Part shown: positions 1 through 64,000 of the stretch, in pieces | How positions within the stretch are numbered: position 1 is the stretch's first letter | Layout of the letters: each line of letters begins with the position of its first letter | Assembly (NCBI GenBank): GCA_022683945.1 | Contig: JAJHSH010000067.1 | Location: 2,085-66,084, forward strand | Direction: 5' to 3' | Length of the DNA stretch: 64,000 bases | Source of the DNA: Candidatus Acetothermia bacterium | Lineage (GTDB): Bacteria; Bipolaricaulota; Bipolaricaulia; RBG-16-55-9; DRXL01 | The notes under the pieces: generated by a model | What the model saw: only the letters and a program-made list of their open reading frames with translations | Database searches by the model: none | What the model was told of the DNA's origin: nothing | Program-made: the position numbers and the translations under genes

Positions 1-441
1 GGCTGCGTCTCCATCGGCTCGCTTTACACGTTCGGGCTCTGCGGGATCTTTGAAGTGAAAGAGAACGGAGAGTGGGGCCCACGCACCACCCCACAGCAGA
101 AGGGCATCAAAATAAAAAGCCGTGACGAAGCGCTCAGGGTTTTGGCCGACTGGAATCTCTCAAGGCCGGAGTGGCAGCACTTCTATTCCCATCAGCTCAA
201 GAGCGAGATGCTCATGCGCATCGTCAGAGAATGGAAAGTGGACGGCGTGCTCTTGCACTTCAATCGGGGATGTGAGGGTCTGTCGTTGGGGATCGCTGAG
301 AATAGACTCGCGCTGCAAAAGGCGGGGATTCCCGTGACGCCCTTCGAGGGCAACATGGGCGACTGTCGGGAGTTCGACAAGGCGCGCACGCTGACACGGG
401 TGGACGCGTTTATGGAATCGTTGGGGGTGAAAAAATTATGA
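1..441 (+). CDS. 2-hydroxyacyl-CoA dehydratase / benzoyl-CoA reductase (HgdB/BcrB-like) subunit, C-terminal part; 5' end lies outside the window
   Basis: Frame 1 is open from nt 1 (no stop before the ORF-track Met at 55). The stop overlaps the ATG of the next gene (ATGA at 438-441). C-terminal region resembles HAD/BCR-family subunits (recalled similarity), and two activase ATPases follow. Confidence 0.5.
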
Positions 442-1217
442 TCACCGCGGGAATTGATTGCGGAGCTAGAACGGTCAAAGCTCTGGTTCTACAGGACGGC
501 ACAGTGTTGGGAAAGGGCGCAGCCCTCACGGGCTTCGATCAACAAGCGGCCATCACGCAGGCGTTCCAGAGCGCGTTGCAGCAAGCAAGCCTCGGACACT
601 CTCAGATTCAGCATATCACCGCCACAGGTATCGGGCACAACGCGGTCTCATTCGCTCAGAGCCAGATCACCGAAGTCAGCGCCGATGCCAAAGCAGCAGT
701 CTTTCTCTTCCCCACAGCGCGCACTGTCCTCGATGTCGGCGCGGAAGAGGGCCGGGCTATTCGTTGCGAAGCCGATGGCAGAGTCAAAGATTTTGCCGTG
801 AACGAGAAGTGCGCCGCCGGCGCGGGGACGTTCATCGAGACGATGGCGCGCACGCTGGAGATCAAGCTCGAAGAGGCCGGGGCGCTCTCGCTTAAAGCGA
901 CGAAAGTGATCCCGATGAACGCCCAGTGCGCCGTCTTCGCCGAAAGCGAAGTCGTCTCGCTCATTCACTCTGGGGTCGCCAAAGAAGAAATCATTCGCGC
1001 GGTGCACGAGTCCATGGCCGACAGAATCGGCGCGATGGCGCGTCGCGTGGGGATAGAGAGAGAAGTCGTGCTCGTCGGCGGCGTAGGGCGCGATCAGGGA
1101 TTTATCAGATCGCTCTCGGAGGAGCTGGGCTTTGCGCTCTTAGTCCCCGAAGACCCTGAATACGCCGGTGCGCTCGGTGCAGCGCTGATGGCTGCCGAGC
1201 GTGCTCAAGGAGGTTGA
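438..1217 (+). CDS. CoA-substrate-specific enzyme activase (BadF/BadG/BcrA/BcrD/HgdC ATPase family), copy 1
   Basis: 259 aa, acetate/sugar-kinase fold ATPase. N-terminal [10 protein letters not shown] motif. Two conserved Cys motifs typical of HgdC-type activators (NEKCAAGAG and [12 protein letters not shown]) for the bridging [4Fe-4S] cluster. Confidence 0.85.
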
Positions 1218-1221
1218 CTTT

Positions 1222-2121
1222 ATGGCAGAAGCAGTGGCAACTGCAACACCACAGAAGCGCGAGTACTGGCGCTGGACGGAGTATAACTGGCGTGACGAAT
1301 CCCTCGATTGGCGAGGAGCGCGCGTGATCTCCGTGGGCATTGACGTCGGTTCCGTCAGCTCTCAAGCTGTGATCCTCTGCGACGGAAAGCTCTTCGCTTA
1401 CAGCAGCTTACGCACGGGATCTAACTCTCCTACAAGTGCGCAGCGGGCGCTCGACGCGGCTCTAGAAAAGACCGAGGTGCCCCGCGAAAAGATTCACTAT
1501 ATCGTCGCGACGGGCTATGGGCGGGTCAATATCCCGATTGCGCACAAAGCGATTACCGAGATCGCCTGTCACGCGCGCGGCGCGAATTTTATATACGGGC
1601 CGACGGTGCGAACGGTCTTAGACATGGGCGGACAGGACTGCAAAGCCATTCGCTGCGACGAGAAGGGCAAAGTGACGAATTTTCTGATGAACGATAAGTG
1701 CGCCGCGGGCACGGGCCGCGGGATGGAGGTCATGGCCGATCTCTTGCAAGTGCCCATCGAAGAAGTTGGCCCGGCTTCGCTCGCCGTGGACGAAGAACCT
1801 CCGCCGGTCAGCAGCACGTGTGTGGTCTTCGCCAAATCAGAAGTTTTGAGTCTGTTGCGCTTGGGTTGGCCGCGAGAGAGGGTCTTAGCGGCCTTCTGTT
1901 CTGCGATGGCCCATCGGACGGTTGAATTATTGATGCGCATCGGCGTCGAGCGCGAGTTTGCTATTACGGGGGGTATTGCCAAGAATGTCGGGATCGTGCA
2001 GCGAGTCAAGCGCGAGTTAGGGATCGAAGCTCTGAAGCCTAAGATAGACCCGCAGATCGCCGGGGCGTTGGGCGCAGCGCTCTTCGCCAAGGCCCTCTAT
2101 GAGAAGGAGCAGAAACAATAA
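1222..2121 (+). CDS. CoA-substrate-specific enzyme activase (BcrA/BcrD/HgdC family), copy 2
   Basis: Same family but a different sequence (ISVGIDVGSVSSQAV; NDKCAAGTG; STCVVFAKSEV). ATG at 1222 is preceded by AAGGAGG at 1207-1213; the ORF-track start at 1201 overlaps the previous gene. Confidence 0.85.
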   Translation: MAEAVATATPQKREYWRWTEYNWRDESLDWRGARVISVGIDVGSVSSQAVILCDGKLFAYSSLRTGSNSPTSAQRALDAALEKTEVPREKIHYIVATGYGRVNIPIAHKAITEIACHARGANFIYGPTVRTVLDMGGQDCKAIRCDEKGKVTNFLMNDKCAAGTGRGMEVMADLLQVPIEEVGPASLAVDEEPPPVSSTCVVFAKSEVLSLLRLGWPRERVLAAFCSAMAHRTVELLMRIGVEREFAITGGIAKNVGIVQRVKRELGIEALKPKIDPQIAGALGAALFAKALYEKEQKQ

Positions 2122-2193
2122 CAAATCTTCTGGAGCTTTTTAGATGGGCCTGCGGCTCAAATAATACTGATTTGACTTTATCATGTCATCAAG

Positions 2194-2345
2194 AGCTGAC
2201 AGCAGATTTCGGTAGCAGATTAAGCGGATTATACCCTAAAATCAGCTTAATCCGCTACCCGAATCCGCTGTCAGCTCTACGCACTGCGCGACGCCTGCAC
2301 AGCAAATTAGTATAAGCTATCAGCTGATAACTGTCAGCTTTTTTC
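2194..2345. terminator. Cluster of nested palindromes between convergent genes; the last hairpin has a T-run (intrinsic terminator for the + operon)
   Basis: AGCTGACAGC (2194-2203) pairs with GCTGTCAGCT (2267-2276). Inner stem AGCGGATTA (2223-2231) pairs with TAATCCGCT (2247-2255). AGCTGA-TAACTG-TCAGCT (2322-2339) is followed by TTTTTTC. Confidence 0.5.
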
Positions 2346-2351
2346 AAAAGA

Positions 2352-3377
2352 TCATGCCAACTTGCCGATAGCTCTGGCAGGCCTGAAGATACCCCTCTCC
2401 GTAATGATGGCGGTAATAAGGAAACGGGGCGTGATATCGAAGGCAGGGTTTCGCGCTTTGGCCCCGCGAGGGGCCAGCTTTATCCCTTGAATATGGGTAA
2501 CTTCTTTGGGCTCGCGCTCCTCAATGGAGATTCCGCTGCCGTCTTTGAGGGAAGGATCAATGGTGGAGGTCGGCGCGGCTACGTAAAAGGGAATCTTATG
2601 ATGGTGAGCCAAGACGGCCAATGAATAAGTCCCGATCTTGTTGGCTACATCGCCGTTTGCCGCAATGCGGTCGGCACCCACAATCACTCTGCTCACCTCG
2701 CCCCGCTGCATAAGAGAGCCTGCGGCATTATCTACAATGATCTCAAATGGGATGCCCTCTTGAGCAAGCTCCCAAGCAGTGAGTCTTAACCCCTGCAGCA
2801 GCGGCCTTGTTTCAGCTACTAAGACTTTTATTCTTTTGCCCTGCTGCCAGGCGGCCTTAATGATGCCTAAAGCTGTGCCATACTCCGCGGTTGCCAGAGC
2901 TCCCGTGTTGCAATGCGTCAAGATCGCATCGCCTTCTTTGATCAACTTGGCGCCGTTTCGGCTCAATCTCTTGTCAGCTTCAAGGCCCTCTTGCTTTATG
3001 CGGTGGGCTTCGGCCAACAGGGCCTGCTGAAGCTTCCGCAGTCCCTCGTGGCGATGCTTCTCAAAGATCTCTTTCATTCGAGCGATGGCCCAGAAGAGAT
3101 TGACGGCGGTAGGTCTAGTCCGACTTAGCTCTTCGACAATGGAGGCAAATTTTTCGTCGAGATGCTTTTCATCTTTGAGGTTCTTTGCTCCCAGCACGAT
3201 CCCATAGGCAGAGGCCACGCCGATGGCCGGAGCTCCTCGCACGGCCATTTCCTTAATCGCGGCTGCCACCCCTTTGTGATCCTTGAGCTTTAGGATCTTA
3301 ACGCGATTAGGCAACTGGCGCTGGTCAACCAGTTCCACACGCCCATCAGCCCAATTCACCACTTGCACCCTTCTCAC
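2352..3377 (-). CDS. mtnA: S-methyl-5-thioribose-1-phosphate isomerase (eIF-2B alpha/beta/delta family)
   Basis: 341 aa. Strong family resemblance (GAPAIGVASAYG, HCNTGALAT, VLVAETRPLLQG, IVGADRIAANGDVANKIGTYSLAVLAHHHKIPFYVAAPTSTID). Confidence 0.85.
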   Translation of the reverse strand: MRRVQVVNWADGRVELVDQRQLPNRVKILKLKDHKGVAAAIKEMAVRGAPAIGVASAYGIVLGAKNLKDEKHLDEKFASIVEELSRTRPTAVNLFWAIARMKEIFEKHRHEGLRKLQQALLAEAHRIKQEGLEADKRLSRNGAKLIKEGDAILTHCNTGALATAEYGTALGIIKAAWQQGKRIKVLVAETRPLLQGLRLTAWELAQEGIPFEIIVDNAAGSLMQRGEVSRVIVGADRIAANGDVANKIGTYSLAVLAHHHKIPFYVAAPTSTIDPSLKDGSGISIEEREPKEVTHIQGIKLAPRGAKARNPAFDITPRFLITAIITERGIFRPARAIGKLA

Positions 3378-3457
3378 GCCATTATTTTAGCACAAAGTTG
3401 CCCGATCTAGTATCATGAACTACAGGGTCTGAGAATGGAAGTCTGCAGAAAGCGAGC

Positions 3458-3757
3458 GTGATTGAGCGAATGCTGACCAACTACGGCTACAAAGACGGCT
3501 CCGGCGAGTATTTTATCACGATTGACACAGAGAAGTGCACCGGTTGTCAGAAGTGCGTAGCAATCTGTCCCGCGCAGCTTTTTGAAGTCGTCGCCGATCC
3601 GTTTGATCCGTTAGCAGAAAGAGAAATCGCTGTGGTCAGAGAAGAGCACCGCAAGAAGCTCAAATACAGCTGTGTGCCCTGCAAGCCGTCGGGTGAACGC
3701 TTGCCGTTGCCGTGCGTGCAAGCTTGTCAGCCTCAAGCCATCTCACACTCTTGGTAG
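3458..3757 (+). CDS. Small 4Fe-4S ferredoxin-like protein
   Basis: 99 aa with CTGCQKCVAICP (CxxCxxCxxxCP) plus additional Cys (CVPC, CVQAC). Start could be the downstream Met at 3470. Confidence 0.55.
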   Translation: MIERMLTNYGYKDGSGEYFITIDTEKCTGCQKCVAICPAQLFEVVADPFDPLAEREIAVVREEHRKKLKYSCVPCKPSGERLPLPCVQACQPQAISHSW

Positions 3758-3766
3758 GTTCACACT

Positions 3767-4858
3767 ATGACGCTGACCATTGACGGACAGACTGTGACAG
3801 CACGAGAGGGCCAGACGTTGCTGGAAGCCGCCCGCGACGCGGACATATATATTCCCGCTCTTTGCGCCCACCCTGATCTGCTTCCCGGCCCTAGAATCAC
3901 GAGCGTAAGAGCCGTCTATCGCGGCTCGCAGCGGATCGTCTCAGAAACTGTTGAGAACTTCGTTGGCTGCGGCCTCTGCGTCGTCCGCGTGAACGAAGAG
4001 TCAAGATGGGCCTGCACGACGGCTGCAACAGCGGGAGCCACTGTGAAAACAGAGACTGCCGAGATACTTTCCCAACGTCAGAGCGCACTCAGAGAGATCT
4101 TGAAAGATCACCCGCACGTCTGTCTGATCTGCCCGCAGCGTGAGGGCTGTGACCGTCTTTCGTGCTCCATGAACGTGCCCGTCGAAGAGCGCTGCTGCTG
4201 GAAGTTCTCGGAGTGCGAATTGCGAAAAATCTCTGAATATATCGGCATTCCCACAGATACGCCGCGCTATATCTGTCAGCAGATCCCCGTGCTCGACGGC
4301 GAGCCGCTCTTCGTTCGAGATTATAATCTCTGCATTGGTTGCACCCGCTGCGTGCGCATCTGCGCCGATATTCGTCAGGCGCTCGGCTTCATAGCGCGCG
4401 ACGGGAAAGCGATAGTAGGCAGCGTAGGGGCGACGTTGCTCGACTCAAACTGTAAGTTCTGCACGGCTTGTGTAGTCGTCTGCCCAACGGGAGCATTGCG
4501 CGACAAAGACTCTTCAAAAGCGATTGAACGCCGTCGCAAGCTCCAGATCGTCTATCAGCCGGCTCCCTTGCCCCCGGAGCCTTGGCGCGCTTTCAGTGCG
4601 GCTGAAGTCGCCTGTGTTTCCGAGTGCGAAGGGGTCTATCAATTGCTCGATGAACAAAAAAATACTATTCGCATCGCAGGCGTGCCCAATCTGAGAAAGG
4701 CGCTCACAGAACAGCTTGAAACCGGTTCCAAAACTCGATACTTTGTTTACACAGAAAACCCAATGTACACGCAACGCGAGAGCGAGCTTCTTCAAGAATA
4801 TTTGCACAAGCACGGTCGTCTGCCCGAAGGAAATGACGAACTGAGCGATCTGTTCTGA
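3767..4858 (+). CDS. Fe-S protein: N-terminal 2Fe-2S ferredoxin fold (NuoG/FdhA/HymC N-terminus-like) plus two 4Fe-4S motifs and a C-terminal domain of unknown function
   Basis: MTLTIDGQTVTAREGQTLLEAA..IPALCAH N-terminus typical of 75-kDa-subunit-like 2Fe-2S domains. HVCLICPQREGCDRLSC, CIGCTRCVRICAD and CKFCTACVVVCPTGAL cluster-binding motifs. No molybdopterin domain. Confidence 0.6.
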   Translation: MTLTIDGQTVTAREGQTLLEAARDADIYIPALCAHPDLLPGPRITSVRAVYRGSQRIVSETVENFVGCGLCVVRVNEESRWACTTAATAGATVKTETAEILSQRQSALREILKDHPHVCLICPQREGCDRLSCSMNVPVEERCCWKFSECELRKISEYIGIPTDTPRYICQQIPVLDGEPLFVRDYNLCIGCTRCVRICADIRQALGFIARDGKAIVGSVGATLLDSNCKFCTACVVVCPTGALRDKDSSKAIERRRKLQIVYQPAPLPPEPWRAFSAAEVACVSECEGVYQLLDEQKNTIRIAGVPNLRKALTEQLETGSKTRYFVYTENPMYTQRESELLQEYLHKHGRLPEGNDELSDLF

Positions 4859-4923
4859 AAGAGAATCTGTAAATCAGTCAACGGACGAGTAACGGATGAA
4901 CGACAGCGAAGGAGTGATTCTTC

Positions 4924-5691
4924 ATGCAAGTCAATCTCAACGGCAGAGTCGCGCTGGTCACCGGAGCAGCGCTGGGAATCGGACGGGCGATCTCACTGAC
5001 TTTGGCCAAGAACGGCGCCGATCTCGTGCTCAACGACATTGACCGCCCTTCAGCAGAAGCCCTCACCCAAGAGATCCAAAAGCTCGGACGACGCGCAGTC
5101 ATGGCCATCGCTGACGTTTCAGATTACGCCCAAGTCAAACGATCTGTAAACGAAGCACTGGTTCACTTTGGGCAGATAGACATTCTGGTCAACAACGCGG
5201 GTTGGGACAAGGGGATCATCCCGTTTTTGAAGACCGATCCCAAAGATTGGGAGCGAGTCATCGCCATCAATCTGATCGGTCTGCTGAATTGCACTCATAT
5301 CGTTGGGGCACAGATGGCGCAGCGCAAGTCGGGGAAGATCATTAATATCAGTTCAGATGCCGGGCGCGGCGGCAGCTTCGGCGAGGCCGTTTATGCCGGC
5401 TGCAAAGCGGGCGTGATCGCACTGACTAAAACGTGGGCGCGGGAGTTCGCCCGCGATAATATCCGAGTGAACTGCATCTGTCCGGGGCTGGTGGACACGC
5501 CGCTTCTGGCAAAGCTCAAGCAAGATGACTTAGGCAAGAAAGTTTTAGAGCGCATCGAGCAACTGATGCTCTTGGGATTGGGCAAGCCCGAAGATATTGC
5601 GAACGCCGTGCTCTTTTTCGCTTCGGAAGAGTCTCATCACATCACGGGGCAGGTGCTGAGCGTGAGCGGGGGCTTGACGTTCCAAGGCTAA
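4924..5691 (+). CDS. SDR-family oxidoreductase (3-oxoacyl-ACP reductase FabG-like)
   Basis: 255 aa. TGAALGIGRA Rossmann motif, NNAG, catalytic Y..K (YAGCKAG), C-terminal ITGQVLSVSGG. Confidence 0.85.
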   Translation: MQVNLNGRVALVTGAALGIGRAISLTLAKNGADLVLNDIDRPSAEALTQEIQKLGRRAVMAIADVSDYAQVKRSVNEALVHFGQIDILVNNAGWDKGIIPFLKTDPKDWERVIAINLIGLLNCTHIVGAQMAQRKSGKIINISSDAGRGGSFGEAVYAGCKAGVIALTKTWAREFARDNIRVNCICPGLVDTPLLAKLKQDDLGKKVLERIEQLMLLGLGKPEDIANAVLFFASEESHHITGQVLSVSGGLTFQG

Positions 5692-5698
5692 TAGTACA

Positions 5699-6847
5699 AT
5701 GAGAATATCTATGAAAAAGATATCGGGAGTCACAATCGCGATAGTTCTGCTCTTCTCTCTTTGGGCTGCGCCCCCGATCTGGGCGCAGCGGGGCATCGGC
5801 CCTCTGTGCGGTTATACCCCTCCCATCAGCGAGTTCCAAGATCTGAAAATTTCGGGGAATTATCGCTATTATAATGACCCCTTTGCCGATAATCGCAGCA
5901 ACGATAGCTCTGGGAGCCTGAGAGCGAGCTTCTCCCGCATCTTCGATGCCCCGACATACGGCGTCTCTCAGCAAGCGATGGTACGGGTTGATCTCAATCG
6001 GGGGATCTTTAATTACCAAGCCGATGCCGCTCTGAATCTGCGCGGCTACCTGCCCGAGACGAATTTCTTCGGGTTCACGGGAGTAGAAGGACAGAGCACG
6101 TCGGCTCTCCCCATGCCCAGCTTGAAAATCTCTGCTGGAGGGGGCTTGGGGCGCTTCAAAGACGTCACTCCCTTGGCAAAGGCGCTCAAGATTCAAGAGC
6201 GACTATTGGACCTAAAGGCCATCGCCGACGCTCTGCCCCCAACGGTGATCTTTGAGGTCGCCGATACGATTGGACGTCGGCGCGAATTTCCCGATCTGGC
6301 GGCATTAGTGCAGCGCCTCGAAGAGATCATTGAAGCGAGCGGCTTCGTCCTTCAGGACCAGCATCTGGGCGCGGCGGCGCTCTTGCGCATGGAGGAGATC
6401 CTCAACGAGACGGCAGACGAAAAGCTTTGCGGCTGGGAGGTGCGCCTGGGCGTGGGCTATGAACTTCTCGATCCCAAAGACGACAGACGCGAGCTGCTCG
6501 CGCTCGCCTCTTTTGATTATGCGCTGGCTCCTGCGCCGCGTTCGCAGTTCAGCAGCAAACTCCAGCTTAGCTCTGCGTTTCCCCTCTTTGATGACTACGT
6601 GCTGTTGGCAAAAATTAATTATCTCTTTCGGTTTACCGAGAGAATTGACACCCAGATCACCTATAGTTTTATTCGCACCAAGCCTAGAGCACTAGAAGCT
6701 CTCGATCTGCAAGGGCTCGATCTGCGCGTGACGTTCCAAGTGCAAGCCAATCTCAACTTTGCGCTGCAACTCGAGATGTCTTGGGCGAACGATTTTGAAG
6801 AATGGTCCCAACGCTTGATCCTGACCTTTAATTATGATTTTTTCTAG
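5699..6847 (+). CDS. Secreted protein, probable outer-membrane beta-barrel (signal peptide; C-terminal ...NYDFF)
   Basis: N-terminal signal peptide (KKISGVTIAIVLLFSLWAAPPIWAQ). Alternating hydrophobic beta-strand pattern at the C-terminus, ending in Phe as in OMP sorting signals. No recognised family. Confidence 0.4.
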   Translation: MRISMKKISGVTIAIVLLFSLWAAPPIWAQRGIGPLCGYTPPISEFQDLKISGNYRYYNDPFADNRSNDSSGSLRASFSRIFDAPTYGVSQQAMVRVDLNRGIFNYQADAALNLRGYLPETNFFGFTGVEGQSTSALPMPSLKISAGGGLGRFKDVTPLAKALKIQERLLDLKAIADALPPTVIFEVADTIGRRREFPDLAALVQRLEEIIEASGFVLQDQHLGAAALLRMEEILNETADEKLCGWEVRLGVGYELLDPKDDRRELLALASFDYALAPAPRSQFSSKLQLSSAFPLFDDYVLLAKINYLFRFTERIDTQITYSFIRTKPRALEALDLQGLDLRVTFQVQANLNFALQLEMSWANDFEEWSQRLILTFNYDFF

Positions 6848-7421
6848 AATTGTTCTAGCCGCACTGCTGGCCTGCGGGGTCTTTCTCGCATCTTCAGCGT
6901 CTGCGCCGGCCTTGGCGCAGCCCTCGGCACAAGCGAGCGACTACGTCGTTTTGGAGTTTGTCTTTGGGCTACAAGGGGCGTTGCTGGGAGGGGGCGCGGG
7001 CTTCTATGCCACGTATTTTGCGCTCACGATCTTTCAGCCCTGTCCTACAGCTCAGCCGGAGCGCCGCGCCTGCGAGCTGGGCCGATCTCTGGTCGCTCTC
7101 TTAGTCGGACCGAACTTGGGGATTCCGCCGGGAGCGACTTTCTTGGGGGTGGCTCTCGCAGGTGCTTTAGTAGGAGTGGAAGGCAATCTTTGGTTGGCGC
7201 TGGTGGGCAGCATTGCCGGGACGCTCTTGGGGGGGGCGCTGGCGGGCAACTGGATCTTAGAACCTACGGATTTTTCGCTCGTCGTCAACCCGGTGACGAT
7301 GGCGGCTCTGGGCGCCACGGTGGGCTATAACATCGGAGCGAGGATGCGCAACTCTCCGCCCAGTCCTTCGCAGCTTCCCTCTATAAGCTACGAGATTGCT
7401 GCCCTGCGCTGGCGCTTCTGA
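6834..7421 (+). CDS. Gly/Ala-rich membrane protein (glycine-zipper-like), hypothetical
   Basis: 195 aa with signal peptide and repeated GxxxG-rich hydrophobic segments. Overlaps the upstream gene end and the convergent mutY end. Confidence 0.35.
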   Translation: MIFSRIVLAALLACGVFLASSASAPALAQPSAQASDYVVLEFVFGLQGALLGGGAGFYATYFALTIFQPCPTAQPERRACELGRSLVALLVGPNLGIPPGATFLGVALAGALVGVEGNLWLALVGSIAGTLLGGALAGNWILEPTDFSLVVNPVTMAALGATVGYNIGARMRNSPPSPSQLPSISYEIAALRWRF

Positions 7422-8497
7422 TATTTTCTCTGTAAAAGCGCTAAGATGCGCTTATTGGCCGCTGGAAAAGCGAAGCTCTCTAAGTTCTCCAACTCCACCC
7501 ATCTCCAGGGGCGTTGGCTCTTTGGTCTATGCCGGAGATGTTGACATTCAAAGACGTGCAGCGTCACGGTGAAGTGCGAGTAGCCGTGCTCGATGACCGT
7601 AAGCGGGCGCACTTGATTGACCCGCATCCCGGTCTCTTCAGCGATCTCACGCACAAGAGTTCTCCTGAGGGTCTCGTTCTCTTGACGCTTGCCTCCGGAG
7701 AATTCCCAAAGCCCTCCTAGGAGCCCGTCATCGGGCCGACGGGCGATGAAGATCTTATTCTCTTTCCAGATGACGCCGACGGCGACCTCGTAGTGGGGCT
7801 TGGTGCGCTTGGGGGCAGTTATGGGTAATTCTTGCTGCAGGTCGCGGCGTCGCGCCTCGCAGAAGGGACTGAGCGGACAGAGGAGACAGCTTGGTCTCTT
7901 GGGAAGACAGATCGTTGATCCCAAATCCATCAGGGCTTGGTTGAACTCTCCAGTTTGTCCTGGGGGGATCAGTTGACGGCAGAGACTCTCTAAAAGTTTC
8001 TCTGTGGCAGGCTTGCGCGGATCTTTGCGCAGGGCGAAGAGCCTACAGAGAACGCGACGGGCATTGGCATCGAGAGCGGGCTCGTCTCTCTCAAACGCGA
8101 TGCTGAGAATCGCTCCAGCCGTATAGCGTCCCACTCCGGGAAGCTTCAGAAGCGCTTCTCGTTCTGAAGGGATTTTTCTGTTGTAATCGCGCACGACGAT
8201 CTGAGCAGATCTGTGAAGATTCCGCGCGCGTGCATAATAGCCCAGCCCCTCCCAAAGTTTGAGCACATCGTCGAGCGGCGCGCGCGCCAGTGCTTCTATA
8301 GTGGGGAATTCTTCGAGAAACCGTTTATAGTACGGAAGAGTCGTCTTCACTTGGGTCTGCTGGAGCATAACTTCTGAGACCCAGATACGATAAGGGTCTT
8401 TGGTCTTTCTCCAGGGGAGGTCGCGCTGGTGGCGCGCGTAGAATTGGAGGAGCGCCTTGGCGATAGCTGAAGCCCGCTTAAGAAGAGGGTGCGACAT
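7388..8497 (-). CDS. mutY: A/G-specific adenine DNA glycosylase MutY (HhH-GPD plus C-terminal NUDIX-like domain)
   Basis: Motifs WRKTKDPYRIWVSEVMLQQTQV, LPGVGRYTAGAIL. 4Fe-4S Cys cluster CLPKRPSCLLCPLSPFC. Start is taken at the Met of MSHPLLKRA (codon 37 of the ORF-track call); the longer N-terminus overlaps another ORF. Confidence 0.85.
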   Translation of the reverse strand: MSHPLLKRASAIAKALLQFYARHQRDLPWRKTKDPYRIWVSEVMLQQTQVKTTLPYYKRFLEEFPTIEALARAPLDDVLKLWEGLGYYARARNLHRSAQIVVRDYNRKIPSEREALLKLPGVGRYTAGAILSIAFERDEPALDANARRVLCRLFALRKDPRKPATEKLLESLCRQLIPPGQTGEFNQALMDLGSTICLPKRPSCLLCPLSPFCEARRRDLQQELPITAPKRTKPHYEVAVGVIWKENKIFIARRPDDGLLGGLWEFSGGKRQENETLRRTLVREIAEETGMRVNQVRPLTVIEHGYSHFTVTLHVFECQHLRHRPKSQRPWRWVELENLESFAFPAANKRILALLQRKYQKRQRRAAIS

Positions 8498-8846
8498 GGG
8501 CGATGCGCTCCGGGTTGGGGAGGCCGGCCTCTTCGCGGCAGAGGAGTTCCCACCAGAGGCGCATCCGATACCGGGGCGAATCTTTAAGAATCTGACAGAT
8601 CGCACGGCGCAGCCACCATCTCAGATAATAGACGGACTGCAGTGCGCCTTCTGTAGAAGGCCAGTGAATATAGATATAGTGTCTGTCGGTCAAGTCTTGG
8701 AGGCATTCTAGAATCAAGTCCGAAGAACGGCCCAAACGGTCTGCTAGGCGCAGCGCGCTGGCCGCGCCCTCGTACCAGAGCGAATGCAAGATATCTGCTT
8801 GGAGCTGCAGTCGTTCTTCTCTGGACAGTCTGAGAGCCGTTTCCAT
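8478..8846 (-). CDS. Small hypothetical protein, possible winged-helix regulator
   Basis: 122 aa ORF upstream of mutY on the same strand. The segment AASALRLADRLGRSSDLILECLQDLTDRHYI resembles a wHTH recognition region. Weak call. Confidence 0.3.
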   Translation of the reverse strand: METALRLSREERLQLQADILHSLWYEGAASALRLADRLGRSSDLILECLQDLTDRHYIYIHWPSTEGALQSVYYLRWWLRRAICQILKDSPRYRMRLWWELLCREEAGLPNPERIAHVAPSS

Positions 8847-8954
8847 ACACTAAAATTTATAGCGCGAAAGGGGTCAAATGTCAAGAGGGGGCCTCGGTCC
8901 CCTTGGCTCGATTACTTGACAACCCCGCATAGTGCTTGCTACTATAAAACTCTC

Positions 8955-10439
8955 ATGATCGCGGCAACTCTACAAAAACGCTATAAGCTTTTTGTCGGCG
9001 GCGCGTGGATCGAACCCGAAGCGCGCCAGTTCTACACTTGTATCAATCCCGCTACCAACGAGATCATTACGGAGATCCCCGCAGGAAATAAAGCCGATAT
9101 AGATCAAGCCGTCGAGGCGGCCTGGGGAGCTTATAAAACAGAGTGGCATAGAACGGACGCCACCAAGCGCGGCAAAATTCTATGCGCCGTTGCGCAACGC
9201 ATCCGCGAACACCAAGAAGAGCTGGCCCAGATCGAGACCCTCGACAACGGCAAGCCCATCGTCGAGTCGCGAGCCGATCTCTTCATGGCTGCCGAGTGCT
9301 TTGAATACTACGGCGGCTTGGCCAACAAGATCGAGGGCAAAGTCGTCCCCGTCTTTGGAGATCGCTTGGACTATGTGCTGCGCGAGCCGTGGGGCGTCGT
9401 TGGTCAGATCGTCCCTTGGAACTTCCCCGTGCTGATGGCCGCATGGAAGCTGGCTCCGGCGCTGGCAGCGGGCAATTGCTCCGTCTTAAAGCCCGCAGAA
9501 CAGACGCCGCTCTCGGCGCTGAGATTGGCCGAACTGATGCAAGATCTTCTGCCCAAAGGCGTTATTAATATCGTCACGGGCTTTGGCCCCGAAGCGGGAG
9601 CTCCCTTGGTTCAACACCAGAAAGTAAAGAAGATCGCGTTTACGGGCTCTACCGAAGTAGGGCGTCTGATTATGCGTATGGCTGCCGAGCACGTTGCCGA
9701 CGTCACTTTGGAGCTTGGGGGTAAGAGCCCGCAGATCGTCTTTGCAGATGCGAATATAGAGATAGCTGTCGAGGGCGTCTTGATGGGGATCTTTTATAAC
9801 GCCGGGCAACAGTGCTCCGCAGGTTCTCGATTGTTCTTGCACAAAGATATCTATCGGTCTTTTATGGAAAAGCTTGTCGCGCGCGCCAAATCACTCAAGC
9901 TGGGCGACCCGACTAGGCCCGAAACCCAAATGGGCCCGTTGGTCTCGCGCGAGCAGCAAGAGCGAGTGCTCCACTATATTGAGATCGGCCGGCGCGAGGG
10001 CGCGAAGCTGCTCTGTGGGGGGCAGCCAGCGCCCAACAAAGATCTCGAAAGAGGCTGTTATGTCGAACCAACGATCTTCACCGACGTAGATATGACGAAG
10101 ATGCGCATCGCCCAAGAAGAGATCTTCGGCCCGGTGCTCGCCGTGACCGTGTGGGACGATTACGAGAAGATGCTCGCAGAAGCGAACAGTGTCGAGTATG
10201 GGCTGTGTGCGGGGATCTGGACGCAGAATCTAAACATCGCTCACAAGACGGCGCAGAGATTGGAAGCGGGCTATATCTGGATCAATCAGTATGACGTCTA
10301 CGCTTACGGAGCGCCCTTTGGGGGGTACAAATCGAGCGGCGTCGGGCGCGAGTTGGCCGCCGAGACGATCTTGCACTATACGCAACAGAAGAACGTCAAT
10401 ATAGACTTGAGCGGCAAGGGCGTGCGCTGGTTTAAGTAA
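8955..10439 (+). CDS. NAD(P)-dependent aldehyde dehydrogenase (ALDH family)
   Basis: Start at Met 58 of the ORF-track call (MIAATLQKRYKLFVGG), typical ALDH N-terminus. ELGGKSP Glu motif and catalytic Cys in GQQCSAGSR. Confidence 0.9.
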   Translation: MIAATLQKRYKLFVGGAWIEPEARQFYTCINPATNEIITEIPAGNKADIDQAVEAAWGAYKTEWHRTDATKRGKILCAVAQRIREHQEELAQIETLDNGKPIVESRADLFMAAECFEYYGGLANKIEGKVVPVFGDRLDYVLREPWGVVGQIVPWNFPVLMAAWKLAPALAAGNCSVLKPAEQTPLSALRLAELMQDLLPKGVINIVTGFGPEAGAPLVQHQKVKKIAFTGSTEVGRLIMRMAAEHVADVTLELGGKSPQIVFADANIEIAVEGVLMGIFYNAGQQCSAGSRLFLHKDIYRSFMEKLVARAKSLKLGDPTRPETQMGPLVSREQQERVLHYIEIGRREGAKLLCGGQPAPNKDLERGCYVEPTIFTDVDMTKMRIAQEEIFGPVLAVTVWDDYEKMLAEANSVEYGLCAGIWTQNLNIAHKTAQRLEAGYIWINQYDVYAYGAPFGGYKSSGVGRELAAETILHYTQQKNVNIDLSGKGVRWFK

Positions 10440-10450
10440 AGGAGAGCTTT

Positions 10451-10693
10451 ATGCTGGTTACTGCGGAGAGACAGCATACGATAAAAGCATTCGTGCGACG
10501 TGGAGAGAAATACTATGTTGCCGAGTGTATGGAGATCGCTGTTGTGACTCAGGGGAAGACGCTGGATGAAACTGTGACGAATCTTCGAGAGGCTGTAGCG
10601 CTGCATTTGCAAGATGAAGACCCGGCAGACTTTGGCTTGGCTCCTCACCCGACTCTGTTAGTGACTCTGGAGCTTGAACCTGTGGCTACATGA
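10451..10693 (+). CDS. HicB-like (UPF0150 family) antitoxin-fold protein, orphan
   Basis: 80 aa. YYVAECMEIAVVTQGKTLDETVTNLREAVALHL matches the HicB/UPF0150 signature (YxAxxPELPGcxxqGdTxEEAlxnxxEAixlhl). No HicA-like ORF is adjacent. Confidence 0.5.
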   Translation: MLVTAERQHTIKAFVRRGEKYYVAECMEIAVVTQGKTLDETVTNLREAVALHLQDEDPADFGLAPHPTLLVTLELEPVAT

Positions 10694-10721
10694 GTAAATA
10701 ACTCAAAGGAGGTGTCCGCCG

Positions 10722-11510
10722 ATGGCGGATGTCGTTGTCTTCGAGAAGCAGGGCTCGCTGGGGATCATCAAGCTCAATCGGCCCCCGGTCAACAGCTACA
10801 ATCACGAGATGTTCACGCAGTTCGGGCGCTGTGTCGACGAAGTGCGCTTTGACGATGCTATCAAAGTGGCTATCGTTACCAGCGCGTTGGACGGGATCTT
10901 CTCCGCGGGCGCGGATATTCGCATGCTCAAAGAGAGCACGCCCGACTACAAAGCGATGTTCTGTCTGAACTGTCAAGAGACGCTCACCAAGATGGAATCT
11001 ACTCCGAAGGTCTTTATTGCAGCCCTGAACGGAACGTGCGTCGGCGGCGGCCTGGAGATCGCGCTTGCTACAGATTTGCGCTTTGCCGCCAAAGACGCCG
11101 CGGGCAAATTCAGATTGGGCTTGCCCGAAGTGACGCTGGGGGTCTTGCCCGGCACGGGCGGCACGCAAAGATTGCCGAGATTGATCGGCAAATCACGCGC
11201 CTTAGATCTGATGATCACCGGGCGTCTGATCTCGCCCGACGAAGCTCTTCAGATGAGCTTAGTAGATCGCGTCTGGCCGCAGAATGAGTTTTGGGCCAAG
11301 ACGATGGAATACGCTCAGAGTTTGGTCAACGGCCCCACCCGCGCGATCAGCTTAATCAAGCGCTCGGTGCAAGAGGGCTTCGAGATGTCATTGACGGCGG
11401 CTCTGGCGTTGGAGCGCGAGCTACAGAACAGACTCTTTGTCACCAAAGACGCCCAAGAGGGCTTGGGAGCGTTTGCAGAGAAGCGCAAACCACAATTCAA
11501 AGGAGAATAG
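10722..11510 (+). CDS. Enoyl-CoA hydratase/isomerase (crotonase family)
   Basis: 262 aa. IKLNRPPVNSYN, AGADI and ALNGTCVGGGLEIALATDLRFAA oxyanion-hole motifs. Confidence 0.9.
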   Translation: MADVVVFEKQGSLGIIKLNRPPVNSYNHEMFTQFGRCVDEVRFDDAIKVAIVTSALDGIFSAGADIRMLKESTPDYKAMFCLNCQETLTKMESTPKVFIAALNGTCVGGGLEIALATDLRFAAKDAAGKFRLGLPEVTLGVLPGTGGTQRLPRLIGKSRALDLMITGRLISPDEALQMSLVDRVWPQNEFWAKTMEYAQSLVNGPTRAISLIKRSVQEGFEMSLTAALALERELQNRLFVTKDAQEGLGAFAEKRKPQFKGE

Positions 11511-11513
11511 CTT

Positions 11514-11984
11514 ATGATGGACACAAAACAGTACTTAGCGAACGTAGCGCGTTTTGCCGCTCAAGCCGTGGCCCGCACGGCGCCCTTTGTTCCAGAGAAC
11601 AAGCGCAATTGGTCGCCGATGGGTGCAGCGCGCACAACAACAGATATGGTGCAAGAGTGCGCGGAAGCTTTGGAGATCGCTACGAAGTTCATGCAGACGA
11701 GTCAGTTTGCGCGGCCCGATGCCCAAGCGCGCGCAGAACTGTTAAAGAAAAATCCCCCCAAGCTGGAGGAGCTCTTCCCGCGTTTGCAGAAAGCCGCGGA
11801 CGAATACGCCCAAGCGCTCGAAAAGTTCCCGGCGGAGCGCTTGATGGAGATGGTGCCCTCGCCCTTCGGGGGAGAGCCGCGACCTTTGCTGATGCAGCTC
11901 AGCATGCCTGTCTTTAATATGATGTACCACTACGGGCAGATCAACTATATCCAGACCATGCTGGGCGACACCGAGATGCATTAG
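11514..11984 (+). CDS. DinB-family (four-helix-bundle, YfiT/DinB_2-like) protein
   Basis: 156 aa with C-terminal YHYGQINYIQTMLG (H..YH.GQ signature of the DinB/YfiT family). Confidence 0.55.
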   Translation: MMDTKQYLANVARFAAQAVARTAPFVPENKRNWSPMGAARTTTDMVQECAEALEIATKFMQTSQFARPDAQARAELLKKNPPKLEELFPRLQKAADEYAQALEKFPAERLMEMVPSPFGGEPRPLLMQLSMPVFNMMYHYGQINYIQTMLGDTEMH

Positions 11985-11993
11985 GCAGCGGCG

Positions 11994-12983
11994 CTACAGA
12001 CGGAGACTCGGCTCCGGGGCTAATTCTAGAGGATTGTTCTGCCCCAGAGCTGTATTTCTAAAGTGCGCACACGCGGCGATCATCGCCGCGTTATCTGTAC
12101 AGAGCTCCATCTTGGGGAAAAAGACTTTATAGTCTCTGCAGGCGAGCAAGCGCTCGCGCAAGCGCGAGTTCGCGGCGACCCCGCCCACAACGACTAGTTT
12201 TTCTGTCTGGAGCTGCCGTGCAGCTTGAAGCGTTTTCTCGGTCAGGACATCTACGACGGCTTCTTGAAAGGACGCGGCGATGTCAGCGCGGTCGGCATCG
12301 GAATGATCGCGCAGATAATACACAATAGCTGTCTTGAGCCCGGCGAAGCTGAACTCCAGAGAGTCGGAGTCGAGCATCGGTCTGGGAAGCGCGATCGCTT
12401 TGGGATTACCCTGACGAGCCAATCTGTCGAGCGCCGCTCCCGCGGGATACCCCAATCCCAAGAGCTTTCCGACTTTGTCAAAAGCTTCGCCGGCGGCGTC
12501 GTCGCGCGTCTCTCCCAAGACTCTGTAATCCCCATAAGCGCGCACGTCCACCAGGAGCGTGTGCCCGCCGGAGACGAGTAGAGCCACAAAGGGCGGAGAC
12601 GCATCAAAGTTTTCCAAATAGTGCGCGAAGATGTGCCCCTCTAGATGATTCACGCCCACAAAGGGCTTTTCCAGTGCATAGGCGATTGCTTTGGCATAAG
12701 AGAGCCCTACTAAGAGAGGGCCGACCAACCCCGGCCCGTAGGTGGCCCCGACGAGCGAGATCTGGCGAAAATTTAATTTCGCTCTCTCTAGGGCATCTTG
12801 GACGACGAAGGGCAATTTTCTGATATGATTGCGCGAGGCGACCTCCGGGACGACGCCGCCATATTTGTCGTGGAGATGGGCTTGAGAATAGATAATATTC
12901 GCAAGGATCTCGCGGCCGTCGCGCAGCAGAGCGACGCTGGTCTCATCACAAGACGTCTCGATGCCGAGGGTGTAGTGGGCCAT
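11994..12983 (-). CDS. tsaD: tRNA N6-adenosine threonylcarbamoyltransferase TsaD (Kae1/Gcp)
   Basis: MAHYTLGIETSCDETSVALL N-terminus and HLEGH metal motif, 329 aa. Confidence 0.9.
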   Translation of the reverse strand: MAHYTLGIETSCDETSVALLRDGREILANIIYSQAHLHDKYGGVVPEVASRNHIRKLPFVVQDALERAKLNFRQISLVGATYGPGLVGPLLVGLSYAKAIAYALEKPFVGVNHLEGHIFAHYLENFDASPPFVALLVSGGHTLLVDVRAYGDYRVLGETRDDAAGEAFDKVGKLLGLGYPAGAALDRLARQGNPKAIALPRPMLDSDSLEFSFAGLKTAIVYYLRDHSDADRADIAASFQEAVVDVLTEKTLQAARQLQTEKLVVVGGVAANSRLRERLLACRDYKVFFPKMELCTDNAAMIAACAHFRNTALGQNNPLELAPEPSLRL

Positions 12984-13040
12984 ATAGCTGTTTAGTTTAC
13001 CACAATTTTATAGGGGCTCGCTCATCGTTGGAGCTTCGGC

Positions 13041-13070
13041 TTGAATTTGCCATAGGCTACCGATTATAAT
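13041..13070 (+). promoter_or_regulatory. Candidate sigma70 promoter for frr (TTGAAT-N18-TATAAT)
   Basis: TTGAAT at 13041-13046 and TATAAT at 13065-13070 in the divergent tsaD/frr intergenic region. Confidence 0.35.
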
Positions 13071-13088
13071 GACCCTTGGTGATTTCCT

Positions 13089-13646
13089 ATGCCGGACAGA
13101 CATATCGTTGACTTAAAGGCCCGCATGGACAAGACGCTCCAAGTCTTCGATCACGAATTGCAGAAGCTGCGCACCGGACGCGCCAACCCCGCTATGGTCG
13201 AAGACGTCAAGACAGACTACTACGGCACGCACACGCCGCTCAAGCACCTCGCACGGATCACCGCGCCTGAGCCCGACATGCTGCTCATCCAGCCCTTTGA
13301 CAAAACGCAGATCCAAGCGATAGAGAAAGCAATCCATGCGGCCAACTTGGGATTGAATCCAACGGTGGATGGCGATCTCCTGCGCATCAAGATCCCGCGA
13401 CTGACCGAAGAGCGTCGCAAAGAGCTCTCTAAAGTCATTCACGACAAGGCCGAAGAGGCGAAAGTCGCCCTGCGCAACATCCGCCGCGAGATCAAAGACC
13501 AACTGGACAGAGAACAAAAAGACGGAAAGATCTCCGAAGACGATCACGACCGGGTGATGAAAGAGCTGGACAAAGTCACGCACGACTACACAGCAAAAAT
13601 TACTCAAGCTGCACAAGCGAAAGAGAAACAACTGATGAGCGTTTGA
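13089..13646 (+). CDS. frr: Ribosome recycling factor
   Basis: 185 aa, full-length RRF similarity (LRTGRANPAMVEDVKTDYYGTHTPLKHLA...LLIQPFDK...LGLNP..DG..LRIKIP.LTEERRKEL). Confidence 0.95.
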   Translation: MPDRHIVDLKARMDKTLQVFDHELQKLRTGRANPAMVEDVKTDYYGTHTPLKHLARITAPEPDMLLIQPFDKTQIQAIEKAIHAANLGLNPTVDGDLLRIKIPRLTEERRKELSKVIHDKAEEAKVALRNIRREIKDQLDREQKDGKISEDDHDRVMKELDKVTHDYTAKITQAAQAKEKQLMSV

Positions 13647-13671
13647 CAAGAGACCGCGCTCTGGGTAGAAT
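13643..13671 (+). promoter_or_regulatory. Candidate promoter for the ATP synthase operon (TTGACA-N17-TAGAAT) overlapping the frr stop codon
   Basis: TTGACA 13643-13648 (contains the frr TGA), TAGAAT 13666-13671. About 185-nt leader before the first atp gene. Confidence 0.4.
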
Positions 13672-13857
13672 ATCGAAATAGTTGTTGTGCCTGCAGCGTC
13701 TATTGTGCAGCAAAATCTTCGTTGAGATTGAGGTCTTCTGTGGAGACGTCGAGCGCAACTGACATAGCCGATCCGCTCTTCAATCGGTCCGTATCGTCCA
13801 TTCTCTCCCCCTGCGGGGCTCTCTCTCGTATTTTCTGTTAAATAAAGGAGTTCACTT

Positions 13858-14175
13858 ATGGCTCAGGGAGTCTTGGAACGAATTCTCGATGCCGAAGAAC
13901 AGGCCGATCAGATCAAGATAGCCGCGCAAAAAGAAGCCGAGGCTCTTTGTGCGCAAGCGCGCCAAGGTGCAGCGTCACTGATAGAAGAGCACAAACAGAA
14001 AGCGCGCGCCGAGGCCGAGGCGCTCATCGCCACAGAAGAGAAGAAAGCCCAACAAGAAGCAGAAGAGATTCGTCATCACGGGGAAGCGAAAGCCAAGCTG
14101 CTTCAAAAAGAAGCTGCTGCTAAAATCGCTAAAGCCGTAGATCTGGTATTAGAGAGAGTGGTGCGTCGCGCATGA
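13858..14175 (+). CDS. A/V-type ATP synthase small peripheral-stalk subunit (G/H-like)
   Basis: 105 aa, charged coiled-coil (AEEQADQIKIAAQKEAEAL...). First gene of the operon as in Thermus atpG-I-K-E-C-F-A-B-D. AAGGAG 8 nt upstream. Confidence 0.6.
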   Translation: MAQGVLERILDAEEQADQIKIAAQKEAEALCAQARQGAASLIEEHKQKARAEAEALIATEEKKAQQEAEEIRHHGEAKAKLLQKEAAAKIAKAVDLVLERVVRRA

Positions 14176-16340
14176 GCTTGGCCAAGATGGAACAGATCCG
14201 TCTGGTGGGCCACGAGACGGAACGCGAGCGCACACTCGCCTTGCTCCAAGATCTGGGAGTCGTACAAATATCGGATCTCACACAAGAGCTTCCGCAAATG
14301 ACCAATGGTGGCTTCACGCCTAAACCGGTCCGGGACAATAATCTGGAAAGCACGCTGGCCGCGCTGCGCTATGCGCTCGATTTCATCGCGCGCTACGATC
14401 AAGAGAAGAAGGGCTTCATTCAGGGATTCTTCAATCTCAAAGACGCAATCACCACGGACGAGCTTGCGCAGCTGGCGCGCAGCTATGACTATCGCGCTCT
14501 CTGCGAGCGGGTGCGCGTACTCGACCGAGAGCTCTTGGAGCTGCGCTCCGAGAAGACGCAGCTAGAAGCGCGCCGCGCTGAACTTCTCCCCTGGACCGCG
14601 CTGACGACCCCGCTGGAGTCTTTGCAGAGATCAGCGCGGACAGCGCTGCTCTTAGGACGCATGCCCAAGACCTCTCTCTCTCTCTTAGAGAAAGCCCTTC
14701 AGAGTAAACTCGGCGATCTGTCAATTGTCGAGAGCGTCTCAACCGACGAACAGATGATCTATCTCTATGCGATTCTTCCTAAAGAGAGCGAAGAAGAGTT
14801 CACAAAGATCGCTTCAGAGCATGGCTGGGAGCGGCTGGCGTTTCAGAGTCTGCCGGCAAACGCCACCGGGACTGTGCAAGAATGGTTGGCCCAAACGGAG
14901 CAACGCTTGCAGGAGATCGTTACACGTCAAGCTCAATCAGAACAACAAGCTCAAGAGATCGTTGGAGAGAAACGCAAGCTCCAAGCCCTCTATGACCATT
15001 TCTATAACGAACAGTTAAAATTCAGTTCGCAAACGATGCTGGTGGGCAGCGCGAACACATTTGTCTTGGGCGGGTGGATTCGCGCAGTAGATTATGAGAA
15101 GCTGGCACAAACGCTCCAACAAGCTGGCGCAACGGTCTGGCTGGAGCGAGTGCCGCCCAAGACCGATGAGAGACCGCCGGTCGCTTTGGAGAATCGGATG
15201 CTCTTCCAGCCCGCAGAATTTTTGATAAGACTCTTCGGACTGCCCAAGAGAAACGAGCTCGACCCCACGCCCTTTGTCTTGCCCTTCTTTGCGATCTTCT
15301 TCGGCATCGCGCTGACGGACGCGGGTTACGGACTGGTTCTGATGATCGCGTTTTGGGTGCTCAAGCGAAAATATCGGCATAAACTTGGTTTTCAGTCTTT
15401 TGCCAATCTGATGATCCTGGGCGGGCTTTCAGCGGTGATCGCCGGAGCGCTCACCGGAGGCTGGTTCGGGCCGGAGCTGGCCCAGAGCTTCTCTGTGTTG
15501 AGAGCGCTTATGCTCTTCGATATAAACACGCCGTCGGGACTGATCGCTTTTTTGTTTTTCTCTTTTGCGCTCGGCTTCGTGCAGGTTCTGCTGGGAAATC
15601 TCTTGGAATTTTACGACAAAGTGCGGACTGGTCGCTTCTGGGAGGGCTTCTGGTGCGAGGGCACATGGATTGTTTTTATGATAGGGCTAGGAGTGGTCGC
15701 GGGTGCCGCCGTGCCCGCGATGATGCCCAAGGAGCTGAACGCTCCGGGGCTGCCTCTCCCTTGGATGGATTTCGGTACTCGTTTGGCGCTGCTAGGCACA
15801 TTTTTGGTGCTCTTCTTCAGTCGCGTGGAGTCCCCCCAAAAGCTGGGGAAGCAGGTCCCTTGGCTCTTTTTAGCTTTCGGCTTGACGCTCTGGATATTAA
15901 AATCGTCAGAATGGCCTCTCGGCGAGATCTTAGTGGCTTTGGGTGCGCTGGGCATCGTCGTGGGCGGTGGCCTGCGCAGGGCGCTAGGACGGGTCGGCGC
16001 CGGGGCTTTTAAGCTCTACGGCGCTACGGGACTCTTGGGGGATATCCTCTCGTACAGCCGTATTATGGCTCTGGGGGTCTCTACAGGGCTGATTGCCAAT
16101 TCGATGAACAAACTCTCTTTGATGACCTGGGAGCTTCCCTTGGTGGGGCCGGTAATCTGTATTGTTTTTATTGTTTTCTTACAGACGTTCAGCATTTTAA
16201 TCAACTCGCTCTCGGCGTTTGTACATTCTGCTCGTCTGCACTATGTCGAGTTCTTCACGAAGTTTTATGAAGCCGGAGGTGAGGCCTTCAAGCCTTTTGC
16301 GCGAGCATCTGTGTATTACGAAGTTCGAGAGAAACGCTGA
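14172..16340 (+). CDS. atpI: A/V-type ATP synthase subunit I (a subunit)
   Basis: 722 aa. Hydrophilic coiled-coil N-terminal half plus a multi-TM C-terminal half with conserved Arg region (SYSRIMALGVSTGLIA). Confidence 0.85.
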   Translation: MSLAKMEQIRLVGHETERERTLALLQDLGVVQISDLTQELPQMTNGGFTPKPVRDNNLESTLAALRYALDFIARYDQEKKGFIQGFFNLKDAITTDELAQLARSYDYRALCERVRVLDRELLELRSEKTQLEARRAELLPWTALTTPLESLQRSARTALLLGRMPKTSLSLLEKALQSKLGDLSIVESVSTDEQMIYLYAILPKESEEEFTKIASEHGWERLAFQSLPANATGTVQEWLAQTEQRLQEIVTRQAQSEQQAQEIVGEKRKLQALYDHFYNEQLKFSSQTMLVGSANTFVLGGWIRAVDYEKLAQTLQQAGATVWLERVPPKTDERPPVALENRMLFQPAEFLIRLFGLPKRNELDPTPFVLPFFAIFFGIALTDAGYGLVLMIAFWVLKRKYRHKLGFQSFANLMILGGLSAVIAGALTGGWFGPELAQSFSVLRALMLFDINTPSGLIAFLFFSFALGFVQVLLGNLLEFYDKVRTGRFWEGFWCEGTWIVFMIGLGVVAGAAVPAMMPKELNAPGLPLPWMDFGTRLALLGTFLVLFFSRVESPQKLGKQVPWLFLAFGLTLWILKSSEWPLGEILVALGALGIVVGGGLRRALGRVGAGAFKLYGATGLLGDILSYSRIMALGVSTGLIANSMNKLSLMTWELPLVGPVICIVFIVFLQTFSILINSLSAFVHSARLHYVEFFTKFYEAGGEAFKPFARASVYYEVREKR

Positions 16341-16865
<525 letters not shown>

Positions 16866-16868
16866 ACT

Positions 16869-17465
16869 ATGAGCGCGGAGAAGATCGTCGAGAAGATCTT
16901 AAGCGAAGCGCGGGCCGAAGCGCAGTCTATTTTAGAGAAGGCCCGTGCGCAAACGCAGGAGATCCGTCAGCAAGCACAAACCGAAGCGCAACGCCAAGCA
17001 GAGCAGATACTGACCCAAGCCCGCGAAGAGGCTCAGAGCCGACGGCGGGCGCAGCTCTCGCAGGCGCAGCTCGCCGCGCGCAACGCCGTTCTGAACGCGC
17101 GCCGCACTGCGCTGACTCAAGTTTTCACGGAGGCAGAGACGCGCCTGCAGCAGATGCCCGCAGACGACTACCGCGCTTGGCTCTTGCAGATGATCCCGCA
17201 GGCCGCCCAGAGAGGGGACGAAGAACTGATACTCTCTACGTCCGATAGGCAAGCGCTGGAGGAGGCGTTTCTGCGCGAACTCAACGAGAAGCTCTCTCAG
17301 ATGGGCAAGCGCGGACAGATGAAGTTCTCGAGCGAGACTCGCGAGCTTGGACGCGGCTTCGTGCTCAAGGGCACAAACAGCGAGACCAATATGACCCTGA
17401 CGATGCTGCTCAAACAAGCCCAAGAGGAGCTGGAGATGGACGTGGCGCGTCTGCTCTTCTCGTGA
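16869..17465 (+). CDS. atpE: A/V-type ATP synthase subunit E
   Basis: 198 aa, N-terminal coiled coil (IVEKILSEARAEAQSILEKARAQTQEI) and operon position. Confidence 0.8.
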   Translation: MSAEKIVEKILSEARAEAQSILEKARAQTQEIRQQAQTEAQRQAEQILTQAREEAQSRRRAQLSQAQLAARNAVLNARRTALTQVFTEAETRLQQMPADDYRAWLLQMIPQAAQRGDEELILSTSDRQALEEAFLRELNEKLSQMGKRGQMKFSSETRELGRGFVLKGTNSETNMTLTMLLKQAQEELEMDVARLLFS

Positions 17466-18496
17466 CATTTACTATGTCGGTAGAACTGCTGGAGACGAAG
17501 TTTCGCCAAGACGGGGCCTACGGTTTTACGACGGGGCAGATTCGCGCCCTCGAAGCGAAGTTGCTCGACGGAGCGAAGTATCAGCGTATGCTCGAGGCTT
17601 CCGATGCAACGGAAGCCTGGCGCGCTCTCGCAGAAGCGGGCTACGCCAACGCCGCGGCGGCAAAATTGGACAGCTATGACCAAGCGCTGCAGAGCGAACT
17701 GCGCGAGCTATATGAGCTGGTGCGCCGCCTGACCGTGCGCCCGTGCGAGACCGATTGGTTGGCGCAACGCTATGATTTTCACCATCTGAAAGTCTATTTG
17801 AAAGCAAAGCTCTTGAGCGAAGATCCGGGGGAGAGCCTCGTGTCGGGCGTGGGGTTGGTTCCCCCCAAATTGATAGAAACAGCAGTACAAACAGAGATCT
17901 GGAGTGCGCTCCCGGAAGAACTTGCACAGGCGGGCGCGCGCGCCTCTCGCGAGTATCAGACGACCAAGCAAGCTCAGACGCTCGATATAATTATAGATAC
18001 GGAGTCGTTCGCTCTTATAAAGAGAAATGTCGCCGGACATCCCTATCTAGAAACGCTCGTCGCCCTGTGGACGGATCTGCTCAACTTGAAGACCCTCTTG
18101 CGCGCCAAGCTGCTCCATAGAGAGCGCGCCTTTGTGGAACGTGCGCTCTTGCCGGCAGGGATGCTAGAGAAGAGCCGACTCTTGAAGCTCTTCGAGAGCG
18201 CGCTGGAGACCTGGGCAGAAGAGCTGCGTCACACCGAATATGGCAATCTCATAGCGCGCAGCCTGCGTGCGTGGGAAGAGCAGAAATCTCTAGCGCTCCT
18301 AGAGAAGCTCAGCGACGATCTGGTCACCAGCTATCTGAAGCGGGCGAAGCTGGCCCTCTATGGCGTCGAGCCGTTGGTCGCGTATGTGTTGGCAAAGGAG
18401 ATCGAACTGAAAAATATCCGAATGATCCTGATCGGCAAGCTGAACGGGTTGAGCAGAGAAGCGATCGCCGAGCGTTTGAGGGTCTCGTATGTCTAA
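17462..18496 (+). CDS. atpC: A/V-type ATP synthase subunit C (V-type d)
   Basis: 344 aa helical protein between E and F; translationally coupled (overlapping stop/start). Confidence 0.7.
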   Translation: MTFTMSVELLETKFRQDGAYGFTTGQIRALEAKLLDGAKYQRMLEASDATEAWRALAEAGYANAAAAKLDSYDQALQSELRELYELVRRLTVRPCETDWLAQRYDFHHLKVYLKAKLLSEDPGESLVSGVGLVPPKLIETAVQTEIWSALPEELAQAGARASREYQTTKQAQTLDIIIDTESFALIKRNVAGHPYLETLVALWTDLLNLKTLLRAKLLHRERAFVERALLPAGMLEKSRLLKLFESALETWAEELRHTEYGNLIARSLRAWEEQKSLALLEKLSDDLVTSYLKRAKLALYGVEPLVAYVLAKEIELKNIRMILIGKLNGLSREAIAERLRVSYV

Positions 18497-18812
18497 GATC
18501 GCCATCGTCGGCAGAAAAGACGTCTATTTGGGGTTCAAAGCGCTGGGGTTGAGAGTCGTAGACGCGCGCACGGCCTCCGAGGCCGAGCCGGCGATCCAAG
18601 AGCTCGTGGCCCAAGAGTATGTGATTATCTTTATCGCAGAGAGTTTGGCTGCTGAGTTGGGAAGCGTGATCGAGCGCTATCGCAAGCAAGCGACTCCGGC
18701 AATGGTGATGATCCCCGATAATCGGGGGAGCTTGGGGATCGCGCGCGAGCGCGTGCGCAAATTGGTAGAACGCGCTGTGGGGATTGATATTCTCTCGCGC
18801 AAAGAGACCTAA
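18489..18812 (+). CDS. atpF: A/V-type ATP synthase subunit F
   Basis: 107 aa; MSKIAIVGRKDVYLGFKALGL...VIIFIAESLAAEL is typical of V/A subunit F. Confidence 0.8.
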   Translation: MSKIAIVGRKDVYLGFKALGLRVVDARTASEAEPAIQELVAQEYVIIFIAESLAAELGSVIERYRKQATPAMVMIPDNRGSLGIARERVRKLVERAVGIDILSRKET

Positions 18813-18820
18813 CCCCCTGG

Positions 18821-18844
18821 CCCCCTTCCCTAAAGGGAAGGGGG
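18821..18844. repeat. GC-rich hairpin CCCCCTTCCC-TAAA-GGGAAGGGGG between atpF and atpA
   Basis: Perfect 10-bp stem, identical to the stem at 44005-44029. Confidence 0.7.
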
Positions 18845-18869
18845 AGAGGTGAAATTAGGAGGATTGTTT

Positions 18870-20654
18870 ATGGCAACGGGAAGAATCGTGAAAGTCGCAG
18901 GGCCGCTAGTCGTCGCTGAAGGCTTAGCGGACGCGAAGATGTACGAAGTGGTGCGCGTTGGAAAAGAACGCTTGGTCGGCGAAGTGATCGTGCTCGATGG
19001 CGACTTGGCTTCGATCCAAGTTTATGAAGAGACGGCGGGACTGGGGCCCGGCGATCCCGTAGAGGGGACAGGCGAGCCGCTCTCGGTTGAGCTTGGGCCG
19101 GGGGTTATCAGTTCTATTTACGACGGCATTCAGCGCCCACTCGAAGCTATACAAGCCCGCTGGGGGGCTTATATTCGTCGCGGAGTCGAAGCCGCGGCGC
19201 TCGACCGCACCAAGAGATGGGGATTTACGCCCAAAGTTAAAAAGGGCGAGGCCCTCTCGGCCGGCGATCTTCTGGGCCTTGTGCAAGAGACGACGCTGGT
19301 GGAGCACCGCGTCATGGTGCCGCCCGGTCTGTCTGGCACGATAGAAGAGATTCGCGCCGGAGAGTTCACTGTAGAGCAGACGATTGGGGTGCTCAAGGAC
19401 GCTCAGGGGAAGCGTCACGAACTAAAGATGATGCAGCGCTGGCCGGTGCGTCGAGCCCGGCCCTATACTGAAAAACTGCCCAGCACCGAGCTGTTGACCA
19501 CCGGACAACGCATTGTAGATACACTTTTTTCATTGGCCAAGGGCGGGACGGCCTGTGTGCCGGGGCCGTTTGGCTCAGGGAAGACGGTCATTCAACATCA
19601 GCTCGCTAAATGGGCCGACGCGCAAGTGATTGTCTTTGTGGGTTGCGGCGAGCGCGGCAACGAGATGACCGACGTGCTGATGGAGTTCCCCGAACTCGAA
19701 GACCCGAAAACGGGCGAACCTCTGATGAAGCGCACGGTGCTCATTGCCAATACGTCCAATATGCCCGTCGCCGCGCGCGAGGCTTCTGTCTATACGGGAA
19801 TCACTATCGCCGAGTATTTCAGAGACATGGGCTACAGCGTCGCGCTCATGGCCGATTCGACGTCGCGGTGGGCCGAGGCGATGCGCGAGATCTCTGGGCG
19901 CTTAGAGGAGATGCCCGGCGAGGAGGGCTACCCGGCCTATCTGGGCTCGCGCACGGCAGATTTTTACGCGCGCGCAGGCCGAGTCATCTGTTTGGGCACC
20001 CCTAGGCGCGAAGGCAGCCTCTCGGCCATCGGCGCGGTCTCGCCTCCCGGCGGCGATCTCTCTGAACCCGTCACCCAGAACACCTTGAGATTAGTGAAAG
20101 TCTTCTGGGGGCTCGATGCCAATCTCGCCTATAGACGACACTTCCCGGCGATCAACTGGCTGGCGAGTTACTCGCTCTACAACGACGATCTGATCCCGTA
20201 TTTCGAGAAGCACGTCGGCGCAGAATGGAATCTCCTGCGGGAAGAGTTCATGAAGCTGCTCCAGATCGAAGCCGAGCTCGAAGAGATTGTGAGATTAGTG
20301 GGTGTAGAAGCGCTCTCGCCAGCCGATCGCTTAAAATTGGAAGTGGCTCGCTCGATTCGTGAAGACTTTTTAATGCAAAGCGCTTTCGACGAAGTCGACA
20401 CGTTCTCTTCGCTATCCAAGCAATTGAAGATGATGCAGCTTATCCAGCGCTTCTATGATCTGGGGCAGCGGGCGATTGAGCATGGCGTGGCCATTCAGAA
20501 GATTATAGAGCTGGCGGTGCGCGAGCGCATCGCCAAGGCCAAATTCATCCCGGAGCATCAATTTGAGCAGAGCTTCCCAGAGATAGATCGAGAGATTCAG
20601 CGAGCGTTCGAGAGTTTGCTGGCAGGAGGAGCGCATGCAGCGAGAGTACACTAG
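18870..20654 (+). CDS. atpA: A/V-type ATP synthase catalytic subunit A
   Basis: Start at ATG 18870 (AGGAGG 6 nt upstream). Walker A GPFGSGKT; non-homologous insert region typical of the A subunit; about 594 aa, no intein. Confidence 0.95.
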
Positions 20655-22026
20655 CATTTCGGAGATCTCCGGTCCCATTATGATTGTTGAGGGGGTCGGC
20701 GGGGTCACGTTTGAAGAATTGGTCGAGATCGAACTGGCGGGCGGCGAGATCCGGCGCGGGCGCGTGCTGGAGATCAACAGAGACAAAGCGGTCATCCAGC
20801 TCTTTGAAGCCGCACAGGGCCTGAATCTGCACCAGAGCCGCGTGCGCTTCTTGGGCAAAGTAATGGAGCTGGGCGTCTCTGAAGATATGTTGGGAAGGGT
20901 CTTCGACGGCGCAGGACGGCCCATAGACGGCGGCCCCCAGATCATCCCGGAGAAGAGACTGCCCATCACCGGCGAGCCGCTCAATCCGTACTCGCGGGAC
21001 TACCCAAATGAATTCATCCAGACGGGTATCTCGGTCATTGACGGGCTGAACACATTAGTGCGTGGCCAGAAGCTCCCGATCTTTTCGGGATCGGGGCTGC
21101 CGCATAACAAATTGGCCGCTCAAGTCGCGCGCCAAGCGAAAGTCTTGGGCACGGGCGAAGAGTTTGCCGTTGTCTTCGGCGCTATGGGCATTACGTTCGA
21201 AGAAGCCAATTTCTTTATCACAGATTTGCGTAAGACGGGCGCGCTCGAACGCTCCGTGATGTTTGTCAATCTAGCCGATGACCCGGTGATCGAGCGCATC
21301 ACGACCCCCAGATTGGTACTCACGTGTGCGGAATATCTTGCGTTTGAGCGCGATCTGCACGTCTTGGTCATCTTGACGGATCTGACCAATTACGCCGAGG
21401 CGCTGCGCGAGGTGAGCGCCGCCCGTAAAGAGATCCCCGGACGGCGCGGCTACCCCGGCTATATGTACACCGACTTAAGTACTATTTATGAGCGCGCGGG
21501 ACGAATCAAGGGCAAGAAGGGTTCTATTACTCAGATGCCCATCTTGACGATGCCTCAAGACGACAAGACCCATCCCATCCCTGATCTGACGGGCTATATT
21601 ACCGAAGGTCAGCTCTTTCTCTCTCGAGAGCTGCACCGCAAGGGCATCTATCCCCCGTTTGACGTGCTGCCCTGTCTGTCGCGCTTGAAAGACAAGGGCA
21701 TCGGGAAGGGCAAGACCAGAGAAGACCACGCCGGCGTGCTCAACCAACTCTATGCTGCCTATGCGCGCGGCATAGACGTCCGCGAGATGGCCGCGATCTT
21801 AGGCGAGGCTGCTCTGAGCAAATCCGACAAACTCTACTGGAGATTCTCGGACGAGTTCGAGCGGCGCTTTATTCAGCAAGGCGAATACGAAGACCGGACG
21901 ATTATTCAGACGTTGACGATCGGTTGGGAGCTATTGAGTATGTTGCCGCGCGGCGAGCTCAAGCGTGTGCGGGACGAGTTTATTGAGAAATATCTGCCCA
22001 AGCAAGCCGAGACCGTCGCAGCGTAA
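20635..22026 (+). CDS. atpB: A/V-type ATP synthase subunit B
   Basis: 463 aa, regulatory B-subunit similarity throughout (SGSGLPHN..., [12 protein letters not shown]). Confidence 0.95.
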
Positions 22027-22049
22027 AGCGTAAGAGGAAGTGAGAGACG

Positions 22050-22682
22050 ATGGCCGTCGCTCAACGAGTGAACGCAACCCGGATGGAGTTGCTCAAACAG
22101 AAGAAGCGTTTGGCGATGGCCAAGCGTGGGCATAAACTCTTGAAACAGAAGCGCGACGAGCTGATGCACCGATTCTTGCAGTTGGTCGAAGAGACGCGCG
22201 GCTTGCGCGAGCGCGTTGAAGAAAAGCTAGCCCGTGGGTTTCGCAGCTTCTTGCTCGCTCGCGCGGAGATGTCCAAAGAATTCATGGAAGAAGCTCTGAT
22301 GACGGGCGCGAGCAGCAACGGTGCGCTGCGCTTGCGCACCGAATCGGTGATGAGCGTCTGGGTGCCGCGCTTCGATTATGCTGATCGTCGCGACATCTAT
22401 GCCTACGGGTTTGCGGCTACTTCGGCAGAATTAGATACGGCACTGACGCTCTTTCAAGAAGTGCTGCCGGAGATGATCAAGCTCGCAGAGATCGAGAAGT
22501 CTCTAGAGCTGTTAGCAGAAGAGATCGAGACGACGCGCCGCAGAGTGAACGCGCTGGAGCGCGTGCTGATCCCGCAGATTGATGAGAATATCAAGAGAAT
22601 TTCGATGGCCTTGGACGAGATGGAGCGCAGCAGCCGGGCGTCGCTGATGCGGATTAAAGAGATCATTCGCGGTGAGGCTTAG
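22050..22682 (+). CDS. atpD: A/V-type ATP synthase subunit D
   Basis: 210 aa; MAVAQRVNATRMELLKQKKRLAMAKRGHKLLKQKRDELM is the typical subunit-D N-terminus. Confidence 0.9.
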   Translation: MAVAQRVNATRMELLKQKKRLAMAKRGHKLLKQKRDELMHRFLQLVEETRGLRERVEEKLARGFRSFLLARAEMSKEFMEEALMTGASSNGALRLRTESVMSVWVPRFDYADRRDIYAYGFAATSAELDTALTLFQEVLPEMIKLAEIEKSLELLAEEIETTRRRVNALERVLIPQIDENIKRISMALDEMERSSRASLMRIKEIIRGEA

Positions 22683-22686
22683 GGGG

Positions 22687-22773
22687 TGCCGAGGGCGGGA
22701 CTCGAACCCGCACGGAGGGTTGGCCCCCAACGGATTTTAAGTCCGTAGCGTCTGCCGATTCCGCCACCCCGGC
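22687..22773 (-). tRNA. tRNA-Leu (anticodon TAA), long variable arm, CCA not encoded
   Basis: Reverse complement GCCGGGGTGGCGGAATCGGCAGACGCTACGGACTTAAAATCCGTTGGGGGCCAACCCTCCGTGCGGGTTCGAGTCCCGCCCTCGGCA folds as a cloverleaf (7-bp acceptor with one G-U, anticodon loop CTTAAAA, T-arm GCGGG/CCCGC) and closely resembles E. coli tRNA-Leu. Confidence 0.8.
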
Positions 22774-22848
22774 TGGAGCGGGTGACGGGATTTGAACCCG
22801 CGACCTTCTGCATGGCAAGCAGACGCTCTACCGCTGAGCTACACCCGC
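22774..22848 (-). tRNA. tRNA-Gly (anticodon GCC), CCA encoded
   Basis: Reverse complement GCGGGTGTAGCTCAGCGGTAGAGCGTCTGCTTGCCATGCAGAAGGTCGCGGGTTCAAATCCCGTCACCCGCTCCA; anticodon loop TTGCCAT. Its 3' CCA directly abuts the 5' G of tRNA-Leu. Confidence 0.8.
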
Positions 22849-22937
22849 ATCGGTGCTGCTTATTGTATGAAGCTAACACCCACTTGTCAAGCCTCCCTCT
22901 TTCTTGATAGAATTTTCTTAACATAAAGGAGGCTCCT

Positions 22938-23600
22938 ATGAGACTGATGCGGCTCTCTCTGGTGATGGCGTTGCTCCTGAGCGTTGCGATCGGACTGACA
23001 GCGCTGGCTGACCGAAAACCCATCGAGCGCTTGGTTCAAGATCTCTACGACGGGATTCCCGAGTTTCGCTTGGCCAACGCGCGCGCGCTCGTCGCGGCTT
23101 ATCTTTTCATCGGGCGGACTTTGGAAGATTTGAACCCCATTATTCAAAAAATCGAAAAAGAGCGCGGTTTCAGAGAGTTGCGCCAAGCGGTCGAAGAGGC
23201 CCGTCAGGGCAAGGGAATTCGCGCCTGCTGGGATCTGGTCGCGCCGGAGCCTGCCGTTGTAGGCGGCATAGATTTGCGCACGAAGACCGTCAAAGAGTTA
23301 GAAGGACTGGCGCTCTTTGGCGCAACGCCTCAACTGCGCGAAGCTGCCGCCAAGATGCTCATCCATAAATATCTGACCCCGAAGACGAAGCTCTACGCCG
23401 AATGGTACACCTATAGAATCAAAGCCGAACCGGATTTTGATGCTGTCAAAGTGCAGTTCTATCTCTGGACGGTCGGGGCGATGCCCACCGCGCGAGAGCT
23501 TATCCATCTGGCGCTCTTTCCCCTCTCGCAGATCTTCTTCGCCGAGTTCTTGATCACGCTGCCCGACAGCCAAGTCCGCGCCAAGCTCAAGTGCCCCTAA
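22938..23600 (+). CDS. Secreted hypothetical protein (signal peptide)
   Basis: 220 aa; MRLMRLSLVMALLLSVAIGLTALA signal peptide; AGGAGG upstream; no recognised domain. Confidence 0.4.
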   Translation: MRLMRLSLVMALLLSVAIGLTALADRKPIERLVQDLYDGIPEFRLANARALVAAYLFIGRTLEDLNPIIQKIEKERGFRELRQAVEEARQGKGIRACWDLVAPEPAVVGGIDLRTKTVKELEGLALFGATPQLREAAAKMLIHKYLTPKTKLYAEWYTYRIKAEPDFDAVKVQFYLWTVGAMPTARELIHLALFPLSQIFFAEFLITLPDSQVRAKLKCP

Positions 23601-24277
23601 AGCGTCAGCGCACGTTGCAGCTCCGACAGCGACACGGCGGCAGCTTGGTGCTCAGCTACGATGCGCCCTTTGTCCAAAATAAGTATTCTATCGCATAGTT
23701 TCAGCGCGCGCTGCGGGCTCTGCTCGGCGAGCAAGACCCCTGCGTTCTGAGACTTCAGCTCGGCCACCAGAGCAGCTACGGCGGGAAGAAGCGCAGTCAT
23801 CAGGCCCTCCATCGGCTCGTCTAAGAGAGCATATTGGGGATTTGCCAAGAAGACTCGCGCGAGGGCGAGCATCTGTTGTTCACCGCCGCTGAGCGTCCCT
23901 GCCTTCTGCGCAAGGCGCTCCTCCAGCTTCGAGAAGATCATCTGAAATTCGCTCGTATCACCCGTCGTTTTGCGTCCGACTAAGAGAAGATTCTCGCGCA
24001 CGCTGAGATCGGTGAAAACTTTCGCTTCTTGGGTAGCGTAAACAACTCCCAAGCGAGCAATCTGAAAGGGGGCGAGTCGAGAGATCTCTTGGCCATCGAG
24101 CGTGATGGTCCCAGCGTGAAGATCGTTTAAGCGCAAGATGCTCTTGAGCGTCGTCGTCTTGCCCATGCCGTTGCGCCCCAACAGTCCGACGATCTCACCG
24201 CGGCGAACCGCGAGCGAAAGCCCCTGTAATACCAGATCGTTGCCGTAGCCCGAGAAGATCTTTTTGAGTTCCAGCAT
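23597..24277 (-). CDS. livF: Branched-chain amino acid ABC transporter ATP-binding protein (LivF-like)
   Basis: Walker A GRNGMGKTT, signature LSGGEQQML, Walker B LLDEP. Confidence 0.85.
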   Translation of the reverse strand: MLELKKIFSGYGNDLVLQGLSLAVRRGEIVGLLGRNGMGKTTTLKSILRLNDLHAGTITLDGQEISRLAPFQIARLGVVYATQEAKVFTDLSVRENLLLVGRKTTGDTSEFQMIFSKLEERLAQKAGTLSGGEQQMLALARVFLANPQYALLDEPMEGLMTALLPAVAALVAELKSQNAGVLLAEQSPQRALKLCDRILILDKGRIVAEHQAAAVSLSELQRALTL

Positions 24278-24289
24278 TTTATTTATTAT

Positions 24290-25006
24290 TTAACTTATGA
24301 AATCGTAGACGCCCTGGACACGCGCATCCAGACGGATCTCTTGAGGCGTCCCTTCGGCCAACACCCGACCCTGATGCAAGACTGTGACGAGATCGGCCAG
24401 CGCGCGCACCACGGTCATATCGTGCTCGACGATCAGAAGCGTCTGTTGCTTTGCTTTGAGATCCAGCAAGAGTCGGACGATGCTCTCGGTCTCGGGCTGG
24501 CTGAGCCCGGCGGTCGGCTCATCGAGCAAACAGAGTCTAGGTTCTTGAGCGATGGCTAGCGCCAGTTCAACGAGTCGCCGCTCGCCGTGCGAGAGCTCTC
24601 GCGCTCGACGGTGCGCCTGCTCACACAAGCCAAGGCGCGCCAACAGCGCGCGCAGCGCCTCTGAGTTTGCCGAACAGAGCCGCCCGCGAGCGAGGGCCGC
24701 GCGCAGGGCTTCTTCTACGGTCAGGTCCTCAAAGAGATGGGAGATCTGAAATGTTCGTACTAACCCCAAACGTGCAATCTGATGGGGCATCAGCCTTACG
24801 AGAGAATCTCCTCCAAAGAGAATAGTTCCGTCATCGGGAGCGAGTGCGCCGGAGAGCAGGTTGAGCAGTGTGCTTTTGCCTGCGCCGTTGGGGCCGATGA
24901 CGGCGCGAGTCTCGCCGCGTCGCAGCGTCAGCGTCACGTTGTCTATGGCGCGCAGACCGCCGAAAGATCTGCGCAGATTTACGGTTTGCAGAATGACATC
25001 GCGCAT
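24290..25006 (-). CDS. livG: Branched-chain amino acid ABC transporter ATP-binding protein (LivG-like)
   Basis: Walker A GPNGAGKST, signature LSHGERRLVELA, Walker B LLDEP. Start at Met 10 of the ORF-track call (MRDVILQTVNL), matching LivG N-termini. Confidence 0.85.
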   Translation of the reverse strand: MRDVILQTVNLRRSFGGLRAIDNVTLTLRRGETRAVIGPNGAGKSTLLNLLSGALAPDDGTILFGGDSLVRLMPHQIARLGLVRTFQISHLFEDLTVEEALRAALARGRLCSANSEALRALLARLGLCEQAHRRARELSHGERRLVELALAIAQEPRLCLLDEPTAGLSQPETESIVRLLLDLKAKQQTLLIVEHDMTVVRALADLVTVLHQGRVLAEGTPQEIRLDARVQGVYDFIS

Positions 25007-25200
25007 AGAGAACAGCCACCTGTTGGCTATCATTCTAGCGTATCTCGGAAGATAGGTCGAGAGGCATGGGGCTCTGCGCCTATAGAGCTGGCGGCAGATA
25101 CCCCAAGGCCGAGACCGATTTCAGCAGGATGAAGACAGTGGCTTAGAAGAAGATCTAAGGGCCAAAGATGGAACAGCTATCTCTTAAGACGCTGGAGTAT

Positions 25201-26271
25201 CTAGCGCGCGCGGCTCTCCAAGGCCTGCCATAGCCCGGCATAATCGCCCCGCGGGTTCCAGAAGAGATAGCTCTCTATGCCAAGTTCGTGCGCCGCACGC
25301 AATTGCGCCTGAATATATTGTGTATAAGTCATGGTTGCAGGAATGCGCATCTCGAAAGCCTGCAAGAAGGGCCGCAACGAGAGCCCGCGCTCCTGCCCAG
25401 CCGAGATCGCTTTCTTGATAGTGCCATATGGATCCGCACGAAGCGCTTCGGTCTCATAGTGCGAGGGGTAGATCATCGGCGAGAGGACATTCACATAGCG
25501 CTGAAAGGTCTCCAAGTGTTGCCCGATGGGATCTATCTTTTTCAGATTCCAAGACCAGAGCGCCCGCCCGAAGACGTCGGCCGAGAGCGCGATCTTCTTA
25601 TGAAGCTCTCTGTGTGCACGCTGCAAGAAACGCTCAATAGCCGCGTAACGCTCAGCGTAGATGGGTTGATAAACTCCACCGTCGGGCCAGCGCACATAGT
25701 CAAACTGTATCTCGTCAAAGCCCAGCATGGCTACTTCCTCAGCAATGGCTAAATTATATTCTTGCACGCGCTCGTCGGCTGGGGAGACCCAACGCCCCGA
25801 CTCGCGCTCTGTCTTCAGCGCATCTAAATATTGCGCCAGTTTGGGATCGTAGAAGAGCACTTGACGGGCGATGAGATAGAAGCCCTGTGCTTTGAGCTGG
25901 GGGAGCAGTTCGCCTAATTTCAGTATGGGCCGCCGCGCGCCGATCTTCTGGACTAAAGAGACTTTTGTGTCATAATAGACCAGACCGTGATTATCTTTGA
26001 TGTCAATGACCAATGCGTTAAAACCGACGCGTCGCGCGTTCTCCGTGATCGTTTGGAGCTTTTTGGGATGGGCTGCGACGTGAGCGGGCAGATAGACTCC
26101 ACGGATAGGCTTATGCGCAACGGACGGCGCTGCAGGCACGGGAATCTGAGCCGGCTGCGCGACCAACAGCAAGAGCGCCAGCGTCGCCAGTACAAACCCT
26201 GCTCCCAAGAGACCGAAGATTCTCCAGATGCGGATGCGAAAGAAACGATAAGTGTTTTTCAAACAGGCCAA
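25201..26271 (-). CDS. Membrane-anchored putative glycoside-hydrolase-like TIM-barrel protein (DUF4015/GHL-type), hypothetical
   Basis: 356 aa; N-terminal TM anchor (IFGLLGAGFVLATLALLLLVA), then a domain resembling uncharacterised GH-like families (GVYLPAH..., NALVIDIKD, FDEIQFDYVRWPD). Weak assignment. Confidence 0.4.
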   Translation of the reverse strand: MACLKNTYRFFRIRIWRIFGLLGAGFVLATLALLLLVAQPAQIPVPAAPSVAHKPIRGVYLPAHVAAHPKKLQTITENARRVGFNALVIDIKDNHGLVYYDTKVSLVQKIGARRPILKLGELLPQLKAQGFYLIARQVLFYDPKLAQYLDALKTERESGRWVSPADERVQEYNLAIAEEVAMLGFDEIQFDYVRWPDGGVYQPIYAERYAAIERFLQRAHRELHKKIALSADVFGRALWSWNLKKIDPIGQHLETFQRYVNVLSPMIYPSHYETEALRADPYGTIKKAISAGQERGLSLRPFLQAFEMRIPATMTYTQYIQAQLRAAHELGIESYLFWNPRGDYAGLWQALESRAR

Positions 26272-26342
26272 CTCCTCAGCGTCAGAGCGGGCCTCCGAAT
26301 CGTTTATAATCTAGAGCCACAGAAGGAGACAACCAAGGTCAT

Positions 26343-27587
26343 ATGTCCATTCTCCTAGAGAAAGCCCGCCAGTTGCTGGCAGAGCGAGAGCTCTGTGATC
26401 ACTGTCTGGGACGGTTCTTCTCGTCGTTGGGGTCCGGGCTGCGCAATCGCGAGCGCGGACGCGCCCTGCGCGTTGTGCTGCAGATGGAAGACCGCTCGAT
26501 AGCGCTCTCCCAGAATCACTGCGCTCTCTGTCAGGGGATCTTTACCAACGTGAGCAACTGGGCCGAGCGCGCCGTGACGGCCGTGTCGAATCTAGAGTTT
26601 CAGACATATCTGATGGGGACGCGCGTACCCACAGAGATCGAAGTCGTCGAACAGGCCCTTCAGCAAAAATTTGAACTGCGAGGCGAGCCGTTCAAGCAGG
26701 AGTTCAATCGCGAGGTGGGGCGTCTGTTCGGTACGCTCTTGGCCGAGCGCGGCCACCCCGTCCAAGTAGACTTTCGCGAGCCACAGATCGTTCTGGTCAT
26801 GGACTTAGAGAAATCTGAGCTGGCGCTTCAGATCAATTCGCTCTTTATCTATGGGCGCTATCGAAAGCTGGTGCGGACGATCCCTCAAACCAAGTGGCCC
26901 TGTCGGTCGTGTCGGGGGCGGGGCTGTCGAGAGTGCGACTTCACGGGCAAGACTTATCCAGAGAGCGTAGAAGAACTCATCAGTCCGCCGCTGTTGCGCG
27001 AGACCCACGGGAGTGGGACGGCCTTTCACGGCGCGGGACGAGAAGATATAGACGCCCTGATGTTGGGAAATGGTCGTCCCTTTGTCATAGAGATCAAAGA
27101 ACCAAAAGTTCGAACGCTCGATCTAGAGCTTCTCCACGGAGAGATCAACGAGCGCGCTCTAGGCAAGATAGAAGTCTCTCAGTTGCAATTTGTTCCCAGT
27201 TCCGTTGTCGAGCGCCTGAAGAATTTAGAAGCCGAGAAGCTCTACGAAGCGCGAGTGCGGTTCTCTAAAAAAATTAGCCCAACTTGTCTGCACGAAGCCT
27301 TCGCGATGCTCCAAAAGACTCCGATTCAACAAAGAACACCCCAGCGGGTGAGCCATCGCCGCGCCGATCTGGTGCGCACACGGCGGGTTCTAGAGATCTC
27401 CGGTGAGCTCACCAGTCCGACCGAAGCGCTGGTTAGAGTTCACAGCGAGGGCGGGCTTTATATCAAAGAGCTCATATCGGGCGACGGTGGGCGAACGAAG
27501 CCCAGCCTCAGTGAGCTATTGCAGACGCCCGCCGAAGTGATAGAACTGAACGTCTTGGAGGTCATCGGGGATTTTTTGTCAAAATAG
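26343..27587 (+). CDS. tRNA pseudouridine synthase Pus10-like protein (archaeal/eukaryal type)
   Basis: 414 aa. N-terminal zinc-ribbon Cys pairs (CDHC...CALC; CRSCRGRGCREC), GAGREDIDALMLGNGRPF (Pus10 catalytic-Asp motif as recalled), and YIKELISGDGGRTKPS (Pus10 thumb-loop signature as recalled). Confidence 0.65.
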   Translation: MSILLEKARQLLAERELCDHCLGRFFSSLGSGLRNRERGRALRVVLQMEDRSIALSQNHCALCQGIFTNVSNWAERAVTAVSNLEFQTYLMGTRVPTEIEVVEQALQQKFELRGEPFKQEFNREVGRLFGTLLAERGHPVQVDFREPQIVLVMDLEKSELALQINSLFIYGRYRKLVRTIPQTKWPCRSCRGRGCRECDFTGKTYPESVEELISPPLLRETHGSGTAFHGAGREDIDALMLGNGRPFVIEIKEPKVRTLDLELLHGEINERALGKIEVSQLQFVPSSVVERLKNLEAEKLYEARVRFSKKISPTCLHEAFAMLQKTPIQQRTPQRVSHRRADLVRTRRVLEISGELTSPTEALVRVHSEGGLYIKELISGDGGRTKPSLSELLQTPAEVIELNVLEVIGDFLSK

Positions 27588-27628
27588 ACACATACGTCCC
27601 GCTTAAATAAACCACCAAGCGATCATTC
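27584..27628. repeat. Direct repeat copy 1 (about 45-50 bp), begins at the pus10 stop codon
   Basis: ATAGACA..CCCGCTTA..AATAAACCACCAAGCGATCATTC matches 29455-29505, with one mismatch in the 23-nt core. Confidence 0.7.
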
Positions 27629-27754
27629 TAGAGGGCGAGACCGGGGGCTTCGCGCGCGTTCACTAAGACCGGCAAGATCCTTGGCGGAACCATCGTGGCG
27701 TGCCACGCAAGAGGGAGATAGAGCGACAAAACACGTATGACGCCGAAGTTGGCT

Positions 27755-29350
27755 TTATGGTTCCCGCCCGACCACGAACGTGTGGAGCACGCCATTGGTT
27801 TCTGAGTCCACCGAGGTCGTGGTTTCAGTGGAAACCCAAAGTGTCGTTGCGCCGCTGATCGTAATCGGGCCGAGCATGATTTTATCTGCGGTCAGCTTGA
27901 TCACCACTTGCGGCAGCGGCGCGCCATTGACGAGAGCCGTGACGCTCGCGAGCGCGGAAAAATCTCCGCGCAACACGAGCGTCGGCTCAAGCGTTTCTCC
28001 GCTCGCGTCCAATGCGGAATCGAAGACCGGCTCGACCAACTTGTTGAGCGAAATGGTGAGCGGCTTGGCTTTGCTCACTGTCAACGCGGCGAGCACGAGA
28101 TCAAACGTCACCGTATCGGCACGACTCAGCTCGACTTCTAGTGAGTTAGTCTCGGACTTCCGGGTCGCGCGTATCGCGCCGGGTTTGTTCGTCCACGGCG
28201 CGGTAATATCAAGCTCCACCCAATACGCTTTGCGATGCGTGTTCGTGTAGGATTTGTAAACCACGGTCTTGGGAGCGCGAAGGCGCGTGCGCCGGCTGAG
28301 AAATTCCATCATGCCGATCAGCTTGCCGGGATTCTGCGGATCGTCAACGCCGCTGATGCCGGAGGCCGGCGTTGTGCCCATGACCCACTTGCTGTCGACC
28401 TGATGTCGAACCGGCGTGAACATGAACGCCCAATCATAGCCCTCCCGATGACGCGTATGCAGCTCCGATAAAGTCGGTGTGTGACCAAAGCAGAGCTTCG
28501 TCTTGCCGTGACATCCGTTCCACGAAGGATCCATCAGCATGTGCGCGCCGTGTTGATATTGTCCCGGCGTTGGAATGTTGTACGCGACGCCATCCTGCGT
28601 GCCGTGCCCATGATAGACCGGCAGATTGTAAGCATTCTCCACGAGAAAACGTCCGCTGGTAATCGTGTACATCGTATTGACGAACGGGCTGTCGCCGGGC
28701 TTGCCGCCGGTCATGCCTTCCTTGCAGGCCGCGGGTTCGGGCCGACGCACAAAAATTTCGTACATATCCGCAGCCGGCCCGAGCGGCGCGATGGCCGCAA
28801 AGAGATCGGGATTCTTCAGTCCGATGATGTACGCACCGCGGCCGCCCATCGAAAAGCCGGAGAGATAGATGCGATCTTCATCAATCGGAAAGTTCGCCTT
28901 GGCCCAGGTGATAGCGTCGAGAATGTCGCGCTCGCCGGGACCGACGTTGGGATTGGGATTATCTACATAAGCCGCGGAGGTTCGCCACGGGCAGCCTTGA
29001 TTGGCGAGGTTCCATCTGCGGCCATCGGGCGCGAGCGCGATCCATCCGCGGCTATCAAACTCCTGCGTCATTGCCGGATGGAACGTGCCGAGTCCGCCGC
29101 CGCCGTGCAAATAGACAAAGAGCGGAACTTTGCCGGCTTGCGGGTTGAAATTTTTAGGAATCCAAAGCAATGAGGTAAGCGCCTCGCCGTCAATCGAAGA
29201 ACGATACGTGATGCTTTGCGAACCGGGCAGTTGAGCGGGCACAGTTACGGTGATGCTGTCCGACGCGGCATCGCCAGCGCCGTTCTCCGCTTGGGCGAAG
29301 CAAAGTGAGTTGAGCAAAAGAAAACAGATGAATAATTTCAGTTTTCTCAT
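27755..29350 (-). CDS. Secreted alpha/beta-hydrolase (esterase/depolymerase-like)
   Basis: Start at Met 36 of the ORF-track call (MRKLKLFICFLLLNSLCFAQA signal peptide). GFSMGG nucleophile elbow, YLHGGGG oxyanion region, Thr/Ser-rich C-terminal beta-domain. Confidence 0.75.
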   Translation of the reverse strand: MRKLKLFICFLLLNSLCFAQAENGAGDAASDSITVTVPAQLPGSQSITYRSSIDGEALTSLLWIPKNFNPQAGKVPLFVYLHGGGGLGTFHPAMTQEFDSRGWIALAPDGRRWNLANQGCPWRTSAAYVDNPNPNVGPGERDILDAITWAKANFPIDEDRIYLSGFSMGGRGAYIIGLKNPDLFAAIAPLGPAADMYEIFVRRPEPAACKEGMTGGKPGDSPFVNTMYTITSGRFLVENAYNLPVYHGHGTQDGVAYNIPTPGQYQHGAHMLMDPSWNGCHGKTKLCFGHTPTLSELHTRHREGYDWAFMFTPVRHQVDSKWVMGTTPASGISGVDDPQNPGKLIGMMEFLSRRTRLRAPKTVVYKSYTNTHRKAYWVELDITAPWTNKPGAIRATRKSETNSLEVELSRADTVTFDLVLAALTVSKAKPLTISLNKLVEPVFDSALDASGETLEPTLVLRGDFSALASVTALVNGAPLPQVVIKLTADKIMLGPITISGATTLWVSTETTTSVDSETNGVLHTFVVGREP

Positions 29351-29454
29351 AGAATCCCTCCGTTTCGTCGACATCATTAATGCTGAGATTTTAAAGGGCT
29401 GGTAGTAAAAAGTCTGTAGAAAGAAGATTAAAAGACGGGGACGCTCACAGCACA

Positions 29455-29505
29455 ATAGACATTCACCCCGCTTATCTGCTAGAATAAACCATCAAGCGAT
29501 CATTC
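29455..29505. repeat. Direct repeat copy 2
   Basis: ATAGACATTCACCCCGCTTATCTGCTAGAATAAACCATCAAGCGATCATTC; pairs with 27584-27628. Confidence 0.7.
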
Positions 29506-29564
29506 ACTCCTCCCCAACCTCCCCGTATGCGGGGAGGGAAAGGGGTGGGGTAAGAGGGGGAAGT

Positions 29565-30320
29565 ATGCAAGCTCTGAGAATCGTTCTCTTCAGTCTGGTC
29601 GTGTTGTCCTTGGGGATCTCTTTCGCGCAAGCCCAGCCGGCTGCGGGATATGTCTCTCTGCGCCTGCTGGGGCCGAGCCATCTCTGCACGCTCGAATTCG
29701 ACGGAGCGCTCGCCTGTAAGATCCGATTAGGGCAGATCCTGCAAGTCTGGGCCAAGGCCCACGGCAGCCCCGCGTGGGCACCGATTAGCTTAATTGCGAA
29801 CTGGCTCCCGGATAATGCTTCTTTTGAGTCGGTCTGGCGCCAAGGCGAAGCCGTCCAAGTCTTCACGTTTACCCCGCAAGCAGCACACGTCACCAAACCC
29901 GGCGACCCGTTGAGAGTGCGCTTCATCACGCGAAACGATTACGCCGGCGATTGGCGCGAACTGAGAATCTACATACAGCCCAACCGGCCGCCCGTCGCCG
30001 ATCCCGGCCCTGATCAGGTCGTTCATCCGGGTCAGATCGTCTTGTTAAGCGCCTTCGAGAGCACCGACCCCGATGGCGAAGTCTTGCAGTATCGCTGGGT
30101 GCAGATCGCCGGCCCGCCCGTCTTGCTCTTCGGCGACGAGACGCTCTACGCGGTCTTCATCGCCCCGACAGCTCCGGCCAAGCTCGTCTTTCGCTTGATC
30201 GTGAGCGATGGGGCCTATAGCGCTTATAAAGACGTCACGATCTCTGTGGAGCCCAAGACAGGATGGCTCACGCTGCTGGGAGGCAACGGGGTAAGCTCGC
30301 TTTTCGATGATCGTCGTTGA
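29565..30320 (+). CDS. Secreted protein with PKD/Ig-like domain
   Basis: Signal peptide. NRPPVADPGPDQVVHPGQIVLLSAFESTDPDGEVLQYRWVQIAGPPV matches the PKD-like repeat pattern (PVA.AGPDQ.V....V.LDGS.S.DPDG....Y.W.Q..GP). Confidence 0.5.
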   Translation: MQALRIVLFSLVVLSLGISFAQAQPAAGYVSLRLLGPSHLCTLEFDGALACKIRLGQILQVWAKAHGSPAWAPISLIANWLPDNASFESVWRQGEAVQVFTFTPQAAHVTKPGDPLRVRFITRNDYAGDWRELRIYIQPNRPPVADPGPDQVVHPGQIVLLSAFESTDPDGEVLQYRWVQIAGPPVLLFGDETLYAVFIAPTAPAKLVFRLIVSDGAYSAYKDVTISVEPKTGWLTLLGGNGVSSLFDDRR

Positions 30321-31099
30321 ACTCTGTTAATCAGTATCAATGGTTCTGGCTGCTCGCCGCAGCCATGACTCTGGGGCTGCTTTGGGAGATAGGAGTCTGG
30401 CTCTCTCAAACGCCCGTCTATATCTTGCCCGCGCCGAGCCGGATCGCGATGCGTTTTGTCTCCGATTTTTTCTTAATCGTTGAGCACTTCTTCGCCACGC
30501 TGAGCGGCGTGCTCTTGGGCTTCATCCTAGCGCTGGTCGCCGCGCTCCTCATAGCGCTCGCTATTTTCTATAACAGAATTATAGAGCGCTTGCTCTACCC
30601 GACGATGATCTTTCTGCAGAACATGCCGTTGTTCGCGATAGCGCCGTTGTTAAAGCTCTGGCTCGGTTTTACGATCTGGCCCAAGATCATCATCGTAGCT
30701 CTTATCGCGTTTTTCCCTATGGCTGTCAATACGGTAGATGGGCTGCGCGCTACCGAGAGCGAACTGATAAGATTCTTCAAGATCTTGGGGGCTTCGCGAC
30801 GGCAAACGCTATGGAAGTTGCTCTTTCCCTCAGCGCTGCCGTTCATCTTCTCTGGGATGCGTGTGGGGGTGACGCTCAGCGTCGTCGGCGCGGTGATCGG
30901 GGAGTGGGTGGGAGCCCAAGCGGGCTTGGGCTATCTGATGCTGCGGGCCAATGCGACGCTCAAAACAGATTTAGTCTTCGCGGCGATCTTCGTGCTGGCT
31001 GGCTTGGGCGCAGCGCTCTTTGGGATTTTGACGCTGCTGGAGCGCGCTTGCACGCCGTGGCGCTTTATTGGCTCTCACACGGCAAATCTGCTAGACTGA
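30317..31099 (+). CDS. ABC transporter permease, NitT/TauT (SsuC/TauC-like) family
   Basis: 260 aa, 6 TM, EAA-region ILGASRRQTLWKLLFPSALPFIFSGMRVG. Confidence 0.75.
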   Translation: MNSVNQYQWFWLLAAAMTLGLLWEIGVWLSQTPVYILPAPSRIAMRFVSDFFLIVEHFFATLSGVLLGFILALVAALLIALAIFYNRIIERLLYPTMIFLQNMPLFAIAPLLKLWLGFTIWPKIIIVALIAFFPMAVNTVDGLRATESELIRFFKILGASRRQTLWKLLFPSALPFIFSGMRVGVTLSVVGAVIGEWVGAQAGLGYLMLRANATLKTDLVFAAIFVLAGLGAALFGILTLLERACTPWRFIGSHTANLLD

Positions 31100-31100
31100 C

Positions 31101-32219
31101 GTGCCTATGTCTTTTACAAGTTTAGTGCTCAAGAATCTTTGGCGACATAAGATTCGCAGTCTCTTAGCAATCACGGGGATCAGTTTGGGGATCGCGACGA
31201 TCATCGCGCTCGGCGCGGTGGCCGACGGCATGGAGCAGAACTTAATAGCAACGTTGCGCTCCGGCAAAGCCGACTTTTCTATAGGCCAAGCCAACGCCCC
31301 GATGATCATTTTAAGTTCCGTTCCCCAAGCGCGCGTCGCCGAGATCGCCCGCTGGGAAGAGGTCGAGCAAGCCGTAGGCGCGCTCGTCTCCTTCTCTAGT
31401 TTCCAAAATAACCCCTATTTTATGGCCATCGGCATCGAGCCGGAAGCGCTCGATCTCGGTGGGGTAACTATTCTCCAAGGGCGTCCGTTCGCACGCGAAG
31501 ACGAAATTCTCTTGGGGAAGATGACCGCCGGCACTCTGAATATCTCTTTGGGAGAGAGCGTCTCGCTCGACGCGCAGCGCTTGCGCGTCGTCGGCATCTA
31601 TGAGACGGGCAATCTCTTTCAAGACGCCGGCGCGCTGCTCTATCTGCCTACGTTACAGAAGCTCAAGAACCGTTCTGGTGAGATCACGGTGATCTTAGTC
31701 AAAGCTAAAGCGGGAGCCGATCTCAATCGCTTGACCGAGCGCGTCGAGCGCGCATATAAAAATGAGCTGGTCACGCTGCGCTCTGCAGAAGAATTTAATA
31801 GAAATTATCAGAGTTTGAGCTTGGTGCGCGCGGGAAGTTGGCTCGTCTCGCTTTTGGCTTTGGTGATCGGCGGGATCGGCGTGGTGAACACCATGATGAT
31901 GTCGGTCTTTGAGCGGACGCGCGAGATTGGGATCTTAAGGGCCGTAGGCTGGCGACGCTGGCGCGTCTTGCAGCTGGTCTTGGGGGAATCGCTCTCGTTG
32001 GGGATGCTCGCAGCGCTGGCGGGGACGCTGATGGGATGGGCCTTGGCACGGGCGGTCGTCTTGCTCCCGCAGGCGCGCGGCTTGATCGCCCCCGCTTATG
32101 GCTCCGAATTGTTTTTAAAAGCGCTCGCACTCTCACTGGTCGTCGGGCTGCTCGGAGGGCTCTATCCGGCCTACAGAGCTTCGAAGATTCTGCCTCAAGA
32201 AGCGTTGCGCTATGAGTGA
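31101..32219 (+). CDS. ABC transporter permease, FtsX/MacB/LolE-like
   Basis: 372 aa; N-terminal TM, large extracytoplasmic domain, C-terminal 3-TM FtsX module. GTG start at 31101 or ATG at 31107. Confidence 0.8.
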   Translation: MPMSFTSLVLKNLWRHKIRSLLAITGISLGIATIIALGAVADGMEQNLIATLRSGKADFSIGQANAPMIILSSVPQARVAEIARWEEVEQAVGALVSFSSFQNNPYFMAIGIEPEALDLGGVTILQGRPFAREDEILLGKMTAGTLNISLGESVSLDAQRLRVVGIYETGNLFQDAGALLYLPTLQKLKNRSGEITVILVKAKAGADLNRLTERVERAYKNELVTLRSAEEFNRNYQSLSLVRAGSWLVSLLALVIGGIGVVNTMMMSVFERTREIGILRAVGWRRWRVLQLVLGESLSLGMLAALAGTLMGWALARAVVLLPQARGLIAPAYGSELFLKALALSLVVGLLGGLYPAYRASKILPQEALRYE

Positions 32220-32892
32220 GAAAATTATTATCGCCAAAGATTTAGTGAAGACCTATGAGAACGGGCGCACGCGCGCGCTCGACGGGGTCAGTCTGGAGAT
32301 CTTTCGCGGAGAAGCCGTAGCGATCTGTGGGCCATCGGGCTCGGGTAAGAGCACTCTTTTGAATCTCATCGGCGCGCTGGATCGTCCAGATTCTGGAGAA
32401 CTCATCGTCGCCGGCGAAAATTTGGTACGTCAGCGGAGCGATCTCGCGGACTTCCGCGCGCGCAAACTGGGCCTGATCTTTCAGTTGCACAATCTCATCC
32501 CCGCGTTGACAGCGCTGGAAAACGTGCTCATCCCAACGTTGGGGATCAACGGAGGAAGACGAGAGATCCAAGCGCAGGCAAAGATGCTCCTAGAGCGGGT
32601 TGGCTTGCACGATAAGACTCATCGTAGGCCGCCGGAACTATCGGGCGGAGAGCGCCAGCGCGTGGCCGTCGCACGCGCGTTGGTCAACAACCCCGAACTC
32701 ATTCTTGCCGACGAGCCCACCGGCAGCTTAGATTCCAAGAGCGAGAAGCAAGTACTCGATCTGCTGAGAGAGCTGCAAACTGAGCGCGGAGTCACTTTGA
32801 TCTTAGTGACGCACGATCCGCGTGTAGCGCAAAGCGCCGACCGCGTCATCGAGCTCTTAGACGGGTGCGTCAGAGCCCCAGTTGCCGCTTGA
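32212..32892 (+). CDS. ABC transporter ATP-binding protein (LolD/MacB-type)
   Basis: Walker A GPSGSGKST, signature LSGGERQRVAVARAL, Walker B ILADEPTGSLD. Confidence 0.9.
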   Translation: MSEKIIIAKDLVKTYENGRTRALDGVSLEIFRGEAVAICGPSGSGKSTLLNLIGALDRPDSGELIVAGENLVRQRSDLADFRARKLGLIFQLHNLIPALTALENVLIPTLGINGGRREIQAQAKMLLERVGLHDKTHRRPPELSGGERQRVAVARALVNNPELILADEPTGSLDSKSEKQVLDLLRELQTERGVTLILVTHDPRVAQSADRVIELLDGCVRAPVAA

Positions 32893-33709
32893 GCAGATAT
32901 TCGAAGACCCTGCTGGGGAGAAAGCGTCGCAGGGGGATGAAAGATCTTGCATCGCGCCCCACGGGGTAGCGCAGCTTCGGATGAGGGTGCGCGAGCGCGC
33001 GATAGATCGTCTCTGCGACTCTCTCAGGAGGGGCAGCGCGATAGATATTTCTCTGAATGCGGCGACTGCTGACCTGCTTGAAGGGAGTATAAGGGGAGTC
33101 GTCGCTCTGCGCGTCTTGGGCCAATTGCACATTCTCTTGAAACTTGGTGGCGATGAAACCCGGCTCGATAAGAATAGCTTTGATGTTCCACGGGGCCAGT
33201 TCGTAGCGCAGGGTCTCCGTCAGCCCTTCCAGAGCGAATTTGCTCGCCGTGTACGGCCCGGAGAACGGAATGGCCATGCGCCCCAAAACCGAGCTGATAT
33301 TGACAATCACACCCGATCTTTGCTGGCGCATCTGGGGGAGGACGGCTTGGGTGACACGAATCGCACCGAAGAAGTTCGTCTCAAACTGTTTCTGCCACTC
33401 ATCAAGCGAGACTTCTTCTATAGCGCCGCGCAGCCCGTAGCCGGCGTTGTTCACTAAGACGTCGATGCGTCCGCTCTTTTGTAAGATTTGTGTTACGGCG
33501 TTCTTCACAGAACTGTTGTCGCAGACGTCGAGCTGAGCGATCTCAATAGACAGCTTCTCAGACTCGATGGCCTTGTGCAGTTCGCTTGTTTTTTCTAGGT
33601 TGCGCACGGTGGCCCAGACGGTGTAGCCGCGCCGCGCGAGATAGCTAGAAGTTTCTAAGCCGATGCCGCTGCTGCTGCCAGTGATGAGCGCGATTCTCTC
33701 GTTATTCAA
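32870..33709 (-). CDS. SDR-family oxidoreductase
   Basis: TGSSSGIG Rossmann motif, NNAG, Y..K. Proposed TTG start at 33709 with AAGGAG 7 nt upstream; the longer ORF-track N-terminus lacks an RBS and SDR homology. Confidence 0.8.
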   Translation of the reverse strand: MNNERIALITGSSSGIGLETSSYLARRGYTVWATVRNLEKTSELHKAIESEKLSIEIAQLDVCDNSSVKNAVTQILQKSGRIDVLVNNAGYGLRGAIEEVSLDEWQKQFETNFFGAIRVTQAVLPQMRQQRSGVIVNISSVLGRMAIPFSGPYTASKFALEGLTETLRYELAPWNIKAILIEPGFIATKFQENVQLAQDAQSDDSPYTPFKQVSSRRIQRNIYRAAPPERVAETIYRALAHPHPKLRYPVGRDARSFIPLRRFLPSRVFEYLLKRQLGL

Positions 33710-34022
33710 GAGCGAACTCCTTATACTCTCCAGTTTGCATAGTTTCGACTGCCTGACGAATCCCCTGAGCGTGCCTTTGTAAGCGTGGCCATGACGTGGA
33801 CAGCAAGACAAGTATAGCTAGCTTTCGCCCGCGCAAGTCTTGCTGATATTGGAGGTTCTGATCTGTAGTTATCAAGAGGTCGTATCCCTCCTCTTCAGCA
33901 ACTTGGAGCAGCTGATTATTTTCAAGATTAGCCCATCCCTGTTCATATACCGTGTTAACGCTATGTCCTTCAAGATAGTCACGCAAGGGAACTGGAGTGC
34001 CCTGATCGAAGAGTATCTTCAT
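33702..34022 (-). CDS. DUF5615-family PIN-like protein (putative toxin)
   Basis: 106 aa (MKILFDQGTP..., DQNL) resembling the DUF5615 family commonly paired with DUF433. Confidence 0.55.
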   Translation of the reverse strand: MKILFDQGTPVPLRDYLEGHSVNTVYEQGWANLENNQLLQVAEEEGYDLLITTDQNLQYQQDLRGRKLAILVLLSTSWPRLQRHAQGIRQAVETMQTGEYKEFALE

Positions 34023-34026
34023 GGAG

Positions 34027-34260
34027 TCATGAGACGCTTAAAGATTCAAGCTCATGATCAAGCACTGCTTCAACTTGCTCGCGTTGCACACCGGGAAACC
34101 ACTTCAAAAAATCTTCAATGGAAGCACCATCTCGAAGATTCTCAAAGAGCGCCCTGACAGGCACCCGCGTGCCACGGAAGACCCAGGCCCCACTCACCTT
34201 GCCTGACGTTTGTTCAACAACCCAACAGCTGCTCCAATCGTGCGCTGGTTGCTCATTCAT
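34027..34260 (-). CDS. DUF433-family protein (putative antitoxin)
   Basis: 77 aa; GTRVPVRALFENLRDGASIEDFLKWFPGVQREQVEAVLDH is characteristic of DUF433. 4-nt gap to the downstream DUF5615 gene. Confidence 0.6.
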   Translation of the reverse strand: MNEQPAHDWSSCWVVEQTSGKVSGAWVFRGTRVPVRALFENLRDGASIEDFLKWFPGVQREQVEAVLDHELESLSVS

Positions 34261-34276
34261 CGGCGTATCACCATTC

Positions 34277-35311
34277 TTAATTATACTGCACCGAATCCGT
34301 CACAGCATACTGCTGCTTTACTCCCGGCACAAGATACTCTTCAAAGGCGCGCTTGAAATCATACGCAGGCTTCCAGTCCCAGTCCGCTCGCGCGGCGCTG
34401 TCATCAATATCCGTTGGCCAACTATCTACAATCTTCTGGCGCTTCAGATCGGGCACGAACGTCACTTGCGCCTTGGGGAAAGCGCGGCGCACCAGCTCGT
34501 AGATCTCTCCTGCCGAGGGGTTGAACGCCGTGGCGTTGTAGACCAAGCGCGTGAGGCGCTCCCGCGGCGCGGCTTCTAGTCCTAAGAGCGCTTCTATAGC
34601 ATCAGGCATAACCATAAACGAGATGCGCGTATCTTCACGAACAAAGCACGGATAGGGTTTCGCCTGCGCAGCGGCATGGAGCATCTCCGGGGCGTAGTCG
34701 CTCGTGCCCCCCGTCGGGACGGTCACGGCGCTGATCAGACCGGGGAAGCGCAGGGCGCGAAAGTCAATATGCCCACGAACAGCTTCAGCATCGAGCTGGC
34801 GATAGTGCTGCGCATAGTAGATTCCCAACTGCTCGCAGTAGAGTTTATTGATGCCGTACATCGTTCGGGGAGTAAGCCATTCGTGCTCTTTGACTTTGCC
34901 GGCGCGCTCTTTTTTCTGTAAGTCGGGCAACCCGTAGACGGCAATCGAACTGGGGTAGAGAAATTTGATCTCGCGCCCCTGCACACGCGATTGCCCTACG
35001 GCCATCTCCAAAAGATTCAGAGTGCCGTCAACGTTGACTTTATGGGCTAAGACGGGCTGGCGCTCGGCCTTGGTCGAGAGCAGCGCGGCCAAGTGATAGA
35101 TGGTGTCAAAATTATAAGTTGCTGAAACGCTCTCTAGAAGAGCAGTGTCTAATATGTCGCCGGTGACCACGCGATAGCACTTGGCCTTGATATTCTCTTC
35201 CAATTCGTGAAGGTCAAGCGCGATGATGCGCAGATTAGGTTGTTCTGCCAATCGCGAGATCAGTCCGTGACCGATCTCGCCGTTGGCTCCCGTCACTAAG
35301 ATCGTTTTCAT
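34277..35311 (-). CDS. NAD-dependent epimerase/dehydratase (extended SDR; threonine-3-dehydrogenase/UDP-sugar epimerase-like)
   Basis: MKTILVTGANGEIG Rossmann start (Met 17 of the ORF-track call; AGGAGG upstream), Y..K catalytic pair. Confidence 0.8.
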   Translation of the reverse strand: MKTILVTGANGEIGHGLISRLAEQPNLRIIALDLHELEENIKAKCYRVVTGDILDTALLESVSATYNFDTIYHLAALLSTKAERQPVLAHKVNVDGTLNLLEMAVGQSRVQGREIKFLYPSSIAVYGLPDLQKKERAGKVKEHEWLTPRTMYGINKLYCEQLGIYYAQHYRQLDAEAVRGHIDFRALRFPGLISAVTVPTGGTSDYAPEMLHAAAQAKPYPCFVREDTRISFMVMPDAIEALLGLEAAPRERLTRLVYNATAFNPSAGEIYELVRRAFPKAQVTFVPDLKRQKIVDSWPTDIDDSAARADWDWKPAYDFKRAFEEYLVPGVKQQYAVTDSVQYN

Positions 35312-35361
35312 AATCCTCCTTTGCAGATATTGTAACGAGAAGACGGGAGGGTGAGGCAACT

Positions 35362-36288
35362 CTAGAAGATCTTGCGGCCCAACGCGGAGGCAATCAGCTC
35401 GACGGCGAGCCGTGCCGTGCGATTGTGCTCATCTAAGATGGGATTGACTTCGACCACTTCCAGCGAGCGCAGCAGCTTCGACTCCGCTACGGTCTCCATC
35501 ACGAGATGCGCCTCGCGGTAGCTCAGCCCACCACTGACCGGGGTACCCACTCCCGGAGCGACGTCGGGATCTATAGAATCCATGTCGAAGCTGATGTGCA
35601 GCGCGTCTGATTCCGTTAAGACTCTGCCCAGCGCTTCGTCCAAAATTTTCTGAAGCCCGCGACGGTCAATATCGGCCATCGTGAAGACGTTGACCCCGGA
35701 CTCTTTGAGAAGCATTCGCTCTCCTGGATCGAGCGAGCGCACGCCGATCAAGGCGACTCTAGCCGGGTCAATGAATTTTTCAGAACGAAAGATCTCCAGT
35801 AACTGAGGAGCGCCGCGCCCGGTGCCCACGGCCAGCGCCATGCCGTGAATATTTCCCGACGGCGTCGTCTGCGGCGTGTTGAAATCCCCGTGCGCATCTA
35901 TCCAAATAACGCCGGGGGTCTTCCAGACTTGCGCCAGTGCCGCCAACGTTCCGATAGAGAGACTGTGATCGCCGCCCAAGATCAACGGCGTCTGTTCGTC
36001 GGAGAAGACGGAGATGACGGCATTGCGGATGCGCTCGGCTGCTTCTATCACAAAGGGCAGATAGCGCAATTGGGGATCGGCCCGCGTTGGGGACTGTTCA
36101 GCGATGGGGACGCTGATGTTCCCCAAGTCTTCGCAGTGCAGTCCCAAGGCGCGAATCTCTTCAGCGAGCTGAGCGTAACGAATGGCGCTGGGGCCCATAT
36201 CCACGCCGCGCCGCCCAGCTCCTAAATCTATGGGCACACCGAGAACTTGAATGGTTCGCATCTTGCTAGAAGTTCCATCCTCTGTCAA
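35362..36288 (-). CDS. rocF: Arginase (ureohydrolase family)
   Basis: Mn-binding motifs GGDHSLS, DAHGD, SFDMDSIDP; GLSYRE. Confidence 0.85.
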   Translation of the reverse strand: MTEDGTSSKMRTIQVLGVPIDLGAGRRGVDMGPSAIRYAQLAEEIRALGLHCEDLGNISVPIAEQSPTRADPQLRYLPFVIEAAERIRNAVISVFSDEQTPLILGGDHSLSIGTLAALAQVWKTPGVIWIDAHGDFNTPQTTPSGNIHGMALAVGTGRGAPQLLEIFRSEKFIDPARVALIGVRSLDPGERMLLKESGVNVFTMADIDRRGLQKILDEALGRVLTESDALHISFDMDSIDPDVAPGVGTPVSGGLSYREAHLVMETVAESKLLRSLEVVEVNPILDEHNRTARLAVELIASALGRKIF

Positions 36289-36291
36289 ATG

Positions 36292-36765
36292 TCAAAAGTG
36301 ATCTTGCGTATCGCCCAGCAATCTCTGAATATACGCGATCTGGCCACTGTGATAGGCCGTATGCTCCCCAAATCCTCTGAACAAGACCTTTTGAGCCGTC
36401 CAGGTCTCTCCCCAAGCCATCGAGCACGGTTGCTCAAAGCTCTGCAGACGGTCAATAGCCTCCTGTGTCTCTCTGAGAGTTTTGTGAATAAGTTCTTGGA
36501 CAGCTTGAGCCGTTGCGTATCTCTCTTTGAACTGCTGGGTTGCACGTTTATCCATCGCTGGAGTCTTTTCGCCGCGCAAGAGCGGAGTCATAGAATAGAA
36601 CGCCAGTGCGACGTGCCAAGCGATCTCTTGAGCAGAGCTGGCCGTCGGCTCCGGCTTCCACGTCCACTTATCTGCCGGCACGGTCATCACGAGCTTGATA
36701 AACTCGTCAGCTACGTCATTAATAAACGACTTGGCGAGCGCTTTAAGTTCCTTACTCATAGGCAT
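36292..36765 (-). CDS. DinB-family protein (paralog 1)
   Basis: 157 aa, four-helix-bundle DinB/YfiT-like with C-terminal HTAYHSGQIAYIQRLLG. Confidence 0.65.
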   Translation of the reverse strand: MPMSKELKALAKSFINDVADEFIKLVMTVPADKWTWKPEPTASSAQEIAWHVALAFYSMTPLLRGEKTPAMDKRATQQFKERYATAQAVQELIHKTLRETQEAIDRLQSFEQPCSMAWGETWTAQKVLFRGFGEHTAYHSGQIAYIQRLLGDTQDHF

Positions 36766-36777
36766 CAGCTCCTTTAG

Positions 36778-37350
36778 CTACTCAATTCCTCCGTGCTTAC
36801 GGATCAACTCGGCTATTTCGTTATGACCCTTCTCGATTGCCACGCGCAGCGGCCTCTTGCCTTCAAAATCTTGTACATGGACGTCGGCGCCGCGAGACAG
36901 CAGCCACTGCACCATATCTTTATGCCCGAACCGCACAGCACCTTGAAGCGCTGAAGTGAAGCCTTCAGTAGCTTCGTGCGCAACCAAGAGTTCCGCGATC
37001 TTCGTCTGCCCGCTGAGCGCCGCGAAGAACATCACCGGGATACCATGAGCGCCCTTCGACTTAGCCAAGCTAGGATCAGTCTGCAAGAATGCCTTCACAC
37101 GATCAGCCATGCCGAGCATCGCCGCTGTGCAGATATCAAGTGGCACTCCCTTCGACAAAAGATACTTCGCAATCTCCGAGCTGCCTACGTGCGCCGCGGC
37201 TTCCAGAGCCGTCTCGTTGGTTTTGGGCCAGCGGACGTTGAGTAGCGCGGGGTTGGCCTCCAGCATCTCTTTCGCTTTGGCGAAATTGCCGTGAGCCGCA
37301 ATCACGAATTGCTCGACTTCTTCGTGCGTGGGTTCTGCCTTCTCAACCAT
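36778..37350 (-). CDS. Ankyrin-repeat protein
   Basis: Start at Met 121 of the ORF-track call (purine-rich RBS). 3-4 ANK repeats (ALEAAAHVGSSEIAKYLLSKGVPLD...). The upstream 120 codons are low-complexity and probably non-coding. Confidence 0.7.
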   Translation of the reverse strand: MVEKAEPTHEEVEQFVIAAHGNFAKAKEMLEANPALLNVRWPKTNETALEAAAHVGSSEIAKYLLSKGVPLDICTAAMLGMADRVKAFLQTDPSLAKSKGAHGIPVMFFAALSGQTKIAELLVAHEATEGFTSALQGAVRFGHKDMVQWLLSRGADVHVQDFEGKRPLRVAIEKGHNEIAELIRKHGGIE

Positions 37351-37369
37351 GATCGTTCTTCCTTCTTCC

Positions 37370-37903
37370 TTAACAGATATGCTTGCGACGCGCATACTGC
37401 AATGCCAAAAGCACTGCCTGCCCGCCATGATAGGCCTCGTGCGTGATGACGTGGTGTAGCAGCCAGCGTAGAGTGTACGAGCGCTCACCGCGTCGTCCGA
37501 GGTGCTCTGGATCGGCCAACCTTTGAATCGTGCGATGGGTCTCCTTGCGGATGCGGTCGTGCTGCTCATAGAACCAGGCCAGGGGATGCCTCGGTGGCGT
37601 GGGCCAGCGAATCGCATACTGGTCTGTCTCATCGTCAAGAAGGATCTTCCGTTCTTCTGGTGAGAGGGGGCGGCCATCAGCAACCCCTTGGAGCCAGAAG
37701 GCCTCCACACTCGCGATATGCAAGATCACCGCACCGATGCTATGGCCTTGAGGGAAAGGCTGCCAGATGACGGCCTCATCGGGAACTTCTATCTCTCCCA
37801 GTTCTTCTCGCCACTCCTTCGTGCCATCATCAAGCATGGTCAACAACAGACCGACTTGCGGATCCAAACCGGCGACAGGCTTTACATCAAGTGTTATGCT
37901 CAT
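37370..37903 (-). CDS. DinB_2/DUF664-like protein (paralog 2)
   Basis: 177 aa; HHVITHEAYHGGQAVLL (H...H.GQ) motif. Confidence 0.65.
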   Translation of the reverse strand: MSITLDVKPVAGLDPQVGLLLTMLDDGTKEWREELGEIEVPDEAVIWQPFPQGHSIGAVILHIASVEAFWLQGVADGRPLSPEERKILLDDETDQYAIRWPTPPRHPLAWFYEQHDRIRKETHRTIQRLADPEHLGRRGERSYTLRWLLHHVITHEAYHGGQAVLLALQYARRKHIC

Positions 37904-38010
37904 CGTTTCACCCCCTTCAGATTAGGCCCATAGAGTTCGAGAAGATTGCCCCCCGAAGTTTCAGTTTCCCTGACCTCAACATTGCTATGCCTCACCCCTT
38001 TTACAGTTAG

Positions 38011-38592
38011 TCATTCGTATTTATATGCCGGCTCCCAGCCGTTAGCACCGTCTTTCAGCAGATCGAACAGGTGCCAAACGCTGCAATAAGGATCGCCTGG
38101 TCCCAAGGAATCTTTCCCAATGCGCACGATCTTACCGTCAGGAGTTCTCCGAAATGTGGAAACTCCGGGCATCCAAGAGCTTCTGCCACCGTCTACATGC
38201 TTAAACCCCATGTCTTCAATGAACGTAGATCCTTCGCCGGAGCACATCTTAAACTTCCAGGCCCGCTGCTGAGCGAACGCTCGTTGTGTTGCTGGCGCGT
38301 CCGGCGAGACGACTGCGAATGCCGCACGGTCCTCCAAATGGTGTACGACGCCGTTAAACCCGTCGGCCCACATCGTGCAATACACGCAACTCACGCCCAT
38401 ATTGTGAATGACGATGAGATCGTCGTGCTTGCCAAACAGCTCGCTCAGTCGGACGCTCTTCCCATCCTGGGATTTCAGTGTGTAGTCACGGACCGGTTCT
38501 CCGGCCAGTTGCTTCTTGAGCGCGATCAGGCGCTCGCGTTTTTCTCTGAGCTCTTGCTCCAGACGAGCGATTTCCTCTGCTTCTGACATCAT
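38011..38592 (-). CDS. DUF899 thioredoxin-like protein
   Basis: 193 aa, N-terminal coiled coil; SCVYC and the central pattern typical of DUF899. Confidence 0.6.
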   Translation of the reverse strand: MMSEAEEIARLEQELREKRERLIALKKQLAGEPVRDYTLKSQDGKSVRLSELFGKHDDLIVIHNMGVSCVYCTMWADGFNGVVHHLEDRAAFAVVSPDAPATQRAFAQQRAWKFKMCSGEGSTFIEDMGFKHVDGGRSSWMPGVSTFRRTPDGKIVRIGKDSLGPGDPYCSVWHLFDLLKDGANGWEPAYKYE

Positions 38593-38660
38593 GCGCTCCT
38601 TTCATCTATGGAGGCGTTTGGGGAGGGCGCAAGCCCTCCCCTTCGCCTCTACTTCATTGC

Positions 38661-39149
38661 TTACTGGGTTGTGCCCTCCTTGTAGGGGTTATAGCCCAGC
38701 AACCAGCGATACGTGATCAGTTGCCCCAAGTGGTAGTATTCGTGGCGTGCCACCCAACGGACGAGCTCTTCTGGCTCGACCGTCGGTTCTTTGAAGTACT
38801 GACGCCAGCTCTCCGGCACTGGAATAGGTCTTACCAGTTGTTCATCCGTGGCCGACTTTAGAAAGCTGACGGTCTCCGCGCGAATCTTTTCAAGCTCCTT
38901 CAAGGTTGCGCCAGCGTCGTTGCCACTCCAAGTAACCGCCTTCTCCCAGTCAGGTTTGGGATGACCGGCAGCCACTGTCATGCAGACCCTCTCCATAGTC
39001 CCAATCTCTTGGAGCAGATCCTTGGGTGATTTCATGTCTGGACGTGGATGCCAATCGAACTCCTCGGGCTTGAGCTTGCGCACTATATCGACCAGCTCTT
39101 GCCTAATATCTTCCAGCTCCCAAAGCAGCCTTTGGGACAGCTTTGCCAT
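38661..39149 (-). CDS. DinB-family protein (paralog 3)
   Basis: 162 aa; VARHEYYHLGQLITYRWLLGYNPY. Confidence 0.65.
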   Translation of the reverse strand: MAKLSQRLLWELEDIRQELVDIVRKLKPEEFDWHPRPDMKSPKDLLQEIGTMERVCMTVAAGHPKPDWEKAVTWSGNDAGATLKELEKIRAETVSFLKSATDEQLVRPIPVPESWRQYFKEPTVEPEELVRWVARHEYYHLGQLITYRWLLGYNPYKEGTTQ

Positions 39150-39179
39150 GATGAACGCCTCCTTTCTAATGATTCGCCC

Positions 39180-39548
39180 CTACTTACGTGCGCTCTGGAA
39201 GAGCCCAACGATATTGCCGTCCGGGTCCGTGAGATGGGCGTACCAACCCACGCTAGGGTCGATCTGCGTCTTTGGGTCAGCGACCCCGCCTCCCAACTCC
39301 TTGGCCTTCTTCAGATAAGGCTCGATCTCGTCAACTTGAACGTACACCAGCGGCGACCGGCCTGCACGTACTTCTTTCTGCTTCGCGAAGCCGCCGCCGA
39401 AGCCATCGGGACACTTAAAGAGTACGTAACTGTCTCCCCATGCTTCAAACGTCCACCCGAAGAGGCCACCATAAAAAGCTTGTGTCCGCTTGAGGTCCGT
39501 CGAGGCCCATTCGATGTGACAGATTCCGTGCTTTGCCATATATCTCAC
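39180..39548 (-). CDS. VOC-family (glyoxalase/bleomycin-resistance fold) protein
   Basis: 122 aa; HIEWASTDLKRTQAFYGGLFGW...HLTDPDGNIVGL. Confidence 0.8.
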   Translation of the reverse strand: MRYMAKHGICHIEWASTDLKRTQAFYGGLFGWTFEAWGDSYVLFKCPDGFGGGFAKQKEVRAGRSPLVYVQVDEIEPYLKKAKELGGGVADPKTQIDPSVGWYAHLTDPDGNIVGLFQSARK

Positions 39549-39567
39549 CCTCTTTTTATAAATTGCG

Positions 39568-40050
39568 TCACGACTGCTTGTATGGGTTATATCCCAGCAG
39601 CCAACGGTTATAGATCAACTGCCCCAAGTGATAATACTCGTGTCGGGCAACCCAACGTATCATCTCTTCGGGCTCCCGGCGCGGTCCTGTGTAGCGGTGC
39701 CAGCTCTCCGGCATCTCCACCGGCTTGTGCAGATCGTCATGTGAAAGCGAGTCAAGATAGCGAAGCGTCTCTTTTCGAATGCTTGCTAAATCTTTCAAGA
39801 TTGATTTGAGATTATCACCGCTCCACTTCACGGCCGTCTCCCATTTGAGTGGCGGTCCCCCAGCAATCACGTTGATACATACCTTCTCCGTTGCGCCGAT
39901 CTCCTGCAACAGCGCCTTGGCCGACCTCATCCCCGGTCTTGGTGGCCAGTCGAACTCCTCCGGCTTCATAGAACGAGATGTCTTTAGCAACTCTTCGCGA
40001 ATCTCTTTCAGCTCTTTGAGCAAGCGCGCCTTATGGGTATCTTTCATCAC
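39568..40050 (-). CDS. DinB-family protein (paralog 4; close tandem paralog of 38661-39149)
   Basis: 160 aa; colinear with paralog 3 (EEFDW.PRP.M.S.K.LLQEIG..E.VC..V.AG.P...WE.AV.WSG......LK.L..IR.ET...L.S.....L..P...PESW..Y..P..EPEE..RWVARHEYYHLGQLI..RWLLGYNPYK). Confidence 0.65.
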   Translation of the reverse strand: MMKDTHKARLLKELKEIREELLKTSRSMKPEEFDWPPRPGMRSAKALLQEIGATEKVCINVIAGGPPLKWETAVKWSGDNLKSILKDLASIRKETLRYLDSLSHDDLHKPVEMPESWHRYTGPRREPEEMIRWVARHEYYHLGQLIYNRWLLGYNPYKQS

Positions 40051-40192
40051 GAGATCTCCTTGCTATAATCAAACAATAAAAATATATTGGGAATGGGGGG
40101 AGGGCATCGGCGATTGAGAAGAAGCGGCTTACTCCCTCCTTTCGACAGACGATGCCCTCTCCCTTCTCTTACTTTTGTAAGGGCACGGTATA

Positions 40193-41329
40193 CTACGCAC
40201 CGTTCGACGACTCCGGCGCCGCTGCCAGCAGCGTAGCCGCAGACTTGCGCGTCCCGCGTCGCGCGGGTCTTTCTGGTTCGGTCGAAAGACTGCTCTCTTC
40301 TTCTGCAGAAGCAGCTTGCTCTGGCTGTCCATTGGTGGACGGGAGAGCCAGACCGGCCTTCTCGCGAATCGCGCGCTCCAACTGCTGGGCCACTTCTTTG
40401 TTCGCCTCCAAGAACGCAGCAGCATTCGCGATCCCTTGGCCCAAGCGCGTCTCACCCAAATTGAACCACGAGCCGCTCTTCTTCACCAAGCCCAACTGCT
40501 CCCCGGTCTTGATGAGTTCGCGCTCGTAAACGATGCCCTTGCCGTAGATAATATCGAACTTCGCTTCTTTAAACGGTGGCGCGAGCTTGTTCTTGACAAC
40601 TTTTACAACCGTCTCGCTGCCCACGCGGTTGTCGCCCTCTTCGATGCTCCCCAAGCGCTTGATCTCCATGCGCACGGACGAGTAGAACTTCAGCGCCAAG
40701 CCCCCCGTCGTCGTCGTCGTCGGCCCCCAACCCGTCCCGGAGATCGTCTGGCGAATCTGATTGATAAAGACGACCGTTGTTTTAGATTGTGAGATCGCCG
40801 CGGCCAGCTTGCGCATCGCTTGGCTCATTAAGCGGGCTTGCAGCCCCACTTGGGCATCGCCCATCGCCCCGGCAATTTCAGCTTCGGGGACGAGCGCCGC
40901 GACCGAATCTACGACGATAATATCTACAGCCCCGCTGCGCACGAGCGTCTCCATGATCTCCAGCGCTTGCTCTCCAGAATTGGGCTGCGAGAGCAAGATC
41001 TTATCGAGATCTACGCCGATGACACGGGCATAGCTGGGATCGAGCGCGTGTTCAGCATCAATGAAAGAAACGACGCCGCCGCGCTTCTGCGCTTGCGCCA
41101 ATATATGAAGCGCCAAGGTCGTCTTGCCCGAAGACTCCGGCCCGAAGATTTCGACAATCCTGCCGCGCGGCACGCCCCCAATTCCTAACGCCACATCGAG
41201 CGCCAGCGAGCCTGTAGGAATCGTCTCCACCGGGAGCTTGCTCTGCTCCCCCAGCCACATAATCGCGCCCTCGCCGTACTTGCGGCGCAGCCCGTCCAAT
41301 ACACTATTGAGCACTTCTTGCTTGCCCAT
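40193..41329 (-). CDS. recA: Recombinase RecA
   Basis: Start at Met 42 of the ORF-track call ([36 protein letters not shown]). Walker [10 protein letters not shown] and full-length RecA similarity; long acidic/Ser-rich C-terminal tail. Confidence 0.95.
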
Positions 41330-41975
41330 CGGTCTCCCTCCTATGGAGAATCTCTTGTAGATTATGTAACGAGTGTTTGACTCGTCGCACGACGCCGACC
41401 ACCCGACCGACGATCTGGCCCTCGCCCAGCGGCATAGACCTGTAGCGCGCATTCGCCGGGACGAGCCAAGGCTGGTTCTCTTTCATCATAAAGAACTTCA
41501 CCGTCGCTTCGTTCTCTTTAATCGCGACGACGATCTCGCCCGGCTGCACCATAGATTGTGGCTGTACGATCACCAGATCACCGTTGAGAATGCCAGCTTC
41601 GATCATGCTATCGCCCTGAACTCGCAGAGCAAAAGGACGTTCATCCCGCCCAAACCAGACATCCAAGTTAAGCACCTCTTGGACGTCTTCTACCGCGGGG
41701 ATCGGACGCCCCGCGGCGATCTGCCCGACGACGGGAATCCCGCGCTCACGCCGACGAGCTTGCCCAATCACTTCGATCCCGCGCGATTTTCCTATCAAGC
41801 GCCGGATAGCCCCCTTGCGCTCTAGCGCTTCCAGATGCGTCTGGACGCTCCGCACCGAGCGCATCCCAAAATGCTGGGCGATCTCCCTCAATGTGGGCGG
41901 CATCCCCTGATCCGAGATGCACTCAACGATAAAATCCAGAATCCGTCTCTGCTTCTCCGTCAATTCGCTCCTCAT
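41304..41975 (-). CDS. lexA: LexA repressor
   Basis: N-terminal wHTH ([53 protein letters not shown]) and S24 peptidase domain with GDSM. 3' end overlaps the recA start by 26 nt. ATG at 41975 (alternative 41984). Confidence 0.9.
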
Positions 41976-41985
41976 AACACTCATA

Positions 41986-42014
41986 AGTATAGCATACAAA
42001 TATACGGTTGTCAA
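41986..42014 (-). promoter_or_regulatory. lexA promoter TTGACA-N17-TATACT (minus strand) with overlapping imperfect palindrome GTATATTTGTATGCTATAC
   Basis: -35 TTGACA = reverse complement of 42009-42014; -10 TATACT = reverse complement of 41986-41991. The ATG at 41975 lies about 3-4 nt after the predicted TSS (near-leaderless). Confidence 0.45.
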
Positions 42015-42054
42015 GAGGGGGGTACGCGCCAGCTTGAATCTCAGGCGCTCTTCC

Positions 42055-42180
42055 CCAAAAACCGCGCGATCTGTCTGTCAGGGAGACGCTCGCCTATCAC
42101 TTCAAGCGTGTCGAGCACCCGATGGGGTGACTCATAGAACACAACGGTACAAGACTCTCTAGCTATCTGTTGAAAGAACT
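42055..42180 (-). pseudogene. rsmI internal fragment (diverged duplicate of 43376-43500)
   Basis: About 85 nt nearly identical to the intact rsmI (GCGCGATCTGTCTGTCAGGGAGACGCTCGC[C/T]TATCACTTCAAGCGTGTCGAGCACCCGATGGGG...), with weaker similarity continuing for about 60 nt. Confidence 0.55.
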
Positions 42181-42185
42181 CGCGC

Positions 42186-42413
42186 TTGGCTTTGGGCTGC
42201 ATTCAGCGTTTAGTCCAAGACTTAAACTTTCCCGTCAAAATTATCGCCGCACCGACGGTGCGCGATCCCGACGGCTTAGCTATGAGCAGCCGCAATGTTT
42301 ATCTAACCCCAGAACACGGTACTCTATCGGTCTTTGCAGGGTGTAAAAGCTTTGATAGGATTGGGCAGATACTGAGAACCGAGTACAGGAGATTCCAGCG
42401 ATTGATTGAGTGA
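42186..42413 (+). pseudogene. panC 3' fragment (pantoate--beta-alanine ligase C-terminal region)
   Basis: Translation ...[29 protein letters not shown]... matches the PanC C-terminal motif (VREADGLALSSRNVYL). Only 75 codons, no N-terminal domain. Confidence 0.55.
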
Positions 42414-42430
42414 ATTCTTGCTGCGGCGGT

Positions 42431-42688
42431 TCAGTAAGCCTTGGAACGAGGCTTGATCCGGTAGACTCGCACTTCATGCGCTTGGTCATTCACAGCATAC
42501 AGAATCCGCCAACCGCCTACTCGCAAGCGATACCTGGGTGGGTGGATGTCTCGCAGCTTGCGTACCCCAGGTGGGCGAGGATTTTGCTCTAAACTCAACA
42601 AGCGTTCCTGCATCCGCTGTGCCACCGTTGGATCGAGTCTGCGGAAGTCCTTCTGGGCAGATATTTCTAAGAGAACGCGATAGCTCAT
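42431..42688 (-). CDS. RelE/ParE-family toxin
   Basis: 85 aa; ...RKLRDIHPPRYRLRVGGWRILYAVNDQAHEVRVYRIKPR typical RelE/ParE C-terminus. Confidence 0.75.
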   Translation of the reverse strand: MSYRVLLEISAQKDFRRLDPTVAQRMQERLLSLEQNPRPPGVRKLRDIHPPRYRLRVGGWRILYAVNDQAHEVRVYRIKPRSKAY

Positions 42689-42879
42689 TCTGTTGTCGAA
42701 GGGCTCCTGTCTTTCAACCGACGCAGGAACTCGCGCAGCTCAATAGCTTGTTTCGGATCGGATTCTGCGATGGCCTCTTCCAGATCCAGCGCATCTTCGA
42801 GGTCTTCGAGCAGCGTGCGTACCGCATCTTCCGGCAGCTGATCAATGAGGTGCTTGGCTTCTTCTTTGAGGGCACTCAT
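42685..42879 (-). CDS. Putative antitoxin / addiction-module component
   Basis: 64 aa acidic helical protein immediately upstream of, and overlapping, the RelE/ParE gene (4-nt overlap). Confidence 0.5.
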   Translation of the reverse strand: MSALKEEAKHLIDQLPEDAVRTLLEDLEDALDLEEAIAESDPKQAIELREFLRRLKDRSPSTTE

Positions 42880-43062
42880 GGGTCAACTCCTTTCCGTTGA
42901 AGAAGCTTAACGAATGAAGGAAGTGATGTCAAAGTGCGCCGCGCAAGGGCTGATCGTGCTGGTGGTCTGCTCGCATTACACAATTAACCCCGGCTAGAAG
43001 CACCTCTCGGCGATAGGAGCTTTGAAACGCAAAAAACGCAGCCAGATTTCGTGGCCCAGTAA

Positions 43063-43962
43063 TTATTGCAGAAATCTTACGCGCGCGTTCTTTCCAACAA
43101 CTTTCTCATAGACTTCCCGCTTAGGAACCCTTCTCAGTTGGGCGACCCGCTTGATCGCTTCTTTCTTCTCTAGTCCTCCAGCGACGAGCTTCTGCACATG
43201 CTCCACAACTGAAAGCTCTAAGTCTTTGCTGGCTTCTTCACTCTCTTCTTGAACTGACGCGCTGGAGAGCACCAAGGTGATCTCCCCTTTGATCGCCGGG
43301 CGCGATTTCAGCTGCTCCAAAATCTCGCTGGGCTTGCCCCGCAGAATCTCCTCGTGCATCTTCGTCAATTCGCGACAGAGCGCGATCTGTCTGTCAGGGA
43401 GACGCTCGCTTATCACTTCAAGCGTGTCGAGCACCCGATGGGGCGACTCATACAGAACGATAGTGCGTCTCTCGTTTTGCAATCGCTCGAAGAGTGCACG
43501 CTTGGCTTTGAGTTTCTTCGGTGGGACACCCTCGAAGAGAAAGCTGTCGGTGGAGAACCCCGATGCGACCAATGCTGTGATGAGGGCCGTCGGCCCCGGA
43601 ATGGGAACAACCGAGATATTTTCAGCGATTGCTCGTCGAACTAACTCGTACCCTGGATCGGAGATGAGCGGCGTCCCTGCGTCGGAGATGAGCGCGATCT
43701 TCGCCCCGGATTTGAGCTTCTGCACAAAATACTCGACGCGCTCGCGCTCCACCCCGCGATACAAGCTACGCTCGAAGGACTTCTCGATTCCGTAGTGCTG
43801 CAAGAGCTTCCGTGAATGTCGGGTGTCTTCAGCGATGATCAGATCGCACTCTTTGAGAACTCGCAGCGCCCGCAGCGTGATGTCTTCTAAGTTCCCGATG
43901 GGCGTGGCGACGATGAATAATGCGCCGGAAGACCTCTCTCCCAGCCCCTCCCCAACCCTCAC
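43063..43962 (-). CDS. rsmI: 16S rRNA (cytidine1402-2'-O)-methyltransferase RsmI
   Basis: GALFIVATPIGNLEDITLRALRVLKECDLIIAEDTRHSRKLL and the rest of the tetrapyrrole-methylase fold. Proposed GTG start at 43962 (codon 77 of the ORF-track call; GGGAGAGGG upstream); the longer call runs through GC-rich hairpin repeats and overlaps prfB. Confidence 0.7.
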   Translation of the reverse strand: MRVGEGLGERSSGALFIVATPIGNLEDITLRALRVLKECDLIIAEDTRHSRKLLQHYGIEKSFERSLYRGVERERVEYFVQKLKSGAKIALISDAGTPLISDPGYELVRRAIAENISVVPIPGPTALITALVASGFSTDSFLFEGVPPKKLKAKRALFERLQNERRTIVLYESPHRVLDTLEVISERLPDRQIALCRELTKMHEEILRGKPSEILEQLKSRPAIKGEITLVLSSASVQEESEEASKDLELSVVEHVQKLVAGGLEKKEAIKRVAQLRRVPKREVYEKVVGKNARVRFLQ

Positions 43963-44029
43963 CCCGTCCCTCTCCCTTGAAGGGAGAGGGTGCAGGGTGA
44001 GGGTCCCCCTTCCCGCGTTGGGAAGGGGG
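43955..44029. repeat. GC-rich nested hairpin repeat element (ACCCTCACCCC-G-TCCCTCTCCC / GGGAGAGGG-TGCA-GGGTGAGGGT, then CCCCCTTCCC-GCGTT-GGGAAGGGGG)
   Basis: Perfect or near-perfect inverted repeats read directly. Related copies at 18821-18844, 29518-29537, 38620-38641, 40096-40163 and 52087-52108. Confidence 0.7.
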
Positions 44030-44112
44030 CTTCGGGGGTTAGGTCTTGCATTTCTCACACAACAATCATAGAATACTGTCAGTAGATTGTGCAAACAAGG
44101 AGGAAGATAGCC

Positions 44113-45184
44113 GTGCTCCAAGAACTTCGCGACCGCCTTACGCAGATCGCTGATCGCCTTTGACTTGTCGGCTCTAGAAGCCGAACTCAAAACGCTGGAA
44201 GATCAGATGGCCGTTCCCGGTTTTTGGCAGGAGAGAGAGCGAGCGAAGCTCCTCTCCCAGCAAGTCGAGCAGAAGCGCCGAATTCTTCAGAAATATCAAG
44301 CGCTTGAGACCCAGCTCGACGACTTAGAAGTCTTAGAGGAGTTGGGCAAGGCCGAGGGCGACCCCTCCGTCGAGCGCGAGGTTCAGCTTGGCGCTCAGGA
44401 GTTCGGAAAGCGTTTAGAGATACTCGAACTTGAAGCCTTTCTCAATGAGCCCTACGACGAGAACGATTGTTATCTCAGCATCAACGCCGGCGCTGGGGGC
44501 ACCGACGCACAAGACTGGGCCGAGATGCTCCTGAGAATGTATTTGCGCTACCTCGAAAGACGGCGTTGGCGAGCAAGTTTGATCGAAGTCAGCCCCGGCG
44601 AAGTCGCTGGAATTAAGAGCGCCACGGTCGAAATCTCTGGGCCGTATGCGTATGGCTATCTGAAGGCCGAGCGCGGCGTCCATCGGTTGGTGCGAATCTC
44701 GCCGTTTGACGCGAACGCCCGGCGGCACACGTCGTTTGCCGCCGTTACGGCAGTTCCCAAGGTCGAAGAGGCCGACGTCGAGATCCGCCCGGAAGATTTG
44801 CGCATTGACACCTATCGCGCCGGAGGAGCGGGCGGCCAACACGTCAATAAGACAGATTCTGCTGTGAGAATCACGCACCTGCCCACGGGGATCGTCGTGG
44901 CGTGTCAAAAAGAGAGAAGTCAGCACCAGAACAAAGCCATCGCGATGGAGATTCTCACGGCGCGTTTATATGAACTGAATCTTCGAGAGAAAGAAAAAGA
45001 GTTAGCAAAAGTGCGCGGGGAGCTGCGCGCGATTGAGTGGGGCAGCCAGATTCGGTCGTATGTCTTGCAGCCCTATCAGTTGGTGAAAGACCATCGCACG
45101 GAGATCGAAGTCGGGAACGTACAGGCTGTCTTGGACGGCGAGCTGGATACTTTTATTGAGGGGTATCTGAGACGGAAGCGATAA
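44113..45184 (+). CDS. prfB: Peptide chain release factor 2, with programmed +1 ribosomal frameshift
   Basis: Frame-0 leader GTG(44113)...CGC CTT TGA C with in-frame TGA at 44161-44163. Shifting +1 at CTT (44158-44160) joins to DLSALEAELK... (ORF-track 44165). SPF (RISPFD) and GGQ (GAGGQHVN) motifs present. AAGGAGG upstream of the GTG. Confidence 0.85.
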
Positions 45185-45186
45185 AT

Positions 45187-45984
45187 TTGATTTTCGCCCT
45201 GCTCTTTTTCGCGGCCATCGTTATCGGCTGGGTGGCGAGCATGGTCGGGGTCGGCGGTGGGATCTTCATGGTCCCGCTCTTGGTTTTTCTGAACTCGGTC
45301 GGCACGACCCAAGAAGCTGTGGGCACGAGCTTGGCGGCGATTGTCTTTAACTCGATCTCCAGCACGATCGCATATTCTCGGCAGAAGAAGATAGACTATA
45401 AATTTGCTCTGGCTCTACTGCCGATGGCGCTCGTAGGAGCATGGCTGGGGGCGTTTCTCACGGAATTTGTCTCCAGCGATGCGCTGGCCATCGCATTTGG
45501 AGTTCTCTTGCTCTACGTCTCCGGGTTGATGCTCGCGGGGAAAGAACCGAAAGAACTGGGCCTGCTCTTGCGGCGCGGCTTGGATGCGCAGGGTAATCCT
45601 AGCCCGCTCTTAGGAGCCGTCGTTGGACTGATCGCCGGAGTAGCAGCGGGGTTCTTCGGGATCGGCGGTGGAATCGTCATGGTCCCAGCGATGAATATCT
45701 TCTTGGGAGTAGACATTGTGAGCGCCGTGGCGACGAGTCTCTTCGTCATGGGGCCGTCGTCGCTCATCGCTGCGATCACGCACTTCTTTCAGGGCAATCT
45801 GCACATAGATTTAGCCATCCCCCTAGCGCTGGGGATCATCATCGGGGCACAGCTTGGGGCGTGGAGCACCACGAAAGTCTCCAAAGTCTTTCTGAGAAGA
45901 CTTTTCGGTGTCGTGCTGCTCTACTCAGCGATCCATATGATCTGGAAGGGCGTCCAGGGTCTACACTTGCCCGGCTTGGGCTAG
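45187..45984 (+). CDS. TauE/SafE-family (DUF81) sulfite/anion exporter
   Basis: 265 aa, two repeated 4-TM halves with VGVGGGIFMVPLL and FFGIGGGIVMVPAM. TTG start as called. Confidence 0.8.
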   Translation: MIFALLFFAAIVIGWVASMVGVGGGIFMVPLLVFLNSVGTTQEAVGTSLAAIVFNSISSTIAYSRQKKIDYKFALALLPMALVGAWLGAFLTEFVSSDALAIAFGVLLLYVSGLMLAGKEPKELGLLLRRGLDAQGNPSPLLGAVVGLIAGVAAGFFGIGGGIVMVPAMNIFLGVDIVSAVATSLFVMGPSSLIAAITHFFQGNLHIDLAIPLALGIIIGAQLGAWSTTKVSKVFLRRLFGVVLLYSAIHMIWKGVQGLHLPGLG

Positions 45985-46055
45985 AGAGCTAAACTAGGAT
46001 GTGCGAGCCGAGATGGAGCGGATTGAAGACCTCATGGCAGATTAGAGAGGCGAAG

Positions 46056-46121
46056 ATGAGAGCTATCAAATTTATAGCGTTGTTGCTCATCGTGGCTTTA
46101 GGGACAAGCTCACAAGCCTAG
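46056..46121 (+). CDS. Candidate 21-aa hydrophobic mini-protein (MRAIKFIALLLIVALGTSSQA)
   Basis: ATG preceded by GAGAGG 6 nt upstream; signal-peptide/TM-like peptide in the 160-nt intergenic gap. Speculative. Confidence 0.2.
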   Translation: MRAIKFIALLLIVALGTSSQA

Positions 46122-46145
46122 CCCGGTCAACAGAGAGGACTCGCT

Positions 46146-46388
46146 ATGATCTTTCGATACGATGCTGAAACAGATATGCTCTACGTCGAGCTCAAAAATG
46201 TTCCCAGCGTGGAGTCCGACGAGATCGCACCGGGGATTGTTTTCGATTTTGATGCAACCGGGCAAGTGATCGGCATAGAAATTGAAGACGCAAGCAAAAA
46301 TGTTGATCTCTCTAAACTCGAGATCACAGCTCTGCCCTTCGCTGATCTCATTGTGAGCTCAGGGCACGTCCATGCAGATCGCCATTGA
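46146..46388 (+). CDS. DUF2283-family small protein
   Basis: 80 aa; MIFRYDAETDMLYVEL... is a typical DUF2283 N-terminus. Confidence 0.5.
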   Translation: MIFRYDAETDMLYVELKNVPSVESDEIAPGIVFDFDATGQVIGIEIEDASKNVDLSKLEITALPFADLIVSSGHVHADRH

Positions 46389-47004
46389 CGGCCCCGCCGG
46401 GGCGGGCAAAACGAGCGTCGCACGCGCGCTCGCTCAACACTTTCAGTGTCTGTTGGTCAACACCGGCGCGATGTACCGCGCCGTCGCCTTGGGCCTCTCA
46501 CAAAATCTTCAGCTCTCCGATGTCCATATAGACGTCCTCCCCCGCGAACGCCTCCTGCTCAATGGCGAAGATGTCACCGAGCAGCTCTACACCCCAGAGA
46601 TGGACGAACTCGCTTCTCAGATCGCTGCGCGTCCCGATGTCCGAGAGGTTCTTATTGCAAAGCAGCGCCAGATCGCTCAGCGCCAGAGCGTCGTCATGGA
46701 AGGACGCGACATCACGACGGTTGTGCTGCCCGACGCCGATGTCAAGCTCTTCTTAGAAGCTTCTGTCGAAGCACGTGCCCAACGCCGCGCCCGCGAACGC
46801 GGCGAAGAGTATCACAGCATCTTGGAGCAGATCCGCGAGCGCGACCAGCGCGACGGACAGAGCTTTGCACGCTTGCAGATCACGCCGAAGACCATCGTCC
46901 TCAACACCGATCATAAGAGCTTGGACGAAGTCGTGGCTCTGGCTATAAAAGCCGTCCAGCGTGCGTTGCAAGGGCGCAATATTTCTGGTAAACTGAGCCA
47001 ATGA
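46372..47004 (+). CDS. cmk: Cytidylate kinase
   Basis: IAIDGPAGAGKTSVARALA P-loop and full-length Cmk similarity. Confidence 0.9.
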   Translation: MQIAIDGPAGAGKTSVARALAQHFQCLLVNTGAMYRAVALGLSQNLQLSDVHIDVLPRERLLLNGEDVTEQLYTPEMDELASQIAARPDVREVLIAKQRQIAQRQSVVMEGRDITTVVLPDADVKLFLEASVEARAQRRARERGEEYHSILEQIRERDQRDGQSFARLQITPKTIVLNTDHKSLDEVVALAIKAVQRALQGRNISGKLSQ

Positions 47005-47648
47005 AAGAGGCTCTCAAAGATGGGTTCTATCGTCTCTTGGTGATCCTCGCCTATGGGGTTGTGCGTGTGCTCTTTCGCCTGAGGGTTCACGGGAGAGAGA
47101 ATCTGCCCGCCGAGGGCGGTTTTCTGCTCGTCGCGCGCCACAGCAGCTATTGGGATATTCTGTTGGTCGCTGCGGCGGTGGGGAGCCGGCACCGTGTCTA
47201 TTTTGTGGCTCGACATACGCTGTTGCAGGAGAACCAGTTTCTGGCGTTCTTCGTGCGGCTCTTTGCTATTACTATAGATCGTGAGAACTTTCGACTGGAG
47301 GACTTTCGCAAGGTGATTCAGGCGCTTCGTGAGCGAAAGATCGTGGGGATCTTCCCGGAGGGGACGACGCGCAATCCCCAGCGCGCACATCCGGGAGTGA
47401 TTCGCTTCGCTGAACGCACCGCCAGCGAGATCGTGCCGGTGCGTCTGGAGGCCCGCGGACACTATCCGCCTCGGTATCCCTTTCGTTGGCCGCAGATCAC
47501 GGCACATATCGGCGCGCCCCTCAGCTTGCGAGACTTAGAGTTCGATCTGGGAGAGATTTCAGACCGTCACGAACGCTATCAGAAGCTCGCAGACTTACTG
47601 ATGGAGCGCGTAGATCACACGCGCGTCAAACAGGAGGCGCGCACATGA
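47001..47648 (+). CDS. plsC: 1-acyl-sn-glycerol-3-phosphate acyltransferase
   Basis: H(x4)D-like acyltransferase motif region (ARHSSYWD) and FPEGTT. Confidence 0.75.
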   Translation: MKEALKDGFYRLLVILAYGVVRVLFRLRVHGRENLPAEGGFLLVARHSSYWDILLVAAAVGSRHRVYFVARHTLLQENQFLAFFVRLFAITIDRENFRLEDFRKVIQALRERKIVGIFPEGTTRNPQRAHPGVIRFAERTASEIVPVRLEARGHYPPRYPFRWPQITAHIGAPLSLRDLEFDLGEISDRHERYQKLADLLMERVDHTRVKQEART

Positions 47649-48568
47649 CTGAAATCGAAGTTCAGGTTAATAAGCCGATCATCGAGATCGCCAGCAGCGC
47701 CGGCTGGTGCTTCGGCGTCGAGCGCATCGTTGAGATGGCCGAGAAGCTCTTGGCGCAGCGCGCTCCCGATGAACTCGTCTATTGCTTGGGCGAGCTCATC
47801 CATAACCCTCAAGAGGTCGAGCGACTGCACGCGCGGGGCATGGTCTTTGTGAAATCTCACGACGATCTGCCGCCGTTAGCGCCGGGGACGCGCCGCAAAG
47901 TCTTAATTCGCGCTCACGGCGTCGCCCCAGCGGTCAAGAAGATCCTCCGCGAGAAGGGCTATGAGATCTTCGATGGGACGTGCCCGTTGGTGACGATCCC
48001 CCATCGCTTCGCGCGCGAGATTGTCGAGCAGGGCTATCGCTTAGTAATTATGGGCGATCGTGAACACCCGGAGATCCAGGGGATCTTGGGAGAATTAGAG
48101 GGCTTAAGCGTCCGTGTGGATGTGATCCCCGGCCCGGAAACCGAAGCTATAAAAGCGTTGCAGCTCAAAGCTTCAGACAGGGTCGGTTTGATCTCGCAGA
48201 CGACGCATCCGTTCGAGAAATTTGCCCAACTCATCGGCGAAGTTTTGAAGCACTCTCTCGAAGTCAAAGCGTACAATACGATCTGTCAAGCGACCTTTGA
48301 TCGTCAAGATGCGATCCGCGAGCTGGCGCAGCGCTGCGACTTGGTGATCGTCATCGGGGGTCGCAACAGCTCCAATACCTGTCGTCTGGCCGAGATCGCA
48401 TCGCAGTACACAGTCTGCTATCATATTGAAGACGCCTCAGAACTGAAAGGAGCGTGGTTGCAGGGAAAGAGACGCATCGGGATTTCGGCGGGGGCTTCCA
48501 CCCCCACGCGCTGTATCGAAGAGGTCAGGGCAACTATTGAACACTTAAGCGAATCGGGACGTCTATGA
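47645..48568 (+). CDS. ispH: 4-hydroxy-3-methylbut-2-enyl diphosphate reductase
   Basis: Start at Met 54 of the ORF-track call (ATGA overlap with the plsC stop). LytB fold with three conserved Cys (GWCFGVER; DGTCPLV; NTICQATFDRQ). Confidence 0.9.
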   Translation: MTEIEVQVNKPIIEIASSAGWCFGVERIVEMAEKLLAQRAPDELVYCLGELIHNPQEVERLHARGMVFVKSHDDLPPLAPGTRRKVLIRAHGVAPAVKKILREKGYEIFDGTCPLVTIPHRFAREIVEQGYRLVIMGDREHPEIQGILGELEGLSVRVDVIPGPETEAIKALQLKASDRVGLISQTTHPFEKFAQLIGEVLKHSLEVKAYNTICQATFDRQDAIRELAQRCDLVIVIGGRNSSNTCRLAEIASQYTVCYHIEDASELKGAWLQGKRRIGISAGASTPTRCIEEVRATIEHLSESGRL

Positions 48569-48582
48569 GGGGTGATCCGAGC

Positions 48583-50277
48583 ATGTCCGAGTTGGAGCAG
48601 AACGCCGTGAGCGAGCCGTCGCAGATGGAAGTCTTGTTGGACAACCAAGATGTCTTGACGTACTCCCGTGGGGACATCTTGCAGGGACGTGTCGTGCAGG
48701 TGAACGAGACGAACGTGTTGGTGGACATCGGCTACAAGTCCGAAGCGATCATGAGGCCGACGGAGTTGGCCCCCTTTCGCAAAGAAGTCCAGCCCGAAGA
48801 CGAGATCGAAGTCCTCATCACCTATATTGACGAAGAAGAGGGCACGATCTATGTCTCTGAAAAAGCCGCGCTCTACGAGAAGCGCATCAGCGAATTAGAG
48901 CGCGCCTATCGTCACAAGCTCCCGATCACAGGAATGGTCGAAGATGAGGTCAAGGGCGCAGGGTATCACGTGAATCTCCTGAGGGGGATTCGCGCCTTCC
49001 TGCCCGGCTCCCATTTGGGAGACGATCTGTCGCCGAAGCTGGAGGAATTAAAGAACAAAGAGCTGCCGTTCTTAATCTTGGAACTCGATCGTCGCGAGCG
49101 CAATCTGGTCGTCTCGCACCGCGAATATCTCAAGCAGCTCGAGCGACAGAAGAAAGAAGAGCTTTTTAGCAAATTGCAGCCGGGCCAAGTGATCGAAGGG
49201 GCCATCAAGAGCATTGTGGACTTCGGGCTCTTTGTGGATGTCGGCGGTTTTGAGGGGCTGGTGCATCGTTCGGAGATCAGCTGGAAAGATCTGCCCGTCC
49301 CTCCGAGCACTTACAAAGTCGGCGACAGAGTCACCGTCAAGATTTTGGGAGTTGATCGGAGCAAAGATAGAATATCGCTTTCGATCAAGCAGCTGCGCCC
49401 CGATCCGTGGATTGGGCTCAAGCAGCGCTACCCCGCCGGGACGAAGACCGCGGGCACGATCGTCAGCTTGACGGACTTTGGCGCGTTCGCGCGCATTGCT
49501 GAAGACATCGAGGGTCTGGTGCATATCTCCGAGCTCTCTTGGGGGTATCCGCAACACCCGAAAGAGGTCGTCAAGGTCGGCCAGCCCGTTGAAGTGGTTG
49601 TGCTGGATGTCAACGAGACGGATCGCCGCGTGAGCCTCTCGATGAAGCGCGCACAGCCCGACCCGTGGGCCAGCATCGAAGAGAAATATCCCGAGGGCAA
49701 GACTGTGCAGGGCAAGGTGACCAAACTCGTCGAGTTTGGCGCGTTCGTTGAATTAGAACAAGGTGTCGAAGCGCTCTTGCATATTTCGGAGATGAGCTGG
49801 GACAAAGTCAATAAGCCCAGCGAGGTCGTGAAAGAGAGCCAAGAGATCACGGCCAAAGTCATCAAATCCGATTCGAGCAAGCGCAAGATCCGTCTGAGCT
49901 TGCGTGAGATGCAAGAAGATCCCTGGCACAAGTTCTTGGAGCAGTACGCCGTAGGAAGCGCCGTCGAAGGCCCGATCACCGAGATCAAAGATTTCGGGGC
50001 GTTTATGAAGATCACCGACGATGTCGAAGGACTGATTCACGTCTCGGAGATCACCGACGAGCGCATTGCCACCCCAAGAGACGCGCTGCAATCGGGGCAG
50101 GTCGTCAAGGCGCGCATCATTGGGATCAACGAAGAGAAGCGTCAAGTGCGACTCTCGATGCGCACCGCGCAGGCGCAAGAGCGTCTGGTGCGCTCGGAAG
50201 ATTCGGGCCATGAAGTGGTCACGATGGGCGAGCGCATTAAGGGCTTGAAAGAGCTGAAAGAGAAGTTTGGCGCGTGA
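48583..50277 (+). CDS. rpsA: 30S ribosomal protein S1
   Basis: Six S1 domains (repeated G.V..I.DFGAFV..., GL.H.SE.SW). Start at MSELEQ (GAGGGG RBS) or at ATG 48565 overlapping the ispH stop. Confidence 0.9.
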   Translation: MSELEQNAVSEPSQMEVLLDNQDVLTYSRGDILQGRVVQVNETNVLVDIGYKSEAIMRPTELAPFRKEVQPEDEIEVLITYIDEEEGTIYVSEKAALYEKRISELERAYRHKLPITGMVEDEVKGAGYHVNLLRGIRAFLPGSHLGDDLSPKLEELKNKELPFLILELDRRERNLVVSHREYLKQLERQKKEELFSKLQPGQVIEGAIKSIVDFGLFVDVGGFEGLVHRSEISWKDLPVPPSTYKVGDRVTVKILGVDRSKDRISLSIKQLRPDPWIGLKQRYPAGTKTAGTIVSLTDFGAFARIAEDIEGLVHISELSWGYPQHPKEVVKVGQPVEVVVLDVNETDRRVSLSMKRAQPDPWASIEEKYPEGKTVQGKVTKLVEFGAFVELEQGVEALLHISEMSWDKVNKPSEVVKESQEITAKVIKSDSSKRKIRLSLREMQEDPWHKFLEQYAVGSAVEGPITEIKDFGAFMKITDDVEGLIHVSEITDERIATPRDALQSGQVVKARIIGINEEKRQVRLSMRTAQAQERLVRSEDSGHEVVTMGERIKGLKELKEKFGA

Positions 50278-50863
50278 AATCGCAGCGGCGGCTCTCTGCT
50301 ATCTTCTTGGGGCGATCCCGTTTAGCTATATAGCGGGACGTCTCAAGGGGTTAGATGTTCGTCAGGTGGGCAGCGGCAATGTGGGGGCCACGAACGTCAC
50401 GCGCGTGGTGGGAGTGGGCTACGGTCTATTGGCTCTGCTGGGAGACGTGGGCAAGGGAGTCGTAGCCGCATGGCTGACGAGCGCTTGGCAAGTCCCCCTC
50501 TGGATCGCAGGTTTTTCGGTGATTGGCCACAATTGGAGTGTTTTTCTGAGATTCACCGGGGGCAAGGGTGTGGCGACGACCGTAGGGTTGATGTTGGGAT
50601 TCGCGCTCTGGCCTACGCTGCTCGTCGCTATAGTTATCTGGATCGCGACGGCGCTTCTGACACAATATGTCGCGGTCGGCTCGATGGCAGCGTTGCTGCT
50701 TGCTCCGGGAGCGCTCTATCTTTTTCAAACGCCGGCGAGCGCTGCCAATTTAGAACTGATCGGGCTTTTCTTAGTGCTGGGTCTGCTCACGATCTGGCAA
50801 CACCGAAGCAACATCACCCGAATCGCGCAGGGAAGAGAGGGACGGATTCTTAAGAAACCATAA
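50267..50863 (+). CDS. plsY: Glycerol-3-phosphate acyltransferase PlsY
   Basis: GAIPFSYIAGRLKGLDVRQVGSGNVGATNVTRVVG signature; TTG start overlapping the rpsA end. Confidence 0.85.
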   Translation: MAREIAAAALCYLLGAIPFSYIAGRLKGLDVRQVGSGNVGATNVTRVVGVGYGLLALLGDVGKGVVAAWLTSAWQVPLWIAGFSVIGHNWSVFLRFTGGKGVATTVGLMLGFALWPTLLVAIVIWIATALLTQYVAVGSMAALLLAPGALYLFQTPASAANLELIGLFLVLGLLTIWQHRSNITRIAQGREGRILKKP

Positions 50864-50952
50864 AGCCGTGCTCCTACGCTTGCTCAGTGGAGTATCTTGG
50901 TAGTGGAAGGTAGCTTTGTAAAACTAGAAAGCGGGTGCAACGAGCATAAATT

Positions 50953-52104
50953 ATGCCCAAAACAAGCTATGCTATTGTGGTCTTGCCCGGCGACGGCGTC
51001 GGGCCGGAGGTCATCGCCCAAGCGTTGAAGATCTTGCGTACCGTAGGCGATCAGGCTCAGATTCGCTTTGATATTGAAGAGATCCCCTGCGGCGGCTGGT
51101 ACTATGCCCAATACGAGAGAGAGTGGCCCGATGGGTCTTTTGAGAAGTGCCAAAAAGCCGACGCGATTCTGCTCGGCGCGGTCGGCCACGAGATAGATGG
51201 CCAGACCGTCTTCACCAAGCCGGGAAAACCCTACCCCACGCCGCAGCTCGCCGGCTACGCCCAAGTCATCGGGAACCGACAGAAACTGAATCTCTACGCT
51301 AATGTGCGTCCAGTCAAGCTCTACCCCGGCGTGAAGATCAAAATTTCGGGAGAGTTCCAAGAGATCTGGAAACCCCAGAACGTTGACTACGTTGTCGTGC
51401 GCGAAAACACCGAAGACGCCTATACCGGAGAGACTCAGACTCTCCCAGATGGCCGCATGACGCCGATGCGCATCACCAAGAACGCAACCGAACGAGTCGT
51501 GCGCTTCGCGTTTCGCTTGGCGCAACGGCGCAAGGGCAAAGTCACGTGTGTAGATAAATCCAATATTATCGGGGCGCACAAATTCTTTCGCGATCTCTTT
51601 ACGGAAATCGGGCGAAACGAATTTCCCGAGATTCAGTTGGACTACGCGTATTTCGATGCGTTCTGTCAGTGGCAGATTCGCAACCCCGAATGGTACGATG
51701 TCGTCGTCGCGCCCAACTTAGTGGGCGATGTCATCAGCGACAATGCTGCCACGACCCAAGGGGGATTGGGGATGGCTGCCGGGGGCAATATCGGCGATGA
51801 GCACGCGATGTTTGAGCCGATTCACGGCAGCGCTCCCAAGCACGCAGGCAAAGACAAAGTGAATCCCATCGCGGCGATCCTGACGACCAAGATGATGCTA
51901 GATTGGCTGGGAAACAAACATCAAGACGAGCGTTTGGAGCAAGCGGCCCAAGCGATAGAACGTGCGGTCGTCGCCGTGCTCGCCGCGGGTCAGCCGTTGA
52001 CGTACGATCTGGTCGGTGAAGAGCGCGCCGCCCGCTGCAGCGAAGTCGGCGATGCTATTGATCATCATCTCTCACTCTTCCTAAGAGGGAGAGGGTCGGG
52101 GTGA
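50953..52104 (+). CDS. Isocitrate/isopropylmalate dehydrogenase family protein (LeuB/tartrate-DH-like)
   Basis: N-terminus IVVLPGDGVGPEV and NLVGDVISDNAATTQGGLGMAAGGNIGDEHAMFEPIHGSAPKHAGKDKVNPIAAILTTKMML. The last 10-15 codons (HHLSLFLRGRGSG) are translated from a GC-rich repeat and may be a spurious extension. Confidence 0.8.
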   Translation: MPKTSYAIVVLPGDGVGPEVIAQALKILRTVGDQAQIRFDIEEIPCGGWYYAQYEREWPDGSFEKCQKADAILLGAVGHEIDGQTVFTKPGKPYPTPQLAGYAQVIGNRQKLNLYANVRPVKLYPGVKIKISGEFQEIWKPQNVDYVVVRENTEDAYTGETQTLPDGRMTPMRITKNATERVVRFAFRLAQRRKGKVTCVDKSNIIGAHKFFRDLFTEIGRNEFPEIQLDYAYFDAFCQWQIRNPEWYDVVVAPNLVGDVISDNAATTQGGLGMAAGGNIGDEHAMFEPIHGSAPKHAGKDKVNPIAAILTTKMMLDWLGNKHQDERLEQAAQAIERAVVAVLAAGQPLTYDLVGEERAARCSEVGDAIDHHLSLFLRGRGSG

Positions 52105-52108
52105 GGGT

Positions 52109-52303
52109 GTGAACTGGCGCTTCTGGCTAGTGCTCTTGGTCTTCGGCGGACTCTTAGCTCTAGGCGTGCGCTATTTTATCTTACGACGCCAACAGAGCAG
52201 CGACTTTCAGAAGTGTCCTCACTGCCGAAGCACCTATCGCGGCGAGCTCACTTACTGCCCCCATTGTGGGGGCTTGGTCACTCGCTGGTCTAATCGTCGT
52301 TAG
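52109..52303 (+). CDS. Small membrane-anchored zinc-ribbon protein (CPHC...CPHC)
   Basis: 64 aa: N-terminal TM helix, then CxxC-x14-CxxC. Confidence 0.35.
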   Translation: MNWRFWLVLLVFGGLLALGVRYFILRRQQSSDFQKCPHCRSTYRGELTYCPHCGGLVTRWSNRR

Positions 52304-53019
52304 GGGACTTCTACGATAGTGCTGAGCGCAAGCTCGGCAGCTTCGCTGCGCCACGCAGCGCGGCCATCTCCGTCGAGCTTGCTCCTGCCGGAATCTTCTA
52401 TCGTTACGCTGTAGCTCCATTCTTTGGTCATATCTTTCAGGAGCCAGAGAATCATGAACTCAAGTCGCTCAGGCGAAGTAAGCGGATAGGCGGGCAGCTC
52501 GCGCCAGAAGAAATACTCGATGTCGCGCTTCGCCGTGACGCGCAAGCGAACCTCGACCGTCTCGCCCACTTTGAGAGTTCGGTTGGGCAGTACGCGTTCG
52601 ACGATCATTAAGTCGTTCTCGGCACGCTCGATTCTATAAGGCGGCGGAGGCGGCTCCAGCACGGTGATCTCCACCTTCGCTATAGATTTTTGGCCCTTTT
52701 GGTCATAGACCGTCAGTTTGATCTCATAGCGTCCGGGTCTCTCATATGTTGTCTCGACACGCGTCCCAGTTGCTTCGCGCCCATTGCCCAAACTCCAGTG
52801 GATTAAGATAATCTCGCGGTCGTCGGTCGAAGCCGAGGCGTCGAGGGCGATCTTCAAAGGAGCCAGTCCCGATCGTTCACTCTGGCATGTAGCGCACTGA
52901 AATGTAATGGCGGCTATCGGCGGTTGATCAGGTTTCTCTCCAATTCGTACAGGCTGTGTACAGCCCGTCAATCCCAACGCCGTCAGTATCGCTAGGCTTA
53001 GATGCTTGCTCAGTTTCAT
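52300..53019 (-). CDS. Lipoprotein with PKD domain
   Basis: Lipobox LTGC after the signal peptide; LDASASTDDREIILIHWSLGNG...TYERPGRYEIKLTVYDQKG PKD pattern. Confidence 0.55.
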   Translation of the reverse strand: MKLSKHLSLAILTALGLTGCTQPVRIGEKPDQPPIAAITFQCATCQSERSGLAPLKIALDASASTDDREIILIHWSLGNGREATGTRVETTYERPGRYEIKLTVYDQKGQKSIAKVEITVLEPPPPPYRIERAENDLMIVERVLPNRTLKVGETVEVRLRVTAKRDIEYFFWRELPAYPLTSPERLEFMILWLLKDMTKEWSYSVTIEDSGRSKLDGDGRAAWRSEAAELALSTIVEVP

Positions 53020-53232
53020 CGAGATCTCTCCTTGTGTTCTCGCTTTCTCCTCACACTACAAAGAAGACCAACAGAGGGACACCCCCAGTGTGCAAGAGCC
53101 AACGTGACGTTGATCACTTCAGGAGATGCCCTGGGGGTCTTGCTTTCCCCTCTGGGGACTGTAACGCGGATCACAGAGATTGATTTCACTACGGGATTTC
53201 CTCTAAAATTAAGAAAAATTTGGGGGGATGCT

Positions 53233-53592
53233 GTGAAGCAGAAAGAATTGATAGCGAAATTAGTTAAGCGGAGCGGTCTTCGCCGGGAGTCTGTTCGGAT
53301 CTTGCTAAAGGCTTTCTTCGAGGTCGTGGGTGAAGAGCTCGCCAAGGGGGAGCCCGTGAGATTGCGCGACTTTGGAGCTTTTCTGCCGATGGTCTGGCGT
53401 CATAAGCGCCGGTGGCACACGGCACGGAAAGACATTCTCCCCTCGACTCCTCTGGTCGTTCCGCGCTTCCGACCGGGCCAGCCGTTGCGCGATCTCGTCG
53501 CTCAAAAATTAACGGCTGTTCAGCTGCCCAACGGGCGGTTTATCATCATGCCGCGAGAACCAGAAAAATCGGAAGAGACGAAAAAGAGATAA
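53233..53592 (+). CDS. HU/IHF-family DNA-binding protein with basic C-terminal extension
   Basis: GTG 53233 (GGGGGGA upstream). KELIAKLVKRSGLRRESVRILLKAFFEVVGEELAKGEPVRLRDFGAF..., then arm region RFRPGQPLRDLV. Confidence 0.65.
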   Translation: MKQKELIAKLVKRSGLRRESVRILLKAFFEVVGEELAKGEPVRLRDFGAFLPMVWRHKRRWHTARKDILPSTPLVVPRFRPGQPLRDLVAQKLTAVQLPNGRFIIMPREPEKSEETKKR

Positions 53593-53625
53593 GTAGGGGC
53601 AGGGTTACCCTGCCCCTACAGGAAC

Positions 53626-54894
53626 TTAGCACGAGAACCCAGATGCGCAGGTGGTCAGCGCGCCGAGTTCGTCTGATCTTTGGACGTTGGCCATAGGACT
53701 ATAGACGAAGCTGGTGCCCGCAGAGTTGCCTCCCCACAGGATGCCATAAAGCTGCACATCGTTGGCGCTGGGAGAGTTGGTAATCCTAAAGACGGGCGAC
53801 CCGCTGTCGCCGGAGCCGACGCTCGCGCCTACGAAGTCCTGACAGAGCTGGACGATATTGGTGCCTGACACCGCTACATTGACACAGCTGTTGGTCACGT
53901 TCCCTTGAGACCAGCCCGTCGTTCGCCCCACTTTGTTGAGGGTCTCCCCAACAAGCGCGTTGGAGGTCGCTTCGCTAACGACGCGATAGCTGCCCGCAAT
54001 CGTGATCGAGCCCAAGGCCGTCGTCCGTTCGATATAGCCCAGATCGGCAGTGACCCCGGAAGCCAATTGGGAGAAGGCGCTGTCGCTGTAACGACAGACC
54101 TTTCCTCTGGGGCAGACTCCCCCTTTGAAGTACCTCGGATCGGCGATCTCGGTGCCAATAAAATTATCTGTCGCTACAGATGGTTGATAGTGCTTGGTGC
54201 TTTCCACGCCACCCTGTTTGTCCGTGCAGTGTGAATTGGTCACGATGCCCGGAACTCCGGCACGAATCCCGTTGAAGCCCAGCGTGCAGAGATAAAGCGA
54301 GAAAGCGATCTGCAAGCCCCCTTGGAGCGGGCGGATTCGGTCGCGCAAGGTGGCCATCAGCACCACGGGTTCGGCCTCTTCGATGGCGACGGCGTCGCGC
54401 GGCACGCCGAGCTTATCGAGCTTCTTTTCAATGTTGTCCTTCAAGCCAGCAATTTCGATGCCGACTTTCAGCATATTGCGCGTCTCGTCAATGTCGGTGA
54501 AGACCACACCGCCATCTTCAAAGAGCGCCATCAGCTTGTCATGCCAGTTCTTCAGCTGGCCGAAGCTATAGCGCCCCTGCAGAGGCTTCATCTGAGAAGC
54601 CGTGCGCTCCGCGCCCAGCACTTCTGCAATAGCAGCTTCTACGGCGTTTCGCTGAGCGAGATCTACCAAATAGACATTGAGCGTTCCCGTCTCATCTAGG
54701 AACATGCCCCCGAAGGCCGGCGCTCGCTGAGCTATCGCTGTGAAGAGCCGATCTAAGGGAGCCGGGCCCTTTATATCTAACGGATCGGGGAAGAGCCCCT
54801 TCTCCGTAGGCCCGAACTGCCAGAACGCGCATCCCCCGACTAACGTGACCACCAAGACGGCTACGAGACCGAGTGCGACAAACCTCCTCGTCAT
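53626..54894 (-). CDS. Secreted/lipid-anchored S1-family serine protease (alpha-lytic protease/streptogrisin-like) with pro-domain
   Basis: Signal peptide with LVGGC lipobox-like end; catalytic-triad motifs TNSHC (His) and GDSGSPV (Ser); about 170-aa pro-region. Confidence 0.8.
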   Translation of the reverse strand: MTRRFVALGLVAVLVVTLVGGCAFWQFGPTEKGLFPDPLDIKGPAPLDRLFTAIAQRAPAFGGMFLDETGTLNVYLVDLAQRNAVEAAIAEVLGAERTASQMKPLQGRYSFGQLKNWHDKLMALFEDGGVVFTDIDETRNMLKVGIEIAGLKDNIEKKLDKLGVPRDAVAIEEAEPVVLMATLRDRIRPLQGGLQIAFSLYLCTLGFNGIRAGVPGIVTNSHCTDKQGGVESTKHYQPSVATDNFIGTEIADPRYFKGGVCPRGKVCRYSDSAFSQLASGVTADLGYIERTTALGSITIAGSYRVVSEATSNALVGETLNKVGRTTGWSQGNVTNSCVNVAVSGTNIVQLCQDFVGASVGSGDSGSPVFRITNSPSANDVQLYGILWGGNSAGTSFVYSPMANVQRSDELGALTTCASGFSC

Positions 54895-54975
54895 AGAGCC
54901 TCCTTTTGTCCTATGCAAGGGTTAAAAACTGTTAATGGGTAGATACTATCACAAAGCAGGTGTTTGTGTCAAGTC

Positions 54976-55695
54976 CTACAGAACCCCAGAGTAGATCAGC
55001 TGATACCAGATCAGATAGAGCCCGATCCCCAGCAAGACCCACGCGCTGATCGCCCGCACGTATGGGATTACTCTTTGAAAGTATTGCTGAATCAGTTCAC
55101 GGGCATAAACCACTAAGAGGGAGAAAGAGAGCATCATCAGCGTCATGCCTCCAGCATAGGCGAAGAAGTTCGCCAGCCCTCCTATCCCATAAGCAGTAAA
55201 CGCCGTCAATGTCACGGAGAGAAAGAGCGGCAACGTGCAGCCCAGCGAGCCAATGGCATAGCTGATGCCATAAAAATAATAATAGAGCAAGCTGTGCTCA
55301 GAGGGTCTGCGCCCACCGCGCAGCTTATTTGCCAAGCCCGCTACAGGTAAGCCCGGCGAAAAATCTCTCTTCAGAAGCATCGTCGCGCCTAAGAGCATCA
55401 ACAGCGCGCCAACAAGAGCGCCAATCCACGGAGCGTAGGCGATCAAAGAGCGCGAAAGCACCTGACCCGCCAATATAAGCGCCAAGCCCAGCCCAGCGAA
55501 GACCGTGAAAAAACCTGCGCTCATGATCGTCCCCAGCTTCAGACCCTGCAGGCCGCGCTCCAGCCAAGAAGATCTCTCACTCTGAGCTTGTCCCAGATAG
55601 TACGCGACATACGCCGGGAGGAGCGCAAAACCACACGGGTTGAAAAACGCCAAGATACCCACACCCAAGGCGTAGCCCAGCAGCGTTCCGTCCAC
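54976..55695 (-). CDS. ccdA: Cytochrome c-type biogenesis protein CcdA (DsbD transmembrane domain family)
   Basis: FFNPCGFALLPAYVAYYLG with conserved Cys, second Cys in GSLGCTLPLF, about 6 TM. Confidence 0.85.
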   Translation of the reverse strand: MDGTLLGYALGVGILAFFNPCGFALLPAYVAYYLGQAQSERSSWLERGLQGLKLGTIMSAGFFTVFAGLGLALILAGQVLSRSLIAYAPWIGALVGALLMLLGATMLLKRDFSPGLPVAGLANKLRGGRRPSEHSLLYYYFYGISYAIGSLGCTLPLFLSVTLTAFTAYGIGGLANFFAYAGGMTLMMLSFSLLVVYARELIQQYFQRVIPYVRAISAWVLLGIGLYLIWYQLIYSGVL

Positions 55696-55697
55696 GT

Positions 55698-56264
55698 TTA
55701 GCTCCTGACCAGTGCTTGGCGCAGCTGTTGGATGAACTTGGGATCGCCGACGGAGCGAACCCCGCGAAAGAGGATCTCTCCCTGAGGGCTTAAGAGCAGT
55801 ATCATGCCGCGCTCTCGCACCCGATAACGATGGGCCACGGGATTCATTCGCGAGTCAAGAACATAGCGAAAGTCGGGGTGGCCGTAGAGACGACGGTGCT
55901 CTCTTAAGTCTTCTACAGAATCATTGAATGGATCGAAGCTGATCCAGATGATCTGTAATTGGTCGCGGTATTTCTCGTAGAATTGTGCTAGGCTCCGAGT
56001 CTCAGGGCGACAGGTGATGCACCATGCAGCGGAGAAGTAGAGCAAGACGGGTTTGCCGCGTAGCGCACTCAGCTTTAACGTGCGACCTTCGGCATCGTTG
56101 AGCGAAAAATCCGGCGCGCTCTGGCCTATGGCCTCGGAAGACTCAGAAGACGAGAACGGGTTCCAAAGCAGCAGCAGCAGGGCGCCGCCCAGCGCCAGCG
56201 CAACGATGCCGGCGACCAGCAGCCCTTTGGAAGGCTTTGCTTGCGGTGGCTTGGCTTTGTTCAT
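55698..56264 (-). CDS. Thiol-disulfide oxidoreductase (TlpA/ResA-like thioredoxin)
   Basis: Start at Met 25 of the ORF-track call (MNKAKPP...TM anchor); WCITC active site. Confidence 0.8.
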   Translation of the reverse strand: MNKAKPPQAKPSKGLLVAGIVALALGGALLLLLWNPFSSSESSEAIGQSAPDFSLNDAEGRTLKLSALRGKPVLLYFSAAWCITCRPETRSLAQFYEKYRDQLQIIWISFDPFNDSVEDLREHRRLYGHPDFRYVLDSRMNPVAHRYRVRERGMILLLSPQGEILFRGVRSVGDPKFIQQLRQALVRS

Positions 56265-56379
56265 AGTTGGATGATTATAATAGACTCCTTGAGAGAGGAC
56301 AACTGCACAGCGCTCCGGCGGGTGACGGCTGAGCACCCGTTACCAAAGCCGGCGGGTTTACCGACTGTGCTACGCTGGA

Positions 56380-56561
56380 AGTCTGTTACGCTGAAAGGGA
56401 TCACGCCGGAGCTAGAGAAGAAAGAGATCGAAAATATCCCGTTGGGGCGCGTTGGACAACCCAAAGACGTTGCCGACGTGATTGTCTTTCTAGCTTCAGA
56501 GCAGGCACGCTGGGTGACGGGGCAGCTCATTTACGTCGGTGGTGGACACGTGATGCCGTAG
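56380..56561 (+). pseudogene. SDR (FabG-like) 3' gene fragment
   Basis: Translation ...TPELEKKEIENIPLGRVGQPKDVADVIVFLASEQARWVTGQLIYVGGGHVMP matches only the last about 55 aa of an SDR; no Rossmann/catalytic region upstream. Confidence 0.5.
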
Positions 56562-56610
56562 GCCGGTCGGCCCGCCCAGCGTCGGCTGGAAGCGGTGGTT
56601 AGCCAGCGAC

Positions 56611-57000
56611 TTACCAAGTGATGGTCTGGAGACCTGCAATGTCCTGGAAGTGGTCATCGCGCGTGGCAAGCGTGAGCTGATGTTGCTGTGCGAGCGCCGC
56701 AATCCAGATGTCGTTTTCCGGCAGTGGCCGTCCCTTCAAGCGCAGGAGGTTCTTGACCTCCCCGTAGTGGCGGGCGGTTTCGGTGTCGCAGACCAGCACT
56801 ACTCCGCTGGCGGCCAAGTCGTCAATGCGCGCCAGATTCTGGCTCGGTCGGCCCGACTTCCGCGCGCCATAGTACAACTCGCCCAGCACGATGCTGGGCA
56901 GAAACACCTCCGCCGCCTGGGCGAGTTGCTGCTTGACTTCGGCTTCGTCGGCAAACAGGGCGATGAGGATATTGGTGTCAAGCAAGTATCTACCATTCAT
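56611..57000 (-). CDS. vapC: PIN-domain toxin VapC
   Basis: Start at Met 11 of the ORF-track call (MNGRYLLDTNILIA); PIN acidic residues (D..N, E, D); 11-nt overlap with the upstream antitoxin gene. Confidence 0.8.
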   Translation of the reverse strand: MNGRYLLDTNILIALFADEAEVKQQLAQAAEVFLPSIVLGELYYGARKSGRPSQNLARIDDLAASGVVLVCDTETARHYGEVKNLLRLKGRPLPENDIWIAALAQQHQLTLATRDDHFQDIAGLQTITW

Positions 57001-57217
57001 GGGGATCGACCTGCTCACATCCTTGGTCAATAGCGTCGCGAATGAGAGTCACATCGTCCAGAGGGATGACACCGGCAAAGCGGAGGAGTTGCTGGCCGGG
57101 GACACCGTGGGGAGTCGATAGCGCTAAGGCACGAGTAAACTCGAGTACCCGCCATTGCAACTCGTGGGGCAGGGCTTTCAGTTGTTCAATGACCTTCTCG
57201 ATAATGGGCGTTTCCAT
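56990..57217 (-). CDS. VapB-type antitoxin (small helical protein)
   Basis: 75 aa ORF overlapping the vapC start; family not recognised. Confidence 0.5.
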   Translation of the reverse strand: METPIIEKVIEQLKALPHELQWRVLEFTRALALSTPHGVPGQQLLRFAGVIPLDDVTLIRDAIDQGCEQVDPHEW

Positions 57218-57341
57218 CGTGACCTCCTCTCCCTCCGAATCTTATCTCAGTTCCAGATCGCGTGTTTTGAGGCTGCCGAACCGCGCTGGCTAACGCTCAG
57301 CATCAGCGGCGGCGCGCAGCGCTATCCACTGCAACCGGTTG

Positions 57342-57827
57342 TTATGCGTCACTCTCAGGCGCCACCACCTTGCGATCCCACGAGCGATACTTCCACGGGA
57401 CAACCTCCTCGAGATAGGTAACACGAGGACTCGGCATGTTCCCAGGGCCGTCACCGATGTTCGCAAGGGACGGCAGCTTCTTCTTGAGTACAGCGTGGCG
57501 ATCCTCCGGAATGAATACCCAGGGTTGGACTTGCCAGGTTTCCGGCACACAGCAATCGCGAATAAGAGCTACCCGAAGGCCGGGCCAATTGTCGCTCCAA
57601 GCCTGAAGCCGCCCGATCAACGCGTGCAACGTACCAGAGTATGTAACCTCACATAGGTAAACCGCGCAGTCGCGAAAATTGGCTGCCACGACGTCGCAAT
57701 ACCAACTAGTGCCCTTGGCTGGTACATCACCGGGGGCAAGCTGCAGCAAGCACTCGGTATTCACGAACATTGCACGATCAGCGCGAAGATACTCGGAAAC
57801 CACTCCCTGAAAATAGTCCACCGTCAT
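57342..57827 (-). CDS. Cys-rich hypothetical protein
   Basis: 161 aa, 7 Cys and several Trp; no recognised domain. Driven by the consensus promoter at 57904-57932. Confidence 0.4.
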   Translation of the reverse strand: MTVDYFQGVVSEYLRADRAMFVNTECLLQLAPGDVPAKGTSWYCDVVAANFRDCAVYLCEVTYSGTLHALIGRLQAWSDNWPGLRVALIRDCCVPETWQVQPWVFIPEDRHAVLKKKLPSLANIGDGPGNMPSPRVTYLEEVVPWKYRSWDRKVVAPESDA

Positions 57828-57867
57828 CACCTCGGAGTTCGGCTTGCTGACGCATAACTATTGATTA

Positions 57868-57944
57868 GACGGCATTCTGCGGTCTCATCTCTTTTCGCCG
57901 GCAATTATAAACCCGACTCGGCTCGCTGTCAACATCTGTTGAAC
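57868..57944 (-). promoter_or_regulatory. Repeat copy A: consensus promoter TTGACA-N17-TATAAT (minus strand) with palindrome GTCAACA-TC-TGTTGAA over the -35
   Basis: Minus-strand -35 = reverse complement of 57927-57932, -10 = reverse complement of 57904-57909. About 85% identical over about 80 nt to 59204-59279. Confidence 0.6.
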
Positions 57945-57965
57945 TGTGTGCTTTAGAGCGCACTT

Positions 57966-58241
57966 TCACTTTACGTCTTCCAGTTTTGTGCCACGGCCCG
58001 CGCGAAGGCTCTGGCGCGCCCGCTCGATCCTTTGCAGGAATCGCGGATCGTTTTCCAGTCGGTAGTCGAACCAGTCGTCCTCCGACTCAAAGCCGATGAG
58101 CACTCCCGCGGGTCTGCCGTGGCGGGTGATCACGATCTCACCCTTTGCCGCCTCGCGGAGATACCGCGACAGCTCGTCCTTGACTTCCGCCAATGGGACT
58201 TCCTTCACTTTTCTTCTGACTTTCCGTGCTTCGCCAGCCAT
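57966..58241 (-). CDS. Phd/YefM-family antitoxin
   Basis: 91 aa; EVPLAEVKDELSRYLREAAKGEIVITRHGRPAGVLIGFESEDDW. Confidence 0.7.
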   Translation of the reverse strand: MAGEARKVRRKVKEVPLAEVKDELSRYLREAAKGEIVITRHGRPAGVLIGFESEDDWFDYRLENDPRFLQRIERARQSLRAGRGTKLEDVK

Positions 58242-58504
58242 GGTGCAGCCTCCGATTTCGGCACTATCGCCAACACCTCGACATTCTGCTCCCTTACGTC
58301 GTAGAACACTCGTACGTCGCCGATCCGAAGACGGTACTGCGGTTGCGAGAGCTTTCGGAGTCGCTTGATGCGGCTACGACTGAGCCTCTCGGGTTCGTGC
58401 CGAAGATGCGTTTCGATCCCTTCACGTACCTCGGTGCGGACATTGGCCTTCAGTTCGTCGAGATCCTCTATCGCCTCCGGGGCCAAAATGATCTCGTACG
58501 GCAT
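58205..58504 (-). CDS. RelE/ParE-family toxin
   Basis: 99 aa; ...YRLRIGDVRVFYDVREQNVEVLAIVPKSE; located upstream of the Phd gene with a 37-nt overlap. Confidence 0.7.
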   Translation of the reverse strand: MPYEIILAPEAIEDLDELKANVRTEVREGIETHLRHEPERLSRSRIKRLRKLSQPQYRLRIGDVRVFYDVREQNVEVLAIVPKSEAAPWLAKHGKSEEK

Positions 58505-58656
58505 TCTAGCCAGATTATAGCCAGAAAACCTAGCGCGCGCTAGTGCGCTCTAACGGTTTGCATCAGCCGCCCGCGAGCGGAGCGAGCGAAGCGGGTCGGC
58601 TGGACGCGGGGTTGGGCCGCCTTTCACTTGCAACGCTGACGCCTGCCACAATGGGT

Positions 58657-59181
58657 TTATGTCCCTACAATGGTTCGCGTATCTTGCCACCCATAGGCAA
58701 CTTCGACAAGTCGTTGGTTGCCGATTTCGATTCCCTTCTCTCGCAGGTACTTGCCGCCAAGTGCTTCGTAGAACTTGCGGAATGGATTTGCTGTCAAGAC
58801 CCAGATGAGCAATGAAGTAATGCCACGCTGCTGTAGTTCTTTTGTCGAAGCCCTGAAAAGCATGCTTCCGATGCCTTGGCGCTGATAGTTTTGAAGCAAA
58901 TAAAGCGCATAGATTTCGCCCTTGTAGGTGTCATCTCCCTCGCGTTCAGGGCCAGCGCATGCAAAGCCGACCACTTCGCGGTCAGGAGTTCCAGCAACAT
59001 AGAGGAAACTTTGACGGGTAGGCGATGAAAGCGTATTGTTCCACATCTCTGCGCGTTGTTCATATGACAGCGAAGCCAAGAACTCGCTTGAGACGATGTC
59101 CGCGTAAGTTGTTCGCCAGCTGTCAACGTGTACTTTGGCAATAGCGAGAGCGTCTTTGGCTTCAGCCTTGCGAATAAGCAT
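58657..59181 (-). CDS. GNAT-family N-acetyltransferase
   Basis: Start at Met 11 of the ORF-track call (MLIRKAEAKDA); acetyl-CoA motif QRQGIGSMLF. Confidence 0.8.
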   Translation of the reverse strand: MLIRKAEAKDALAIAKVHVDSWRTTYADIVSSEFLASLSYEQRAEMWNNTLSSPTRQSFLYVAGTPDREVVGFACAGPEREGDDTYKGEIYALYLLQNYQRQGIGSMLFRASTKELQQRGITSLLIWVLTANPFRKFYEALGGKYLREKGIEIGNQRLVEVAYGWQDTRTIVGT

Positions 59182-59203
59182 ATTTATTCGTGTTGTACAA
59201 TCA

Positions 59204-59279
59204 GACGGCATCTTGTAGTCTCATCTCTTTTCGCTGGCAATCATAAACCCGACTCGTCTCGGTGTCAACATCTGTTGAC
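59204..59279 (-). promoter_or_regulatory. Repeat copy B: TTGACA-N17-TATGAT promoter with perfect palindrome GTCAACA-TC-TGTTGAC
   Basis: Minus-strand -35 = reverse complement of 59263-59268, -10 = reverse complement of 59240-59245; palindrome at 59264-59279. Confidence 0.6.
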
Positions 59280-59347
59280 CGGTGCGCTATGGAACTCCGT
59301 TGGGTTCTTCCACTCTTGTTCTACCACAATGCACAACCTTTTTTATG

Positions 59348-60526
59348 TTACCTCGCTCTTAATCCCCGCCCTGCCGGAGACGACCGCTGCGCAGGATGCA
59401 ACGGGGTCGCACGATAGTCAAAATCCGGCACGATGACGCGGGGCAGTTTCTTGCCGATCAGGTTCTCGATGGCCCGCACGGTCCCCTCTTCTTCTGGAGA
59501 GACGAGAGTGAAAGCATCGCCGATGGCTTGCGCTCTGGCAGTACGCCCAATGCGATGAATGTAATCTTCAGGTGTGGCCGGCATATCGTAATTGATGACG
59601 TGTGAGATGCCCTCGACGTCCAGCCCACGAGCAGCAATATCCGTCGCCACTAAGATCTTGTAGCGCCCGGCACGAAACCCTTCCAGCGAATGAGAGCGCT
59701 GCCCTTGGCTGCGATCTCCGTGAATACGCGCGACCGAATGGCCATGCTGATGAAGCACGCGCGCGACCTTGTCGGCTCCATGTTTCGTTCTTGTGAAGAT
59801 CAGCACCGATGTCGTCAGCGTCGTCTGGAGAATTTTGAGGAGCAACTTAGTTTTGAGATGGCGCGGAACTTCGTAGAGAAACTGCGCTACGCCCTCTACA
59901 GGAGTAGCCCGCTTGTCGACCTCTACCAGTACAGGGGCGACGAGCGTCTGCCGCGCTAGGTGCTCGATCTCCACTGGAAGGGTAGCGGAAAAAAGCAGCG
60001 TCTGGCGCTTCCGCGGAAGCCTCGCCAAGATTCTCTTGATATCGGGCAGGAAGCCCATGTCCAGCATACGGTCGGCCTCATCGAGCACCAATATCTGCAA
60101 CTGATGGAATTTAACCGCGCCACGGTTGATATGATCGAGCAGACGCCCGGGAGTGGCTACGACGATATCCACGCCCTTGCGTAGGGCCTCGAGTTGCGGC
60201 CGCATCGCAACGCCGCCATAGAGCGCTGTGCAGCGCAGTGTCAAGAAGCGTGCGTAGTCGCGCACGTTGGTCTCTACTTGCGCGGCCAGTTCGCGTGTGG
60301 GCAGGAGGATGAGAGCGCGCAGGCCCGAACCCGTCTTGAGCTTCTCTAAGATGGGCAGAACGAAGGCTGCTGTCTTGCCGGTGCCGGTGCGCGCTGTACC
60401 CAGCAGATCTTTTCCAGCCAAGATAAGCGGGATCGCCTGAGATTGGATCGGAGTCGGTTCATGGTAGCCGACTGCGCGCACACCGCGGACGACATTATGA
60501 GAGAGACCTAATTGTGAAAAGGGCAT
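59348..60526 (-). CDS. DEAD-box ATP-dependent RNA helicase
   Basis: Q-motif/Walker A TGTGKT, DEAD (VLDEAD), SAT, HRIGRTAR; basic C-terminal tail. Confidence 0.9.
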   Translation of the reverse strand: MPFSQLGLSHNVVRGVRAVGYHEPTPIQSQAIPLILAGKDLLGTARTGTGKTAAFVLPILEKLKTGSGLRALILLPTRELAAQVETNVRDYARFLTLRCTALYGGVAMRPQLEALRKGVDIVVATPGRLLDHINRGAVKFHQLQILVLDEADRMLDMGFLPDIKRILARLPRKRQTLLFSATLPVEIEHLARQTLVAPVLVEVDKRATPVEGVAQFLYEVPRHLKTKLLLKILQTTLTTSVLIFTRTKHGADKVARVLHQHGHSVARIHGDRSQGQRSHSLEGFRAGRYKILVATDIAARGLDVEGISHVINYDMPATPEDYIHRIGRTARAQAIGDAFTLVSPEEEGTVRAIENLIGKKLPRVIVPDFDYRATPLHPAQRSSPAGRGLRAR

Positions 60527-60633
60527 GAACTATTCTAGCACAACGGAGCTATAAGCGCAATGCGAATCTTGTCTGATATAATAGCGCGCCCATCGTTATG
60601 TGAAAAGAGCGGTACGAAAGGAGATCAAAAATA

Positions 60634-61032
60634 ATGAAGATCGCCTATCGCCTCAACGTCCCTCTTGCTGCTCAGCAAGTCGCCGAGCTTTTTCGTGCTT
60701 CGGGCATTCGTCGCCCTGTGGACGATTTAGAGCGCATCCAGAAGATGACCAAGAACGCCAATCTAACATTGACGGCCTGGGAGGGCGAAAAATTGGTCGG
60801 TATCGCCCGTGCGCTGACAGATTTCAGTTATTGCTGCTATCTCTCCGATCTTGCTGTTCATCGAGATTATCAGCGTCGAGGGATCGGCAAAGAGTTAGTC
60901 CAGCGGATGCACGAGATATTAGGCGACGAAGTGATGATCTTATTGTTGGCTGCACCGGAAGCAATGGAGTACTATCCGAAGATCGGATTTGAAAAAGCCG
61001 AGAACGCCTGGAAGGTCCCGCGTAAGCGTTAG
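60634..61032 (+). CDS. GNAT-family N-acetyltransferase
   Basis: 132 aa; QRRGIGKELV motif A. Confidence 0.8.
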   Translation: MKIAYRLNVPLAAQQVAELFRASGIRRPVDDLERIQKMTKNANLTLTAWEGEKLVGIARALTDFSYCCYLSDLAVHRDYQRRGIGKELVQRMHEILGDEVMILLLAAPEAMEYYPKIGFEKAENAWKVPRKR

Positions 61033-61041
61033 GAAATCGCA

Positions 61042-61611
61042 TTGCGAAAACTCATTCTCGTCAAGCATTCATTGCCGAAGATTCTGCCCCGGGTGCCTGC
61101 CAGCCAATGGCATCTTTCAGCAGCAGGCCGTCTCCGATGTCGAGCTTTAGCGGACAGGCTTGCCGCTCATCATCCAGATGTCATCATCTCCAGCACGGAG
61201 CCAAAAGCCGTAGAGACCGCTCAGATCGTAGCTCGAACACTCAGCAAACCTTTTGAGATTGTCGAGGACTTACATGAGCACGACCGAAGCACAATCGGTC
61301 TATTGAGTAAAGAAGAATTTGAAAGAGCCGTCGCTCGTTTCTTTGATGTACCAGACAAACTCGTCTTCGGGACCGAGACGGCCAACCAAGCCTATCAGAG
61401 ATTTTCCAGAGCGCTTCTTAGTGCGCTAGAGAAATATCCGAAAGAGAATATTGCAGTGATCACACACGGAACCGTTATCACGCTCTTTGTGTCACGGGTT
61501 GCTGGGCTAGAGCCATCCTCTTTCTGGCAACGGCTTGGGCTGCCGTCATTTGCTGTTTTGTCTCTGCCCGAGTTACAAGTATTGGCTATCGTTGAAAACG
61601 TCGAGACATAA
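61042..61611 (+). CDS. Possible histidine-phosphatase-fold (SixA/PGAM-like) protein
   Basis: LILVKHS at the N-terminus where the family has RHG; overall length and pattern are SixA-like. Weak. Confidence 0.4.
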   Translation: MRKLILVKHSLPKILPRVPASQWHLSAAGRLRCRALADRLAAHHPDVIISSTEPKAVETAQIVARTLSKPFEIVEDLHEHDRSTIGLLSKEEFERAVARFFDVPDKLVFGTETANQAYQRFSRALLSALEKYPKENIAVITHGTVITLFVSRVAGLEPSSFWQRLGLPSFAVLSLPELQVLAIVENVET

Positions 61612-61761
61612 AATTCTGACACGGATCGCCGCGCTCGAATACAGAGATCATCACGGTGACGACAGCCGAAGAAGAGCTTCAACAGGTCTTTTCTGACGCG
61701 CACGCCGAGGTCCCAACAGTGCGCCAAGGGATGGGGCAAAGATCGGTGAGAGCTTTTCCAA

Positions 61762-62142
61762 CTATGGTAAACCAAGAGCTGCTTTCTCCACCTCAGCGAG
61801 GATTACAGCAAAATGAGGCTCTGTGCTCTCTATGACACCGGTAGAAATGTGCTTGTGATGAGGAAATGTGCTAACCTCTAGATGATGTGGAGCATTATCG
61901 TAACGAAAAATCAGCTGATTATTTGCGTCCATATAATGATAGCGATACTTCTCTCGTTCTAAACTCTGTTCTCTCTGACGAAGAAACTCAAAGAAAACCA
62001 GACGTGACCCATCTATCAAGAGAACCTCGCCCTCAATGTATCCTGTCGTTGGGCTGAGTTCAACAGTTTGAAAGCTATGAATGGCTACAGCGACGCAGTT
62101 TCGGAGAGCCGCGTCTATAGATGCAGCATAAGCCTTAAGCAT
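61762..62142 (-). CDS. Hypothetical protein (His-rich PHH/HHKH motifs)
   Basis: 126 aa; overlaps the upstream ORF by 8 nt, suggesting a two-gene module. Confidence 0.35.
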   Translation of the reverse strand: MLKAYAASIDAALRNCVAVAIHSFQTVELSPTTGYIEGEVLLIDGSRLVFFEFLRQREQSLEREKYRYHYMDANNQLIFRYDNAPHHLEVSTFPHHKHISTGVIESTEPHFAVILAEVEKAALGLP

Positions 62143-62428
62143 CGCCCGATTGCGCCAGCACTTCTCCCAAGCCTTGCCGAGTCGCCTGCCAATCTATTTG
62201 AGCTTGGGCTAGGGCATACCAGCGAAAGAAGTCTTGATCGTCTCCGATCTCTCCGGCCTCGAACTTGCGCAAGAATTCTTCTGTTGACCAGCCGTACTGG
62301 GCTTCAAAAACTTTGCATTGCTCGGTCAATCGTGCTAACGCTGCCTCGGACAACTTCCGCTCGCGCTCTAGAGAACGGACGACTTCAGATTTGAACTGCA
62401 TCGTTCCTCCTGAGGATATTATACTCAA
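62135..62428 (-). CDS. Hypothetical small helical protein
   Basis: 97 aa, charged helical; upstream partner of 61762-62142. Confidence 0.35.
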   Translation of the reverse strand: MSIISSGGTMQFKSEVVRSLERERKLSEAALARLTEQCKVFEAQYGWSTEEFLRKFEAGEIGDDQDFFRWYALAQAQIDWQATRQGLGEVLAQSGDA

Positions 62429-62638
62429 GTCTTTCTATCGCGCAAAAAAGTGGCCCAAAGAGTAGGCCAAGGGCTGGAGCAAAGAACAGTAAGAGAAGAT
62501 GCTAGCGTGCAATTTGCCATCCGGGAACCGCTGTGGTATAATACCGCTCCCGTCATATCGCGGGTAAGCGGGGGCTGGCCGTAAAGTTCTCATTCTGATA
62601 AATATCTTTTGCAGAGGTAGCATCTCCTTTGACATGCA

Positions 62639-62667
62639 TACTTTTATATGCTATACTGCCGACTGTC
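62639..62667 (+). promoter_or_regulatory. Candidate promoter TTGACA-N17-TATACT with palindrome GCATACTTTTATATGC
   Basis: TTGACA 62639-62644, TATACT 62662-62667. Shares the 11-mer TATGCTATACT with the lexA promoter. Confidence 0.4.
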
Positions 62668-62743
62668 GTCTATGCTACGTTCTTCTATATAGACAATAGA
62701 AGAAGAGACAGGTAGCTAAGCCATCTTCCAAAGGAGTCTAGCG

Positions 62744-63760
62744 ATGAGTCAAAGATTCGCGATCCAGACAGAAGGCTTGGGGCGCGTCTATCAGCTCAAG
62801 CGCAAGCGCGGCGAGACCGCCCCCAAAACGCTCGTTGCTTTAGAGGGCGTTGACTCAGAAGTGAAACAGGGTGAGCTTTTCGGATTGCTCGGCCCCAACG
62901 GCGCGGGCAAGACCACACTGATCAAGATACTCACAACGCTCTTGTTGCCGACCAGTGGGCGCGCGCTCGTTGACGGTATTGATATTGTCCAAGACCCGCA
63001 AGAGGTGCGCCGACGGATCAATATGGTCTCCGGCGGCGAAACCTGCGGATATGGGCTGCTTACGGTCGAAGAGAATCTGTGGATGTTCACGCAGTTTTAT
63101 GGGCTGACCGACAGAGTCGCCCGCGAGCGCATCAACGAGATGCTGGAGGTCGTGGGGTTGTCAGATCGCCGCAAGACGAAGAGCCATTTTCTCTCTACGG
63201 GGATGAAGCAGAAGATGAACTTCGCGCGCGGCTTCTTGAACGATCCCCAGATTTTGTTCTTAGACGAACCGACGTTGGGACTTGACGTGCAGACCTCAAG
63301 AGTCTTGCGCGACTTCGTCAAGCGCTGGGTGCGCGAGCGCCCCGGCAAGACGCTCCTGCTGACGACGCACTATATGGCCGAAGCCGACGAACTCTGCGAC
63401 CGAGTCGCTATTATAGATAAAGGCAAGATTCTCGCGTGCGATACGCCCGCCAACTTAAAGCGTCGTCTGCAGAGAGCTTCGATCTTTAAGCTCCAGACAA
63501 CGCCGCTGGAGATGTCCAATCGTTTTAGCGACTTGCCGGGGGTCAGCAAATTCATCGAGCATCAGCGCAACGGACATACCGAACTGAACTTCATTCTGGA
63601 GAACGAGAACGTTTTGGTGAAGATCCTGGATGCTGTCCAAGCTGGGGGTGGGCATCTGCTCTCGTTGGAGAAGCGCGAGCCAACTTTAGAAGATGTCTTC
63701 ATTGATCTGGTGGGGCGCGGCTTCGGTGACGAAGAGACCCCCCTTGAGGTCGAGAAGTGA
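62744..63760 (+). CDS. ABC transporter ATP-binding protein (ABC-2/DrrA-type)
   Basis: Walker A GPNGAGKTT, signature STGMKQKMNFARG, Walker B LFLDEPTLGLD. Confidence 0.9.
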   Translation: MSQRFAIQTEGLGRVYQLKRKRGETAPKTLVALEGVDSEVKQGELFGLLGPNGAGKTTLIKILTTLLLPTSGRALVDGIDIVQDPQEVRRRINMVSGGETCGYGLLTVEENLWMFTQFYGLTDRVARERINEMLEVVGLSDRRKTKSHFLSTGMKQKMNFARGFLNDPQILFLDEPTLGLDVQTSRVLRDFVKRWVRERPGKTLLLTTHYMAEADELCDRVAIIDKGKILACDTPANLKRRLQRASIFKLQTTPLEMSNRFSDLPGVSKFIEHQRNGHTELNFILENENVLVKILDAVQAGGGHLLSLEKREPTLEDVFIDLVGRGFGDEETPLEVEK

Positions 63761-64000
63761 TGAAGAATTTTCGGCGCGATCTCAATATCTTTCTGCGCAC
63801 CGTGCGCGGGCGCTCCTATCCCCGGTTGATCGGGATGCAGCGCGAGAAGAGCTGGATCTTCTTCGATACGTTCTTGCCGTTATTGGCGACGACGGCTTAT
63901 GTCTTTATCTATCGCGCGCTGAACGCGCCGCCGGAGTTCACCGGCTTTGTGGTGCTCGGCGGCGCGATGACCGCCTATTGGTTGAACGTGCTCTGGAGCA
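63760..64000 (+). CDS. ABC-2 type transporter permease (5' part; continues beyond the window)
   Basis: ATG at 63760 overlaps the ATPase stop (GTGATGA). Open frame to the window end; MKNFRRDLNIFLRTVRG... is typical of ABC-2 permeases. Confidence 0.55.
   Translation, partial: MKNFRRDLNIFLRTVRGRSYPRLIGMQREKSWIFFDTFLPLLATTAYVFIYRALNAPPEFTGFVVLGGAMTAYWLNVLWS

Follow-up and report, generated by a model that had tools for sequence, protein, structure and literature searches.

A total of seven genes, all on the minus strand, were found between positions 36292 and 40050 of the window (the whole 64-kb stretch of DNA that was analysed, from an uncultured Bipolaricaulota bacterium), and their families were confirmed with Pfam (Table 1). 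An earlier, sequence-only reading of this DNA assigned four of these genes to the DinB family and the others to the DUF899, VOC and ankyrin families; all of these assignments are correct, and HMM assignment of the paralogues, which it proposed as a check, placed all four in the DinB superfamily. Its count of eight genes holds for the co-inserted unit and not for this interval, as the eighth gene is the arginase, located outside the interval and next after DinB_A. The co-orientation and tight packing it described were confirmed. The intergenic gaps, in order from DinB_D to the arginase, are 28, 30, 68, 107, 19, 18 and 30 nt, one of them exceeding the 10-70 nt it gave, and a Shine-Dalgarno sequence is present ahead of each islet gene.

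The DNA is 100% identical across six assemblies from different samples, and it is therefore not an assembly chimera. The GC3 of the islet genes equals that of the surrounding genes, indicating that they are long-resident and not recent arrivals. If a genome of about 1900 genes has about 15 paralogues, only about 3e-4 runs of seven genes with four members of the same superfamily would be expected; we infer that the presence of four DinB-superfamily members within seven genes is far above chance.

Table 1. Features of the lexA-recA locus and the adjoining islet (strand is given as - or, for a feature without strand, as a point)
Feature	Position	Strand	Evidence or remark
lexA promoter, TTGACA-17-TATACT	41986..42014	-	promoter scan, 11/12 matches
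Candidate LexA operator, CCGTATATTTGTATGC	41993-42008	-	enclosed by lexA promoter
lexA, 223 aa	41304..41975	-	Pfam LexA_DNA_bind and Peptidase_S24
recA, 378 aa	40193..41329	-	Pfam RecA_N and RecA_C
Perfect palindrome, CTTAC-AAAA-GTAAG	40168..40181	.	between recA stop and hairpin
Post-recA hairpin	40096..40163	-	consensus fold of window and L007-L009, compensatory changes
DinB_D	39568..40047	-	Pfam DinB_2, 59.6 bits; Glu-His-His variant
VOC, single-domain, 119 aa	39180..39539	-	Pfam Glyoxalase, 26.3 bits (cut-off 20.6)
DinB_C	38661..39149	-	Pfam DinB_2, 59.6 bits; Glu-His-His variant
GC-rich hairpin, GGGGAGGGC-uugc-GCCCUCCCC	38611..38649	-	between DinB_C and DUF899
DUF899, short, 193 aa	38011..38592	-	Pfam 65.6 bits, also AhpC-TSA; motif VSCVYC
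DinB_B, MST/DUF664-type	37370..37903	-	Pfam MST/DUF664 55.6 bits, DinB_2 52.1 bits
Ankyrin-repeat protein, 190 aa	36778..37350	-	Pfam Ank_2, 86.3 bits
DinB_A	36292..36759	-	Pfam DinB_2, 44.1 bits
Arginase, RocF type	35362..36261	-	TIGR01229, 312.7 bits (cut-off 227.6)
Epimerase promoter-like element, TTGC...TACAAT	35329..35359	-	invariant in alignment of window and L007-L009

Proteins encoded in the islet

Of the four DinB-superfamily proteins, DinB_C and DinB_D are the only closely related paralogues, at 58% identity, and all remaining pairs share 20-28%. These two of the four carry Glu-His-His in place of the canonical His triad (E48, H136 and H140 in DinB_C). The triad is intact in the alignments of DinB_A and DinB_B (for DinB_B also against 2OU6), both having three His at the HMMER-aligned conserved-His positions of 3dka, 3gor and 2ou6. 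The AlphaFold model of DinB_C (pLDDT 95.8) matched the DinB four-helix bundle in a PDB fold search, including MST, YfiT, DR0053 and the colibactin-resistance protein ClbS. The DinB_A subfamily consists of only 10 proteins. A gene at 11514-11984, previously listed as a fifth DinB-like gene, scored 21.7, under the Pfam threshold of 24.8, and its metal site is degenerate; its kinship with DinB_A was evident in BLASTP (E 2.8e-8).

The VOC protein has the glyoxalase/bleomycin-resistance fold, with Rv0577 and 2R6U as nearest solved relatives. The DUF899 protein possesses an invariant C69-x-x-C72 and belongs to a family (DUF899/COG4312) annotated as 'predicted dithiol-disulfide oxidoreductase'; its model (pLDDT 91.6) shows a peroxiredoxin/thioredoxin fold, nearest to BCP and AhpE. 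With the BCP/PrxQ peroxiredoxins it shares this fold (TM about 0.55-0.7 to 2a4v, 5epf and AhpE) and the placement of the redox-active cysteines, at the N-terminal end of helix 1, but it has CxxC, as in thioredoxin/ResA, without PxxxT/SxxC, and an extra 26-residue N-terminal helix. No entry described as DUF899 was returned by the fold search against solved structures, and no functional study of DUF899 was found in literature searches. The ankyrin-repeat protein has a hydrophilic N-terminus with no obvious signal peptide by inspection. The arginase gene is the last of the inserted block and does not occur at that position in L007-L009 and L180, four of the related loci compared below. Neither the arginase nor the ankyrin protein has an obvious fit to a theme of genotoxin detoxification.

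The lexA-recA genes and the variable slot

The islet was earlier placed upstream of recA-lexA; in the direction of transcription it lies downstream. The link to the SOS genes that was drawn from this proximity is real and is the most conserved aspect of the locus, as lexA-recA precede DinB_A on the same strand in all four retrievable contexts (window, L007, L180 and L182). In the alignment LexA retains its Ala-Gly cleavage site along with both catalytic residues, Ser and Lys; lexA and recA overlap by 26 nt at the lexA stop, and the recA of the window is 72-86% identical to those of relatives.

Comparative analysis of the window and six related lexA-recA loci revealed a common backbone of lexA, recA, hairpin, slot and epimerase gene. 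The upstream edge of the slot is the post-recA hairpin and its downstream edge is the epimerase promoter-like element. The slot is empty in L008 and L009, where recA is directly followed by the epimerase gene; it holds DinB_A alone in L007 and VOC-DinB_A, followed by the epimerase gene, in L180. VOC-DinB_A also follow recA in L182, and the sixth locus is without the epimerase backbone and has an unrelated hydrolase after recA. Among the compared loci, the eight-gene slot occurs in the window's lineage only. VOC is present in three contexts, its orthologues directly following recA in L180 (about 65% identity) and L182 (86%), and further DinB paralogues are found in the window and L182. Since the VOC-DinB_A core is missing in three of the seven loci, it is dispensable. 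No DinB ORF was detectable with profiles built from the islet families in about 160 LexA-anchored loci of other phyla.

Even lineages with 90-92% LexA identity differ in slot content. The window and L182 share 86% identity in VOC against 53% in LexA; for DinB_A the identity is 82% when the window is compared with L180 and 61% when L180 is compared with L007. By these identities, the trees of the islet genes conflict with LexA and RecA.

Promoter, operator and hairpins

The promoter scan, which covers sigma-70-type consensus promoters only, found no promoter in the islet spacers, though it detected that of lexA. The left half-site of the candidate operator is degenerate in the window; relatives have a perfect palindrome, GCATAC-N4-GTATGC, at the same position. 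Across 182 loci this palindrome was located in five, each time between the -35 and -10 boxes of the lexA promoter, and at no other site; it is clade-specific and a putative LexA operator. The palindrome CTTAC-AAAA-GTAAG occurs in the window only, being absent from the aligned relatives, and is not statistically significant (10 matches with up to 2 mismatches against 10.4 expected); it is a weak candidate for an operator or a small hairpin.

The post-recA hairpin is also present in four clade I loci (L007-L009 and L180). The 145-nt spacer holding it has a folding energy of -46.3 kcal/mol (z -3.35), and no U-tract lies directly 3' of the hairpin. The hairpin between DinB_C and DUF899 folds at -32.2 kcal/mol (z -4.13), and none of 200 shuffles folds as well. 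In L182 the VOC start lies about 24 nt past the recA stop without a hairpin between, and the distance from hairpin to start is about 40 nt for DinB_A in L007 and about 48 nt for DinB_D in the window; these short spacers leave no room for a separate promoter. Rearrangement debris is seen upstream of lexA as well, and toxin-antitoxin pairs lie on both sides of the locus (ParE-type at 42431-42879; DUF433/DUF5615 at 33702-34260).

Interpretation and comparison with known systems

Overall, the region is a real, fairly ordinary variable islet, and a detoxification pathway is not demonstrated. We favour, with a probability of about 0.55, accretion around an SOS-linked VOC-DinB_A core, that is, a Bipolaricaulota-specific appendage of the SOS operon encoding independent, damage-responsive enzymes and reached by transcription that starts at the lexA promoter. 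The small VOC protein and the narrow DinB_A subfamily are the recurrent occupants of the slot, to which the window's lineage would have added six further genes: the two Glu-His-His DinB paralogues, the CxxC DUF899, the MST-like DinB, the ankyrin gene and the arginase. Transcription of the islet would proceed mainly from the LexA-controlled lexA promoter past the recA hairpin, and read-through into the islet is probable; its products would then rise with DNA damage. They may act as independent cytoplasmic metal-dependent or redox enzymes against genotoxic electrophiles or oxidants, through thiol transfer or hydrolysis (DinB fold), binding or isomerisation (VOC) and disulfide exchange (CxxC), and would not be steps of one pathway. 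The stable hairpins after recA and DinB_C could be terminators, implying separate promoters. This counts against the favoured reading, as do the degenerate half-site of the window's lexA operator, the weakness of the operator-like site ahead of the islet, the restriction of the promoter scan to sigma-70-type promoters, the lack of the core in three loci and the poor fit of the arginase and ankyrin genes to a genotoxin theme.

A neutral origin, in which the post-recA spacer is merely permissive for the arrival and persistence of small, dispensable genes and neither clustering nor adjacency to recA has functional or regulatory meaning, is a possible but less probable account. The differing slot contents of lineages with closely similar LexA proteins, the conflicting gene trees, the debris upstream of lexA and the admixture of arginase and ankyrin genes are all in its favour. 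The occupants are, however, non-random (DinB_A in four of four contexts, VOC in three, extra DinB genes in two), all are co-oriented with recA, several lineages have no promoter room, and the GC3 points to long residence. A mobile element, an integron-like cassette array or an anti-phage defence island beside recA is very improbable: toxin-antitoxin pairs, hairpins after some genes and incongruent trees suggestive of exchange between lineages would agree with it, but the edges contain no integrase, transposase or tRNA, no direct repeats flank them, the hairpins are not one repeated sequence family, PADLOC found only a generic ankyrin match and the composition is native.

The sequence-only reading proposed a low-molecular-weight-thiol-dependent cluster detoxifying electrophiles or antibiotics. 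Spelled out, this would be one operon for a coherent pathway, with the DinB proteins as thiol S-transferases, DUF899 for thiol/disulfide recycling and VOC as a glyoxalase-like or FosB-like enzyme. This proposal was not supported and is regarded here as unlikely. DinB_B does exceed the Pfam MST threshold; the DinB_C model resembles the mycothiol/bacillithiol transferases MST (8F5V, M. tuberculosis), YfiT/BstA (1RXQ, B. subtilis) and BstA (5WK0, S. aureus), which have the same DinB fold; and the DUF899 CxxC and thioredoxin-like fold, the tight spacing and the Shine-Dalgarno sequence per gene also agree with it. Unlike those transferases, DinB_C and DinB_D lack the first His ligand. Mycothiol, which is not known outside Actinobacteria, is an unlikely cofactor, and a scan of about 50 genes of the window revealed none for thiol biosynthesis, a weak point as it concerns the window only. 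The cluster falls into sub-units, divided by hairpins and the 107-nt gap. The paralogues do belong to one superfamily, as that reading required, but relatives have no more than 0-2 of the genes, at most VOC and DinB_A, and none of the partnerships recurs. DinB_C/D homologues were found in five other lineages and four different contexts, always as single genes (DinB_C orthologues in relatives are lone genes adjoining a folC-like gene), and those of DUF899 likewise occur singly, in three other genomes and three contexts; no other islet family lies beside them there. There is therefore no conserved multi-gene pathway.

The family was founded on B. subtilis dinB, a DNA-damage-inducible gene. According to the literature this gene is part of the SOS regulon; transcript levels of D. 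radiodurans DR0053 are given as highly induced in PMC4338110, and a title cited by PMC10693628 calls DR0053 highly radiation-inducible. The islet paralogues share with both the DinB/YfiT four-helix-bundle fold (DinB_C model against 6iz2, 3dka and 1rxq), the association with the DNA-damage response and the occurrence of multiple paralogues per genome. They differ in sequence (identity only 14-21%) and in the Glu that replaces the first His ligand in DinB_C and DinB_D; dinB and DR0053 are each driven by a damage-responsive promoter of their own, with no physical fusion to lexA-recA.

Among known systems, the islet comes closest to the SiwR-controlled DinB_2/DUF664/glyoxalase-like operon of mycobacteria. 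When M. smegmatis is under genotoxic stress, SiwR induces the DinB_2 and DUF664 operon (msmeg_1357-1356); in some Actinobacteria a glyoxalase-like PF18029 gene takes the place of DUF664 (PMC10693628). In both systems distant DinB paralogues (DinB_2 and DUF664/MST), sometimes with a glyoxalase-like VOC, adjoin a DNA-damage-responsive regulator and encode small cytoplasmic putative metalloenzymes. SiwR is a WYL activator sensing single-stranded DNA, whereas the islet has LexA with RecA; the SiwR operon is divergent from its regulator, whereas the islet is co-oriented and appended to the regulator's own operon. Damage induction is shown for the former and we infer it for the latter, which is also larger, with four DinB genes and those for DUF899, ankyrin and arginase.

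Gene layout and protein families of the islet

The islet comprises eight minus-strand genes, from DinB_D to arginase, located between recA and an epimerase gene; its layout comes from the ORFs listed for the window, the sequence itself and the genes called on public contigs of identical sequence. Since the DNA is 100% identical in a JGI metagenome, in two NCBI MAGs that carry the label Candidatus Acetothermia (Bipolaricaulota) and in three SRA runs, six assemblies altogether, the gene arrangement is real. The sequence-only reading had placed eight genes in 36292-40050, with gaps of 10-70 nt, upstream of recA-lexA. This interval actually holds seven genes, the eighth being arginase; the intergenic gaps in the islet are 28, 30, 68, 107, 19, 18 and 30 nt, one of them thus larger than claimed; and in terms of transcription the islet lies downstream, not upstream, of lexA-recA. 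A Shine-Dalgarno sequence was found before each islet gene. Exact look-up of the DinB_D sequence read from its GTG start gave no match, and the called gene begins at the next ATG. The arginase is a true arginase, with 312.7 bits against the NCBIfam rocF equivalog TIGR01229 (cut-off 227.6).

Genes at the lexA-recA locus of the window and perfect 16-bp palindromes at related lexA promoters
Feature	Located in	Coordinates	Strand	Remark
lexA	window	41304-41975	minus	
recA	window	40193-41329	minus	26-nt overlap with lexA
DinB_D	window	39568-40047	minus	
VOC	window	39180-39539	minus	
DinB_C	window	38661-39149	minus	
DUF899	window	38011-38592	minus	
DinB_B	window	37370-37903	minus	
Ankyrin	window	36778-37350	minus	
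DinB_A	window	36292-36759	minus	
Arginase	window	35362-36261	minus	
SDR-type epimerase	window	34277-35311	minus	
DUF433/DUF5615 pair	window	33702-34260	minus	
SDR	window	32870-33709	minus	
GCATAC-N4-GTATGC	L007	396-411		
GCATAC-N4-GTATGC	L008	4986-5001		
GCATAC-N4-GTATGC	L009	9969-9984		
GCATAC-N4-GTATGC	L091	37-52		
GCATAC-N4-GTATGC	L182	5499-5514		

The family assignments made from the sequence alone were all confirmed by Pfam. Analysis with the DinB superfamily profiles (DinB_2 PF12867, cut-off 24.8 bits; DinB PF05163) gave 44.1 bits for DinB_A, 52.1 for DinB_B and 59.6 each for DinB_C and DinB_D, so that all four islet paralogues pass DinB_2; DinB_B also passes MST PF04978, formerly DUF664 (55.6 bits, cut-off 27). 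The fifth DinB-like gene reported at 11514-11984, DinB_E, is indeed present, though at 21.7 bits it falls below the Pfam threshold. DinB_C and DinB_D share 58% identity, and the other DinB pairs 20-28%. The putative metal-binding histidine triad is intact in DinB_A (H47, H133, H137) and DinB_B (H62, H155, H159); in DinB_C and DinB_D glutamic acid replaces the first histidine (E48, invariant in 53 sequences) and H136 and H140 are retained, and in DinB_E the metal site is degenerate (E-N-H). The closest solved sequence to DinB_B is DR_1065 (2ou6), a weak match (E 0.027). The predicted model of DinB_C is a four-helix DinB/YfiT bundle (pLDDT 95.8) that Foldseek matched with probability 1.00 and TM 0.7-0.8 to 3gor, 8f5v, 3dka, 6iz2 and 1rxq. 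These nearest structures are Geobacillus DinB, M. tuberculosis mycothiol S-transferase, YjoA, DR0053 and YfiT; the colibactin-resistance hydrolase ClbS is a more distant structural match.

The DUF899 protein scores 65.6 bits against PF05988 (cut-off 27), and C69 and C72 of its CxxC motif are invariant in 46 sequences. Its model (pLDDT 91.6) has a peroxiredoxin/thioredoxin fold with an additional N-terminal helix, and the closest structures are BCP and AhpE. Assignment as a peroxiredoxin of the BCP/PrxQ type was rejected: the PxxxT/SxxC motif is missing, the region reading IHNMGVSCVYCT without proline at the required position, and the score against NCBIfam PrxQ is 21.8 bits for a cut-off of 260. 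The two positions ahead of C69 are variable in the family consensus. From the model, a predicted dithiol-disulfide oxidoreductase is a sensible guess. More than 2000 matches at 55-72% identity in many phyla show that short DUF899 proteins are widespread. This variant of about 190 amino acids (P0120-P0239) is unusually conserved at such identity among phyla as distant as Poribacteria, Zixibacteria, Armatimonadetes, Chloroflexi, Eisenbacteria and Verrucomicrobia, and eight residues (H63, C69, C72, T73, W75, D77, H85 and R89) are invariant in it. Our searches found no solved structure for DUF899 and no reported function in the literature, where three papers mention the family. The VOC protein scores 26.3 bits against PF00903 (cut-off 20.6) and is related to Rv0577 and to 2R6U, an uncharacterised Rhodococcus protein (E ~2e-10). 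Inspection by eye of the glyoxalase ligand set (H/E/H/E) found the C-terminal position to read ...GLFQ, the usual glutamic acid being missing.

The chemistry proposed by the sequence-only reading, namely thiol-dependent detoxification, is plausible for individual proteins. Its extension to a single pathway encoded by the islet is not supported, as nothing was found to support joint action and homologues of DinB_C/D and DUF899 are solitary elsewhere. Among about 50 genes scanned in the 64-kb window, the part of the genome that the analysis covered, none belongs to the Pfam families of thiol-cofactor genes (msh, bsh, gsh, egt).

Slot content in related loci and origin of the islet

A genome scan anchored on LexA was carried out and the window proteins were then mapped onto the recovered loci. 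The backbone lexA-recA-epimerase-SDR is common to the window and three related Bipolaricaulota MAGs (L007, L008 and L009), whose identity to the window is 67-69% for LexA, 81-85% for RecA and about 85% for the epimerase. What varies is the slot between a hairpin that follows recA and a promoter-like element that precedes the epimerase gene. The upstream edge is a stable hairpin with compensatory changes among the window and these three MAGs, found also in the related locus L180; the downstream edge, TTGC...TACAAT, is present in the window and the three MAGs. The slot is empty in L008 and L009, where the epimerase gene is next after recA, and holds a DinB_A homologue alone (61%) in L007. Two further related loci have the orders lexA-recA-VOC-DinB_A-epimerase (L180) and lexA-recA-VOC-DinB_A-DUF433-DUF5615 followed by a further DinB_2 gene (L182), and a seventh lexA-recA locus (L091) carries an alpha/beta-hydrolase in the place after recA. 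The DinB_A subfamily comprises only 10 proteins in a database of 5.8 billion; lexA-recA precedes DinB_A in all four known contexts and VOC is included in three of them. Homologues of DinB_C/D occur as single genes in five other lineages, next to a folC-like ligase (three), with paaABCD downstream (one) or with aldehyde dehydrogenase and enoyl-CoA hydratase upstream (one), and short DUF899 homologues stand alone in the three contexts examined. As the slots of the relatives hold fewer genes and these homologues stand alone, the seven- or eight-gene cluster is unique to the lineage of the window. On conservation among relatives, therefore, the VOC-DinB_A core recurs after lexA-recA and the full cluster does not. 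A LexA-anchored metagenome scan revealed no relative above 53%; L091 was its sole addition, and on the islet it gave nothing. Home-made profiles from the islet DinB families, of limited sensitivity, detected no DinB near lexA at about 160 loci of other phyla.

Overall, our analysis shows that the locus is a real, non-random, lineage-specific accessory islet around a recA-linked VOC-DinB_A pair, that is, a conserved core tied to lexA-recA with lineage-specific additions. Islet genes resemble their neighbours in GC and GC3, no recombinase was found within 10 kb on either side, flanking repeats and tRNAs are absent at the islet, and its hairpins form no repeated or dispersed family. An integron or mobile cassette array was rejected, as recombinase, flanking repeats and repeated attC-like sites are missing and the composition is native. 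An anti-phage defence system was likewise rejected: PADLOC returned nothing for seven of the eight proteins, and its one match, between the ankyrin protein and the candidate PDC-M72A, is a generic one to the repeats. Native composition together with the lack of repeats, recombinases, tRNAs, a hairpin family and a defence system argues against recent insertion of a mobile element. Comparison of protein identities nevertheless suggests same-slot exchange between lineages, the histories of VOC and DinB_A being incongruent with those of LexA and RecA. VOC of the window is 86% identical to that of L182, though LexA is only 53% identical, and 65% identical to that of L180, a closer relative; for DinB_A the identity is 82% between the window and L180, and only 61% between L180 and L007 despite 92% identity of LexA. 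Slot content varies among lineages with 90-92% identical LexA. Incongruent histories and varying content together show that genes have repeatedly been gained, lost and exchanged at the slot. The post-recA spacer of Bipolaricaulota might even be a dedicated exchange site for genotoxin-resistance genes under LexA control, an integrase-free, SOS-driven cassette array in which VOC, DinB paralogues and redox proteins would be swapped between lineages, perhaps by RecA-mediated recombination between the recA/hairpin flank and the epimerase-promoter flank; we consider this a long shot, with a probability of less than one in ten.

The lexA promoter, a candidate operator and possible read-through

A promoter scan identified the lexA promoter (TTGACA-17-TATACT) as the only strong sigma-70-type promoter upstream of the islet on the same strand. 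The -35 and -10 elements of lexA flank a perfect 16-bp palindrome, GCATAC-N4-GTATGC, in five related Bipolaricaulota-type loci, and among 182 fetched loci it was found at these five lexA promoters and nowhere else. Gram-positive and cyanobacterial LexA boxes have the architecture xxAC-N4-GTxx, which the palindrome shares, and it is the obvious candidate for the LexA operator of the clade or phylum. The counterparts are degenerate in the window (41993-42008, left half-site CCGTAT) and in L180 (GCAGTC...). Despite the degenerate half-site the recognition helix of the window LexA is the same as in clade I (L007-L009 and L180), and its Ala-Gly cleavage site and catalytic serine and lysine are retained. 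A search of the window for a second LexA box (CATAC-N4-GTATG, up to two mismatches) was rejected as a source of further sites, with 10 matches against 10.4 expected by chance; two matches with one mismatch, one ahead of the gene for an ABC-transporter ATPase and one within an ORF, are uninformative. No second operator was found ahead of VOC or DinB_A in L007, L180 and L182. Just past the recA stop a weak palindrome, CTTAC-AAAA-GTAAG, occurs in the window only and is statistically not significant. With no operator of its own apart from this weak palindrome, the islet would need co-transcription with recA to come under LexA control.

Co-transcription is favoured by short spacings: VOC starts about 24 nt past recA in L182, where the hairpin is absent, and the distance from the hairpin is about 40 nt to DinB_A in L007 and about 48 nt to DinB_D in the window. 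The islet would then be expressed by read-through from the LexA-controlled lexA-recA promoter. Against this, the hairpins following recA and DinB_C are very stable and could be terminators. Weighing spacing against hairpins, we give SOS-coupled read-through into the islet roughly even odds; no signal of the locus is stronger than the SOS link, yet it is one that we infer. The post-recA hairpin (40096-40163; also in L007, L008, L009 and L180) has a conserved, GA-rich, Shine-Dalgarno-like loop (GAAAGGAGGGGGAGC), and terminator, attenuator or RNA stabiliser are its candidate roles. A small ORF starting in this loop was rejected, as inspection found the downstream peptides not to be conserved among lineages.

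The namesake of the DinB family, B. subtilis dinB, is a member of the SOS regulon. The transcript of DR0053 is strongly induced in Deinococcus (PMC4338110), and a title cited in PMC10693628 calls this gene highly radiation-inducible. In M. smegmatis, SiwR, a regulator that senses single-stranded DNA, induces the neighbouring DinB_2 and DUF664 operon under genotoxic stress, and in some Actinobacteria a glyoxalase-like gene replaces the DUF664 gene (PMC10693628). The locus in the window shows the same association, of distantly related DinB paralogues and VOC with a DNA-damage regulator; it differs in phylum, in regulator and in having the genes physically appended to the lexA-recA operon. This parallel suggests a recurrent link of DinB and VOC folds with genotoxic stress. 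The conserved physical coupling to lexA-recA of a VOC protein and one narrow DinB subfamily is a clean, testable lead on DinB function. Our literature search found no paper joining Bipolaricaulota with LexA or DinB. By-products of this study are a first candidate for the LexA operator of Bipolaricaulota and, for two orphan protein families, a hypothesis of a role in genotoxic stress that can be tested; apart from the DinB lead and the operator candidate, the islet is an ordinary accessory islet of one lineage.

Other features of the window

The region upstream of lexA (42015-43060) is a mosaic of gene debris, and relatives carry other genes there. A 73-nt segment (42064-42136) is 97% identical to 43380-43452 within an rsmI-like gene, and in translation it continues as a fragment of the rsmI C-terminus; it is followed by a PanC-like fragment (42186-42413, + strand) and a ParE/RelE-type toxin (42431-42688) paired with a small antitoxin (42685-42879). 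The toxin-antitoxin-like DUF433/DUF5615 pair has a GC3 of 0.47-0.49, with neighbours at about 0.65; it is found downstream of the epimerase gene or DinB_A in L007 and L182 and is absent in L008 and L009. DinB_E is located downstream of aldehyde dehydrogenase and enoyl-CoA hydratase (8784-11984), an order repeated in L173, a locus of another Acetothermia MAG (3697-6465). Orthology of the two DinB genes, suggested by the same position, is unsupported because their identity is only 18%.

Four further stress or toxin-antitoxin genes of the window, at 55698-56336, 56611-57030, 61762-62142 and 7388-8605, encode a second thioredoxin-like protein (AhpC-TSA/Thioredoxin_8/SCO1-type), toxins of the PIN-domain and TumE types, and a MutY-type glycosylase (HhH-GPD and NUDIX_4) whose gene diverges from that of the aldehyde dehydrogenase. 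In this bacterial MAG the ORF 26343-27587, near a V/A-type ATPase operon (14172-22682), matches Pus10 by its C-terminal domain and an archaeal-type THUMP domain, although this tRNA pseudouridine synthase is typically found in archaea and eukaryotes.

What the first reader, a model, noticed from the sequence alone, without database searches (positions are those of the whole stretch)
57868..59279. Duplicated about 80-bp promoter/operator module (consensus -35/-10 plus 7-2-7 palindrome) driving two unrelated genes
Positions 57868-57944 and 59204-59279 are about 85% identical. Read on the minus strand, each gives TTGACA-N17-TATAAT / TATGAT, an essentially consensus sigma70 promoter. Each also carries the inverted repeat GTCAACA-TC-TGTTGAC (perfect in copy B, one mismatch in copy A) overlapping the -35. 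Both copies carry ATGCCGTCT at the same offset. Copy A drives a Cys-rich unknown protein (57342-57827) and copy B a GNAT acetyltransferase. A TA pair lies between the copies. This looks like a portable regulatory cassette with a repressor-type operator; the cognate regulator is not obvious in the window.
Basis: seen in the sequence. Interest (0 to 1): 0.55.

Follow-up and report, generated by a model that had tools for sequence, protein, structure and literature searches.

The report
Duplicated promoter segment in integron array
Two 85%-identical 94-base segments, each with a near-perfect bacterial promoter, sit at gene-cassette junctions of a small integrase-less integron array in a Candidatus Acetothermia genome, where recombination sites should be, and probably switch on two otherwise promoterless cassette genes; this is an interesting variant of a known theme, not a new kind of system.

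Summary
The repeat is real: window 57864-57957 and 59200-59293 are 94 nt, 85% identical. On the minus strand they read TTGACA-17-TATAAT (12/12) and TTGACA-17-TATGAT (11/12), with a 7-2-7 palindrome over the -35.

Region 56.56-59.35 kb is a decayed integron cassette array without an integrase (a CALIN) in a Candidatus Acetothermia MAG. It holds four cassettes: GNAT, ParE/Phd, a 159-aa PD-(D/E)xK-fold protein and VapBC. Two attC sites are intact and one is truncated. The G|TT cassette boundaries are shared with homologous cassettes elsewhere, one in a complete integron.

Both modules lie outside the conserved cassettes, where an attC should be. Module A replaces the interior of the ParE/Phd attC. 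Module B replaces the 5' boundary of the GNAT cassette. Neither is an attC by covariance model, half-site profiles or folding.

The genome clearly uses this promoter consensus (8 sites at >=11/12 against 0.3 expected, including the tRNA and lexA promoters). The most likely reading is therefore paralogous internal array promoters feeding the two promoterless cassettes.

No other copies were found in public collections, and no regulator was identified. Promoter activity is inferred only. The finding is a new variant of a known kind and of moderate interest.

The parts
59200..59293 (-). Module B: -35 TTGACA 59268-59263, -10 TATGAT 59245-59240, perfect palindrome GTCAACAGATGTTGAC 59279-59264. Predicted transcription start about 59233, giving a ~52-nt leader to the GNAT ATG at 59181.
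   Evidence: No attC model or half-site hit.
57864..57957 (-). Module A: -35 TTGACA 57932-57927, -10 TATAAT 57909-57904, palindrome with one mismatch 57943-57928, small hairpin AGACCGCAGAATGCCGTCT 57885-57867. Predicted transcription start about 57897, giving a ~76-nt leader to GTG 57821. The segment 57952-57859 fills the gap between the ParE/Phd R'' box and the G|TT junction of the next cassette.
58657..59181 (-). GNAT acetyltransferase cassette ORF (174 aa). Its normal cassette start G|TTGGGCCGC, 62 nt upstream of the ATG in L016 and L017, is missing here; module B lies in that position.
58545..58620 (-). Intact attC of the GNAT cassette (R'' GCCCAAC 58617-58611; R' GTTAGAG 58554-58548).
   Evidence: model R1, 63.2 bits, E 1e-13. 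This site was in the training set; homologous attCs follow the GNAT gene in L016 and L017.
57953..58553 (-). ParE/Phd toxin-antitoxin cassette (ParE 58205-58504, Phd 57966-58241). It starts at TTAGAGCGCACT 58553-58542. Its own R'' remnant AGTGCGCTCTAA lies at 57964-57953. TATAAT sits 9 nt upstream of the ParE ATG (near-leaderless). The attC interior is lost and module A lies in its place.
   Evidence: (I8)
57294..57857 (-). Cys-rich cassette. It starts at TTATGCGTC (junction G57858|T57857). ORF 57342-57821 (159 aa, GTG start; PD-(D/E)xK nuclease fold). Intact attC within the model hit 57285-57350.
   Evidence: (73.6 bits)
56580..57293 (-). VapBC cassette (VapB 56990-57217, VapC PIN 56611-57030). 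It starts at TTAGCCAGCG. Only the 5' half of its attC remains (56608-56580), and this abuts an SDR gene fragment.
   Evidence: (untrained 5'-half hit at 56605-56580)
59294..59347 (-). Spacer between the helicase stop (59348-59350) and module B. It contains an R''-like box ACCCAAC 59305-59299 and CATTGTGGTAG, which weakly resembles the 3' tail of GNAT cassettes.
   Evidence: p 0.014-0.02; marginal

Best explanation
The two copies are paralogues of one ~94-nt non-coding segment carrying a consensus sigma-70 promoter. They lie inside a small, decayed, integrase-less integron cassette array (CALIN) of a Candidatus Acetothermia genome. Reading the minus strand, the order is: DEAD-box helicase | module B | GNAT cassette + attC | ParE/Phd cassette | module A | Cys-rich nuclease-fold cassette + attC | VapBC cassette + half attC | SDR fragment.

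Each module sits where a recombination site should be. Module A replaces the interior of the ParE/Phd attC, from just after its R'' box up to the G|TT junction of the next cassette. Module B replaces the upstream junction and the first ~16 nt or more of the GNAT cassette.

Inferred mechanism: with no integron platform promoter (Pc) present, RNA polymerase starts about 7 nt after each -10 box (around 59233 and 57897) and transcribes the two cassettes that have no promoter of their own. ParE/Phd carries its own conserved TATAAT, and TA cassettes generally have dedicated promoters. As a side effect, the loss of those attC sites fixes the cassette order and fuses ParE/Phd + module A + the Cys-rich gene into one unit bounded by the two remaining intact attC sites. 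The palindrome over the -35 may be a binding site for an unidentified regulator.

Shown: the repeat, the consensus match, the array anatomy, the junction positions, and the failure of the attC tests. Inferred: promoter activity, origin by duplication, and any regulation.
For: 1. Repeat and promoter match.

2. Cassette array:
- Three cassettes begin with 10-12 nt that are perfectly complementary to their own R'' box; random region pairs never reach 10 nt.
- The attC consensus fold shows an R stem, an unpaired spacer and an L stem with a bulge.
- Model R1 hits 57285-57350 (73.6 bits) and 58545-58620 (63.2 bits), and recovers untrained attCs in L013, L014, L016 and L038.
- A homologous Cys cassette in L013 shares the G|TTATGCGTCAG start and CTGACGCATAAC R'' exactly.
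- Homologous GNAT cassettes in L016 and L017 start at G|TTGGGCCGC. L016 carries a true integron integrase (TIGR02249, 481 bits against a cutoff of 265).
- The homologous ParE/Phd cassette in L038 has a normal attC after CTCTAAC, and homology with the window stops at CTCTAA|.
- There is no integrase in the window or in the 10 kb beyond it.

3. The modules are not attC sites: no model hit at E<=10 with filters off, no half-site profile hit even on a two-sequence target, and no long hairpin.

4. The promoter consensus is used by this organism: 8 sites at >=11/12, all with a 17-nt spacer, against 0.3 in shuffles. One lies 14 nt upstream of tRNA-Gly/tRNA-Leu and one upstream of lexA-recA.

5. Pattern: the modules precede the GNAT and Cys-rich cassettes. 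ParE/Phd keeps a conserved TATAAT 9 nt before its ATG in three different contexts.

6. In the 98.5% identical relative L138 the modules are absent, and the Cys-rich ORF is fused 1 nt behind the helicase stop codon. That gives it an alternative transcription source.

7. Internal sense-strand promoters in cassette arrays are established experimentally in Vibrio and Treponema (PMC11014356, PMC6557892). The CALIN definition is from PMC4889954.
Against: - There is no transcription data, and in-silico promoter calls in cassettes are known to be unreliable (PMC11014356, section on in-silico prediction).
- Only two copies exist, so conservation cannot separate functional from neutral positions. The 14 differences include one in the -10 box of copy B.
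- Read-through from the helicase gene could already transcribe GNAT, since no terminator is predicted between them.
- How a 94-nt segment came to occupy two attC positions is unexplained.
- Logan contigs from at least 5 samples branch exactly at the 3' edge of module A (31-mer 57893..57863). This hints at a further context I could not retrieve, which might favour mobility over simple duplication.
- No own promoter was identified here for VapBC, so the 'only promoterless cassettes get a module' pattern rests on few cases.
- The attC model was home-made from 7 sites, not IntegronFinder's model.
Confidence: 0.55

Rival explanations
1. The module is a small mobile or portable element (MITE-like, or a degenerate gene-less promoter cassette) that inserted independently at two attC sites.
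For: - Both copies lie just after an R''-type box: CTCTAA| for A, and ACCCAAC plus 10 nt for B.
- Both ends of the A/B homology are sharp.
- Contigs from at least 5 samples branch at the 3' edge of module A on a single shared 31-mer. Module B cannot cause this because it has 6 mismatches there, and the known strain SNPs do not explain it.
Against: - No other copy was found. The palindrome/-35/-10 pattern gave only two apparently unrelated Clostridia hits in the genome collection. The 3' block gave 0 in the metagenome collection. Both patterns gave 0 in viral contigs. blastn of the modules gave 0 in plasmids and phages.
- These were exact-pattern scans, and the collections do not contain the source samples, so the negatives are weak.
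- The module has no terminal inverted repeats, no target-site duplication common to both copies, and no attC of its own.
- Logan contig ends include artefacts.
Confidence: 0.12
2. The module is a relic of a toxin-antitoxin (ParE-type) cassette 5' region: an autoregulated promoter with its antitoxin operator palindrome plus the first codons (ATG CCG T..), truncated and then duplicated. It may or may not still fire.
For: - Module A shares CAGAATGCCGT (10-11 nt) with the ParE start region in the window, L038 and L048 (p about 0.01-0.02).
- A palindrome overlapping the -35 is typical of TA autoregulation (general knowledge).
- The array is rich in TA cassettes.
Against: - The match is short, uncorrected for multiple tests, and not shared by module B (p 0.41).
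- The ParE/Phd promoter has a different palindrome, CTAGCGCGCGCTAG.
- No TA gene fragment follows either copy.
Confidence: 0.12
3. The segments are non-functional debris of array decay, for example a partial duplication followed by deletions. Their promoter-like hexamers are inherited but give no biologically relevant transcription.
For: - The array is clearly decaying: three of five expected attC sites are lost or truncated, and an SDR gene fragment lies at its end.
- A near-identical relative does without both copies.
- The substitution pattern shows no coding or structural constraint (own codon count on the sequences).
Against: - A 12/12 and an 11/12 consensus match with the organism's preferred 17-nt spacer are very unlikely to be silent in a genome that uses exactly this consensus.
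- The -35, the palindrome and 5 of 6 -10 bases are identical in both copies despite 15% overall divergence.
Confidence: 0.15
4. The modules are atypical attC recombination sites. The 'palindrome' GTTCAAC-AGAT-GTTGACAGCG would be an R''/L'' box pair, and the sites happen to contain promoter-like hexamers.
For: - They occupy attC positions.
- GTTCAAC fits RYYYAAC, and GTTGAAC on the other strand fits GTTRRRY.
- By eye, GTTGACAGCGAG resembles the canonical L'' box GTTGCAGCGGAC.
Against: - No hit with the attC covariance model at E<=10 with filters off.
- No hit with the 5'- or 3'-half profiles at E<=1000 on a two-sequence target.
- The MFE folds show only two short local hairpins and no R or L stems (z from -2.9 to +0.8).
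- Homology between A and B continues about 60 nt beyond the putative crossover position.
Confidence: 0.05

Closest known systems
Gene-less (ORF-less) promoter cassettes of chromosomal integrons (Vibrio superintegrons, NAR 2024, PMC11014356; Treponema, Sci Rep 2019, PMC6557892)
   Same: A non-coding segment inside a cassette array that carries a sense-strand promoter and is positioned to raise expression of the next, promoterless cassette.
   Different: Those are true cassettes bounded by their own attC, so they remain mobile. Here the segment has no attC, replaces the attC of the preceding cassette, occurs twice at 85% identity, and lies in an integrase-less array of a different phylum. Activity here is only predicted.
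CALIN (cluster of attC sites lacking an integron integrase; Cury et al. 2016, PMC4889954)
   Same: At least 2 attC sites on one strand within 4 kb, no intI nearby, small unrelated same-strand genes including TA pairs and a GNAT.
   Different: This describes the context, not the module. The array is partly degraded: two intact attC sites, one half site, and two positions replaced by the module.
Integron platform promoter Pc with attI
   Same: A strong sigma-70 promoter at the head of a cassette array (module B lies between the last non-cassette gene and the first cassette).
   Different: There is no intI. There is no attI-type junction, because the GNAT cassette's own TTGGGCCGC start is missing instead of being joined at G|TT. 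A second copy lies in the middle of the array.
Fused cassettes formed by attC loss in mobile integrons (general knowledge, not checked in the paper library)
   Same: Loss of an attC joins two cassettes into one unit: ParE/Phd + module A + the Cys-rich gene now lie between two intact attCs.
   Different: Here the lost attC is replaced by a promoter-bearing segment, not simply deleted.
Autoregulated toxin-antitoxin promoters with operator palindromes
   Same: A palindrome overlapping the -35 box, and a short identity with the ParE start region.
   Different: No TA genes follow. The identity is marginal and found in one copy only.

Membership tests
Integron cassette array without integrase (CALIN) | At least two attC sites on the same strand less than 4 kb apart | tested here: met
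   Model R1 hits 57285-57350 (73.6 bits) and 58545-58620 (63.2 bits), both on the minus strand. An untrained 5' half-site lies at 56605-56580. The model is home-made (7 seeds, two of them these sites) but it recovers untrained attCs in four other loci.
Integron cassette array without integrase (CALIN) | No integron integrase nearby | tested here: met
   tblastn of the L016 IntI against the window gives a best E of 0.32. Gene calls with Pfam for 10 kb beyond the helicase show no recombinase.
Integron cassette array without integrase (CALIN) | Cassettes bounded at G|TTRRRY, with the start complementary to the cassette's own R'' box; the same cassettes occur in other arrays or integrons | tested here: met
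   Perfect complementarity of 12, 10 and 11 nt for three cassettes. Identical boundaries in L013, L016/L017 and L038. L016 has a TIGR02249 integron integrase.
attC recombination site (applied to the modules) | R''/R' and L''/L' stems with an unpaired spacer and bulged bases; a significant covariance-model score | tested here: not met
   No R1 hit at E<=10 with filters off. No half-site profile hit. The folds show only two short local hairpins.
Gene-less promoter cassette | A discrete cassette with its own attC at its 3' end and a G|TT junction at its 5' end | tested here: not met
   Module A starts directly after the R'' box of the ParE/Phd cassette and ends 5 nt before G57858|T57857, with no attC in between. 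Module B has neither junction.
Gene-less promoter cassette | [quoted passage not shown] | not testable with these tools
   This needs a reporter fusion, 5'-RACE or RNA-seq.
Sigma-70 promoter | -35 and -10 hexamers with 16-18 nt spacing matching the host's consensus | tested here: met
   12/12 and 11/12 with a 17-nt spacer. The host uses the same consensus and spacing at the tRNA and lexA promoters: 8 sites against 0.3 expected.
Sigma-70 promoter | A mapped transcription start site | not testable with these tools
   No transcript data are available.
Repressor-controlled promoter (operator) | A dyad-symmetric site overlapping core promoter elements | tested here: met
   GTCAACAGATGTTGAC overlaps 5 of the 6 -35 bases. 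It is perfect in B and has one mismatch in A.
Repressor-controlled promoter (operator) | An identified cognate DNA-binding protein or regulon | tested here: not met
   The palindrome occurs nowhere else in the window. The lexA promoter lacks it. No regulator gene lies in the array.
Known RNA family | A match to an Rfam model | tested here: not met
   There is no Rfam match in either module (56000-60000, E<=1). The only hit in the region is a sub-threshold chance match to IRES_Bip at 56899-56988.

The most novel reading that the evidence does not exclude
The 94-nt segment is a discrete element that enters attC sites next to the R'' box, either by its own mobility or through integrase-mediated recombination on the non-canonical strand. 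In one step it destroys the recombination site and supplies a strong, possibly regulated promoter. That would make it a 'cassette domestication' device that converts silent, mobile integron cassettes into fixed, expressed chromosomal genes. The unexplained contig branch at its 3' edge would then be a third insertion.
Probability: 0.1. Interest if true: 0.65.

Novelty: new variant of a known kind. Interest (0 to 1): 0.35.

Why it matters
How genes in integrase-less or distal cassette arrays get expressed is an open point. [quoted passage not shown] This locus suggests another route: a promoter segment that replaces attC sites, turning on specific promoterless cassettes while freezing the array and fusing cassettes. 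It also documents integron-type cassettes in Candidatus Acetothermia (Bipolaricaulota); a full-text search for 'integron' plus 'Acetothermia' found no paper. If promoter activity were confirmed it would be a useful but incremental addition to integron biology. It does not open a new class of system.

Tried and rejected
1. The module as an attC site. Rejected by the covariance model, the half-site profiles and folding.

2. The palindrome as a LexA box. Its core AAC-N4-GTT resembles Cheo-type boxes, and integrons are often SOS-controlled. However, lexA-recA is in the window and its promoter has no such dyad, and AACNNNNGTT is not enriched (10 against 8.3 expected).

3. The module's 3' part as the native 5'UTR of the GNAT cassette. 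The local-alignment test is not significant (p about 0.3). A test anchored at the ATG is suggestive against L016 (p 0.003-0.011) but not against L017 (p 0.07-0.15). Left open.

4. A coding role. The plus-strand ORF through module B (59128-59436) is not preserved in A beyond 33 codons, and substitutions are 4 synonymous to 7 non-synonymous codon changes (my count on the sequences). The sense-strand mini-ORFs MRPQNAV*/MRLQDAV* and MPSNQ* show no constraint.

5. Known RNA families: no Rfam match in the modules.

6. More copies elsewhere. The genome collection gave only two apparently unrelated Clostridia hits. The metagenome collection gave 0, and it does not even contain the source contigs. Viral contigs gave 0. 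Plasmids and phages gave 0.

7. An 'empty site' in relatives through the helicase. The best metagenome relatives are only 57% identical, so this was useless. The exact-protein look-up of variant P0122 succeeded instead (L138).

8. Strain SNPs as the cause of the contig branch at module A. The known SNPs are at 58991 and 56463, so this is not explained.

9. Similarity of the module to the region downstream of intI in L016. Only a shared 8-10-mer was seen by eye, which I estimate to be at chance level (sequence).
Full report
**Observation.** The reported duplication is real. The repeat finder returns one two-copy family, 57864-57957 and 59200-59293: 94 nt, 85% identical, ungapped. One copy finds the other with E = 5e-26. 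On the minus strand the copies read TTGACA-17-TATAAT (57932..57904, 12/12) and TTGACA-17-TATGAT (59268..59240, 11/12). The 16-mer GTCAACATCTGTTGAC is exact in copy B and has one mismatch in copy A; it occurs nowhere else in the window. ATGCCGTCT is present in both at the same offset.

**Organism and neighbours.** The window is part of a 145-kb contig of a Candidatus Acetothermia MAG (GCA_022683915.1, GCA_025994685.1, JGI 3300045482). All genes around the repeat lie on the minus strand:
- DEAD-box helicase, 59348-60526
- GNAT acetyltransferase, 58657-59181 (174 aa, like its homologues)
- ParE, 58205-58504, and Phd, 57966-58241
- an unknown Cys-rich protein, 57342-57821
- VapB, 56990-57217, and VapC, 56611-57030
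- on the plus strand, the C-terminal fragment of a short-chain dehydrogenase, 56271-56561

**The locus is an integron-type cassette array.**
- Homologues of the Cys-rich protein sit in long runs of small, unrelated, same-strand genes (L013, L014).
- Three units in the window begin, just after a G|TT junction, with bases perfectly complementary to a box just after their own last stop codon. This is the relation between a cassette's start and its own R'' box. For ParE/Phd it is TTAGAGCGCACT 58553-58542 against 57964-57953 (12 nt). For the Cys-rich unit it is GTTATGCGTC 57858-57849 against 57350-57341 (10 nt). For VapBC it is GTTAGCCAGCG 57294-57284 against 56608-56598 (11 nt). In 300 random pairs of 41-nt regions the longest perfect complement never reached 10 nt.
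- The spacers after GNAT and after the Cys-rich gene align with spacers from L013, L016 and L017. The shared pattern is RYYYAAC - 5 nt - GTTGCAGCGGAC ... CCGCTGAAC - 6 nt - GTTRRRY. Its consensus fold is the textbook attC: an R stem, an unpaired spacer, an L stem with a bulged base and a variable loop.
- A covariance model built from seven such sites (R1) scores 73.6 and 63.2 bits at 57285-57350 and 58545-58620 and nothing else convincing in the window. It recovers untrained attC sites in L013, L014, L016 and L038.
- A half-site profile also finds the untrained 5' half of the VapBC attC at 56605-56580. The 3' half of that attC is missing where the dehydrogenase fragment begins.
- The same cassettes occur elsewhere with the same boundaries. 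L013 shares G|TTATGCGTCAG and CTGACGCATAAC with the window, and similarity stops at that junction. The GNAT cassettes of L016 and L017 (84% and 81% protein identity) start at G|TTGGGCCGC, 62 nt before the ATG, right at the R' of an upstream attC. L038 has the ParE/Phd cassette with the same start and a normal attC.
- L016 carries a bona fide integron integrase (TIGR02249, 481 bits against a cutoff of 265).
- The window has no integrase or remnant, nor do the 10 kb beyond the helicase. By the definition of Cury et al. (PMC4889954) this is a CALIN.

**Where the modules sit.**
- *Module A.* Homology between the window and L038 ends at CTCTAA| (57953), the last bases of the ParE/Phd R'' box. Homology between the window and L013 begins at G57858|T57857. 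The 94 nt between (57952-57859) are module A plus CAATA. Module A therefore occupies the interior of what should be the ParE/Phd attC, and it lies outside the Cys-rich cassette.
- *Module B.* The GNAT cassette's own start, TTGGGCCGC, is absent, and module B lies in its place. Upstream there is an R''-like ACCCAAC (59305-59299) and a short stretch weakly resembling the 3' tail of GNAT cassettes (p 0.014-0.02).

**The modules are not attC sites.** The model gives no hit at E <= 10 with filters off. The half-site profiles give none, even against a two-sequence target. The folds show only two short local hairpins.

**Is the promoter reading credible?**
- The window contains eight sites matching TTGACA/TATAAT at >= 11 of 12 positions, all with a 17-nt spacer. 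Composition-preserving shuffles give 0.3.
- One site lies 14 nt upstream of a tRNA-Gly/tRNA-Leu pair. Another lies upstream of lexA-recA. Another has TATAAA 9 nt before an ATG, like the near-leaderless ParE start.
- So this organism uses exactly this consensus, and module A is the only perfect match in the window.
- The modules precede the GNAT and Cys-rich cassettes. The ParE/Phd cassette keeps its own TATAAT, conserved in three different contexts.
- In the close relative L138 (98.5% identical downstream) the 1521 nt from 59345 to 57825 are absent. That stretch holds module B, GNAT, ParE/Phd, module A and the 5' end of the Cys cassette. There the Cys-rich ORF starts one base after the helicase stop codon, with the helicase 3' end supplying a GAGG box. 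In both lineages, then, the promoterless cassette has an upstream transcription source.
- A deletion in the L138 lineage is the more parsimonious polarity, because the window retains the ancestral cassette start it shares with L013.
- Internal sense-strand promoters in cassette arrays are experimentally established. The same work warns that in-silico prediction in cassettes is unreliable (PMC11014356). I therefore rate function as likely, not shown.

**What remains open.**
- I found no further copy. The palindrome/-35/-10 pattern gave only two apparently unrelated Clostridia hits in 185,579 species genomes. The 3' block gave none in the metagenome collection, which does not even contain the source contigs. 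Both patterns gave none in viral contigs. blastn of the modules gave none in plasmids or phages. These were exact-pattern scans, so diverged copies would be missed.
- Logan assemblies (assumed k = 31) from at least five samples break at module A. The contig ends imply a branch on the single 31-mer 57893..57863. Module B cannot cause this because it has six mismatches there. The known strain SNPs lie elsewhere. However, one Logan contig shows a fold-back artefact, so I treat this only as a hint of a third context.
- The origin of the segment is unknown. An ATG-anchored comparison suggests its last ~28 nt may derive from a GNAT-cassette leader (p 0.003-0.011 against L016, 0.07-0.15 against L017). 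Module A also shares CAGAATGCCGT with ParE start regions (p about 0.01-0.02). Neither is conclusive.
- The palindrome has no identified binding protein. A LexA-box reading is rejected, because the lexA promoter in the window lacks such a dyad.

**Comparison with known systems.**
- The closest known things are gene-less promoter cassettes of chromosomal integrons. This works like them, as an internal sense promoter ahead of a promoterless cassette. It fails their defining structure, because it has no attC of its own and no cassette junctions.
- It is not an attC, and it is not a Pc/attI platform: there is no intI, no attI-type junction, and a second copy is internal to the array.
- The surrounding array meets the CALIN definition.
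- A consequence worth noting: with two attC positions destroyed, ParE/Phd + module A + the Cys-rich gene now lie between the only two intact attC sites. An integrase supplied in trans would be expected to move them as one fused, self-promoted unit.

**Verdict.** The real story is a duplicated promoter segment embedded in, and partly replacing, the recombination sites of a decaying integron cassette array. This is a new variant of a known kind. Interest 0.35.

Noticed in passing
window 57342-57821 (minus); alignment A3: The Cys-rich cassette protein has no Pfam or NCBIfam match but more than 230 homologues at 55-79% identity in metagenomes. AlphaFold gives pLDDT 85 and pTM 0.81, with an alpha-beta-beta-beta-alpha-beta core. 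The best PDB matches are PD-(D/E)xK nucleases: XisH (2inb, 2okf), the R2 endonuclease domain and Can2 (Foldseek E about 1e-3, TM about 0.5). D43 and E58 are invariant. It is probably a small nuclease-fold cassette protein of unknown role.
   Followed up: partly
L138 (ERR1279328), compared with window 59345-57825: A 98.5% identical relative lacks the 1521 nt carrying both modules, GNAT and ParE/Phd. There the Cys-rich ORF starts 1 nt after the helicase stop codon. This is a structural polymorphism of the array between close lineages.
   Followed up: yes
window 57893-57863; Logan contigs L005, L006, L009, L025-L027, L033-L037: Independent Logan assemblies break on one shared 31-mer at the 3' edge of module A. 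This implies another sequence with that 31-mer in a different context. It could not be retrieved, and known strain SNPs do not explain it.
   Followed up: partly
window 56271-56561 (plus) and 56580-56608: The C-terminal ~96 aa of a short-chain dehydrogenase (profile positions 183-234 of 236) abut a VapBC attC that has only its 5' half. The distal end of the array is a deletion or rearrangement scar.
   Followed up: partly
window 41304-42014 and 40193-41452 (minus): lexA lies directly upstream of recA, behind a consensus promoter (TTGACA 42014-42009, TATACT 41991-41986). The spacer and -10 region contain GTATA-N9-TATAC, a candidate LexA box for this phylum. The promoter at 8884 shares the upstream CCCCTCTTGACA.
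   Followed up: partly
window 42064-42136 and 43380-43452: A second short duplication in the window: 73 nt, 97% identical, 1316 nt apart. It lies just upstream of the lexA promoter and inside or near a tetrapyrrole methylase gene (43063-44190). A further 32-nt, 75% repeat lies at 41937/43342. Not examined.
   Followed up: no
window 58519-58502 and 8861-8844 (minus): TATAAT or TATAAA lies 9 nt before the ATG of ParE and of ORF 8478-8846. This suggests leaderless or near-leaderless mRNAs in this organism.
   Followed up: no
L016 1-3963: A complete integron from the same study series. Its intI (321-1325) is co-oriented with its cassettes and preceded by a 12/12 consensus promoter (TTGACA-18-TATAAT at 201). 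Two nearly identical 90-nt attCs lie at 1562-1651 and 2935-3024. The array carries the 84% identical GNAT cassette.
   Followed up: partly
L029 (SRR35810358_1882), last 27 nt: The contig tail is the reverse complement of its own head (window 59015-59041 joined to 56624). This is a fold-back assembly artefact or an inversion junction. It is a caution for reading Logan contig ends.
   Followed up: partly
window 61762-62428 (minus): A TumE toxin (PF20126) with an upstream 97-aa partner. This is another toxin-antitoxin pair just outside the array.
   Followed up: no
window 38676-38796 and 39574-39694: A 121-nt direct repeat at 74% identity lies within two adjacent ~160-aa minus-strand ORFs (38661-39149, 39568-40050). 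These are probably tandem paralogues.
   Followed up: no
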